DNA of 32,000 bases, from assembly GCA_048938295.1 (NCBI GenBank), contig JBHLMI010000004.1:60001-92000 (forward strand). The letters are read 5' to 3'. Under the pieces are notes generated by a model. That model made no database searches. It had not been told where the DNA came from and saw only the letters and a list, made by a program, of their open reading frames with translations. Positions 1 through 32,000 of this stretch are shown piece after piece. Every line of letters starts with the position of its first letter. Positions within the stretch are counted from its first letter, which is position 1. Both the position numbers and the translations under genes were made by a program. Source of the DNA: Promethearchaeota archaeon. Lineage in GTDB: Archaea; Asgardarchaeota; Hermodarchaeia; Hermodarchaeales; Hermodarchaeaceae.

Positions 1-483
1 TCAGGTCTCCTTCCTCCCTTTGACTTGTTTACATACAAAATCCGAGCTGCTTTTACGGCGATTAGTTTAGCTTTCTTCTTGTATCCAACCTTACTCATTT
101 GGGTGAGTGAGCGTCGACGACTCAGAGATATGACTCCGATCATTTACATAATCTTAGTGCTCCTAATAGTTGCCTTGACCCCCACAGAACTGCTCCTACG
201 GCTGCTGCTTATTCCCTTTATGTTAGTTGTGTACGTTGGGTTTACAATCTCATTCTTCGCTGCATGGATGATGGGAAGGCTAGCTGAGGTTCACGGATTG
301 ATAATCAGCATCGGTGGAACGGTGACAATCCTTGGACAAATTCTCAAGGTATTTCTCCCTATCACATTAGTCTGGGTTTCAGAAGTTATCGAAATACTTG
401 GTCTGATCATCCTTTGGGCTGGTCTGAACATCAAATCTGGGAGGACAAAATTACCACCACCAACCCAAAGCCCACCGGCGTAA
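1..483 (+). CDS. Uncharacterised multi-pass membrane protein, probably 5'-truncated
   Basis: The frame is open from base 1 (TCA GGT CTC ... GAC TTG TTT), so the track's TTG start at 25 is probably internal. About 4-5 hydrophobic segments and a Pro-rich C-terminus (KLPPPTQSPPA). Confidence 0.65.
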   Translation, partial: SGLLPPFDLFTYKIRAAFTAISLAFFLYPTLLIWVSERRRLRDMTPIIYIILVLLIVALTPTELLLRLLLIPFMLVVYVGFTISFFAAWMMGRLAEVHGLIISIGGTVTILGQILKVFLPITLVWVSEVIEILGLIILWAGLNIKSGRTKLPPPTQSPPA

Positions 484-507
484 GGGTCTCTAATAGAAGT
501 GAACCAG

Positions 508-550
508 AGGAATCTATCTGAATCCCCATTGAGAAAAAGAATAGATTCCT
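508..550. terminator. Inverted repeat between convergent genes, possible bidirectional terminator
   Basis: AGGAATCTAT (508-517) and ATAGATTCCT (541-550) form a perfect 10-bp inverted repeat between the stops at 483 and 565. Confidence 0.45.
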
Positions 551-564
551 GGTCCTATCACTTG

Positions 565-2139
565 TTAGGGAGCAGTCGCAGTTGCGACAATGAGGTGTTC
601 TTGTGCTTGGTCAATAGTTGTAATTCGTGGCATTTTCGTTTGCCCAATTGCACATTGTTGGGATTGTAGTCTGTTGAATTCGTAATCATCGAAGCGTCCT
701 GTGGGAACCGAGTGAATGACCGCAGGACCAATAGTCTTTGCTGTGCGAACTTCCCAGTAGAGGCGATTTATCTCTTTGAGTGCTGAATCGAAGCCCCTTG
801 TGAACCCTCCTAGATCCTGGGGAGCACGATTGAATTCGACGAAGAGATGATAACAACTATTAGTTGGACTCACTAACGGAGCGACAACGAAATCGCGGAC
901 TAACGCATCTTGCTCCTCACTTGTAATTTTAAGAGCAGCGCTAATATGTTGTTCAGATACCTTTTCACCGCTCAAATTCAGAATGTTTGTACTTTTACCG
1001 AGGCACCGGAGGGTGAGTGGATTTAGAGAGGTAAACATCACCACATCGTGCAAGTCATACCGCCATAAGGTGCTGGGGGTCGTAACGATGATACGATAGG
1101 GGGTGTCTTTCTTCACTTCGCCAAGAGGAATTGTCTCAGTATCTGGGGCTAGTGAGTCTTTCTGCATACTTGCAAACTCGAACACAATATCATCCATCAT
1201 CGGGACGACACCCACATGGTCTTCAAATAGTTGAATTCCGTAACAGGCCTCTGTCCCAGCGTAAACTTCATGGATATGAACATCACCTGCAAGATCATGG
1301 ATCATTGGTTCGTATAAATCGCGAACAACCCCGCCATGAAAAATCACTGAAAGGTCTGGCCATAGCGCTCTGATGTCTAAAGTACCTTCATCGATGAGAG
1401 CCGCTCGGAGTCGCTGCCGTGTTTCTGGAGACAGGGTAGGATCGGTCTTTAGCCAATCATAGGACTCATATTTAATGCGGCGAAGGAGTGCGAGTATGAA
1501 GGAGGTTATTCCACCGCATGCGGTGACTTTGGGAGTGCTTATACCTTGGCGAATCGTTTCATGGAATTTGAGTTCCCAATCGGTGATGTCAAAGACGTCG
1601 GTCGTTGGTATGACTTTACTTCTAATAAGTCGACTTCCGCCCTTCATCGCTTGCCCAGTTCCGTAACCGACCTCCCAATCACCAATTTTAGTGTACACTG
1701 CAGGAGCAACCATGACGAGGATTTTCCCATGCAGGAATGGCCGGATTCTTGCTGCGGCCGCAAAGGACATAATCCGAAGGCGTTTGAGTGATTTCAAGCA
1801 AGTCGCTGTCTGGGGGATAAGCTTTGGTTTGCCTGTACTCCCACTCGTTGACAAGACCACCTGGATGGGTTCAGGATACAGCGTGTTATTGAGTCCATCT
1901 AGTTCCTGCTGAATATATGGTTGGAGATCGGCATATTGGTTGATTGGGATGCTGTTCACAAAATCTTCATAACTGCTGATGTCGCTGAATTGGTGGCGCT
2001 TGCCATAAGCTGTCCCTTCCGCATAACGGAGTAGCTCTTGAAGTCGTTGTTCTTGCGTTGCCACAGGATCTTCAATTGTCTTAAGAAATGGTGTGAGTTT
2101 CATATGTTCAAGGATTTTGGATGCGAGCGACCAAATCAT
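565..2139 (-). CDS. GH3 family acyl-acid amido synthetase (adenylate-forming)
   Basis: GH3 motifs: STSGSTGKPKLIP (motif I), YAGTE (motif II), WRYDLHD (motif III), LNLSGEK and C-terminal GQTKMPR. Start placed at ATG 2139 (MIWSL) behind an AGGAGA RBS rather than the track's GTG 2229. Confidence 0.85.
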   Translation of the reverse strand: MIWSLASKILEHMKLTPFLKTIEDPVATQEQRLQELLRYAEGTAYGKRHQFSDISSYEDFVNSIPINQYADLQPYIQQELDGLNNTLYPEPIQVVLSTSGSTGKPKLIPQTATCLKSLKRLRIMSFAAAARIRPFLHGKILVMVAPAVYTKIGDWEVGYGTGQAMKGGSRLIRSKVIPTTDVFDITDWELKFHETIRQGISTPKVTACGGITSFILALLRRIKYESYDWLKTDPTLSPETRQRLRAALIDEGTLDIRALWPDLSVIFHGGVVRDLYEPMIHDLAGDVHIHEVYAGTEACYGIQLFEDHVGVVPMMDDIVFEFASMQKDSLAPDTETIPLGEVKKDTPYRIIVTTPSTLWRYDLHDVVMFTSLNPLTLRCLGKSTNILNLSGEKVSEQHISAALKITSEEQDALVRDFVVAPLVSPTNSCYHLFVEFNRAPQDLGGFTRGFDSALKEINRLYWEVRTAKTIGPAVIHSVPTGRFDDYEFNRLQSQQCAIGQTKMPRITTIDQAQEHLIVATATAP

Positions 2140-2303
2140 AATCTTTCTCTCCTTTCTGTTTGAGTCTTGGGGAATGAGAGCAGAACAGTGAGTCTGGTTA
2201 CTGTTTCCAAAATTCTGGGTATGCCACACTCGCCCAGAGCTGCTGACAAACCCAGAATCAAGGATTTTAGTAGAACCTTGGTTTTCGTGAGTTCTCGCTC
2301 CAT
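2136..2303 (-). CDS. 55-aa small ORF translationally coupled to the GH3 gene (not in the ORF track)
   Basis: MERELTKTKVLLKSLILGLSAALGECGIPRILETVTRLTVLLSFPKTQTERRERL*. Its TGA overlaps the GH3 ATG (ATGA), and a TATA box lies 24-32 nt upstream of its ATG. Confidence 0.45.
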   Translation of the reverse strand: MERELTKTKVLLKSLILGLSAALGECGIPRILETVTRLTVLLSFPKTQTERRERL

Positions 2304-2326
2304 CAGACTTGCCGCGTGAATTCAGC

Positions 2327-2335
2327 TATTTTTAA
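2327..2335 (-). promoter_or_regulatory. TATA box (TTAAAAATA) for the small ORF-GH3 transcript
   Basis: Spacing to ATG 2303 fits an archaeal leaderless transcript. Confidence 0.5.
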
Positions 2336-2783
2336 GCGATATGGTGACAGGTAAGGCAAGTAGATGGCAACTCACACCAGTTGAAAATACCCTGGAACGC
2401 CAAAAGAGAAGCCTTCCTGCAATTGTTATGCACTCATGTTAGAATGAAGTGAAGGCATTCGTATTGTCAGCGTTGAGTTCGGTAGTTTTTTTACTGGGTC
2501 AAAAATCGAATCAAATAATTTTCACGCCCCTGCAGAGAGAGCCAGGATTTTCGTCTACGAGTGCCGGAGACTTGGTTTAATCGCTTTACAGTGACGCTGG
2601 GCAAACCCTTGTGCCATTCTAGCGATGGAAGTATTTGACATAACGCTTTTAAACTAAGCAAATTCCCCGCGCCAGTGGACACAACCCCCCTTACATTGAA
2701 CAAACAAAGGTGCGGAACGATATGGACCCGAGATCCGATGGCCCGATCTTACCATGTTAAGACCATAGAATTGCTAAACACTC

Positions 2784-2832
2784 TGGGATGCGCAGAGAAC
2801 TTATCACTGCCATCCCACTTTCTTCTTTTTCC
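2784..2832 (+). terminator. Hairpin followed by a pyrimidine/U tract
   Basis: TGGGATG-c-GCAG pairs with CTGC-CATCCCA (2784-2817), followed by CTTTCTTCTTTTT. It also lies just downstream of the rimK-like stop on the minus strand. Confidence 0.45.
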
Positions 2833-3726
2833 CTATTTTTTCAGTTCTTTCAAAATATAGGTGATAATTTCTTCAGATGCATCGACACCTGTGGCTTTTT
2901 GTAATCCGCTCCAGTTCGGTGCAGCATTTACCTCACTTACCACAAGTTTATTGTCTGCTTCCAGAATATCAATCCCTGCGAAGTCCATTTCCAGGGCCTT
3001 GCTGGCTCTTAAGGCTAGCTTCTCGAGCTCAGCTGAGACTGGGCATTCTTTCGGTTTAGCGCCTCTTGAGATATTCGTCTTCCATTCACCCGGCTTCGCA
3101 TACCGGTACATCGCCCCAATCACGCGTTCACCAACTACAAATGCACGGATATCACGAGCTGGAGTTTCGATGAACCGCTGAATCAAGAGGGTTTGATTTG
3201 CTGTTTGGAGTATTTTGAAAAGACGAAACGCCAGATCAGGGTCCTGTAATCTGAAAATGCCTTGGCCCTGCGAACCCCGTAGAGGTTTTGAAACAATGTC
3301 GTGATACCGTTTCGTTGCAGCTACAGCTACAGCCAGTCGCTCGGTTAGTGTCGTTGGAGGAATAGGAATCCCGTGATGTGCCAGCCATACCAAGGTGGCA
3401 AGTTTATCTTTTGCACGTCGATGACTATAAGCCCGATTGAAGACTCGAACCCCAGATAGTTCCAGAGCTTCCAGCATCGAGATCCGACTCGTGATTTGAT
3501 CAGTTGACCCGCCTCCAATGCTCCGGAGGATAATTGCATTCACATCTAACGGGCGTCGGCGTGGCAATAGAAACTGCATCTTTTCCGAATCCATATGTAG
3601 TGACAGATTCTTCAGACAGAAGGTAATGCCCTCACAGTCTTTAGCCTCTATTGCTCGAATCAGGCGACGAACGGGCCAATTTTGTCGCTCGCGACTCATG
3701 GCAATACCAATTCGCAATATGTGCAC
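2833..3726 (-). CDS. RimK/MptN/LysX-family ATP-grasp peptide (alpha-L-glutamate) ligase
   Basis: AKDK, KPLRGSQGQG, IQRFI, RDIRAFVVG, WKTNISRG, FAGIDIL and EVNAAP motifs. True start may be TTG 3717, behind a GGAGTG RBS. Confidence 0.9.
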   Translation of the reverse strand: MHILRIGIAMSRERQNWPVRRLIRAIEAKDCEGITFCLKNLSLHMDSEKMQFLLPRRRPLDVNAIILRSIGGGSTDQITSRISMLEALELSGVRVFNRAYSHRRAKDKLATLVWLAHHGIPIPPTTLTERLAVAVAATKRYHDIVSKPLRGSQGQGIFRLQDPDLAFRLFKILQTANQTLLIQRFIETPARDIRAFVVGERVIGAMYRYAKPGEWKTNISRGAKPKECPVSAELEKLALRASKALEMDFAGIDILEADNKLVVSEVNAAPNWSGLQKATGVDASEEIITYILKELKK

Positions 3727-3765
3727 ACTCCAAAAATCCTAGAGTATGCGTGGCACGCCATAGCA

Positions 3766-3772
3766 TATAAAA
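3766..3772 (-). promoter_or_regulatory. TATA box (TTTTATA) upstream of the RimK-like gene
   Basis: Lies about 35-40 nt upstream of the RBS, inside the 68-nt gap after the INO1-like stop. Confidence 0.5.
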
Positions 3773-3794
3773 GCGCACTAAGAATGATTACTAA

Positions 3795-4862
3795 CTAGAC
3801 TGGGCGAGTGCTTCGAATGAAATGCTCAAAGATGGTTTCACTTAGGGAAAGGGGATAGGGGCGTGGAGGCGCCTTGAAGCCATAGGAACACACGGCATCA
3901 ATGGGCCCGGTGAACCCTCGGTCTATTCCAATTTGCACTCCGCGTATAACATCGAGCAGAATGGAGGTGCTATTAGGAGCATCTTCACTGACAAGGCGGA
4001 GATCAATTATGAAGTCTGCATCTCCGATATACTGACCACGGAGATAGAAGTAGCTCTCACGACGATTACCTAAGAAGTAGACATAATCAGTTGAACCAGC
4101 AGTTATGGGTACCTGATAGGGAACTTCCTTTGAGACAATGCTGGTTTTCAATGACCGTTTCTGATCACGGGCGCGTGTTAAGGATTCAAGGGATTCAGTC
4201 CCTCCACCGACATCGAGTGCATAGCTTTCCTGGATCCTGACCCCACGTTTCACTAAGAAATCAAGCAGAGCTCGATGCAAGGCGGTTGCACCAACTTGGC
4301 TCATGAGATCATCGCCGACTACAGGTAATTGGGCATCATGGAATCGTTGAGCCCAATTCCGGTCGCTAGCCAACATCACCGGAGAAGTGTTAACATAAGC
4401 ACATCCAGCGTTCACCGCCGCGCTAGCATAATGATTGGCTGCTTCACTAGCGCCGCTGGGTAAAAGTCCTACCAAGATTCGAGCCTTACTTTCTTTTAAG
4501 ACGTTTGTAATATCAACGGGTTTGGCGTTACTTTCCGTGACAAGTTCTTCGAGGTTGGGTGTGAGCCCATCCAAGGTGGGACCACGTTGCACAATAATCT
4601 TTGAAGCGGGTACATCGGTAAATTTGGGGGCATTGTTCGGTTGGATAAAGATAGCCTCACTGAGGTCTTTCCCGACTTTCTCTTGGACCACATCGAAAGC
4701 TGCAACGACGTCGATGTCACTCACCGCATAGTTGCCAATCATGGGGTGCGCTAGTCCAGCACTTTCCGTAGCCTTGCTGGGGTGCCCATAGTGATGTAGA
4801 GCCTGCACAAGGCTGCACGCACAATTACCGATACCTGCAAGGGCAATCTTGATTTTTCCCAA
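3795..4862 (-). CDS. myo-inositol-1-phosphate synthase-like protein (divergent paralogue)
   Basis: GIGNCACSLVQ Rossmann motif, VAAFDV..KVGKDLSEAIF, RGPTLDG, GDDLMSQVGAT, DAPNS and FKAPP. TTG start. Confidence 0.85.
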   Translation of the reverse strand: MGKIKIALAGIGNCACSLVQALHHYGHPSKATESAGLAHPMIGNYAVSDIDVVAAFDVVQEKVGKDLSEAIFIQPNNAPKFTDVPASKIIVQRGPTLDGLTPNLEELVTESNAKPVDITNVLKESKARILVGLLPSGASEAANHYASAAVNAGCAYVNTSPVMLASDRNWAQRFHDAQLPVVGDDLMSQVGATALHRALLDFLVKRGVRIQESYALDVGGGTESLESLTRARDQKRSLKTSIVSKEVPYQVPITAGSTDYVYFLGNRRESYFYLRGQYIGDADFIIDLRLVSEDAPNSTSILLDVIRGVQIGIDRGFTGPIDAVCSYGFKAPPRPYPLSLSETIFEHFIRSTRPV

Positions 4863-4989
4863 AGTAGATGACCCCGAGATTACTTTATAGTCATGAGGTA
4901 TATAGCTGTTAAGGGGCGTTCTGCCTTGAATGGATTTAAGGGTTTCTCTTCTTAGGGAATGCTCTGTATACTCAATGGAAGGTGATATA

Positions 4990-5430
4990 ATGGTGGATCA
5001 AATCATACCCTGTGTTGGCGCAGTTATCCTTGACGAAGAGCTCCGAGTTCTGCTCGTGAAACACGTCCCGGAAAAAGGCGGATTTTGGATTGGTAAGTAC
5101 ATCTGTCCTGGTGGTCGCCTTGAATTTGGTGAGTCTCTCGAAGATGGTGTGCGAAGAGAAGTCCGCGAAGAAACTGGATTGGAGATTGAGATAGTTACTT
5201 GGGTTCGTCCAATGGAACGAATGATTCGGAGTGCTGATGAGTCCATCCAAGAGCACATTCTATATCTTGATGCGGTTGCTAAGGTCAAGGAGGGAAATTT
5301 CAAACCGGCATCTGACGTTGGAGAAGGCAACTGGTTCACAAGAGACGAACTTATAGAAATTCGTGATGAAATTCATGAAGATACTCAAATGCTCTTGAAA
5401 GAAGGGGGATTAGTAGAATGGGAAGAGTAA
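4990..5430 (+). CDS. Nudix hydrolase
   Basis: Nudix box GGRLEFGESLEDGVRREVREETGL. ATG 4990 follows a GGTGA RBS. Confidence 0.92.
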   Translation: MVDQIIPCVGAVILDEELRVLLVKHVPEKGGFWIGKYICPGGRLEFGESLEDGVRREVREETGLEIEIVTWVRPMERMIRSADESIQEHILYLDAVAKVKEGNFKPASDVGEGNWFTRDELIEIRDEIHEDTQMLLKEGGLVEWEE

Positions 5431-5434
5431 ACGG

Positions 5435-5983
5435 TTATTCAAGATAGTCTTTGAGGTGTTCTTTGATTTCAGATGGATGGCTAAGAATGGTTATTCCCTT
5501 CATGGCACGAAGCTTTTCGACATTCTCTAAATCGATGTCACGGGTCATTAGCTCCATCTTATCGCCGCTAGGCAACACTGTGGTGACGGTACCTGGTTTC
5601 TGATCCACAGGATAGATGTAGATGGGTACAGCAGTTTTCATGGCTTGGGCAACGGCGTTAGTGATGAGAGTGTCGGCGATACCGTAGGCGAGTTTGGCCA
5701 CAGTGTTTGCTGTTGCTGGCATGACAACAATGAACTTGTGGGTTCCCTTTTGGAGTGGGCCAGCAATGAAAGGTGTATTTGCATCAATTTCTGTTCGGAT
5801 TTTGGAAGAAATCGCTTCCAAATCATTTGTCAACTTATACCACTTGATAACCTGCATCCCCGCCTTTGAGAGAAAAATGAGGATTTCAGCACCATATTCT
5901 TCAACGATTTCTTTCATGACCTGCACGGATTCAGTCATGTAATCCCCCGCACCAGTAATTGCCCACGCGAATTTCAAAGGCAT
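5435..5983 (-). CDS. afpA: Archaeoflavoprotein AfpA (HFCD-like flavoprotein)
   Basis: AWAITGAG, FLSKAG.QV.KWYKL, ANTPFIAGPLQ.G, PATANTVAKLAYGIADTLITNAV, all typical of AfpA. GGAGTGA RBS. Confidence 0.85.
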   Translation of the reverse strand: MPLKFAWAITGAGDYMTESVQVMKEIVEEYGAEILIFLSKAGMQVIKWYKLTNDLEAISSKIRTEIDANTPFIAGPLQKGTHKFIVVMPATANTVAKLAYGIADTLITNAVAQAMKTAVPIYIYPVDQKPGTVTTVLPSGDKMELMTRDIDLENVEKLRAMKGITILSHPSEIKEHLKDYLE

Positions 5984-6064
5984 AGCTGATCACTCCATAA
6001 TTGCTGTATTCATAGAGCATACAACTTATTTGCGTTATTTCTTTTCCTAGACAGAACACCGAGA

Positions 6065-6084
6065 CCTTTTCGATAATCAAAAGG
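6065..6084. promoter_or_regulatory. Near-perfect palindrome in the afpA/isf divergent promoter region
   Basis: CCTTTT(c)GAT-a-ATCAAAAGG: 9-bp arms with a one-base bulge. Confidence 0.3.
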
Positions 6085-6124
6085 ATAGATAAAACGGAAC
6101 AGTACCCCTAGAAGTGTGAAGCCA

Positions 6125-6733
6125 ATGAATACTAAGAAATACCGAGTTCTTGGGATATCAGGGAGCCCACGCAAAGCCGCAACCGACTATGTCGTCCAGG
6201 AAGCCCTCAAGTATCTGAGGGAGAACCACCCTGTTGAAACCAAGTATTTCTCCGTGATGGGAAAGGAGCTGAAATTTTGTATTCACTGTGACCATTGCAT
6301 TCGAACCAAGGAAGGCTGTGTATTCAAAGACGACATGGTGGAAGTCTATGGGCTAATGGAGTGGGCTGATGCCTACATCCTCGGATCCCCAGTCTATCAG
6401 GGCAATATCAGTGGCCAACTGAAGACCCTCTTAGACCGTACTCGAGCAATACTTGCACGGAACCCCAACGTTTTCGAAGGGAAAATCGGTACGGGGGTCG
6501 CTGTTGGGGGAGACCGCGTTGGAGGGCAGGAACCAACCCTGCAAACGATTCACGATTTCTATATCATTAATCTTATTTTCTCAATTGGTGGGGGTGCTTT
6601 TGGGGCAAACCTTGGGGCCACTATATGGTCAAAGGACAAACGAGCCCTTGGTGCAGAAGCGGACAAACGTGGACTAAAAACTCTTTACAAGACCATGGAC
6701 CGGCTTTTCATAGTGTTGGAGAAGCTCCGATGA
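6125..6733 (+). CDS. isf: Iron-sulfur flavoprotein (Isf) / flavodoxin-family FMN protein
   Basis: GISGSPR, compact Cys motif CIHCDHCIRTKEGC (CX2CX2CX6C), GSPVYQG and RVGGQE. Alternative GTG start at 6116. Confidence 0.85.
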   Translation: MNTKKYRVLGISGSPRKAATDYVVQEALKYLRENHPVETKYFSVMGKELKFCIHCDHCIRTKEGCVFKDDMVEVYGLMEWADAYILGSPVYQGNISGQLKTLLDRTRAILARNPNVFEGKIGTGVAVGGDRVGGQEPTLQTIHDFYIINLIFSIGGGAFGANLGATIWSKDKRALGAEADKRGLKTLYKTMDRLFIVLEKLR

Positions 6734-6829
6734 CAACTAGCTGCCGATGTTCTTTGTTGATGGAGAGCTAACTACAGTATAGATAAGAAGGCAAATAGTC
6801 TAGTAGCAGCTAATTCGAAAGCTTACAAA

Positions 6830-8548
6830 TCAGCTGATTAGGAAGAATCGTGCGAGAATCTTACCCAAGAGGTAATTAAACAGAATCCCAATCCATAAGC
6901 CTGCAAGACCGGCGAAGTGAGCGATTTCGACTACATAACCAGCGAGTGCAGTCATAATCCAAAACAATCCAAAGAGCGCGATGGGAATGAAGGCAAAAAC
7001 AGCACTAAGCAATCCGACCAATATCATCTGAGTGATATGTTGCCCAATTTCAAAGCCGATGAGTCGACCCCCACCAACAAATCGTGTGAACAATACAAGT
7101 GAGATATAGGCGGACACATAGACTGCTGGGACCATTGAGAAGGCAATTAGAAATGAGACTGGATTAGTAAAGGGTTTGATGAGCGCAAAGGCCAGTACAA
7201 GGACTGGAATGATGACTGACATGAGAGTAATCAGATGGGCTTTAGCCCGGAGAATGCGTTCAGTGGGTAAGGGAAGAGTCATGGTATAGGCCATTCCGCG
7301 TGCTTCTACACTTAGAAAGAAAATTGAGAAGAAGCCCAGCATAACAGTGGGAATGACGATAAAGGTGAGGACATCGGAGACATGCACAACACTCAGGTTG
7401 AATGTGAATTGCAGCATCACTGGAATCATTGTTAGAAAGGGAAGAAAGAACATAATCGCCTGTCCTGGGGTTCGAGTGGCAATTCGAATATCTTTCCGGA
7501 GAAGAGCAACCCCTACTCGACTCACCTTAAGTGATACTGGGCGAACCACACCTGTACTTGATACTGCAATATTTCCGGTCCCTACACCTTGAAGGAAATT
7601 CCGTGCCCAGCGTACTCCCAGTATTGCAAGCCCACCATACAGAAGCACTACTAGGAGATCTATCCATAAGGGAGGGGTACCAGGAATTCCTGAGGCGAGA
7701 ACGACCAAGGTGCCCATGGAGAAGGGATACCCGAAATAGAGGATATTCCAAAGCGGTGCCAATTGGATTGAAAGACTGGCAAGCAGGGGGATGATGAAGT
7801 TGAGTAGTTGGAAAGAGAGGGAGAACCCCATTATAGCAGCCACCCACAGAATGATGAAGAGGATGCGAATGATGTTGTTAAGCCGAGAGCCACCAGATGT
7901 TTGGATGCGGGTATAAAAATACAAGGCAAGAATAAGCATGACTGCAATAGCCATACCCACGGTTGTGAGTAAAGCAACAAGACATGCAAGCGTTCCGAGA
8001 ACCGCAGGGACCGGGGAACCAAAAAGAAGGTAGATTACGATCCCATAGGCTAGAGGAAAGAACACGACGAGTGAGACCACTTGGGAGTCGAACAATCGGA
8101 TATACCCAAGTAACGCAAGCTTTCCGGTATCTGCACGAGAAACCGGGAGGTAATGGCCAATACTGGCTGCATTCGTTGAAATGAAAGATGTCGACACCAT
8201 GATTCCCCAGAAGATAAGGAACGAAAAGCCCATTAAACAGAAGATAGACACAGTAAAAGCCACACTAATCCACTGAAATTCGGGCGGAGCCCCATAAGTT
8301 CCACTGAGCGTCAACCAAATGATAACGCCGAAGATTACGGCCAGTATGCCTATAAAGATGCTGACGGTGAATTTGTTAAACCGCGCATTGCTCCGAGCTC
8401 GATCGATTTGCTTTTCGATGGTGTGTGTCATTGACCCCGCATTCATTGCCATGGCAGACCGGAACTGCACCTCAAGGGCAATCCTTCCTGCGATTCCCCA
8501 TGCTTCACGCCAGCCGATTTTTCGAGAAACCTCAACAGTATCAGACAA
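6830..8548 (-). CDS. ABC exporter permease, 12-14 TM
   Basis: Highly hydrophobic, with ALLRKDIRIATRTP and EARG motifs typical of ABC-2-type permeases. Lies 21 nt downstream of the ABC ATPase gene. Confidence 0.75.
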   Translation of the reverse strand: MSDTVEVSRKIGWREAWGIAGRIALEVQFRSAMAMNAGSMTHTIEKQIDRARSNARFNKFTVSIFIGILAVIFGVIIWLTLSGTYGAPPEFQWISVAFTVSIFCLMGFSFLIFWGIMVSTSFISTNAASIGHYLPVSRADTGKLALLGYIRLFDSQVVSLVVFFPLAYGIVIYLLFGSPVPAVLGTLACLVALLTTVGMAIAVMLILALYFYTRIQTSGGSRLNNIIRILFIILWVAAIMGFSLSFQLLNFIIPLLASLSIQLAPLWNILYFGYPFSMGTLVVLASGIPGTPPLWIDLLVVLLYGGLAILGVRWARNFLQGVGTGNIAVSSTGVVRPVSLKVSRVGVALLRKDIRIATRTPGQAIMFFLPFLTMIPVMLQFTFNLSVVHVSDVLTFIVIPTVMLGFFSIFFLSVEARGMAYTMTLPLPTERILRAKAHLITLMSVIIPVLVLAFALIKPFTNPVSFLIAFSMVPAVYVSAYISLVLFTRFVGGGRLIGFEIGQHITQMILVGLLSAVFAFIPIALFGLFWIMTALAGYVVEIAHFAGLAGLWIGILFNYLLGKILARFFLIS

Positions 8549-8569
8549 GTTCGTAAACCACTCCGGGAT

Positions 8570-9382
8570 TTAGCGTTTGTTATCCCTTGCAAGGGCTTTG
8601 CGGAGCGCCTGAACAGTTTCAGCGACTTCCTTGTCTTGTTGAACCGCTCGAAGAAAAATCTCTTCAAGTGATCCGTGGGCTTTCACCATCTCTCCAAGTT
8701 CATCGACTGTTCCCTCGGCAACCATTTTCCCATCATCGATGATCCCAATCCGATTACACAAACTTTCAGCTACCTCGAGAATATGGCTACTGAATAAAAT
8801 ACCCCCACCATTTTCCAGGTGGATGCTCAGAATGTCTTTAAACACCCGGACGGTTCGAGCGTCCAACCCACTGAAAGGCTCATCGAGAACTAAAAGCGGA
8901 GGATCGTGGATAAGCGCAGAAATGATACTGGCTTTCTGACGATTTCCATGACTTAATGCTGCAATCGGCTTATCGTAATGCTCTCGGAATTCGAAGGCAT
9001 CGACTAGCGAAGTTATGCGTTGCTTTGTTTCCCATTCGTCAAGTTGTCGAATGGATGCAATGAAATTGAAGAATTCACGGGGAGTGAGTGATTCATAGAG
9101 AATATGGTCTTCGGGGACCAGACCAATCCGGCTCTTGACTTCGATGGGCTGGTTCATTGGATCGAAGCCAAATACTTCAACTTCACCTTGAGTCGGGGGT
9201 AACAAACCACTGACTATTTTTACGGTGGTTGTTTTTCCAGCACCGTTGGGACCAAGAAGTCCATAGATTTCACCTGCTCGCACTTCAAAGGATAAATGAT
9301 CAACTGCAACGGTCCGCCCGAAATTACGAACTAGATCGTGGGCAATGATGGGTCGACCATTACCCTTCACAGTTTGGGTCAT
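8570..9382 (-). CDS. ABC transporter ATP-binding protein
   Basis: Walker A GPNGAGKTT, signature LSHGN, Walker B LVLDEP, H-loop FSSH. Confidence 0.95.
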   Translation of the reverse strand: MTQTVKGNGRPIIAHDLVRNFGRTVAVDHLSFEVRAGEIYGLLGPNGAGKTTTVKIVSGLLPPTQGEVEVFGFDPMNQPIEVKSRIGLVPEDHILYESLTPREFFNFIASIRQLDEWETKQRITSLVDAFEFREHYDKPIAALSHGNRQKASIISALIHDPPLLVLDEPFSGLDARTVRVFKDILSIHLENGGGILFSSHILEVAESLCNRIGIIDDGKMVAEGTVDELGEMVKAHGSLEEIFLRAVQQDKEVAETVQALRKALARDNKR

Positions 9383-9448
9383 ATTGACTCACAAGAAGCC
9401 TTAGAGAATCTAAGGCTAAATAATTTCTGAAGATAGCAGATTCTTGAT

Positions 9449-10657
9449 TCACGATTCCTGTTGCCGACGATGTACAAAGATGATAAGGAGTGCAGCTACC
9501 ACACTAAAGAGTGCCATGAGGAAGAATCCGGCAACCCAAGTACCGAAGATGAAAAAGCTCAATGTTACAAGGGGAATCCCAAATAATGCACCGAGTCCAA
9601 AGCGGGTGAAGAAACTCCACCCAAAGACTTGGCCACGACTTTCAGGATTTGATAGATCCGCAACCATGGTGTTGGTGGCAGCTTGAGCAGCGAAAAATGA
9701 AAAACCAAATAGCATAACCGCTGCAATGAGTAACAGGTCACTCCAAATAATTGGAACGTATGGGATGGACAGGAGAAGCAAGGCACCACCACATAAAAGC
9801 GTCATTCCCGCGAGGGTTCTAGGCCAGCCATATCGATCTGTGAGTCGTCCACCGATTTCTTGGCCAAAGATGCCGCCAACATATACGAGGGTGCCGATGA
9901 ACCCTGCAATGACAAGTAGGGCACCCAGCTCCAATGTGATATAGACTGGGAGGGCAGTTACTGTTCCACGGTATAGCATTCCTCTTGCAACAAGGATCAC
10001 GGAAACAACAAGCATTACAACGGGAGTTACAAAACTAAAGAATCCTCTGCCTTGCTTTAATTCCGAATTCGGTGGGACTTTCACATCATAGACTTGAACC
10101 CGAACACGGAGAGTTACAAAGGCGATTACGATTCCAATTGCAGCTAAAAAAAGAAAAATGACCGGCCAGAAAATCGTGCTTAGAATTAATGCTGAAATGA
10201 GCGGTGCCATCATTTGCCCAATACTTCCTCCAATGCCATGGCGACCCAACGCCTTCCCTCGGTTTTTATGGAAAGTATTAGAAACCCACGTCGTCCCCGC
10301 AGGGTGGTATAGTCCTGCCCCAAAGGCATAGGTCATAAAGAAAAAGGCGATCACACTGATACCCAATGGCCAAAGAAAGAATAGTGCAATACCTGATAGC
10401 ACGGAGAGCATTAAACCCATGGCAATCACTTTCCGGGGACCAATCCGGTCACACAGAAAGCCTGCAGGAATCGCTCCAAACCCAAAAACGAAGTAGGCTG
10501 GGGTATTGAGCAACAAAACGACCAACCACTCAGAACCAGGGAGAATCGGAGTCACAAGAAGTAACTTGGTAGTAATGTAGGGGAGTGCAAGCATTAGCAA
10601 GTGAACCAGACCATGGGCGGCACCCGTGATTACCAAAGTCGTATTTTGTTGGTTCAC
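9449..10657 (-). CDS. MFS transporter
   Basis: Motif A GFLCDRIGPRKV and GRLTDRYGWPR, YHPAG motif, about 12 TM segments. Confidence 0.9.
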   Translation of the reverse strand: MNQQNTTLVITGAAHGLVHLLMLALPYITTKLLLVTPILPGSEWLVVLLLNTPAYFVFGFGAIPAGFLCDRIGPRKVIAMGLMLSVLSGIALFFLWPLGISVIAFFFMTYAFGAGLYHPAGTTWVSNTFHKNRGKALGRHGIGGSIGQMMAPLISALILSTIFWPVIFLFLAAIGIVIAFVTLRVRVQVYDVKVPPNSELKQGRGFFSFVTPVVMLVVSVILVARGMLYRGTVTALPVYITLELGALLVIAGFIGTLVYVGGIFGQEIGGRLTDRYGWPRTLAGMTLLCGGALLLLSIPYVPIIWSDLLLIAAVMLFGFSFFAAQAATNTMVADLSNPESRGQVFGWSFFTRFGLGALFGIPLVTLSFFIFGTWVAGFFLMALFSVVAALLIIFVHRRQQES

Positions 10658-10831
10658 CGTTCATATCCCCGAATAATCAGTCTAAGTAGGTGCGGGCTAT
10701 TCAGTCTGCCCTTTAAGTTTTTTCACATCAATTAGGACTGCATGGATGAACACCTTTGAAGGTTTCCTTAAATGATGCAAAGAGATTAAATCGCAGAATG
10801 ATTGGGTACCCCTACTATCTGAGGGTATACC

Positions 10832-12226
10832 ATGGAAGCTAGTGCAGAACCACCAGCAGCAAAGCCCTGGGCGGGTCGTGATCGGGCAACCTACGCTATT
10901 CTATTCATTCTAGGAATAACCATCGCGGCAGCCAGTGCCCTCTTACCCCCAATGACCGGGATCTTGGTTGTGAGTTTAGGTGTTCCTTCAGATGCATGGA
11001 TTGCCCTCATTGTCACCATCTTCCTATTGATCTCGGGGTTTGCGGCTATCCCTTGGGCATATATGGCAGATCGGTCCACCCGACGAAAACTCCTAATCAT
11101 TAGTACATTCTTCTGGGTGTTTTGGTTCATCCCCATTCTTCTCCCTTTTATCACCTATTGGCAACTCCTGCTCTTCTACAGCCTTGCAGCAATTGGTGTC
11201 GGTGCCGCCGGTCCCCTTTCGCTCTCCATGACCATCGATTGCGTACCGGCCCATTATCGCTCCACAACAATCGGATTACTGGCTACTGCTGCTGGGGCAG
11301 GTTACGGTCTTGGCTTCATCATTGCAGGTCTGTTAGTCGAAGCCTTTGGCTGGCAAACTCCATTTCTTGTAATCACTGTTGTCGGATTCGTTACGGGATT
11401 ACTTCTATTTCTTACACGTGAACCACCCGTGGCACAGCACGAGGAATGTCTCATTGATTTACAATCCACCGGTACCGTTTATAGTTACAAACTCAATGTG
11501 AAAGACTTACGCCGTATGTGGCAGAAACACTCCAATATCTGGCTCATTATCGTTGGAATCATCGCCATCATTCCCACGGCCGCATTTGGAGCTTGGGCTG
11601 TCCGCTGGCTAAATGTCGATCACAGCCTGAGCATCTTTGTTGCCACAATTTTCATGACCCTTGCGTTGGCAAGCCAAATCATCGGAACAGCCGTCTTTGG
11701 CAGATTAGGTGATTATTTCTACCAGAAGAATCGGCGTGGCCGAGCCTATCTCATCCTTCTGTGTTGCCTCGCCGCAGGACCCATCTTGATCGTCGCAAGC
11801 CTTTATCCTTTCACTGTTGCGCCATCAGCTACGATTTGGGACCTCTTCTTCAACCCACCAACCTTTGTTTTTTTCCTCCTCGTGTTTATTGGTACCTTCT
11901 TTGATGCAGGAATCAGTCCCCTGATTTATGTCAGCGCCAGTGATGTGAATTCTCCAGAGATCAGGAGCACCGCTCTCTCCATCAATATGCTCGCTCATGT
12001 GGTCGGTGTAGCCCTTGGAACTCTAGTTGTTCCCATCTTTGCTGTAGGATGGTTTGTTGGATTTTATTCACAAGCTTTTGCCATCATCTGCCTTTTCTTC
12101 TTCGTTAGTGCAGCAGCAACTCTGCCCATCATACGTAGTGTTCGGAAAGACATCACAACGACCGAAAAAGACACCCGACAACGGTTCGAATACCAATCAG
12201 GGAAAGACGGGTTAGTGGAAACCTAA
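10832..12226 (+). CDS. MFS transporter (spinster-like features)
   Basis: AYMADRSTRRKLL, GRLGDYFYQKNRRGR and DVNSPEIRSTA motifs, about 12 TM segments. The subfamily call is tentative. Confidence 0.85.
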   Translation: MEASAEPPAAKPWAGRDRATYAILFILGITIAAASALLPPMTGILVVSLGVPSDAWIALIVTIFLLISGFAAIPWAYMADRSTRRKLLIISTFFWVFWFIPILLPFITYWQLLLFYSLAAIGVGAAGPLSLSMTIDCVPAHYRSTTIGLLATAAGAGYGLGFIIAGLLVEAFGWQTPFLVITVVGFVTGLLLFLTREPPVAQHEECLIDLQSTGTVYSYKLNVKDLRRMWQKHSNIWLIIVGIIAIIPTAAFGAWAVRWLNVDHSLSIFVATIFMTLALASQIIGTAVFGRLGDYFYQKNRRGRAYLILLCCLAAGPILIVASLYPFTVAPSATIWDLFFNPPTFVFFLLVFIGTFFDAGISPLIYVSASDVNSPEIRSTALSINMLAHVVGVALGTLVVPIFAVGWFVGFYSQAFAIICLFFFVSAAATLPIIRSVRKDITTTEKDTRQRFEYQSGKDGLVET

Positions 12227-12298
12227 TCAGGTTTTTAAGCCATAACTCGACCCTAACATTCACTATTCTTTATCCACCCATTGCAAAGGTGTCCACTC

Positions 12299-13321
12299 AT
12301 GACAAAATCAGCAGTAAAGATGGGTCTTGTGAGTACCGGAGTTTACCTACCCAAGCATCGGCATACCGCCGCATATATCTCCGAACAGACTAGAATACCT
12401 GAAGACATCCTCAAAACGAAGTTCGGACTTACTAGTAAAACGGTAGGTGGCCCAGAGGATGGACCAGTCACTATGGGAATCCGGGCAGCCAACACTGCGT
12501 TACAGAAGACCAAGGAGATTTCTGCTGAGGATATTGATGTTGTGTTATGGACTGGCGAGACATTCATTGAACGACCAATGCAAGTCGCTGGAGTTAAACT
12601 CGCCTATGAGATTGGAGCTACGAATGCCTGGGCCTTGGATCTAAGCGCCCGGTGTGCGACGCTCATGGGCGGCATCCGGCTTGCAAAAGCCCTCATGGCG
12701 GCTGAATCCGATGTTCGTACGGTGCTCCTGGCAAGTGGCTACCAAAACTGTGATTTAATCAATTACAAAAACGAACGGAGTCGATTCATGTTTAGCCTGG
12801 CAGCAAGTGGTGTCGCAGCCCTCCTCCAACGCGATTACCCCCACAATCAGGTATTAGAAACCGCCATCATCACCGACGGTGCCTTTGCGGATGATGTGTA
12901 CTGTCCAGCCGGAGGAACGGAGATGCCTGTTACTTGTGAGGCTATTGAACAAGGATTACAATACCTCGATGTCCCGGATCCACCAAGCATGAAAGAAAGG
13001 CTAGATAAGCTGTCCATGCACAACTTCCTTCGTGTCGTCAAAGAAGCCACGGAACAAAGTGGTTATTCCATCGCGGATATCGATTATCTAGCCCTCCTCC
13101 ACATGAAGCGCTCCGCCTTTACCTATGTGCTCCAAGAACTCGGTTTGACGATGGCTCAGACAACCTACTTTGAAGAGTGGGGTCACATGGGACAAAATGA
13201 TGCAATTATCTCCATCGAAGAGGGATTGAAAACCGGAAAAATCAAAGCCGGTGATTTGGTAGTTCTGGCTGCTGCAGGGATTGGATATACATGGTCGGCG
13301 ACATCGATCAAATGGGGCTAG
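12299..13321 (+). CDS. 3-oxoacyl-ACP synthase III-like condensing enzyme (Cys-His-His variant)
   Basis: G.YLP N-terminus, catalytic Cys in SARCAT, His in ALLHMK, GHMGQND, GDLVVLAAAGIGYTW. ATG 12299 follows an AGGTGT RBS. Confidence 0.85.
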   Translation: MTKSAVKMGLVSTGVYLPKHRHTAAYISEQTRIPEDILKTKFGLTSKTVGGPEDGPVTMGIRAANTALQKTKEISAEDIDVVLWTGETFIERPMQVAGVKLAYEIGATNAWALDLSARCATLMGGIRLAKALMAAESDVRTVLLASGYQNCDLINYKNERSRFMFSLAASGVAALLQRDYPHNQVLETAIITDGAFADDVYCPAGGTEMPVTCEAIEQGLQYLDVPDPPSMKERLDKLSMHNFLRVVKEATEQSGYSIADIDYLALLHMKRSAFTYVLQELGLTMAQTTYFEEWGHMGQNDAIISIEEGLKTGKIKAGDLVVLAAAGIGYTWSATSIKWG

Positions 13322-13333
13322 CGGATAACGCCC

Positions 13334-13495
13334 CTACATCTGTTTCAGATGGCGTTCCAAACAGCTGAGTTGATGCTCAGCACCTTCAAGATTCCCCTCT
13401 GCAATAAATTTCCGAGCGGTGGTCACGTGTTTCAGGGCACAGCCCTTGAAATCGTTAGTATAATCACATTTCTGGCATTTGTCTTCTGACATCAT
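13334..13495 (-). CDS. 53-aa Cys/His-rich microprotein (not in the ORF track)
   Basis: MMSEDKCQKCDYTNDFKGCALKHVTTARKFIAEGNLEGAEHQLSCLERHLKQM*. AGGTGA RBS 5 nt upstream; stop lies 12 nt from the convergent neighbour's stop. Confidence 0.7.
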   Translation of the reverse strand: MMSEDKCQKCDYTNDFKGCALKHVTTARKFIAEGNLEGAEHQLSCLERHLKQM

Positions 13496-13637
13496 AGAAT
13501 TCACCTAGTCGTGCATGGAGCATAGATGTTCCTCTTATGCTTTATGCGTCTTCGGATTCTGATGGAGCGATTCCTACAAAGCAAAGAACACCAGAGTCCA
13601 TGGCGAAGGCATACAGCGTCGGAAAACACTTCAAGCC

Positions 13638-15551
13638 CTAGGCGGGCAGAACTCTGATTGAACAGACACCAGCAACCTGAACATGGAGTGCAACAAGTTG
13701 TGGATTATCAGTTTCTTCTAACGATAAATTAGGTGGATCCACTCGATAACCTTCAGGATAATGCAGATCAGGAATATAGAGGATGGTGGGTGCATCGATG
13801 TTGGGATTTGCATAGAATTCAAACTGGAAGACCTTCCGTTTCAACGAGAAAGACATGGACAATGGTGTACCAGCGACAGCAACAAAGTGAGGACGACAGA
13901 ACCCCTGTATCGCTCGCCCACCACTGTCAATGCCTGCTGGATCGGTTTGCTGGGAAGTACTAAAAATAGAGAAATCTTCCTGGTTCCACTGATCCCCCCA
14001 GGTGTTCTCATTATCAGCAGTGTAATTCCACAACATCGAATGGAGCAAGTTGGTATCCATGGCGGTATAATACATCGAGAGCGCCTTGATGTGGTTTTGC
14101 CAGGCCTTCTGTGGTTGCGTCTTCCATAGCCGAAAAGCCTCTCGGTTGTTAAGGTCAAAGCTGAGGCCAAATTCCCCAATGATTGTCGGAATCCCTCCAC
14201 GCACCTCACGGGATCGAGCTTGGATTTTGGCAAGTTGCCGGTTATACATCCTTTGCACATTACCAGTTCCAAGCACGAGTTTGTTGCGAGTTGTATCATA
14301 ACTTAACCAACCGCGAAAGCGTTTCATCCCCACCATGATCTCATCATACCAATGGGAGCCGCTCAGACTGTTCTCTGGTGGATTCCTGAAGAACGCTTCT
14401 CCTCGCATACCAGCTTCAGGAGGAGGCTGAATCCCTATCAATGTCTCAGGGCAGATGCTTCGAATCTCATCAGCAAACCTGTGGACAAAGGGGGACAAAA
14501 ACTGCTCCAGAAAATCCACAGGCGCACCCTTGTGAACTTGGAAAAAGTCTCTTTGCAGAATCACAGGTTCTCCATTTTGGTCAACCTCCCAGACCCCATG
14601 TTGCCGCCAGATAGGCTCGTGACCATCTAGCCAGCAGGAAATTCCATTGGGATTAAGAACCTCTCGGCGAACCTCTCGCACAGCGAAGCGCTTGATGAGA
14701 CTATAAGGGATTTCACGAGGGAAGCCTGAACCCAACGCCATAGCATCGAAGGGTTTGATGCCATAGAAGAGCTCACGGGAGATGGCAAAACCTGCACCTT
14801 CCACCCCTGTTCCAATCCAGCCCGGACTTGGTTCATTCATGACCTCGAAGCCGATCACAAATGGATTGTCACGAACACGGTTTGCCACCTGCTTGAGGGC
14901 AGCAATGTAGTGGTCTTGGAGATAGTCCTGAATTGGGACACCAGAAACCTTGCATAGGTGAGCGAATGCATTGCCACCAAAAAAGAGCGTGAACATGGTA
15001 CAGGTTGCAAGGCGCCCGTAGTTTTGAAGCCAAGACATTTGTGGGTAGGCATCTGGATCATTGGGATCATAGCGATTTTGCATCACGAACGCCGCGGCGG
15101 ACTCGTCGAATTTCGTAACATCAAGGCCGACCTTTTCAAAGGTCCATATTGGAGCCCCGTCGCCACCTGCAGCTCGACTCCACACATCCTGGTGCGGATC
15201 AATGAAAGAATAGAGTTGATGTTCTGCGGCGATTTTCAAGACCTCTTCAACGTAATCCAAATACTCCTTATCATAGCGTTTGGGACCAGAGTGTTCAATC
15301 GCTTCCCAGGTTACGATGAACCGAAGAGCATTGAAGCCCCAGTGCCGGATGCGACGGAAATGCGTTGTTGCATCTTTGAGTGGAAATGGGCGACCAATGA
15401 AAGAAACCTCATAATCAGTGAAATCAGTCTTGCGATGGGTGGCACCATCTGGTGTGAAAGGCACTTTGGAACTGCCTCCAAGGTTTACACCCCGAAGCAA
15501 AACCTTCCGCCCAGCCGAATCTCGAAACCACTCATTTTCGATGGTAAGCAT
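13638..15551 (-). CDS. GH5 endoglycoceramidase / steryl-glucosidase-like glycoside hydrolase (GH5_12-like) with a C-terminal beta domain
   Basis: RGVNLGGSSK.P, SFIGRPFPL, WGFNALRFIVTWEAIEH, HQDVWSR, acid/base MNEP, nucleophile IGEFG, WNYT. No signal peptide is apparent. Confidence 0.85.
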   Translation of the reverse strand: MLTIENEWFRDSAGRKVLLRGVNLGGSSKVPFTPDGATHRKTDFTDYEVSFIGRPFPLKDATTHFRRIRHWGFNALRFIVTWEAIEHSGPKRYDKEYLDYVEEVLKIAAEHQLYSFIDPHQDVWSRAAGGDGAPIWTFEKVGLDVTKFDESAAAFVMQNRYDPNDPDAYPQMSWLQNYGRLATCTMFTLFFGGNAFAHLCKVSGVPIQDYLQDHYIAALKQVANRVRDNPFVIGFEVMNEPSPGWIGTGVEGAGFAISRELFYGIKPFDAMALGSGFPREIPYSLIKRFAVREVRREVLNPNGISCWLDGHEPIWRQHGVWEVDQNGEPVILQRDFFQVHKGAPVDFLEQFLSPFVHRFADEIRSICPETLIGIQPPPEAGMRGEAFFRNPPENSLSGSHWYDEIMVGMKRFRGWLSYDTTRNKLVLGTGNVQRMYNRQLAKIQARSREVRGGIPTIIGEFGLSFDLNNREAFRLWKTQPQKAWQNHIKALSMYYTAMDTNLLHSMLWNYTADNENTWGDQWNQEDFSIFSTSQQTDPAGIDSGGRAIQGFCRPHFVAVAGTPLSMSFSLKRKVFQFEFYANPNIDAPTILYIPDLHYPEGYRVDPPNLSLEETDNPQLVALHVQVAGVCSIRVLPA

Positions 15552-15655
15552 CCAGATTAACCCCGTGTGTGTTCATTTCTTACCGATTGCCGGAATAAGT
15601 CTACTTTTTGTATAACTTACGTATTGCTAATTCAAAGTAACGGAGGTTCACCACA

Positions 15656-16141
15656 ATGACTAATTGGATTAGAACCGCCTTTGGCGATGCCCTCCACGGA
15701 AAAAACGCCCATTACGATGTCCTCAAAGCCCTCCGTGGCATCACAGCTGAAGACGCCCAAAAACGACCAGTCGCAAATGACCGATCCATTTGGCACCAGC
15801 TCTACCACATTGTCTTTTGGCACGATATCACCCTACAAGTGATTGAAGACAAAGACATTGATTGGAAAGCCATCCAAGACACAGACTGGCCAACTGATGA
15901 CACCAAACTCACCGAAAAGGGTTGGGAGGACCTCGTAGAAAGCTTTGAAAATCATGTTGTTCAGCTCAAAGAAATTGCTGAAAAGGCAGATTTGGATAAA
16001 ATCCTCAAAGGACTTGGAAACACGCCACTTGGACGCGGGATTATCATCGAATTCCAACACAACAGTTATCACATCGGGCAAATCGTCCTCCTCCGAAAGA
16101 TTTTGGGAATCTGGCCACCACCAGAAGACGAGAAAGCGTAA
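15656..16141 (+). CDS. DinB/YfiT-family metalloprotein
   Basis: SIWHQLYHIVFW and QHNSYHIGQI His motifs. GGAGGT RBS. Confidence 0.85.
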   Translation: MTNWIRTAFGDALHGKNAHYDVLKALRGITAEDAQKRPVANDRSIWHQLYHIVFWHDITLQVIEDKDIDWKAIQDTDWPTDDTKLTEKGWEDLVESFENHVVQLKEIAEKADLDKILKGLGNTPLGRGIIIEFQHNSYHIGQIVLLRKILGIWPPPEDEKA

Positions 16142-16392
16142 CCTAACCCAGTATCGTAAGTGGTGCTCACGCCCGACGAGGTGCGCTATAAGGCTGAAAG
16201 AAGAATAAGGGGTAGAGTAGACATTTCCTCCATAGGATCACGCCCCATATTCGTATAGCCTCATGACCGCCGCACTCTAACGGTAGCCCTCAAAATCCTC
16301 GTCTCAAATAACTGGAAAGATCTCTCCATGATGAGAGTGCTACTTGCCATTAGGAAAAGTCTTGAAAACCTGCAGTTCCTGACTGTAGAGGG

Positions 16393-17958
16393 TTAGTCTG
16401 CAAAGTCCACAGCTTGTTTTTCCAGCTTGCGTCGATTGATTTTTCCAGTGCTCGTTAATGGCAGTTCATGAAGGAAAATGACTCTCTTGGGAACTTTGTA
16501 TCGAGCTAATTTCGACCGCATATATTCTTTCAACGCCGCCTCAGAAATGTTTCTACCTTGCTTTATGACAACGAAGGCGACGGGAACTTCACCCCATTTT
16601 TCATCTGGCATCCCGACAACTGCCACAGCATCCACCATCTCATGGGTGTCCAACACTCGTTCAATTTCAACCGGAAAGATGTTCTCGCCACCACTGATAA
16701 TTAATTGCTTCTTTCGTCCCGTAATGAAGACCAAGCCCTCGTCGTCTTGCCGGGCAAGGTCACCGGTGTGCACCCACCCATCGGGTTCGATGGTCTCCTG
16801 GGTAGCCGTGGGATTATTCCAATAGCCACTGAACGCGTGTGGGCCACGGAGTAGGAGCTCTCCGACCTCTCCTTGGGGGAGCTCTTCGAGGTCTCCGTTA
16901 ACAATGCGAATTTCATTATGGAAGAAAGGTAACCCAACAGCCGTAGGTTTTTGTCTTGATACGCCTGGGGGCATGTAGAAGTTATTGGGACCCACCTCGG
17001 TGAGTCCATAGCCCATGGCGAACTCTTGGTCCCGTTTCCAGAAAGATTCCATGATTGAGACGGGACAGGGTGCGCCGCCACTGAGCCAGAAGCGTACTGA
17101 GCTGAAATCCGTCGCGTTGAACTCAGGGGTATTAATCATCATATGATACATAGTGGGCACGCCAATGATTATGGTGCACCGTTCCTCCTCGATTCGCCGC
17201 AGCGTGTCGATGGCATCGAATTTTTGCCATAGGAGAATCCGTGCACCCACATGGAAGAGAGGAATAAGGAGAACATTCCAGCCACCGGTGTGGAATAATG
17301 GGAAAATAACTGGGCTTACATCGGTTGGGCTGAGTCCCCAGTTAACGATGGTGTTGATGGAGTTCCAGAAGACGTGGCGGTGTGACAGAATGGCCCCCTT
17401 GGGGAGGCCAGTTGTACCGCCGGTGGGGAGGATGAAGAAGGGATCTTCAAACCGAATTACCGGACGTGGAGGTGGATTGGGAGATTGCTTCTTAAGAGTT
17501 TGACCATAGGATTGAGTATCCGAAAGCGTGGTCTTATCAACAGCGAAAAAGTGGGTGATGCTGGGGGTATTGGGGCGAATTTCTTCGATAACCTTGTCGA
17601 AGGTGCTTTCATGGATGAGAACCTTGGGTGTTACGTTGGCGATGTATTCCTTGTGTTCGGCAGCAGCTAAGCGGACATTCAGGGGGACAAGGATAGCGCC
17701 TAGTTTTCCACAGGCAGCGAAGGCATCGATGCATTCGACGCGGTTGTTGAGCATAAAGGCGACCCGATCACCCTGGTGGACACCAACTTTTCGAAGTTGA
17801 TTGGCAAGTTGGTTGCCCCGTTGGTTGAGTGCATCGTAGGTGTAGCGTCGATTGTTGTCAACGTCGAAGAGGGCTTCACGAGTGGGAGTGAGGGCTGCGC
17901 GTCGTCCGAGCCAGTCACCAATCCAGTGCCAGTCTTCAGGAGGTGAGATGTCCATCAT
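16393..17958 (-). CDS. Long-chain acyl-CoA synthetase / AMP-binding enzyme
   Basis: PTGGTTGLPKG P-loop, GYGLTE, HTGD, GRKKQLIISGGENIFP, GKI. AGGTGA RBS. Confidence 0.92.
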   Translation of the reverse strand: MMDISPPEDWHWIGDWLGRRAALTPTREALFDVDNNRRYTYDALNQRGNQLANQLRKVGVHQGDRVAFMLNNRVECIDAFAACGKLGAILVPLNVRLAAAEHKEYIANVTPKVLIHESTFDKVIEEIRPNTPSITHFFAVDKTTLSDTQSYGQTLKKQSPNPPPRPVIRFEDPFFILPTGGTTGLPKGAILSHRHVFWNSINTIVNWGLSPTDVSPVIFPLFHTGGWNVLLIPLFHVGARILLWQKFDAIDTLRRIEEERCTIIIGVPTMYHMMINTPEFNATDFSSVRFWLSGGAPCPVSIMESFWKRDQEFAMGYGLTEVGPNNFYMPPGVSRQKPTAVGLPFFHNEIRIVNGDLEELPQGEVGELLLRGPHAFSGYWNNPTATQETIEPDGWVHTGDLARQDDEGLVFITGRKKQLIISGGENIFPVEIERVLDTHEMVDAVAVVGMPDEKWGEVPVAFVVIKQGRNISEAALKEYMRSKLARYKVPKRVIFLHELPLTSTGKINRRKLEKQAVDFAD

Positions 17959-17992
17959 AATCCATCACCTAATCAGTCTGAACATTTCAAGA

Positions 17993-18772
17993 TTAGGTTC
18001 TTCCATCAATTCCGGCTAGAAAATCTAAAACGAGCTGATTAAATTCTTCAGGATTATCAACAGGCGTCATATGGGAGGTACTCTTCATCACCACGAATTT
18101 CGCATTTGGTATCCAGTCTTTCAATTGCTCTGCATGCCACATGGGAACAGTCTCATCTTTCTCTCCTTGAATAATGAGGGTGGGAGCTTGAATTTCCTTC
18201 AACTCATCCGCAATGTTAAATCCTGCAGTCGAGAGAATCGCTAACCGATAATCAGTTCGATTGACTCTACGAATCATTTCCCTTACATGGTTCTTAGCTT
18301 CATCCGAAGCCAAGCGAAGAATCTTTTTGGCGCCCCAGTTAGCAAACCAATTCATATCATGTTCAGAGATAAGGGTCAACCGGTCAGAGACCGCGTAATC
18401 AGCGATCATCGCGGCAGAATCTGCTAATACAAGTCCTTTGACTAGATGAGGGTATTTGATGGCTAAAACTTCGGCAACCATCCCACCCATCGAAAGGCCA
18501 CATACATAAGCTTGGGTAATTTTCAGCTGTTCTAAGAAATAATTCAAATCATCAGCATGAGAATGAACCCGATATTCTCTTTGAGGCTTCGAGGACTTGC
18601 CAAAGCCTTTCAAATCAACAGCAATCACATGATAATGCTTTGAGAAAGGGTCGAATTGGTATCGCCAACTTGTCAAGTCGCTTAATAACCCGTGGATTAA
18701 TAGGAGTGGAAAACCTTTGCCAGCTTCTTCATAATAAAGCGTAATTTCCTCGTTGATTTTAACTTCAGGCAT
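17993..18772 (-). CDS. Alpha/beta hydrolase (enol-lactonase-like)
   Basis: LIHG oxyanion motif, DLKGFGKS, nucleophile elbow GLSMGG, catalytic Asp region GEKD, His in SHMTP. Confidence 0.92.
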   Translation of the reverse strand: MPEVKINEEITLYYEEAGKGFPLLLIHGLLSDLTSWRYQFDPFSKHYHVIAVDLKGFGKSSKPQREYRVHSHADDLNYFLEQLKITQAYVCGLSMGGMVAEVLAIKYPHLVKGLVLADSAAMIADYAVSDRLTLISEHDMNWFANWGAKKILRLASDEAKNHVREMIRRVNRTDYRLAILSTAGFNIADELKEIQAPTLIIQGEKDETVPMWHAEQLKDWIPNAKFVVMKSTSHMTPVDNPEEFNQLVLDFLAGIDGRT

Positions 18773-18883
18773 GAAAACGCCTCAGAGACTGTGTTGTAGG
18801 CTAAATGGGGGTGTTCCATTCATGCTTATATATCTTAAGCGTAGGAAGGAGTCATTACAACCTCGCAAACGAGAGTTGATCAT

Positions 18884-20122
18884 ATGGAAAAAGATGAATC
18901 CTTAGAAAAACAGATGTGGCGTCCAGTTATTACAGAGCGTCGATGGAATTGGATTGTATCAGGCCTAATCAATTTCATCATAGTGTTCATAGTAGCCCTG
19001 GTACTCTGGTTTGTCTTCATGGACTGGCGATTCTCCATCTTTTACTGGTCTGGATGGCTGTTTCTAGGGTCAGCGATTGCTGGATGGGGAATACTTGTTG
19101 TTGTCCTCCAAATCTGGTTCGATTATTACTTATCTTCGAAGATGAAGGGGTTATTGACTCAAGGTATAGTAGGTTCTCTACTGAATTTCGTGGGTGTTGC
19201 ACTCATAATCCTCTGTTTCTGGTTCATTGTGGGTCCGTATATGATTCCGATGTTCAGCCCCTATGCATTGATGAACGTTACTTCGATTGGAGGTGACTGG
19301 TGGCTCGCGCTTTTTCTGTCATCTGCTGCAATCGGAACAATCCTCTCCTGTGGTTTCAGCTTTGCATCAATTTGGGCTGCTGGAGGCATATATTGGCCAT
19401 TCACAGAGCTAAAACAACCAAAGCGTGGTTTTGCAGTCATGTTAATGGGAGTAGTAATCACTACCATAGCATGGCTCTTTCTTTACTGGCCTTTTCAGAT
19501 TGCAACCTCTCTACCCCCTACTACGACAACAGTTAATTGGACCATTTGGACCGCCTGGCCTTTCTGGGCATTTGATCCTATTGCAGGAGAGGTCAATAAT
19601 GGTGGCGCATATCTTTCCCTAGCGATAACGCAATGGATTATCATGTTTGGTTTACTTAGCCTCATGACTTGGGAGTATCAGCCATGGAAATTATTCAGGA
19701 AACAACCCTGGATTGGCTTAGCTGCACTGATTGGTTGCACACTCCTTGGTTGTCTCTTCGCTCTGGTAATCATGCCCTTTCTACTGTCAGGAATATTAGT
19801 AACCATGGGCTTTGCTGCCATGCATGGCTATTCTGCTTGGATTGCGGTGTTCCTTATCCTCAACGTCTTCATCTGGACTCAATACTTTGGTAACTGGCCA
19901 ACCCACTTCAATACAGGTGTGAACATTATAATTCGAACAATCCTTGTCGTTCTCTTTGGTGTAATCAGTCTGTTTGCCTACTTCTTCGTCTCACCAATCC
20001 TATTAGGAGACCTATTGCTCACTGGAATATACAATCCTGTCAATTGGGTACTTTGGCTGCTCTGGTTCATGTTACTTCACGTCTACATCTGGAAACGTGC
20101 TCCAGGCTGGAGAAGCGTTTAG
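18884..20122 (+). CDS. Uncharacterised polytopic membrane protein (about 10-11 TM), probable transporter
   Basis: Trp-rich hydrophobic 412-aa ORF with internally repeated (W/Q)P...KQP..G loops. No MFS or ABC motifs. Confidence 0.7.
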   Translation: MEKDESLEKQMWRPVITERRWNWIVSGLINFIIVFIVALVLWFVFMDWRFSIFYWSGWLFLGSAIAGWGILVVVLQIWFDYYLSSKMKGLLTQGIVGSLLNFVGVALIILCFWFIVGPYMIPMFSPYALMNVTSIGGDWWLALFLSSAAIGTILSCGFSFASIWAAGGIYWPFTELKQPKRGFAVMLMGVVITTIAWLFLYWPFQIATSLPPTTTTVNWTIWTAWPFWAFDPIAGEVNNGGAYLSLAITQWIIMFGLLSLMTWEYQPWKLFRKQPWIGLAALIGCTLLGCLFALVIMPFLLSGILVTMGFAAMHGYSAWIAVFLILNVFIWTQYFGNWPTHFNTGVNIIIRTILVVLFGVISLFAYFFVSPILLGDLLLTGIYNPVNWVLWLLWFMLLHVYIWKRAPGWRSV

Positions 20123-20169
20123 GATATCAAATGGTCAAAGAACCAGTGATTATCCAAACGCTCTCCCCC

Positions 20170-20179
20170 TTTCTTTTTT
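20170..20179 (+). terminator. Oligo-T archaeal terminator
   Basis: TTTCTTTTTT about 50 nt after the stop at 20122. Confidence 0.4.
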
Positions 20180-20190
20180 ACTAGACTAGC

Positions 20191-20790
20191 CTATCCAAGG
20201 CCTAGGAAGAATCCGAGCTGGAGAATCGCTAGAGCTACGAAAATGATGCCTAGAAGGTCTCCGACTGTCGTGGTGATGGGAGGAATGATGCTGTCTGGGT
20301 CACGACCTGAGCGATAGACAATACGAGCAGCGAACAGGCCAATCACACTGGTTACCATGGTGGCAAAAACCCCAGCTATTAGGATGGCCCCGAACAGATG
20401 GGGAAAACCGAAGGCGGGAAAGATAGGTAAGCCAAGTAGTGACTCCAAGATGATAGTGATGCCGATCACGCATACACCGAGGAAGGCATAAGCAGTGGCA
20501 GAGACCACGAGGATTGCTATAAGATTGGTGAGGAGCAGACTGTAGGGCTTGAATCCTTCATCCAATTCACCAGTATAGAGGTGGCTGGTGACCCGGGCAC
20601 CCACGACAGCGGCCAAATCTCCGGTGACATTGATGAAGGCGGGAACCATGATCAGGATAAGAGGGAAGATTAGTTTGAGGCCGTCTAATGTTTGATCCAA
20701 GAATTGCCCTGCAACCAATGCGAAAATTAAGACCAGAACTAAGATAGGGAGGCTCTCGATGAGAATCTTTCGCATTGTATATTCAACCAT
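20191..20790 (-). CDS. MgtE/SLC41 integral-membrane-domain protein (second half)
   Basis: GDLAAVVGARVTSHLYTG and GRDPD...PPITTTVGD motifs. ATG 20790 follows an AGGTGA RBS. Confidence 0.85.
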   Translation of the reverse strand: MVEYTMRKILIESLPILVLVLIFALVAGQFLDQTLDGLKLIFPLILIMVPAFINVTGDLAAVVGARVTSHLYTGELDEGFKPYSLLLTNLIAILVVSATAYAFLGVCVIGITIILESLLGLPIFPAFGFPHLFGAILIAGVFATMVTSVIGLFAARIVYRSGRDPDSIIPPITTTVGDLLGIIFVALAILQLGFFLGLG

Positions 20791-20801
20791 GTTTCTCACC
20801 T

Positions 20802-21431
20802 CTATACGATGACCGGAACGGGGGGGATCAGTGTCACCGCGATAATTATCCCAATGATAAGGCAGCCAATGGTGATTATATCACCGATTGTAGCAACGAT
20901 TGGGATAGTAATATTATCCGGGTCAAGCCCTCGGACATGGGCGAGTAAGACTACGGTCACGGTGATGGTTACTTGGATGGCACTCGCCAGTGAGGCAGTG
21001 AGTAAGGCGATAATTAGGAAATGGGGAAGCAAAAGCAGGAAGCCACTGCGTGGTGCGATCAGATGGATGACGGTGGAGATAAGCCAAGCGCCGAATCCTA
21101 ATGCAGTGGACATGATGATTGCAAGAGAAAAGGCGGCTTTGATATTAGTGCGCAGAGATTCATTGAGACCTTGTTCCCAGGAAATGGTTCCTAGGTGTGA
21201 AGCAGAGCCCAGTCGTTGGGCTAGACTGGTGGAAATATTGCCACGAAGTTGCATGAGACCGGGAATTAGAATAAACAAACCGATGATGCTGGCGAAAGCT
21301 ATATCGAGATTAAGCAGAAGGACTCCAGTAAAAAGCTCCGCTATGACTGTGAGAAGTAAGACTGGCATCGCTTCCCGGTAAACCCGCCAGACTAATGTTC
21401 GCCCGTTTGGGCTGCCGTTGGCCGTCCCCAT
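20802..21431 (-). CDS. MgtE/SLC41 integral-membrane-domain protein (first half)
   Basis: RGNISTSLAQRLGS and GLDPDNITIPIVATIGD motifs. ATG 21431 follows AGGTGA; the true N-terminus is uncertain (see findings). Confidence 0.85.
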   Translation of the reverse strand: MGTANGSPNGRTLVWRVYREAMPVLLLTVIAELFTGVLLLNLDIAFASIIGLFILIPGLMQLRGNISTSLAQRLGSASHLGTISWEQGLNESLRTNIKAAFSLAIIMSTALGFGAWLISTVIHLIAPRSGFLLLLPHFLIIALLTASLASAIQVTITVTVVLLAHVRGLDPDNITIPIVATIGDIITIGCLIIGIIIAVTLIPPVPVIV

Positions 21432-21529
21432 CGTCATCACCTTGTGGGTTTGTGGAGGTCACTGTCGAGGAACGGTGGCCGTGATGAATGTAAGTAGCCA
21501 TTTGTTAGTCACCCTTTTGGAGCTTTGTA

Positions 21530-21558
21530 TTACGCACCCTAAATTTAGGCACACTTAA
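21530..21558. promoter_or_regulatory. Tandem DtxR/SirR-like boxes overlapping the promoter of the MgtE-like pair
   Basis: TTACG-CAC-CCTAA-AT-TTAGG-CACA-CTTAA, containing the perfect 12-bp palindrome CCTAAATTTAGG (21538-21549). Confidence 0.4.
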
Positions 21559-21620
21559 CGGCATAAGCCTGAGCAATTCAATAAATATGTTTCGCCTGAT
21601 ACAGCAAAGGTCTGGTCAAT

Positions 21621-23051
21621 CTAAAGGGAAAGAAGATATTGATGGATGTTACGGGCAGCGATTTTTCCTTCACCAGCTGCTGCAATGACTGTGCCTTCAC
21701 CACCGGTGATATCACCGGCAGCCCAGACATGAGGGATGGAGGTTTCGAGGGATTCGGGGTCAACGATGACATCACCCCAGCGATCACATTCTAATCCAGG
21801 TGTACAGCGTGGAACTGAGGGATTAGCACTTGCGCCAATGGCAAAAATAACGGTATCAATGGCCATTTCAAATTCAGAGCCTTCAATGGGTTCGGGAGCA
21901 CAACGTCCACTTTCATCGGGTTCACCAAGGCAATTGCGCAGACAAGTCATGGCTTTGATGTGTCCTTGATCGTCGCCATGTATTTCAATGGGTTGCGTGA
22001 GGAATTGGAATTTGACCCCTTCTTCTTTGGCGTGATGATATTCCTCTTGGCGGACCGGCATTTCATTTTCGGACCGTCGATAAACAATAGTTACCTTCGA
22101 AGCGCCTAAGCGGAGTGCGGTCCTAGCACTGTCCATGGCTGCGTTCCCACCACCTATAACTGCGACAACTTTCCCATGGATTATCGGAGTATCAAATTCA
22201 GGAAATTGGTAGGCACGCATCAGATTTACGCGGGTGAGGAACTCATTGCTACTATAACTGCCGACCAAATTGACTCCCGGAATTTGGAGGAATCGAGGGA
22301 GGCCTGCCCCCGAGGCAAGAAGAATTGCGTTGTAACCCTGTTCGAACAGATCTTCAAAGGTGTATAATTGCCCGATGAATGCATCCAAGTGAAATTCGAC
22401 ACCCAGTTGTTTCAGGTAGTTTACTTCGGCTTTAACAATCATTTTGGGGAGTCGAAACTCAGGAATCCCATAGACTAGGACACCTCCTGGTTCATGGAGA
22501 CTTTCAAAGACTGTGACTTGATGACCGAGGAGTGCTAAGTCCCCAGCAGCCGTGAGACCTGCTGGCCCGCTGCCAACAATCGCTATCCGGTGACCGCTTG
22601 GTTTTGGGAGTGGAGGTAACTCAACACCATTGTCGCGCTCCCAGTCGGCTAAAAAGCGCTCAATTCGACCGATTTCAATAGCATGCCCTTTCTTGCTCAA
22701 AATACAGCCTTCTTGGCATTGGATTTCTTGCGGACAGACGCGCCCACAGATAGCGGGAAGACTGTTCTTTTCCTTAATGATGAGAATTGCTTTTCGATAA
22801 TCACGATTGCGAACGGCTTCTAGGAATCGATTGATTTCGATTTCGACAGGACAGGCACTAACACATTTCGGGTTTTTACAGGCCATGCAGCGTTCAGCTT
22901 CTTGTAGAACCTGCTCTTCGGTATATCCCAAATTAACCTCATCAAAATTTGTTATTCGAATCTTTGGATCCTGTTCTGGCATCTCAGGTGGTTCGATTAG
23001 CCAAGGACGCGGAAGCTCAGGTGTTTTTTGTTTGTTGTTGGGAGGTGTCAT
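21621..23051 (-). CDS. sudA: NfnAB/SudAB large subunit (GltD-like NADPH-dependent Fe-S flavoprotein)
   Basis: RITNFDEV, EAERCMACKNPKCVSACP, CGRVCPQEIQC, GSGPAG, YGIPEFRLP, GGGNAAMD, AAGD. Confidence 0.92.
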   Translation of the reverse strand: MTPPNNKQKTPELPRPWLIEPPEMPEQDPKIRITNFDEVNLGYTEEQVLQEAERCMACKNPKCVSACPVEIEINRFLEAVRNRDYRKAILIIKEKNSLPAICGRVCPQEIQCQEGCILSKKGHAIEIGRIERFLADWERDNGVELPPLPKPSGHRIAIVGSGPAGLTAAGDLALLGHQVTVFESLHEPGGVLVYGIPEFRLPKMIVKAEVNYLKQLGVEFHLDAFIGQLYTFEDLFEQGYNAILLASGAGLPRFLQIPGVNLVGSYSSNEFLTRVNLMRAYQFPEFDTPIIHGKVVAVIGGGNAAMDSARTALRLGASKVTIVYRRSENEMPVRQEEYHHAKEEGVKFQFLTQPIEIHGDDQGHIKAMTCLRNCLGEPDESGRCAPEPIEGSEFEMAIDTVIFAIGASANPSVPRCTPGLECDRWGDVIVDPESLETSIPHVWAAGDITGGEGTVIAAAGEGKIAARNIHQYLLSL

Positions 23052-23149
23052 ATCTAACCCTTCAGTGTGAGAGCTAGTTATCGGGAGGGCACTTATTACA
23101 GAATTAAAGCCTTCCGCATTTCAGTAAATGCTAGGCGCAGGAAACAGTC

Positions 23150-24997
23150 CTAGTCCTTCCAAAGATCCTGTTTCACATCTTCTAAACCAAGTCTAGCGAG
23201 AAGAGCGGGACTGGGTTTACCGGTGGTAGGGTCCCATTGACTAAATTGGTAAAATGCGTCCAGTTGGTGTTCAACATTCGGAGCCTTGCCTTCGTTTGAT
23301 CCACTTGCATGTGGTCTAAGCAGTGCTGGAGGAAGCGCATCATCGGTTGCTGTAATTCCACATCGGATATTAAAGGCACGTTTCAGCGTCATGGTTCGCT
23401 CCCCTATTTCATATAACTGCTCTATAGTGGTGTCCCTGCCGGTAGCAGCCCGATAAAGGGGAAGTAATGTTGAGGGTTGTACTATAGCAAGTTGACAGAC
23501 AATAAGGGAGTTTAGCACTGTTTTCCAATTCCGGAGTTTAGCCATCAAAGTCCCCCTGCCTTCATCACTATGACGATCAAGGGGTTCAATGTCAAATTCA
23601 TCAATTGTAACGCCCATGTCTACAGAAAGCCCTTCACCCTGCATATGATTAGCACCACATGGAGAGACTGCATAGGTTAACGCTAAACCAAAGAATGCCC
23701 GCGGATCATGCATGGGCACTTCAAGCCCTTTCACATGAACAGCAAGTTCAGGAACTCCAAATTCATTGGCTGCGTGTCTTACCCCTTCAGCAAGAACTGC
23801 ACCAAGTCCCTCGCGCTTGGCAATCAACTCGATAAGCTGAATAATGACATGTGGATCACCAAACTGGAGATTCAGAGAACCAACTAAATCCTTCGGAATT
23901 TTACCTTTTTCATGTGCAGCTAGACTAAAGGCTATGACGTTCCCACAAGAAATCGTATCAAGCCCATACAAATCACAAAGATGATTGGCCTTACATAATA
24001 AGGCTAAATCATCAGTTTGGCAAAGGGTTCCAAGCGAAGCTATGGATTCATATTCAGGACCAAGCACATCTTTCAATGAGACAATGTCTGTTTCCACTGT
24101 GATTATTGGTCCACAACCAATTGGACAAATATGGCACCGAAACTGACCTGAACGGTATTCTGAAAGAGCTTTCGCGTTGATTTTTTCAACATTCATCGAA
24201 GGTTTAGAAAAATAGCGAACGGGCATATCGTTAAACACGTTCATGAGAAGATCAACGGAGTAGGCAGTCCCATTATCACCAAGGATGGGTATGAAGGCTT
24301 TCAGAATCTCGGTTAGCATTTTGGACTGTTCACGGAAGACTTCTGGATCAGCCAATACTGGAGTCTGTGTTCCCTTAACCGCAATTGCTTTGAGATGTTT
24401 TGAACCCCAAACAGCCCCAGCACCAGCACGAGCACTGGCACGTCCCAAATCATTCATCACTGCTGCAAACCGAACCTGGTTTTCTCCGGCAGGACCGATA
24501 GAAAGAACACGTAATTTGGTCTCGTTTGCATCTGCTTTGAGGATTCTTTCAGTTTCAGTGGTGTCCTTACCCCAGAGGTGGTCAGCTGGTTTTATCTGAA
24601 CCTCATCATCTGAAATTTTCAAATATACCGGTTTGGCTGATGACCCAGTGATGAGGATGCCATCTAGTCCAGCGTGACGGAGTTCTGCACCGAAATATCC
24701 CCCACCCGTTGATTCCCCCCAGATACCTGTTAATGCGGATTTTGTACAAATTGCATGCCGACCGGTGCATGGTGCTCCAGTCGCTGTAAGGGGACCGGTA
24801 AAGATGGCAACTTCATTATCAGGGTGTAGAGGATTAAGGGTTTCAACAGCTAATCGATCATACAGTAAACGAGCGGCATAACCTGCACCACCGATGAAAT
24901 CACGGGCATAATCCCAGTTGAGAGATTTTCGTTGAGTGGTTCCTTTGGTCAAATCAACAAAGAGAAACTCACCCATATACCCAGAGATCGGTGACAT
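23150..24997 (-). CDS. aor: Tungsten-dependent aldehyde:ferredoxin oxidoreductase family protein
   Basis: IGGAG, KSALTG.WGES.GG, SIGPAGEN, RAGAGAVWGSKHLKAI, CHICPIGC, GPEYE, GLDTIS, HVKGLE.PMHDPR. Confidence 0.92.
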   Translation of the reverse strand: MSPISGYMGEFLFVDLTKGTTQRKSLNWDYARDFIGGAGYAARLLYDRLAVETLNPLHPDNEVAIFTGPLTATGAPCTGRHAICTKSALTGIWGESTGGGYFGAELRHAGLDGILITGSSAKPVYLKISDDEVQIKPADHLWGKDTTETERILKADANETKLRVLSIGPAGENQVRFAAVMNDLGRASARAGAGAVWGSKHLKAIAVKGTQTPVLADPEVFREQSKMLTEILKAFIPILGDNGTAYSVDLLMNVFNDMPVRYFSKPSMNVEKINAKALSEYRSGQFRCHICPIGCGPIITVETDIVSLKDVLGPEYESIASLGTLCQTDDLALLCKANHLCDLYGLDTISCGNVIAFSLAAHEKGKIPKDLVGSLNLQFGDPHVIIQLIELIAKREGLGAVLAEGVRHAANEFGVPELAVHVKGLEVPMHDPRAFFGLALTYAVSPCGANHMQGEGLSVDMGVTIDEFDIEPLDRHSDEGRGTLMAKLRNWKTVLNSLIVCQLAIVQPSTLLPLYRAATGRDTTIEQLYEIGERTMTLKRAFNIRCGITATDDALPPALLRPHASGSNEGKAPNVEHQLDAFYQFSQWDPTTGKPSPALLARLGLEDVKQDLWKD

Positions 24998-25001
24998 CTC
25001 A

Positions 25002-25676
25002 TCACCGTTTTTTCATCCGCTTCATGAGCTCAAACATCTGAGTTTGCGTTTCGATAGCATCAGGTGGAATTGTTGTCAGGTGCTTTTTACCCCCCGCAGC
25101 TGCACAAGCCAATAGGTAAATGTGGGCAACCCGTTCAAGTAATAAGGCATTATGCAGTGCGATGTCTAAGGTGGGTCCACAGCATAAGGCTCCATGATTG
25201 GCAAGGAACACGGCATTCTGTGATCCGAGGGCTTTGACGACGTTCTCAGCCAACTCTTCGCTTCCAGGCATGCCATAATCGGCAACTTCAACTTGGCCTC
25301 CTAGTCGTATGACAAATTCATCGACGAGGGGCGGTAATGGTTCATGAAGAACGGCTAAGGCCGAAGCATAGATACAGTGAGTATGCACAATTGCATTGAC
25401 ATCGGGTCTCGCCTTGTAGATGGCTAGATGAAGAGGATGTTCGATGGAGGGATTCCGATCGCCTTCAACGATGTTCCCTTCCATGTCAATGATCATTACA
25501 TCGTCGGCACTCATGCAGGAGTAGTCAACACTACTTGGTGTGATGGCGACATACTCGGTACCTTCAATTCGGTAGCTAGCATTGCCTGAGCTGCCGAGGA
25601 CTAGCTCTGCTGACTGCATGCTCTGACAGGTGTGGAGCACTTGATTTTTCGCATCCTGTGTGTTATCGGGTGTCAT
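25002..25676 (-). CDS. Class II aldolase/adducin family (FucA-like)
   Basis: SGNAS, ITPS, PSIE (catalytic Glu), VHTH and NHG zinc ligands. Confidence 0.92.
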   Translation of the reverse strand: MTPDNTQDAKNQVLHTCQSMQSAELVLGSSGNASYRIEGTEYVAITPSSVDYSCMSADDVMIIDMEGNIVEGDRNPSIEHPLHLAIYKARPDVNAIVHTHCIYASALAVLHEPLPPLVDEFVIRLGGQVEVADYGMPGSEELAENVVKALGSQNAVFLANHGALCCGPTLDIALHNALLLERVAHIYLLACAAAGGKKHLTTIPPDAIETQTQMFELMKRMKKR

Positions 25677-25706
25677 ATCAATCCACCTACCATATGGAGC
25701 GTGTAA

Positions 25707-27236
25707 TCATAAATTTGCAGATTGGTTGTATAAGGTATGCCATCTTGTAAAATAGGTTTTGTACTGATTGTGGACATCTTCGCGTGGCATCAGTTCCGGT
25801 TGCATTTTCACCATCTGACCCATGGCATCAGTCAGTGACGCATGTAAGTCAGCTGCAGTTGCGGCGCAAATTGCAGCACCCAAACTTGAGGCTTCAACAA
25901 CGTGTCCCGTTCTGATCTTCAGACCTGTTACGTCTGCGAGCATTTGTCTAAAGAACAGGCTGCGGGATAGTCCTCCGGTAACAACACAATGCTCGAACAA
26001 AACATCAGCCAACTCCTGAATACGTTCCAGATTCATTCGAGCAGCATAGCTGATGTTCTCAAAGAGCGCACGTGTGAGTTCTTTGATTGTAATCGGTGTC
26101 ACCACCGGAGAAGTCGGAGGAGGAAAGATAAAGATCGAAGGACGCACGGTTGTCATGTCACTCGCATCCATGATTTGAGGACCAAGTAACGCAATGGTAT
26201 CAAAGGCACCTACGGGCGCTTGACTGGCCAACTGCTCGGTATAAGTATAAGCCTGATCCGTTGATCCTTCAAATTTAGGATGCATAGGACCCACAATGTT
26301 TTGGACAAACCAATTTAGAACCGAACCATTGGGTCCGGAATTTGCCTCAAGCACCCATTTGTGCGGAAGCAGAAATCGCCCAGTCCACAACCGATTATCG
26401 GGATCAATAATTGGCTCAGCGGTGACAAGTTGTACCGGACCAGTGTTGCCTGAAACTACCCCAACTTCCCCTGGGTACGCAGCTGATGATCCTAATAAGG
26501 CGCATTGAGTATCAGCTCCGCCAACACCAACAATTGTAGACTTTGATAAACCAGTACTTTTGCTGGCTTGGGCTGTGACATTTCCAACGACTGTGCCTGG
26601 TTCAGAAATCTTTGGCAAGAAGTCACCGGAGAGTTCAGCCATTTCTAGGATTTCTGGTGACCATTTACTGGACTGGATATCCATGAGCTGGGTATTTGAC
26701 GCCTGAGTCGGATCAGTTGTTGCTTGTCCTGTGAGTTGGTAGACAATCCAGTCACTAATGGATAGTACGTGCTCGATCCTGTAAAACTCCTCAGGTCGCT
26801 CTTTCTTATACCATAGCAGCCGACACAAGGAGTAAAGCAAAGGAGGCCAACAACCTGTCGGAGGACACGATTCCTCCAAACCTTTCATCACCGAATCTTG
26901 CATGAAGACGCCACGCGCATCCAGATTAGGACCCGCATAGATAGCCGCACCTTTTTTGTCAAGGAATACAGCGCCATGCCGTTGACTCGTTGCTCCAATA
27001 GCTATGATGTCAGTGGGTTCAGATTTTGCCAATTTGAGGACAAAAGGAATCATTGTGCAGATAGTCTGCCATACAGCTTTAGCATTAAATTCCTTCCCGA
27101 TTCCAAAAAGCCCTTCTGTGTCAACATATTGAATTGGAGTAAACTGTCTGGCGAGTACAGTCCCTTCCGGTGAAAAAACCATACATTTGATACCGGATGT
27201 CCCAAAATCAATGGTAAGAAACTGTTGCTTGGGCAT
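25707..27236 (-). CDS. FGGY-family carbohydrate kinase, LsrK (autoinducer-2 kinase)-like
   Basis: IDFGTSG, TSQRHG, NLDAR, RLLW, ISDW, GGADTQ, TGGLSRS, EASSLGAA. Confidence 0.88.
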   Translation of the reverse strand: MPKQQFLTIDFGTSGIKCMVFSPEGTVLARQFTPIQYVDTEGLFGIGKEFNAKAVWQTICTMIPFVLKLAKSEPTDIIAIGATSQRHGAVFLDKKGAAIYAGPNLDARGVFMQDSVMKGLEESCPPTGCWPPLLYSLCRLLWYKKERPEEFYRIEHVLSISDWIVYQLTGQATTDPTQASNTQLMDIQSSKWSPEILEMAELSGDFLPKISEPGTVVGNVTAQASKSTGLSKSTIVGVGGADTQCALLGSSAAYPGEVGVVSGNTGPVQLVTAEPIIDPDNRLWTGRFLLPHKWVLEANSGPNGSVLNWFVQNIVGPMHPKFEGSTDQAYTYTEQLASQAPVGAFDTIALLGPQIMDASDMTTVRPSIFIFPPPTSPVVTPITIKELTRALFENISYAARMNLERIQELADVLFEHCVVTGGLSRSLFFRQMLADVTGLKIRTGHVVEASSLGAAICAATAADLHASLTDAMGQMVKMQPELMPREDVHNQYKTYFTRWHTLYNQSANL

Positions 27237-27245
27237 GCCAACCTC

Positions 27246-28253
27246 TCATGATGATGGTTTCAGTACTTCTGGGTTGGCTAAGTATTTGGGCGTTTCTCCT
27301 TTCAGGAACCGGTCAATATCTTTCGCTAGAATCATGGATTGCCGATAAACAACGTCTTGAGTGTTACCTCCAATGTGAGGTGTTACCGTGACGTTATCAA
27401 ACTGTAAGAACCGATTATCTGATCCTACAGGCTCCCGAGAGTGCACATCCAACCCCGCACCAGCGATTGTTCGTGATTGAATGGCTTCGAAGAGCGCATC
27501 TTCATCAATGATTGCAGATCGAGCTGTATTGATTAAATGGGCTGAGGGTTTCATCCAGGAGAGTTGCTCTTTACCAATCATTCGAAAGGTTTCGGGTGTC
27601 GCCCGGGTGTGAAGAGTCACAAAATCAGACTCGCGCATGAGAGGCTCTAATTCCACCTTCTCCGCATTCACTTTCTTCCCTTGGTTTGCATCAACATGAG
27701 GATCATAAAAAATGACACGTGTACCAAATCCCTGTAGCCTCTTAGCCACTCGCCGACCGATTTGCCCTAATCCGATAATGCCAACAGTGCTTCGTCCGAG
27801 CTCTTGGCCTTTGAGTGAATCATAAAGTTGGGTAAAGCCTTCAGCACTGTCAATCATGATCTTTCCTGATGTTAGAATGCGGTCTGCGGTGATTAATTTC
27901 CGCGCTTGAGCGAGTATAAGGAGGATCGTCAAGTCAGCAACTGAATCAGCATTTCGTCCTGGAGCATAGAAAACGGGGACACCATGAGCTGTGGCTGACT
28001 CAATGTCTACTTCTTTAGGATTATCCCTAGCACTTCCAATAAATTTCAGCGACAATCCTTCAAAGACTTCGTCAGTTACTGCATCTGCCTCAACAATGGC
28101 GGCATCTGCTCTGACAGCTTTGAGTCTTTGCAAGAGGTCTTCACCCCAGTAAACGTGACCGCTAGTTCGCCAATCTTCATGGAGGATCGTTCCATGTTCG
28201 CGAAGTATTTTGAGCCCCTCTTCATGGAATGAGGCACTAATGAATATACGCAT
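27246..28253 (-). CDS. D-isomer-specific 2-hydroxyacid dehydrogenase family protein
   Basis: PGRNADSVAD, GIIGLGQIG NAD-binding motif, INTAR, DVHSREP, TPHIGG. ATG 28253 (the track uses TTG 28265). Confidence 0.9.
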   Translation of the reverse strand: MRIFISASFHEEGLKILREHGTILHEDWRTSGHVYWGEDLLQRLKAVRADAAIVEADAVTDEVFEGLSLKFIGSARDNPKEVDIESATAHGVPVFYAPGRNADSVADLTILLILAQARKLITADRILTSGKIMIDSAEGFTQLYDSLKGQELGRSTVGIIGLGQIGRRVAKRLQGFGTRVIFYDPHVDANQGKKVNAEKVELEPLMRESDFVTLHTRATPETFRMIGKEQLSWMKPSAHLINTARSAIIDEDALFEAIQSRTIAGAGLDVHSREPVGSDNRFLQFDNVTVTPHIGGNTQDVVYRQSMILAKDIDRFLKGETPKYLANPEVLKPSS

Positions 28254-28282
28254 GCGCCTTCCCAATTCCTTCTGTATTAGGG

Positions 28283-28618
28283 TTACATAAGGATTTGGAG
28301 TTTCAGGAGATCCGTCATACTCCCCTTCGTTTTTAGTTTGCCGACAGAATACGCATCAAGGGGACTTAGGCCGCCTCGCATGATGCCGACAAGCGTTCCA
28401 CTATCCGTAGTCACCAGAAGGTTTGGCTTTTCTACTTCTCCCTCAGCAAAGGGGTCCATGACGCCATCATGAATACGGGTGTGGAAACTCATTTCAAGAT
28501 CAGTAAACTGAAATTGTAGTGTTCGGTCGAAGCCTTCAAACTTGGATTTGGTATCCGGAGCGTCAAATTTCTCGCGTACACCTTGAAGAACTTGCTTGAC
28601 CTCTTCTTTCGTTGCCAT
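28283..28618 (-). CDS. SCP2 sterol/lipid-binding domain protein
   Basis: 111 aa with the G.LSPLDAY..GKLKTKGSM.DLLKL C-terminal SCP2 signature. AGGTGT RBS. Confidence 0.85.
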   Translation of the reverse strand: MATKEEVKQVLQGVREKFDAPDTKSKFEGFDRTLQFQFTDLEMSFHTRIHDGVMDPFAEGEVEKPNLLVTTDSGTLVGIMRGGLSPLDAYSVGKLKTKGSMTDLLKLQILM

Positions 28619-28708
28619 AAGAAAAACACCTAGTGGACATTGAATTTACAAAGGTGGATAAAAACGCACTCCCTATTCAGTATTGATAAGCATATCTTCA
28701 AGCTTTGT

Positions 28709-29068
28709 TTAGCCAGGGAGAACAGGAATAAGAATCAAACCGATTAATCCAATTACGAGAAGCAAAACGCCAGTGACTAGAATCACCAAACCGCCCCGAG
28801 ATTGGTCACTGCGACGCTCTGAATAGTGTCGAACTGTATCTCGAGTGACTTGTGGGTTCACAGCATATCGGCCCAATGCTAAAGCCTCAAAGATAGGTGT
28901 TTGCAGACAGGCACCGAAAAGGAGCATAATAACGCCAAAGAAGAGAGCAACTATCGAAAATCCGTAAAGGGTCAGAACTTGGTAAACTAGGAAGGAAATG
29001 ACTATCACCAAGGCTAAACAAATAACCATCGAGATTGCTAATCTTTTCCCAAATGAGATCCAATCCAT
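28709..29068 (-). CDS. Small 3-TM membrane protein of unknown function
   Basis: Three hydrophobic segments. GAGGTT RBS 5 nt before ATG 29068. Confidence 0.75.
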   Translation of the reverse strand: MDWISFGKRLAISMVICLALVIVISFLVYQVLTLYGFSIVALFFGVIMLLFGACLQTPIFEALALGRYAVNPQVTRDTVRHYSERRSDQSRGGLVILVTGVLLLVIGLIGLILIPVLPG

Positions 29069-29159
29069 CACTGAACCTCAAGCTATGAAGGACAATTCAA
29101 GGTTAAAAAGTCACGGTGCACTGAATTGTTGTGAAATTAAGGTATTTTGAGATGCAATA

Positions 29160-29996
29160 TCAATGGTGACCGCACTTATGTTTGTATGCTTCTCGAGCAC
29201 GGGTTTCTTGGTCCTTGTAAGTATCTAGTCGAGTAATCAGCAAATTAAAATTAACTTCGTGGGCATTGAACTCTGGACCATCCACACAAGCGAACCTCAT
29301 GTCTCCACCAATATCCACTCGGCATGCCCCACACATACCTGTCCCGTCAACCATAATTGGATTGAGGCTACATTCGGTTTTGACTCCAAAGGGTTTAGTC
29401 GTTTCAGCTACGAATTTCATCATGATTGGCGGTCCGACGGTAAAGACATAATCGATTTTGCGAGCGGATTCAAGCAATTCCTTAAGCTTTGTGGTTACAA
29501 ATCCTTTCGTACCCTTAGAACCATCATCAGTGGTTATGTACAATTCATCACTGATTTGATTGAGTTCAAGTTCACAAACTAGTAGATCATCCTGACGAGC
29601 CCCAAGTATAGTAATAAGGTAATTTCCTGCTTCTTTGATTTGACGAGCCCTTGGAAGGGCAGGTGCAGCCCCACAGCCACCAGCTACCACCACGGCAGTT
29701 CCATAATGTTCTACGGTGGGAGCATGCCCCAAAGGACCGAGAATGTCCATGATAGCGTCACCTGGTTTTAGTTTGGCTAACTCCATCGTGGATTTGCCGA
29801 CCACTTGGAAGACAATGGTTACGGATCCTTTTTCGCTATCCCAATCTTTGAGGGTAAGGGGGATGCGTTCACCCTGATCATGTAATCGTAGAATTAAGAA
29901 TTGCCCTGGCCGGGCTTTAGCCGCGATATCCAATGCTTCTAAATCGAATTCGAAGATATCAGGGGCGATTTTCCGAGTCGCTAACACCTTGAACAT
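29160..29996 (-). CDS. sudB: NfnAB/SudAB small subunit (FAD/NAD-binding, [2Fe-2S])
   Basis: PGQFLILR, GERIPLT, GPLG, AGGCG, VGPPIMM, NPIMVDGTGMCGACRV and ACVDGPEF. ATG 29996 follows a GGAGTT RBS. Confidence 0.92.
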   Translation of the reverse strand: MFKVLATRKIAPDIFEFDLEALDIAAKARPGQFLILRLHDQGERIPLTLKDWDSEKGSVTIVFQVVGKSTMELAKLKPGDAIMDILGPLGHAPTVEHYGTAVVVAGGCGAAPALPRARQIKEAGNYLITILGARQDDLLVCELELNQISDELYITTDDGSKGTKGFVTTKLKELLESARKIDYVFTVGPPIMMKFVAETTKPFGVKTECSLNPIMVDGTGMCGACRVDIGGDMRFACVDGPEFNAHEVNFNLLITRLDTYKDQETRAREAYKHKCGHH

Positions 29997-30051
29997 GTAT
30001 ATAACTCCTTTATTTGGGACAGGGTTCAAGTTGGCGGGAGACTAGCAACTG

Positions 30052-30057
30052 TATAAA
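30052..30057 (-). promoter_or_regulatory. TATA box (TTTATA) for sudB
   Basis: Lies immediately after the upstream gene's stop and about 45 nt before the sudB RBS. Confidence 0.45.
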
Positions 30058-30063
30058 GATTCC

Positions 30064-30792
30064 TCACACCTCAATAGAGATTTTCAGACCATCAACGGTG
30101 TAAGGGTACGATTCATATGTTTTGGGATTGTATCGCCCACCCGCTTTTTTAACACGTATCAGCCGTTGATTATTTTCTCGATTCAGTTCAACAACAATCT
30201 GAGTGGTGTGTTCAATTGCTGCAAGGAACTCTTTATTATGAGCGTGTCTATTGATCGTCCAATAGGCCAATGTCTTGTATGCGTATAGTGCGGGGCAGAT
30301 ATGTCCAAAAAGGCTCCGAGCATTCTCCTGCCCCCACAAGATTTCCATTGCTGTGAGACTATTTATCACAAGGCGGGTTTCATCACCGATAAACTCCCTT
30401 TCGATGCGTCCAAAAAAGTGGTGAAACCTTTCAACTTCTCGTGACATGGGGACTTTGCGAATCCAAGATGGAGATTTGTCGTAAAAATCAGTAAAAACTA
30501 GTTCCCCGCGACCTCCTGATTCTGAAAAACAATCTAATACTAAGAGATGGTTCTCCCAACCAGAAGGAAGGGAACTAATTAAGGGTTTTAGAAATAGTAA
30601 CAAAGCTTGTGGCGGATATATGAAGTCCAGATAGATTACTTGCTTCTTTTCTTCAATTCCTTGTCGTAAGAAGTTTTGTAGGAATTCGTTGACGAAGGTT
30701 CCGGTTTCATATTCCCAAACGACGTTTTCTCCAAGGATAAGTCCTTCACCAAGAATTTCATCGAATTTTGGAATGCCTGTTGAACTACGCAT
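30064..30792 (-). CDS. KaiC/RecA-superfamily ATPase-fold protein with degenerate Walker motifs
   Basis: STGIPKFDEILGEGL N-terminus and RLIRVKKAGG C-terminus fit the KaiC/RAD55 fold. The Walker A position reads EYETGTFV and the Walker B position reads LVINS. Confidence 0.75.
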   Translation of the reverse strand: MRSSTGIPKFDEILGEGLILGENVVWEYETGTFVNEFLQNFLRQGIEEKKQVIYLDFIYPPQALLLFLKPLISSLPSGWENHLLVLDCFSESGGRGELVFTDFYDKSPSWIRKVPMSREVERFHHFFGRIEREFIGDETRLVINSLTAMEILWGQENARSLFGHICPALYAYKTLAYWTINRHAHNKEFLAAIEHTTQIVVELNRENNQRLIRVKKAGGRYNPKTYESYPYTVDGLKISIEV

Positions 30793-30813
30793 GAGTTCTC
30801 AACACATTCAATG

Positions 30814-30821
30814 AATATAAA
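30814..30821 (-). promoter_or_regulatory. TATA box (TTTATATT) for the pseudo-ATPase, leaderless
   Basis: Lies 22-29 nt upstream of ATG 30792. Confidence 0.55.
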
Positions 30822-30911
30822 CCGTGAATTAAATGTTTGATTGTTGTTTGATGTACATCCATGTACAAAGTGAACATAAGCTTTGAATAGTTGAACACTA
30901 TATTCTAACTT

Positions 30912-30942
30912 AACCAGGTGAAGTCACATGCTTAACCTGGTT
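30912..30942 (+). promoter_or_regulatory. Hairpin covering the GDH RBS and start codon
   Basis: AACCAGGT-G-AAG / loop TCACATG / CTT-A-ACCTGGTT. The RBS AGGTGA (30916-30921) lies in the stem and the ATG (30928) in the loop. Confidence 0.35.
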
Positions 30943-32000
30943 GAATTAACACCAATTGAATTGGGCTTGCAGAAGTTAATGGTCGACTTCTTCGCTGATA
31001 AGCCCGAGTATACAGCCGGACTGGATCGATTTACATCCGCTCATTATGCCTTAATGACGGCATTATCTGAAAATTACAAGGTTCCCTTTGCGACAACATC
31101 AATGGTTTTCGAACAACTTGCCATGAAGATTCGTCGGGCTGAATATGTGAATGTTGAATGTCCTGATGAGTCATTAGGAAATGGTTGCCTAACCCGTCAA
31201 GAACTTCAAATTCTGGGTGCCATGTTTGATTATTTTGCTGAACAACCCTCACATGCTGAGGCCAGCCTTCTTACAAATCGTCGTGAAGTCTTCATAGATT
31301 ACTTCAAATGGATTCACGGTGGCAATATTGAAGAAATCTCGGTCTGCTGCGGCCAAGTGATTGATCGATTACAGAGCGCAGTTTCTGCCACAATTCAAAC
31401 CCTTGATTCAGTGACACCCACTCCTAATCCATATGAAGCGGCTCTTGAGCAACTGGATCTCGCTGCCGAAAAATTGGGTTTAGACCCAGCCACTCATGAG
31501 GTTTTGCGTCATCCACAGAGAATTCTCATCGTAAATATTCCAGTTCACATGGACGATGGAACAGTTCGTGTTTTCACTGGATATCGTTCCCAGTACAATG
31601 ATGCACTGGGACCTACGAAAGGGGGGATTCGATATCATCCTGATACAACACTCGATGAAGTGATTGCCTTATCGGCGTGGATGACCTTCAAAACTGCTGT
31701 CGTGGGCTTACCTCTGGGTGGCGGTAAAGGCGGGATACGGTGTAATCCCAAAGAAATGTCATTGGGCGAGCTTGAACGTTTAACCCGGGGATATACCAGA
31801 GAACTGGTTCGATTTATCGGCCCACAGACAGACGTCCCTGCCCCTGACGTGTATACGGATGCACAGATAATGACATGGATAATGGACGAATATGCTGAAT
31901 GCACAGGTCTTTATTGTCCGGGTGTGGTTACAGGAAAACCTGTGGGGATTGGTGGCTCGAAAGGTCGAGAGGAAGCAACCTCACTAGGATTAGTCTTCAC
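30928..32000 (+). CDS. gdhA: Glu/Leu/Phe/Val (glutamate) dehydrogenase with a 165-aa N-terminal extension; 3'-truncated by the window
   Basis: Hand translation is open from ATG 30928 to the window end. The GDH core starts at NPYE (about 31426) and contains GYRSQYNDALGPTKGGIRYHP, MTFKTA, LGGGKGG, DVPAPD and VTGKP..GGS.GR.EAT. Confidence 0.93.
   Translation, partial: MLNLVELTPIELGLQKLMVDFFADKPEYTAGLDRFTSAHYALMTALSENYKVPFATTSMVFEQLAMKIRRAEYVNVECPDESLGNGCLTRQELQILGAMFDYFAEQPSHAEASLLTNRREVFIDYFKWIHGGNIEEISVCCGQVIDRLQSAVSATIQTLDSVTPTPNPYEAALEQLDLAAEKLGLDPATHEVLRHPQRILIVNIPVHMDDGTVRVFTGYRSQYNDALGPTKGGIRYHPDTTLDEVIALSAWMTFKTAVVGLPLGGGKGGIRCNPKEMSLGELERLTRGYTRELVRFIGPQTDVPAPDVYTDAQIMTWIMDEYAECTGLYCPGVVTGKPVGIGGSKGREEATSLGLVF

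Follow-up and report, generated by a model that had tools for sequence, protein, structure and literature searches.

An Asgard archaeal operon combining an SCP2 protein, an LsrK-like kinase and a class II aldolase with a tungsten AOR probably clips a three-carbon sugar phosphate from a hydrophobic polyol

Fucose and rhamnose are degraded through an FGGY kinase and a zinc-dependent class II aldolase that yield dihydroxyacetone phosphate (DHAP) and an aldehyde handled by a dedicated enzyme (FucK-FucA-FucO/AldA; RhaB-RhaD). In the DHAP shunt and 5-deoxyribose disposal (MtnP or MtnK-MtnA-Ald2; DrdK-DrdI-DrdA), a class II aldolase splits a 5-substituted pentulose-1-phosphate into DHAP and the aldehyde of the substituent. 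The known routes of this shunt proceed through an isomerase and either a phosphorylase or a kinase outside the FGGY family, and involve no dehydrogenase. In the lsr operon, LsrK acts on a CH2OH adjoining a CHOH. Phosphorylation followed by dehydrogenation has precedents in the metabolism of erythritol (EryA, EryB) and glycerol (GlpK, GlpD). In the LtnD/DenD route of tetronate degradation (LtnD/DenD-OtnI-OtnK-OtnC), the dehydrogenase is a beta-hydroxyacid dehydrogenase. The published tetronate pathways, including the Ltn3D variant, join a dehydrogenase, a kinase and a class II aldolase-fold enzyme to produce DHAP, with DUF1537 cited as the acid-sugar kinase family, an SDR dehydrogenase and decarboxylation as the last step (PMC12994016).

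We analyzed a window of 32,000 nucleotides from an Asgard archaeal genome (contig JBHLMI010000004.1, positions 60,001 to 92,000). On the minus strand of the window, five ORFs were confirmed in the order SCP2, 2-Hacid_dh, FGGY kinase, Aldolase_II and tungsten-type aldehyde:ferredoxin oxidoreductase (AOR), and the proteins matched Pfam with E-values from 3.8e-07 (SCP2) to 2.6e-106 (AOR). The intergenic gaps from SCP2 to AOR are 29 (or 17), 9, 30, and 4 nt, a GGTG/GAGG-type ribosome-binding site (RBS) lies 8–12 nt upstream of each of the five starts, and no promoter boxes were found inside the five-gene run. The promoter ahead of the run (28658..28680, minus strand) consists of CTGAAT (28680-28675), a G-rich 10-nt spacer and the TATA-like TTTTTAT (28664-28658), the latter located ~45 nt upstream of the SCP2 ATG. 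Each of the 13 related loci examined has a GTTTTTAAC box aligned to TTTTTAT, and the combination CTGAAW...GTTTTTAAC is retained in the aligned upstream regions of these 13 loci. The five-gene order, whose conservation the initial annotation had named as a check, is held in 16 loci with kinases 59–90% identical, a retention well beyond chance. These results indicate that the five genes form one operon, in agreement with the earlier description of co-oriented genes with 4–30 nt gaps, each with an RBS, behind one TATA-like element.

The first gene (28283..28618, minus strand) encodes a 111-aa SCP2-fold lipid-carrier protein (Pfam SCP2, 3.8e-07; Alkyl_sulf_C, 8.3e-07). The predicted fold was confirmed by its AlphaFold model (pLDDT 90.4) and by Foldseek matches with TM values of 0.70–0.75 to AF1534 SCP2 and the SCP2 domains of alkylsulfatases. 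All solved SCP2 relatives retrieved by Foldseek are described as lipid or alkyl carriers. The second gene (27246..28265, minus strand), which probably starts at the ATG at 28253 to give a product of 335 aa, encodes an NAD-type enzyme of the D-2-hydroxyacid dehydrogenase family (2-Hacid_dh_C, 3.3e-55). Its best NCBIfam models, glyoxylate reductase and PGDH, both score under cut-off, and its translation contains the GLGQIG...FYD NAD fingerprint and the Arg/Glu/His triad.

We next examined the kinase (25707..27236, minus strand; 509 aa; FGGY_N and FGGY_C). The NCBIfam LsrK model gave 282.9 bits (cut-off 528) compared with 207.5 bits for XylB, and in a PDB search LsrK (5ya0) scored 202 bits against 111 bits for the XylB/GlpK comparison. 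In the tree, the kinase falls in its own clade (SH-aLRT 96), which is sister to E. coli LsrK (support 91) and lies outside the FucK/RhaB branch; identity to LsrK is ~33–35%, and the GADT and DxGT motifs are invariant across the family. By HMM, PDB search and tree, LsrK is thus the closest characterized kinase, which bears out the initial claim that this protein is more LsrK-like than xylulose or glycerol kinases. Its placement as LsrK itself was rejected, however, because the score of 283 bits is far below 528, the clade is separate, and the Lsr/LuxS context is lacking: LsrF, LsrG, LsrR, LsrB, and LuxS were not detected in the 91.6%-complete genome. The protein is an FGGY kinase of a subfamily sister to LsrK. 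The genome also encodes a XylB-like paralogue that outscores the operon kinase on the LsrK model, with 310 bits. The locus also differs from the lsr operon in that cleavage would be carried out by a class II aldolase rather than the thiolase-type LsrF.

The fourth gene (25002..25676, minus strand) encodes a 224-aa class II aldolase of the zinc, DHAP type (Aldolase_II, 3.4e-53), the only member of its family found in the genome by tblastn. The best models, ribulose-1-phosphate aldolase and FucA, scored ~150 bits, under their cut-offs. The zinc, catalytic and phosphate residues of FucA, including its catalytic Glu, correspond in the alignment to His98, His100, His161, Glu79, Asn32, and Ser77, whereas FucA Tyr113 is replaced by Asp. 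The last gene (23150..24997, minus strand) encodes a 615-aa AOR sensu stricto (AFOR_N, 3.4e-71; AFOR_C, 2.6e-106), which matched P. furiosus AOR (1aor) with 375 bits; the CxxCxxxC motif, the fourth Cys, and the GPEYES segment align. Judged by their motifs and catalytic residues, the aldolase, dehydrogenase, AOR, and kinase look active. Compared with the fucose and rhamnose pathways, the Asgard operon has a 2-Hacid_dh enzyme in place of an isomerase and additionally contains SCP2 and a tungsten AOR. Compared with the DHAP shunt, it has an FGGY kinase and a dehydrogenase instead of an isomerase.

The core of the operon is not limited to archaea but is common in bacteria as well, where it is fused. 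Among 82 archaeal and bacterial loci, 75 have the dehydrogenase and kinase genes side by side and in 47 the aldolase gene follows; kinase and dehydrogenase are fused in P0101, P0104, and P0109. In Mycobacterium, kinase, dehydrogenase, SCP2 and aldolase form one protein of 1291 residues, the SCP2 domain of which is homologous to the Asgard SCP2 protein, and an AMP-binding (acyl-CoA-ligase-like) gene lies close by. SCP2 itself recurs in two Asgard clades, one euryarchaeal MAG, and actinobacterial fusions. The five-gene operon is the unfused version, found in archaea, of a pathway that is widespread. We found no described function for this kinase-dehydrogenase-aldolase pathway. The aldehyde-handling partner varies with lineage, being AOR in Asgard archaea and Pelolinea, an aldehyde dehydrogenase in Mycobacterium, and Fe-ADH in Darwinibacter, and these swaps back the suggestion that the pathway releases an aldehyde. 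The annotated scheme of aldol cleavage to DHAP and an aldehyde that is then oxidized is supported by these three alternative enzymes together with the catalytic residues. In Chloroflexota, the kinase-dehydrogenase-aldolase trio is located within HpnH-SHC-HpnCDE (hopanoid/squalene) clusters. This lead is not directly transferable, because no sequence in the Asgard genome matched HpnH over its curated cut-off and the squalene-hopene cyclase domain was matched only in part and at a borderline level; neither enzyme was found over cut-off or at full length.

We consider it about an even bet (probability roughly 0.5) that the operon phosphorylates, oxidizes and aldol-cleaves a hydrophobic polyol to DHAP and an aldehyde, with oxidation of the aldehyde by AOR and uptake of the reducing equivalents by Nfn. 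The LsrK-like kinase would phosphorylate a polyol- or ketose-like head group at its terminal CH2OH, and the NAD-dependent 2-Hacid_dh enzyme would oxidize the adjacent carbinol to a ketone, generating a ketose-1-phosphate-type end. The zinc aldolase would then produce DHAP and a hydrophobic aldehyde, which the tungsten AOR would convert to the acid while reducing ferredoxin. The order kinase, dehydrogenase, aldolase is likely, since the product of an LsrK-type kinase needs this oxidation for cleavage by a DHAP aldolase; the initial annotation had instead placed substrate oxidation first. EryA-EryB and GlpK-GlpD likewise begin with an FGGY kinase and continue with oxidation of the carbinol beside the phosphate ester, although their dehydrogenases are FAD enzymes and no aldol cleavage follows. 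As the SCP2 protein is part of the pathway, the substrate or the aldehyde product is probably hydrophobic, such as a lipid or isoprenoid tail bearing a polyol head. Both SCP2 and the association with isoprenoid clusters favor such a substrate over a simple deoxy-sugar. Within chemistry like that of the DHAP shunt, this SCP2 link would suit a hydrophobic substituent at position 5, as in ribosylhopane. The earlier interpretation is thus retained in its operon, its LsrK-likeness and its aldol cleavage scheme, and revised in its AI-2 signal, its oxidation-first order and its deoxy-sugar. Several points count against our preferred explanation. Transporter, hydrolase and lipid genes are all missing from the Asgard operon. 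2-Hacid_dh enzymes normally require a carboxylate adjacent to the carbinol, and a polyol phosphate would, to our knowledge, be a new substrate for that family. The replacement of FucA Tyr113 is also unfavorable, and AOR-type enzymes can work toward acid reduction.

A small soluble sugar is a rather unlikely substrate by comparison. Under this explanation, a pentitol, tetritol, 5-deoxyribose, methylthioribose (as a DHAP-shunt variant), or fucose- or rhamnose-like ketose would be phosphorylated, oxidized and cleaved to DHAP and glycolaldehyde, acetaldehyde or lactaldehyde for oxidation by AOR, SCP2 being accessory or structural. The top aldolase models fit this reading. Moreover, the operons of the basal bacterial members of the kinase clade, Pelolinea and Darwinibacter, contain CUT2 sugar ABC transporters, SorC- or GntR-type regulators, and Fe-ADH but not SCP2, suggesting that the family also handles soluble substrates, and a nucleoside hydrolase often neighbors the module in Dehalococcoidia. 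The aldolase could also serve a DHAP shunt, as it is the sole class II aldolase found in a genome that encodes three IF-2B (MtnA-like) and five PNP_UDP_1 proteins. By contrast, the operon retains SCP2, which in Actinomycetota is fused into the enzyme and has lipid or alkyl carriers as its solved relatives; the Asgard operon includes no transporter or isomerase gene; FucI, RhaA, XylA, and AraA were not found in the genome by tblastn with E. coli queries; and the known DHAP shunt works without an FGGY kinase or a dehydrogenase. A biosynthetic direction seems very improbable. In it, AOR would use reduced ferredoxin to form the aldehyde from a lipid acid, DHAP would be added by the aldolase, and reduction of the ketone by the dehydrogenase would complete a polyol-phosphate head on the lipid. 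AOR is reversible and aldolases favor condensation, the Chloroflexota clusters that hold the trio are biosynthetic, and the nearby Nfn or 3b hydrogenase could provide reductant. However, the kinase would be superfluous if DHAP brought the phosphate, yet no other member is as well conserved, and fusions join it to the dehydrogenase. The Mycobacterium fusion is moreover paired with an NAD(P)-type aldehyde dehydrogenase, a family that works oxidatively, as well as with the acyl-CoA-ligase-like gene.

We regard a tetronate-type acid-sugar route as very improbable. AOR would here convert an aldose to an aldonic acid, followed by oxidation of the 2-hydroxyl, phosphorylation of the far end, and OtnC-like decarboxylation to DHAP and CO2. 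The usual preference of 2-Hacid_dh enzymes for 2-hydroxy acids, the presence of 2-ketogluconate reductase among the PDB relatives of the dehydrogenase, and an Amidohydro_2 (lactonase-type) gene in the Pelolinea operon agree with it, and the published pathways likewise combine a dehydrogenase and a kinase with a class II fold. The OtnC model matched the aldolase with 118 bits, below the aldolase models and far short of its 250-bit cut-off, and the Aldedh and Fe-ADH partners located downstream in other lineages match release of an aldehyde rather than CO2. Such a route leaves SCP2 unexplained, and PMC12994016 does not mention FGGY kinases. Least probable of all is processing of AI-2/DPD independent of uptake, by which the kinase would form P-DPD, to be isomerized, reduced at one keto group by the dehydrogenase to a 5-deoxypentulose-1-phosphate and cleaved by the aldolase to DHAP and acetaldehyde, the latter being oxidized to acetate by AOR. 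Although LsrK is the nearest characterized kinase, some bacterial relatives have LsrR-like (Sugar-bind) SorC-type regulators and Lsr-like CUT2 transporters, and automatic pipelines name these proteins AI-2 kinase, the idea is weak because the kinase is not an LsrK orthologue and Lsr/LuxS context is lacking. The higher-scoring paralogue also counts against it, and SCP2 and the hopanoid-cluster link would be left unexplained. Archaeal consumption of this quorum signal, raised by the initial annotation, thus gives way to probable clipping of a three-carbon sugar phosphate from a hydrophobic polyol.

Finally, we examined the flanks, which pass the NCBIfam cut-offs for both subunit families of NfnAB (NADH-dependent ferredoxin:NADP oxidoreductase). 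Upstream is an NfnA/SudB-like small subunit (29160..30029, minus strand; NF004862, 391 bits, cut-off 220), and downstream is an NfnB/GltD-like large subunit (21621..23051, minus strand; TIGR01316, 541 bits, cut-off 471.75). The gene before nfnB is AOR in 14 of the 17 loci from the host's own family, whereas in other Asgard families, which keep the pair adjacent, nfnA precedes it at 11 of 13 loci. The initial annotation had left both genes outside the unit, but in the host's family a six-gene block is inserted between them. The nfnB promoter (23104..23124, minus strand; CTGAAA, 10 nt, TTTAATT) has the same layout as the operon promoter and is conserved in 13 loci; CTGAAW-N10-TTTWW has two matches in the whole 2.5-Mb genome, upstream of the operon and of nfnB. 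The alignment of related loci also revealed a conserved TATA box for nfnA. Because each gene has its own promoter, the block may have been inserted between them without functional consequence. Per turnover, the proposed pathway would deliver one NADH and one reduced ferredoxin, the input ratio of NfnAB, and Nfn would take up both. In a second Asgard clade, the module comes after a group 3b NiFe hydrogenase. Between nfnA and SCP2 lies a small membrane ORF (28709..29071, minus strand) with three predicted hydrophobic spans and no match in Pfam or NCBIfam. It is missing from locus L001, and copies 50–64% identical occur in 10 related loci; the ORF has its own conserved TATA-like box.

The genes for an SCP2 protein (28283–28618, assigned by Pfam/NCBIfam search), a D-2-hydroxyacid dehydrogenase family protein (27246–28265), an FGGY kinase (25707–27236), a class II aldolase (25002–25676), and an AOR-family protein (23150–24997) follow one another on the minus strand of the window. 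Judging from the sequence, the most probable start codon of the dehydrogenase is the ATG at 28253, which would give 335 aa, as in its homologues. The intergenic gaps from SCP2 to AOR are 29 (or 17), 9, 30, and 4 nt, and a GGTG/GAGG-type ribosome-binding site lies ahead of every start. On the same strand, these genes are flanked by those for NfnAB, an NADH-dependent ferredoxin:NADP oxidoreductase. The nfnA-like gene (29160–30029; NF004862, 391 bits, above the cut-off) comes first in transcription order, followed by a 120-aa open reading frame with three hydrophobic spans and no family match (28709–29071, minus strand), and the nfnB-like gene (21621–23051; TIGR01316, 541 bits, above the cut-off) comes last. 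Wider gaps of 88–98 nt separate the nfn genes and the small frame from their neighbors. An alignment of upstream sequences from as many as 13 related loci showed TATA-like boxes kept ahead of nfnA, the small frame, SCP2, and nfnB, and none within the SCP2-to-AOR stretch. The TTTTTAT element (28664–28658) that the initial annotation had proposed as the promoter element proved to be the conserved box of the SCP2 promoter, and the five-gene operon it had described was borne out in its genes, gaps, ribosome-binding sites, promoter box, and order in related loci. From this anatomy and conservation, we infer that the five genes are co-transcribed. A scan for sigma-70 promoters and terminators, which is uninformative for an archaeon, gave no enrichment.

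The SCP2 and nfnB promoters were alike, each having CTGAAW ahead of a TATA box with ~10 nt of G-rich sequence between the two (28660–28680 and 23104–23124, respectively, minus strand). Related genomes kept this arrangement, including the CTGAAT at both promoters. This common layout may be the site for a shared regulator. A pattern covering both sites had no further match in the 2.5-Mb genome, where ~2 chance matches were expected by estimate; because these two sites were used to build the pattern, the lack of other matches speaks only against a wider regulon. The small membrane frame has its own conserved TATA-like box and copies in 10 related loci (50–64% identity), with none in locus L001, and could link the pathway to the membrane.

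Homologues of the kinase at 59–90% identity were found in metagenome-assembled genomes (MAGs) named Hermod-, Prometh-, Thor-, Odin-, and Hodarchaeota, which genome classification placed in one family, with the kinase present in 16 of its 18 genomes. The order nfnA–(small frame)–SCP2–dehydrogenase–kinase–aldolase–AOR–nfnB was retained in the 16 loci of this family; in this count, missing genes were mostly due to contig ends, and one locus had no AOR. The five-gene order, whose conservation had been put forward as a check on the operon, held in these loci and was found again, from SCP2 to AOR, in a further Asgard clade that carries the Thorarchaeota label. In two loci of that clade (L029 and L035), the module lies directly 3′ of a four-subunit group 3b NiFe hydrogenase and is followed by an extra SCP2 gene on the other strand. 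The set consists only of the dehydrogenase, kinase, and aldolase genes in Jord-, Frey-, Baldr-, and Helarchaeota. The kinase subfamily was present in 96 of the 301 Asgard genomes sampled (about one-third) and occurs in many bacterial phyla. Of 66 bacterial loci, from Binatia, Chloroflexota, Myxococcota, Bacillota, Actinomycetota, and further groups, 60 have the dehydrogenase beside the kinase and 31 include the aldolase. Kinase–dehydrogenase fusion proteins also exist, and in Mycobacterium a single frame of 1285–1292 aa unites kinase, dehydrogenase, SCP2, and aldolase, that is, four of the five genes of the Asgard operon. Rv0727c–Rv0729 of M. tuberculosis, a candidate for the same dehydrogenase–kinase–aldolase trio, was dropped as a lead after a literature search found nothing. 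These results indicate that the operon is real and conserved and that it is a variant of the kinase/class II aldolase routes to dihydroxyacetone phosphate (DHAP).

The kinase belongs to the FGGY carbohydrate kinase family both by its domains (PF00370, FGGY_N, 1.7e-42; PF02782, FGGY_C, 6.7e-17) and by its Asp/Thr motifs, as D242, T243, and other FGGY motif residues were invariant in a 17-sequence alignment. Its top NCBIfam model was LsrK (NF008187; 282.9 bits for the whole protein vs 207.5 for XylB), at a score that does not reach the equivalog cut-off of 528 bits. An XylB-like paralogue in the host genome scored higher against the same model (310 bits), so the LsrK score of the operon kinase by itself tells little. 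A PDB search gave 202 bits for LsrK vs 111 for XylB. In a tree that took in eight Escherichia coli FGGY kinases, LsrK being represented by one sequence, and five other FGGY kinases from the host genome, the dehydrogenase-linked kinases formed one clade (SH-aLRT 96), separate from and sister to the single E. coli LsrK (91). Only one of the six host FGGY kinases passed the XylB cut-off. No LsrF, LsrG, LsrR, or LsrB was found in the host genome (91.6% complete) by tblastn with E. coli queries, and no LuxS was found in it. Thus, the resemblance to LsrK noted in the initial annotation stood in the HMM, PDB, and tree comparisons, but the score and the genomic context speak against membership in LsrK itself. 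The accompanying suggestion that the archaeon may consume AI-2 fared worse: with a kinase below the LsrK cut-off and none of these partners found in the genome, an AI-2 reading of the operon is unlikely.

Automatic pipelines name members of this subfamily AI-2 kinase. The subfamily is not covered in the 2011 paper on the FGGY family, and our searches of the literature on Asgard/FGGY, AI-2 kinase/archaea/aldolase, FGGY/SCP2/aldolase, and hopanoid/FGGY found no paper describing its function. Surveys of metagenomes include counts of quorum-sensing genes in Asgard MAGs (bioRxiv 10.1101/2024.11.15.623595). For this kinase subfamily at least, our results suggest that the AI-2 kinase label denotes an enzyme of metabolism and not one of signaling.

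In the aldolase, His98, His100, and His161 align with the zinc ligands His92, His94, and His155 of FucA, and Glu79 aligns with its catalytic Glu73, a column occupied by Asp in the AraD epimerase. Asn32, Ser77, and Thr46/Ser48 align with the FucA phosphate site (Asn29, Ser71/72, and Thr43), in which one Ser is replaced by Ile (PSIE for PSSE). Unlike FucA, in which Tyr113 is the second acid/base, the operon aldolase has Asp at this column, within a (V/I/L)DE motif conserved in the Asgard and Chloroflexota members. The highest model scores were for ribulose-1-phosphate (Ru1P) aldolase (154.9; cut-off, 300) and FucA (151.5; cut-off, 264), followed by OtnC (118), AraD-type models (94–102), and MtnB (74), and the protein passed none of these curated equivalog cut-offs. 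A tblastn search of the host genome found no other class II aldolase.

The dehydrogenase has both 2-Hacid_dh domains (PF02826, 3.3e-55; PF00389, 6.6e-14), an NAD-type fingerprint (GLGQIG...FYD), the motifs NTAR, REP, and PHIGG, and the Arg/Glu/His triad. It passed no NCBIfam equivalog cut-off; among proteins of solved structure, glyoxylate reductases and a phosphoglycerate dehydrogenase are closest to it. The AOR-family protein contains AFOR_N and AFOR_C (Pfam), matches P. furiosus AOR (1aor) over its full length at 375 bits, and shares the 4Fe-4S cysteines (CxxCxxxC and the fourth Cys) in the alignment with 1aor; these features place it in the AOR family, with tungstopterin as its predicted cofactor. 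The host genome (2.5 Mb) has nine AOR-family genes including this one, with two near each other on contig C61; these and the six FGGY kinase genes were noted on contigs C4, C8, C17, C33, C38, and C61. One host AOR paralogue outside the cluster groups with the cluster-linked AORs of both Asgard clades, and the branching leaves a single recruitment of AOR unsupported. The SCP2 model (pLDDT, 90.4) matched SCP2 proteins and domains in Foldseek with a probability of 1.00 and TM scores of 0.70–0.75, including AF1534 and the SCP2 domains of alkylsulfatases; the protein is therefore predicted to adopt the alpha/beta SCP2 lipid-carrier fold.

Furthermore, we compared the enzymes that could handle an aldehyde beside the module. 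The partner is AOR in Asgard archaea and Pelolinea, an Fe-ADH in Darwinibacter, and, in Mycobacterium, an aldehyde dehydrogenase encoded directly after the fusion, with an AMP-binding ligase upstream. The partner thus varies by lineage while the core is constant, as expected if the aldolase releases an aldehyde. The bacterial neighborhoods also bear on the substrate. In Chloroflexota (L068 and L039) and Dehalococcoidia (L073–L082), the dehydrogenase–kinase–aldolase trio lies within HpnH–squalene-hopene cyclase (SHC)–UPF0047–HpnC/D/E clusters; in Chloroflexota it sits between HpnC/D/E-like genes and a small HMGR_N gene, just downstream of HpnH and SHC. The 121-aa stand-alone HMG-CoA reductase N-domain protein follows the trio, in the position taken by SCP2 in the Asgard and actinobacterial forms. 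In some Dehalococcoidia, polyprenyl synthase and squalene/phytoene synthase genes precede the trio, and a nucleoside hydrolase gene follows it. These isoprenoid clusters, together with SCP2, point to a hydrophobic, possibly isoprenoid, substrate. Endogenous hopanoids were rejected as the substrate in the Asgard host, in which, of the two genes used as markers of C35 hopanoid synthesis, the best HpnH match was 42.8 bits (cut-off, 225) and the only SHC-domain match was partial (27.2 bits, in a 353-aa frame). Both HpnH and SHC adjoin the trio in two Chloroflexota genomes. Searches of Mycobacterium ostraviense and of one Dehalococcoidia genome, like those of the Asgard host, yielded neither an HpnH match above the cut-off nor a full-length cyclase, so hopanoids made by the host itself cannot serve as the substrate in general.

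Kinases of the LsrK and XylB types act on a terminal CH2OH adjoining a CHOH. The product of such a kinase becomes a substrate for a DHAP aldolase only after the neighboring carbinol is oxidized, which we read as placing the kinase before the dehydrogenase and the dehydrogenase before the aldolase, and this need would account for the steady pairing of the dehydrogenase with the kinase, both as neighbors and in fusions. In the route we propose, the kinase would phosphorylate the substrate, the dehydrogenase would oxidize the carbinol next to the phosphorylated end, the aldolase would release DHAP and an aldehyde with three fewer carbons than the substrate, and AOR would act on this aldehyde. Precedents for a kinase acting ahead of a dehydrogenase come from the breakdown of erythritol, by EryA and then EryB, and of glycerol, by GlpK and then GlpD. 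The action of a 2-Hacid_dh enzyme on a polyol phosphate instead of a 2-hydroxy acid would be a new step for its family.

Asgard families other than that of the host mostly have nfnA immediately ahead of nfnB (11 of 13 loci, among L098–L127), whereas in the host family the two are split by a six-gene block, consisting of the small membrane frame and the operon, in every locus with enough sequence; AOR precedes nfnB in 14 of 17. This difference argues that the block was inserted into an nfnAB operon. The bracketing pair is the only close nfnA/nfnB pair in the host genome, and the block stayed in place while the kinases of the family diverged to 59% identity. Each turnover of the proposed route would yield one NADH (dehydrogenase) and one reduced ferredoxin (AOR), matching the input ratio of the Nfn reaction. 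Given this ratio and the shared promoter motif, functional coupling of the operon to Nfn is plausible; a neutral insertion of the block is also possible.

The most far-reaching reading, to which we give a low probability of about 0.15, is that Asgard archaea, and bacteria with the fused enzyme, have a dedicated, undescribed pathway that harvests the polyol tail of a membrane lipid, yielding DHAP and a shortened lipid aldehyde that is converted to the acid, with NADH and reduced ferredoxin wired into NfnAB. Within this reading, candidate substrates would be sediment bacteriohopanepolyols or an archaeal polyol lipid, and the acid could be, for example, C32 hopanoic acid; the pathway would then supply the first enzymology for a lipid-biomarker transformation usually held to be diagenetic. 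The strongest rival to the proposed route with a hydrophobic substrate is a route for a soluble sugar or a DHAP shunt. The basal members of the kinase clade, in Pelolinea and Darwinibacter, share their operons with sugar ABC transporters of the CUT2 type and with regulators of the GntR or SorC type and lack SCP2, indicating that the kinase family handles soluble compounds too, and the host genome has MtnA-like and MTAP-like genes and this one aldolase only; the isoprenoid neighborhoods and SCP2 are the evidence on the lipid side. The operons of Darwinibacter (L059) and Pelolinea submarina (L053) also contain amidohydrolases, DUF1152, and an Fe-ADH or AOR-like gene, and Pelolinea, being cultured, is the easiest organism in which to find a soluble substrate. 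AI-2 processing is less likely than this rival, as is a run of the pathway in the biosynthetic direction. A tetronate-type route has a low probability as well, because the enzymes of that pathway (PMC12994016) belong to families other than those of the operon.

New here are the archaeal, unfused form of the module with a tungsten AOR as its fifth gene, the cross-lineage comparison of aldehyde partners, the promoter analysis, and the evidence of insertion into nfnAB. With five separate genes, a tungsten AOR, and a position within the sole close nfnAB pair, the Asgard version is a clean test case. If the substrate is a lipid polyol, the pathway would represent a new type of lipid head-group catabolism, with bearing on hopanoid biomarker geochemistry and on the carbon and redox balance of sediment archaea. 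Downstream of the operon (window 10832–20122) lie two MgtE-like genes, a 412-aa frame without a family, genes for an alpha/beta hydrolase and an AMP-binding ligase, and, further, genes for a DinB protein, a GH5 hydrolase, a KAS III-like protein, and MFS transporters. The hydrolase and ligase genes have the same positions in L001, and it is conceivable that they are tied to the operon through CoA activation of its acid product.

Follow-up and report, generated by a model that had tools for sequence, protein, structure and literature searches.

The locus studied here raises a simple question: why would a glutamate dehydrogenase (GDH), an enzyme that stands where carbon and nitrogen metabolism meet and has a central part in the peptide fermentation that Bathyarchaeia and Hermodarchaeota are proposed to perform, carry an additional N-terminal domain in front of its catalytic core? 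The gene lies at the edge of the 32,000-nucleotide stretch of DNA that we analyzed (the window, G000:C33:60001-92000). Its open reading frame opens with the ATG at 30928 and runs past the window end; the full gene, encoding 592 aa, is found at L001:1629-3407, where the core continues for another 706 bases beyond the window end, up to L001:3407. The features of the region are collected in Table 1. We find that the extension is nearly always inherited with two regulator-like genes and a set of operator boxes, and it is therefore probably a control or docking module.

Table 1. Coordinates of the extended GDH gene, its promoter region and its divergent neighbor within the window.
Feature	Position	Strand	Basis or remark
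KaiC/RecA-fold pseudo-ATPase, 242 aa, divergent from GDH	30064..30792	-	Pfam PAXNEB/KaiC, weak
Four TG(T/A)ACA boxes in the divergent promoter region (30852-57, 30862-67, 30871-76, 30892-97)	30852..30897	.	
TATA-like TTTGAATA	30882-89		between TG(T/A)ACA boxes; inferred reading
Shine-Dalgarno-like AGGTGA	30916..30921	+	6 nt before ATG 30928
Extension repeat 1 (aa 1-82): predicted strand, three helices, strand	30928..31173	+	AlphaFold model
Extension repeat 2 (aa 83-165)	31174..31422	+	hhalign homology to repeat 1
Val-Thr-Pro-Thr-Pro linker, extension to GDH core	31411..31425	+	sequence
GDH catalytic core start (NPYEAA...)	31426..32000	+	Pfam PF02812 + PF00208, PDB alignment 166-573

Behind the extension, the enzyme itself appears to be complete. 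Pfam places ELFV_dehydrog_N (PF02812) at aa 196-323 (E 1.5e-57) and ELFV_dehydrog (PF00208) at aa 342-573 (E 2.9e-81), and in a phmmer search of the PDB aa 166-573 align with residues 3-411 of the 415-aa GDH of Thermotoga maritima (2tmg, E 6e-143). Since the core aligns with solved GDHs from residue 166, there are 166 residues ahead of NPYE. In the alignment with 2tmg the motifs K-G-G-I-R, G-G-G-K-G-G, G-F-G-N-V-G, G-A-N-G-P and N-A-G-G-V-T-V-S are intact, and with them the features of the class: the catalytic Lys (in G-G-G-K-G-G), the G-x-G-x-x-G dinucleotide fold, and the contacts to the glutamate gamma-carboxylate made by the Lys of K-G-G-x-R and the Ser of G-G-V-x-x-S, where the catalytic, glutamate-binding and dinucleotide roles are those we take to hold from established GDH structural knowledge. 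With all of these motifs in place, the core seems able to catalyze its reaction and to be specific for glutamate, and to judge from its sequence the protein looks like a catalytically intact paralogue of the small hexameric type. The core scores 557 bits against the NCBIfam GdhA_Arch equivalog, whose cut-off of 750 bits it does not reach; this is a diverged subfamily, and functional equivalence to GdhA_Arch is therefore not guaranteed. The same genome also encodes a canonical GDH of 420 aa (contig C5), 59% identical over the core.

The difference from known enzymes is thus a matter of the two ends. Small hexameric GDHs (2tmg/1b26, Thermococcus litoralis 1bvu, Pyrococcus furiosus 1gtm) share the core end to end with aa 166-573, whereas the extended GDH has 166 extra residues at its N-terminus and a tail of 19 aa at its C-terminus. 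An earlier note on this DNA had held that small hexameric GDHs have no such extension, and this is what we find among the 51 listed solved GDHs, every one of which matches only from query residue 163 or later. Large GDHs with an N-terminal ACT-like domain differ as well, aa 1-166 of the extended GDH having no Pfam domain at E up to 1. The linker that joins extension and core is kept as V-T-P-x-P in relatives.

Is the extension made as part of the enzyme? All 12 close loci, and most of 64 distant ones, have a GGTGA/GGAG-type motif at this distance from the start, and the opening residues M-L-N-L-V-E-L are common to all relatives, some of which use TTG or GTG at the same codon. With the Nei-Gojobori method on eight informative pairs, dN/dS is 0.05-0.24 for extension codons 2-165 and 0.04-0.09 for the core; by this measure purifying selection acts on the extension too, at a strength some two to three times below that on the core. 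The sole start-like codon near NPYE, an in-frame GTG at 31411, is not accompanied by a ribosome-binding site. Sixty-four independent assemblies carry the extension, the complete genes being in-frame fusions of 584-597 aa, with one exception (L081) that has a single in-frame stop. The junction of extension and core is also spanned, with zero differences, by a 787-nt contig from a public sediment run, which may be the source sample. Some NCBI gene calls of orthologues do begin near NPYE and yield proteins of 426-429 aa, and at one locus (L021) a 429-aa call is nested inside a 589-aa ORF. In another case the 429-aa protein P0231 is the exact tail of the 589-aa P0234 on the same contig, and the short forms are therefore gene-calling choices. 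The extension proposed in the earlier note is thus genuine and not the assembly artefact that the same note had considered. Positions 31002-31142 and 31469-31728 are matched, at about 93% identity, by two short contigs from RNA libraries. Because these derive from a relative and may reflect DNA carry-over, we take no expression evidence from them.

The extension is built from two related halves. The earlier note had proposed two repeats of about 80 aa on the strength of short peptide alignments, and its peptides, their coordinates (aa 7 at 30946, aa 88 at 31189) and the identity of 9/20 prove to be correct, as do the cysteines at 78, 87, 140 and 141 and the TPTP linker. The homology of the halves is visible solely by profile comparison: BLASTP returns no alignment of repeat 1 with repeat 2, whereas hhalign of half against half gives a probability of 97% (E 1.6e-11, 73 columns) with 24 sequences and of 98.1% (E 7.4e-14, 76 columns) with 58. 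The larger comparison pairs S58-A71 with S138-A151, just as had been proposed, and we conclude from these profiles that the repeat is real, well beyond chance. Repeat 1, with the motifs K-L-M-x-D-F-F, H-Y-A-L and S-E-N, is the better conserved copy and holds most of the positions that are at least 90% identical; repeat 2 is more diverged and has a Trp128 that never varies and a G-G turn that hardly does. Two other repeat-bearing ORFs in the genome (P0003 and P0004, upstream of the canonical GDH on contig C5) were considered as kin of the extension and rejected, with an hhalign probability below 1%.

What kind of domain is this? As a sequence family it is new, as the earlier note had claimed: aa 1-166 of the window protein match nothing in Pfam or NCBIfam, a sequence-profile search of the PDB returns chance-level matches only, and 18 members run against Pfam and NCBIfam give scattered, single-member, sub-threshold matches to unrelated families. 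An Atlas feature search (score 0.76) is uninformative. The predicted structure says somewhat more. An AlphaFold2 model of both repeats from a 25-sequence alignment (pLDDT 83.6, pTM 0.81) gives each of them the order strand, three helices, strand, and repeat 1 modelled alone reaches a pLDDT of 79.6. In VIA-align nearly every one of the top 50 matches of the single-repeat model is an HTH or winged-helix domain (Z 5-6.4, rmsd 1.7-3.0 over 50-60 residues), among them the LuxR-type EsrB (Z 6.4), DesR (Z 6.2, rmsd 1.7 over 53 residues), an archaeal transcription factor (Z 6.1), an MCM winged helix (Z 5.9), many sigma region 4 domains, LexA, MecI/BlaI and Lrp/AsnC. An Atlas shape search with the same model finds HTH_17, Trans_reg_C, Penicillinase_R, Lrp/AsnC, GerE, Sigma70_r4 and LexA clusters (TM 0.49-0.60), and AFDB clusters give HTH families of the same kinds at no significance. 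The two-repeat model gives Z of at most 4.0, again mostly to winged-helix and HTH domains, including ScpB, ORC and a RepA cluster, and Foldseek against PDB and AFDB finds nothing significant (E >0.1) for either model. A Z below 8 may reflect a common helical arrangement. Because the scores are individually weak, the HTH-like label comes from the agreement of the matches and not from their significance, and we describe each repeat, weakly, as a predicted HTH/winged-helix-like three-helix unit.

The resemblance does not extend to the surface. The predicted topology and geometry of one repeat weakly resemble those of three-helix HTH/winged-helix domains (LuxR/NarL, sigma-70 region 4, Lrp/AsnC, MecI/BlaI, MCM/ORC), but the extension has no sequence-profile match to any HTH family and is acidic throughout the family, with a pI of 4.3-6.6 (mean 4.9) over 58 sequences. 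Net charge, counted for nine members, runs from -5 to -18; in this protein it is -10. The third helix, which would be the recognition helix, has an E/D-rich start in the consensus, and to judge from pI across the 58 sequences a basic DNA-contacting surface is absent. The acidity and the E/D-rich start of the third helix argue against DNA binding. Tandem winged helices that serve protein binding are known, ScpB and ORC being examples.

The extended GDH also has nearly constant neighbors. Divergently adjacent to it, in nearly all 64 loci and in two phyla, is a KaiC-like protein with a weak match to its fold family (PF06745, 27.8 bits). Orthologues from different phyla share 60-65% identity, and the protein lacks both Walker motifs in 11 of 11 orthologues: the Walker A Lys/Thr are missing from E-[YIV]-E-[TS]-G-T-F (here E-Y-E-T-G-T-F), and the Walker B Asp from [VIF]-[INF]-[NSH]-S-L (here V-I-N-S). 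Downstream of the GDH lies the third member of the triad, a protein of about 645 aa (643 aa here) with no Pfam family, an RHH-like head (an Atlas lead only) and, at its C-terminus, a sub-threshold match to MetOD1 (E 0.02). The triad is present at every close locus with enough flank and at almost all 64 loci, and within the class its three genes are present or missing jointly, two exceptions being explained by contig ends. The co-occurrence with the pseudo-ATPase that the earlier note had suggested checking is thus nearly perfect; that note missed both the third constant member and the conserved boxes in the two promoters. Further downstream, this genome and L003 carry an ADP-forming acyl-CoA synthetase-GNAT fusion and a pyrophosphatase, and in Bathyarchaeia the triad adjoins a gene with a Glu_synthase domain and a canonical GDH.

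Boxes similar to those of the divergent region precede the 643-aa gene. The 2.5-Mb genome has just six sites with TGWACA pairs at a spacing of 3-5 nt, and close pairs in which both boxes read TGTACA occur only at these two promoters. Box arrays of fixed spacing are conserved before the GDH in 53 of 55 loci and before the ~645-aa gene in 52 of 54. The two loci without boxes, L073 and L082, are also those that have neither the KaiC-like nor the ~645-aa neighbor, and yet they keep the extension; they form a derived, nested pair and adjoin Lrp/AsnC regulators. We regard the ~645-aa protein as the probable, if putative, binder of the TG(T/A)ACA boxes.

How widely is this arrangement distributed? 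The extension occurs in 11 of the 19 genomes of its own class and in 13 of 400 genomes of its own phylum (E up to 0.01; two of the 13 are marginal), and it is also found in a Jordarchaeaceae MAG. A pattern scan of species-representative genomes gives the 64 loci with the extension, of which 54 are from Bathyarchaeia or Bathyarchaeota, nine carry the label Hermodarchaeota, Promethearchaeota or simply "archaeon" (a Hermod isolate), and one is on a 3.3-kb contig binned as an acidobacterium, which is probably contamination. The earlier note also missed that the family, far from being confined to this organism, is widespread in Bathyarchaeia. Nearly all of the best 120 core homologues are 584-631 aa long. 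The seven representatives returned by phmmer would make the fusion look rare, an impression that we reject as a product of whole-protein clustering at 50% identity, since the genome scan and a search with the core bring out more than 100 clusters. A maximum-likelihood tree groups the 58 extended cores in a single clade (100/99), separate from four canonical paralogues of the same genomes, which serve as a small outgroup; within the clade of extended cores a Hermodarchaeota clade (100/98) is sister to a small group of Bathyarchaeia and Jordarchaeaceae. With an outgroup of just four canonical sequences, this topology is consistent with a single origin of the GDH fusion. One stand-alone homologue of the extension, 170 aa long, occurs in a different gene context. 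A candidate second stand-alone form of 165 aa (P0028) was discarded: it is on a 943-bp contig where the KaiC-like gene is wrongly oriented, and the assembly is probably chimeric.

We can now return to the function of the extension. The reading that we place first, and that we hold tentatively, is that the acidic duplicated extension docks the GDH to its co-inherited regulator-like neighbors, by protein docking rather than by DNA binding; the earlier note had likewise suggested a partner-binding module, possibly one that docks the pseudo-ATPase. On this account each repeat would be an HTH-like fold that has lost its DNA-binding surface, and the extension would tie this copy of GDH to the Walker-less KaiC-like protein and to the RHH-headed protein of about 645 aa, the latter binding the TG(T/A)ACA boxes in both promoters. 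Such a link could work in either direction: the activity of the GDH may be controlled through it, or the GDH may report its metabolic state to the regulator. That the extension docks, which partner it binds and which way control runs are all things that we infer. A complex prediction of the N-terminal domain with the KaiC-like protein (score 0.05, mark 0.32) speaks neither for nor against binding.

Should the GDH report its state, the arrangement would be akin to that of Bacillus subtilis, whose GDHs inhibit the regulator GltC (PMC6794564). There RocG/GudB and GltC functionally couple a catabolic GDH to a dedicated regulator of glutamate metabolism (PMC6794564), and the extended GDH is similarly co-inherited with a putative regulator and operator boxes, the coupling in our case being presumed. 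The two systems differ in their parts: the B. subtilis enzyme carries no extra fused domain and works with a regulator of LysR type, whereas the candidate partners here are a KaiC-like pseudo-ATPase and an RHH-headed protein.

A more specific version of the docking idea is that the triad is an undescribed enzyme-embedded sensing circuit, in which the extension would couple the state of the GDH hexamer to the RHH regulator, the pseudo-ATPase or both, and so set transcription from the TG(T/A)ACA operators. We consider this possible, though on balance unlikely. Its hosts would be Bathyarchaeia and some Asgard archaea, its target the glutamate-metabolism island, and the state that is sensed either catalytic or a matter of bound ligand.

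Alternatively, the extension may act on its own, binding a small effector or packing GDH hexamers independently of the neighbor genes. The extension must have some partner-independent use, given that L073 and L082 retain it with no triad; the stand-alone homologue marks it as an independent folding unit, and both observations also count against the docking reading. Its invariant polar and aromatic residues (E11, D20, Y40 and W128) could line a pocket. No ligand-binding family matches it by sequence or by fold, however, and a gene order kept almost perfectly in two phyla speaks for a function bound up with the neighbors, so that we regard an autonomous role as improbable, if worth keeping in mind.

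Less probable again is that the GDH is a trigger enzyme that binds DNA, its extension recognizing the TG(T/A)ACA boxes so that the enzyme would directly regulate the promoters of its own gene and of the gene downstream. The precedents are PutA and BirA, fusions in which a small N-terminal fold of DNA-binding type, here a predicted one, sits on a metabolic enzyme with palindromic boxes in its own promoter. The resemblance of the single repeat to DNA-binding HTH and winged-helix domains fits such a role, and so do the palindromic boxes in its own promoter, about one and two helical turns apart, and the confinement of close all-TGTACA pairs to this locus genome-wide. The family-wide acidity and the E/D-rich start of the would-be recognition helix count against it, as does the retention of the extension at L073 and L082, where the boxes are gone. 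Moreover, the separate RHH-headed protein next door co-varies with the boxes and is the likelier operator binder, a candidate of a kind that sets this locus apart from PutA and BirA.

The earlier note had also entertained a redox module. Such a switch would work through Cys78, Cys87 and the vicinal pair Cys140/141, the four cysteines that the extension has in this protein. Across the family these are minority states, Cys standing at each of the four positions in only 7-9 of 58 sequences, where the usual residues are Ala, Pro, Ile and Leu, and P0025 and P0029 have zero Cys in the extension. Because the cysteines are not conserved the idea fails; comparison of the sequences effectively refutes a family-wide redox role, and we consider a switch of this kind highly improbable. 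Finally, that the extension is an assembly artefact, or is left untranslated by a true start near NPYE, deserves practically no credence. For it there are the in-frame GTG at 31411 and the NCBI calls of some orthologues that begin near NPYE; against it stand the purifying selection on the extension, its conserved start codon and ribosome-binding site (the latter lacking at that GTG), the fusion in 64 independent assemblies, the public contig that crosses the junction and the short call that is the tail of a long one.

We found no description of the extended GDH in the literature on an Asgard N-terminal GDH extension, on Hermodarchaeota or on Bathyarchaeota with KaiC. Some public gene calls trim the extension, which is therefore partly invisible in databases. 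What emerges is a conserved accessory domain that has no family in the databases. At least 64 species-level genomes carry it, and it is accompanied by two regulator-like genes dedicated to it and by operator boxes in a conserved arrangement. The extension, its neighbors and the boxes point to an unstudied system for the control of glutamate catabolism in abundant sediment archaea.

Two promoters of the triad, which comprises the divergent Walker-less KaiC-like gene, the extended GDH and the gene for the RHH-headed 643-aa protein, carry arrays of TG(T/A)ACA boxes. Across the 2.5-Mb genome, closely spaced pairs in which both boxes read TGTACA are confined to the promoters of the extended GDH and of the 643-aa protein gene, and in a comparison of 55 related loci spanning two phyla, about 53 keep arrays with fixed spacing. 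The RHH-headed 643-aa protein probably uses these arrays as its operator.

Features discussed in this part, with their coordinates
Feature	Coordinates	Remarks
TG(T/A)ACA box array	window 30852-30897	promoter between KaiC-like gene and extended GDH
TG(T/A)ACA box array	G000:C33:92756-92770 (756-770 bases beyond window end)	promoter of 643-aa protein gene
Basic C-terminal tail, 19 aa	L001:3351-3407 (GDH aa 574-592)	past the end of canonical GDHs
ADP-forming acyl-CoA synthetase-GNAT acetyltransferase fusion, 937 aa	L006:3351-6164	downstream of 643-aa gene; Pat-like architecture
Inorganic pyrophosphatase	L006:6170-6730	directly after the fusion
Two neighbouring ORFs without Pfam family	L002:2-562, L002:657-1271	contig C5, upstream of canonical 420-aa GDH
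Stand-alone tandem-domain homologue, 170 aa	L019:1041-1553	36% identity

Two loci depart from the triad. The extended GDHs of L073 and L082 are nested inside the triad-bearing clade, and both loci have lost the boxes along with the genes for the KaiC-like and 645-aa proteins. Each has gained an ORF of about 105 aa, of no known family, immediately upstream of the extended GDH, together with divergent Lrp/AsnC regulators; in L073 a separate GNAT gene follows the GDH. The acyl-CoA synthetase-GNAT fusion and the pyrophosphatase are kept in locus L003 and not in the Bathyarchaeia loci. The C-terminal tail of the extended GDH is present in relatives, with a poorly conserved sequence.

Some public gene calls trim the N-terminal extension of the GDH. 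At L021:4073-5842 (minus strand), a 589-aa ORF encloses a shorter 429-aa call from which the N-domain has been cut, and the NCBI protein P0231 (429 aa) is the exact tail of P0234 (589 aa), both being from one contig. The called starts of P0221 and P0223 (426-427 aa) likewise lie just ahead of NPYE. The 3.3-kb contig L080 (DASPTR010000068.1), on which the KaiC-like gene lies together with the beginning of an extended GDH gene, has been assigned to 'Candidatus Acidoferrum sp.', probably through a binning error. In L018, a 943-bp Logan contig that is probably chimeric, the N-domain is joined to a piece of the KaiC-like gene in inverted orientation.

Upstream of the canonical GDH, the two L002 ORFs each seem by eye to hold two internal repeats of a helix motif of the type L-[SP]-x-x-[DE]-L-x-L-L-R; hhalign detects no relation between them and the GDH extension (probability <1%). 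The tandem domain has a stand-alone homologue, in L019, which ends in a stop codon with no GDH downstream. The adjoining ORF carries a terminase-like Walker A motif, and the context of this stand-alone domain may be viral or mobile.
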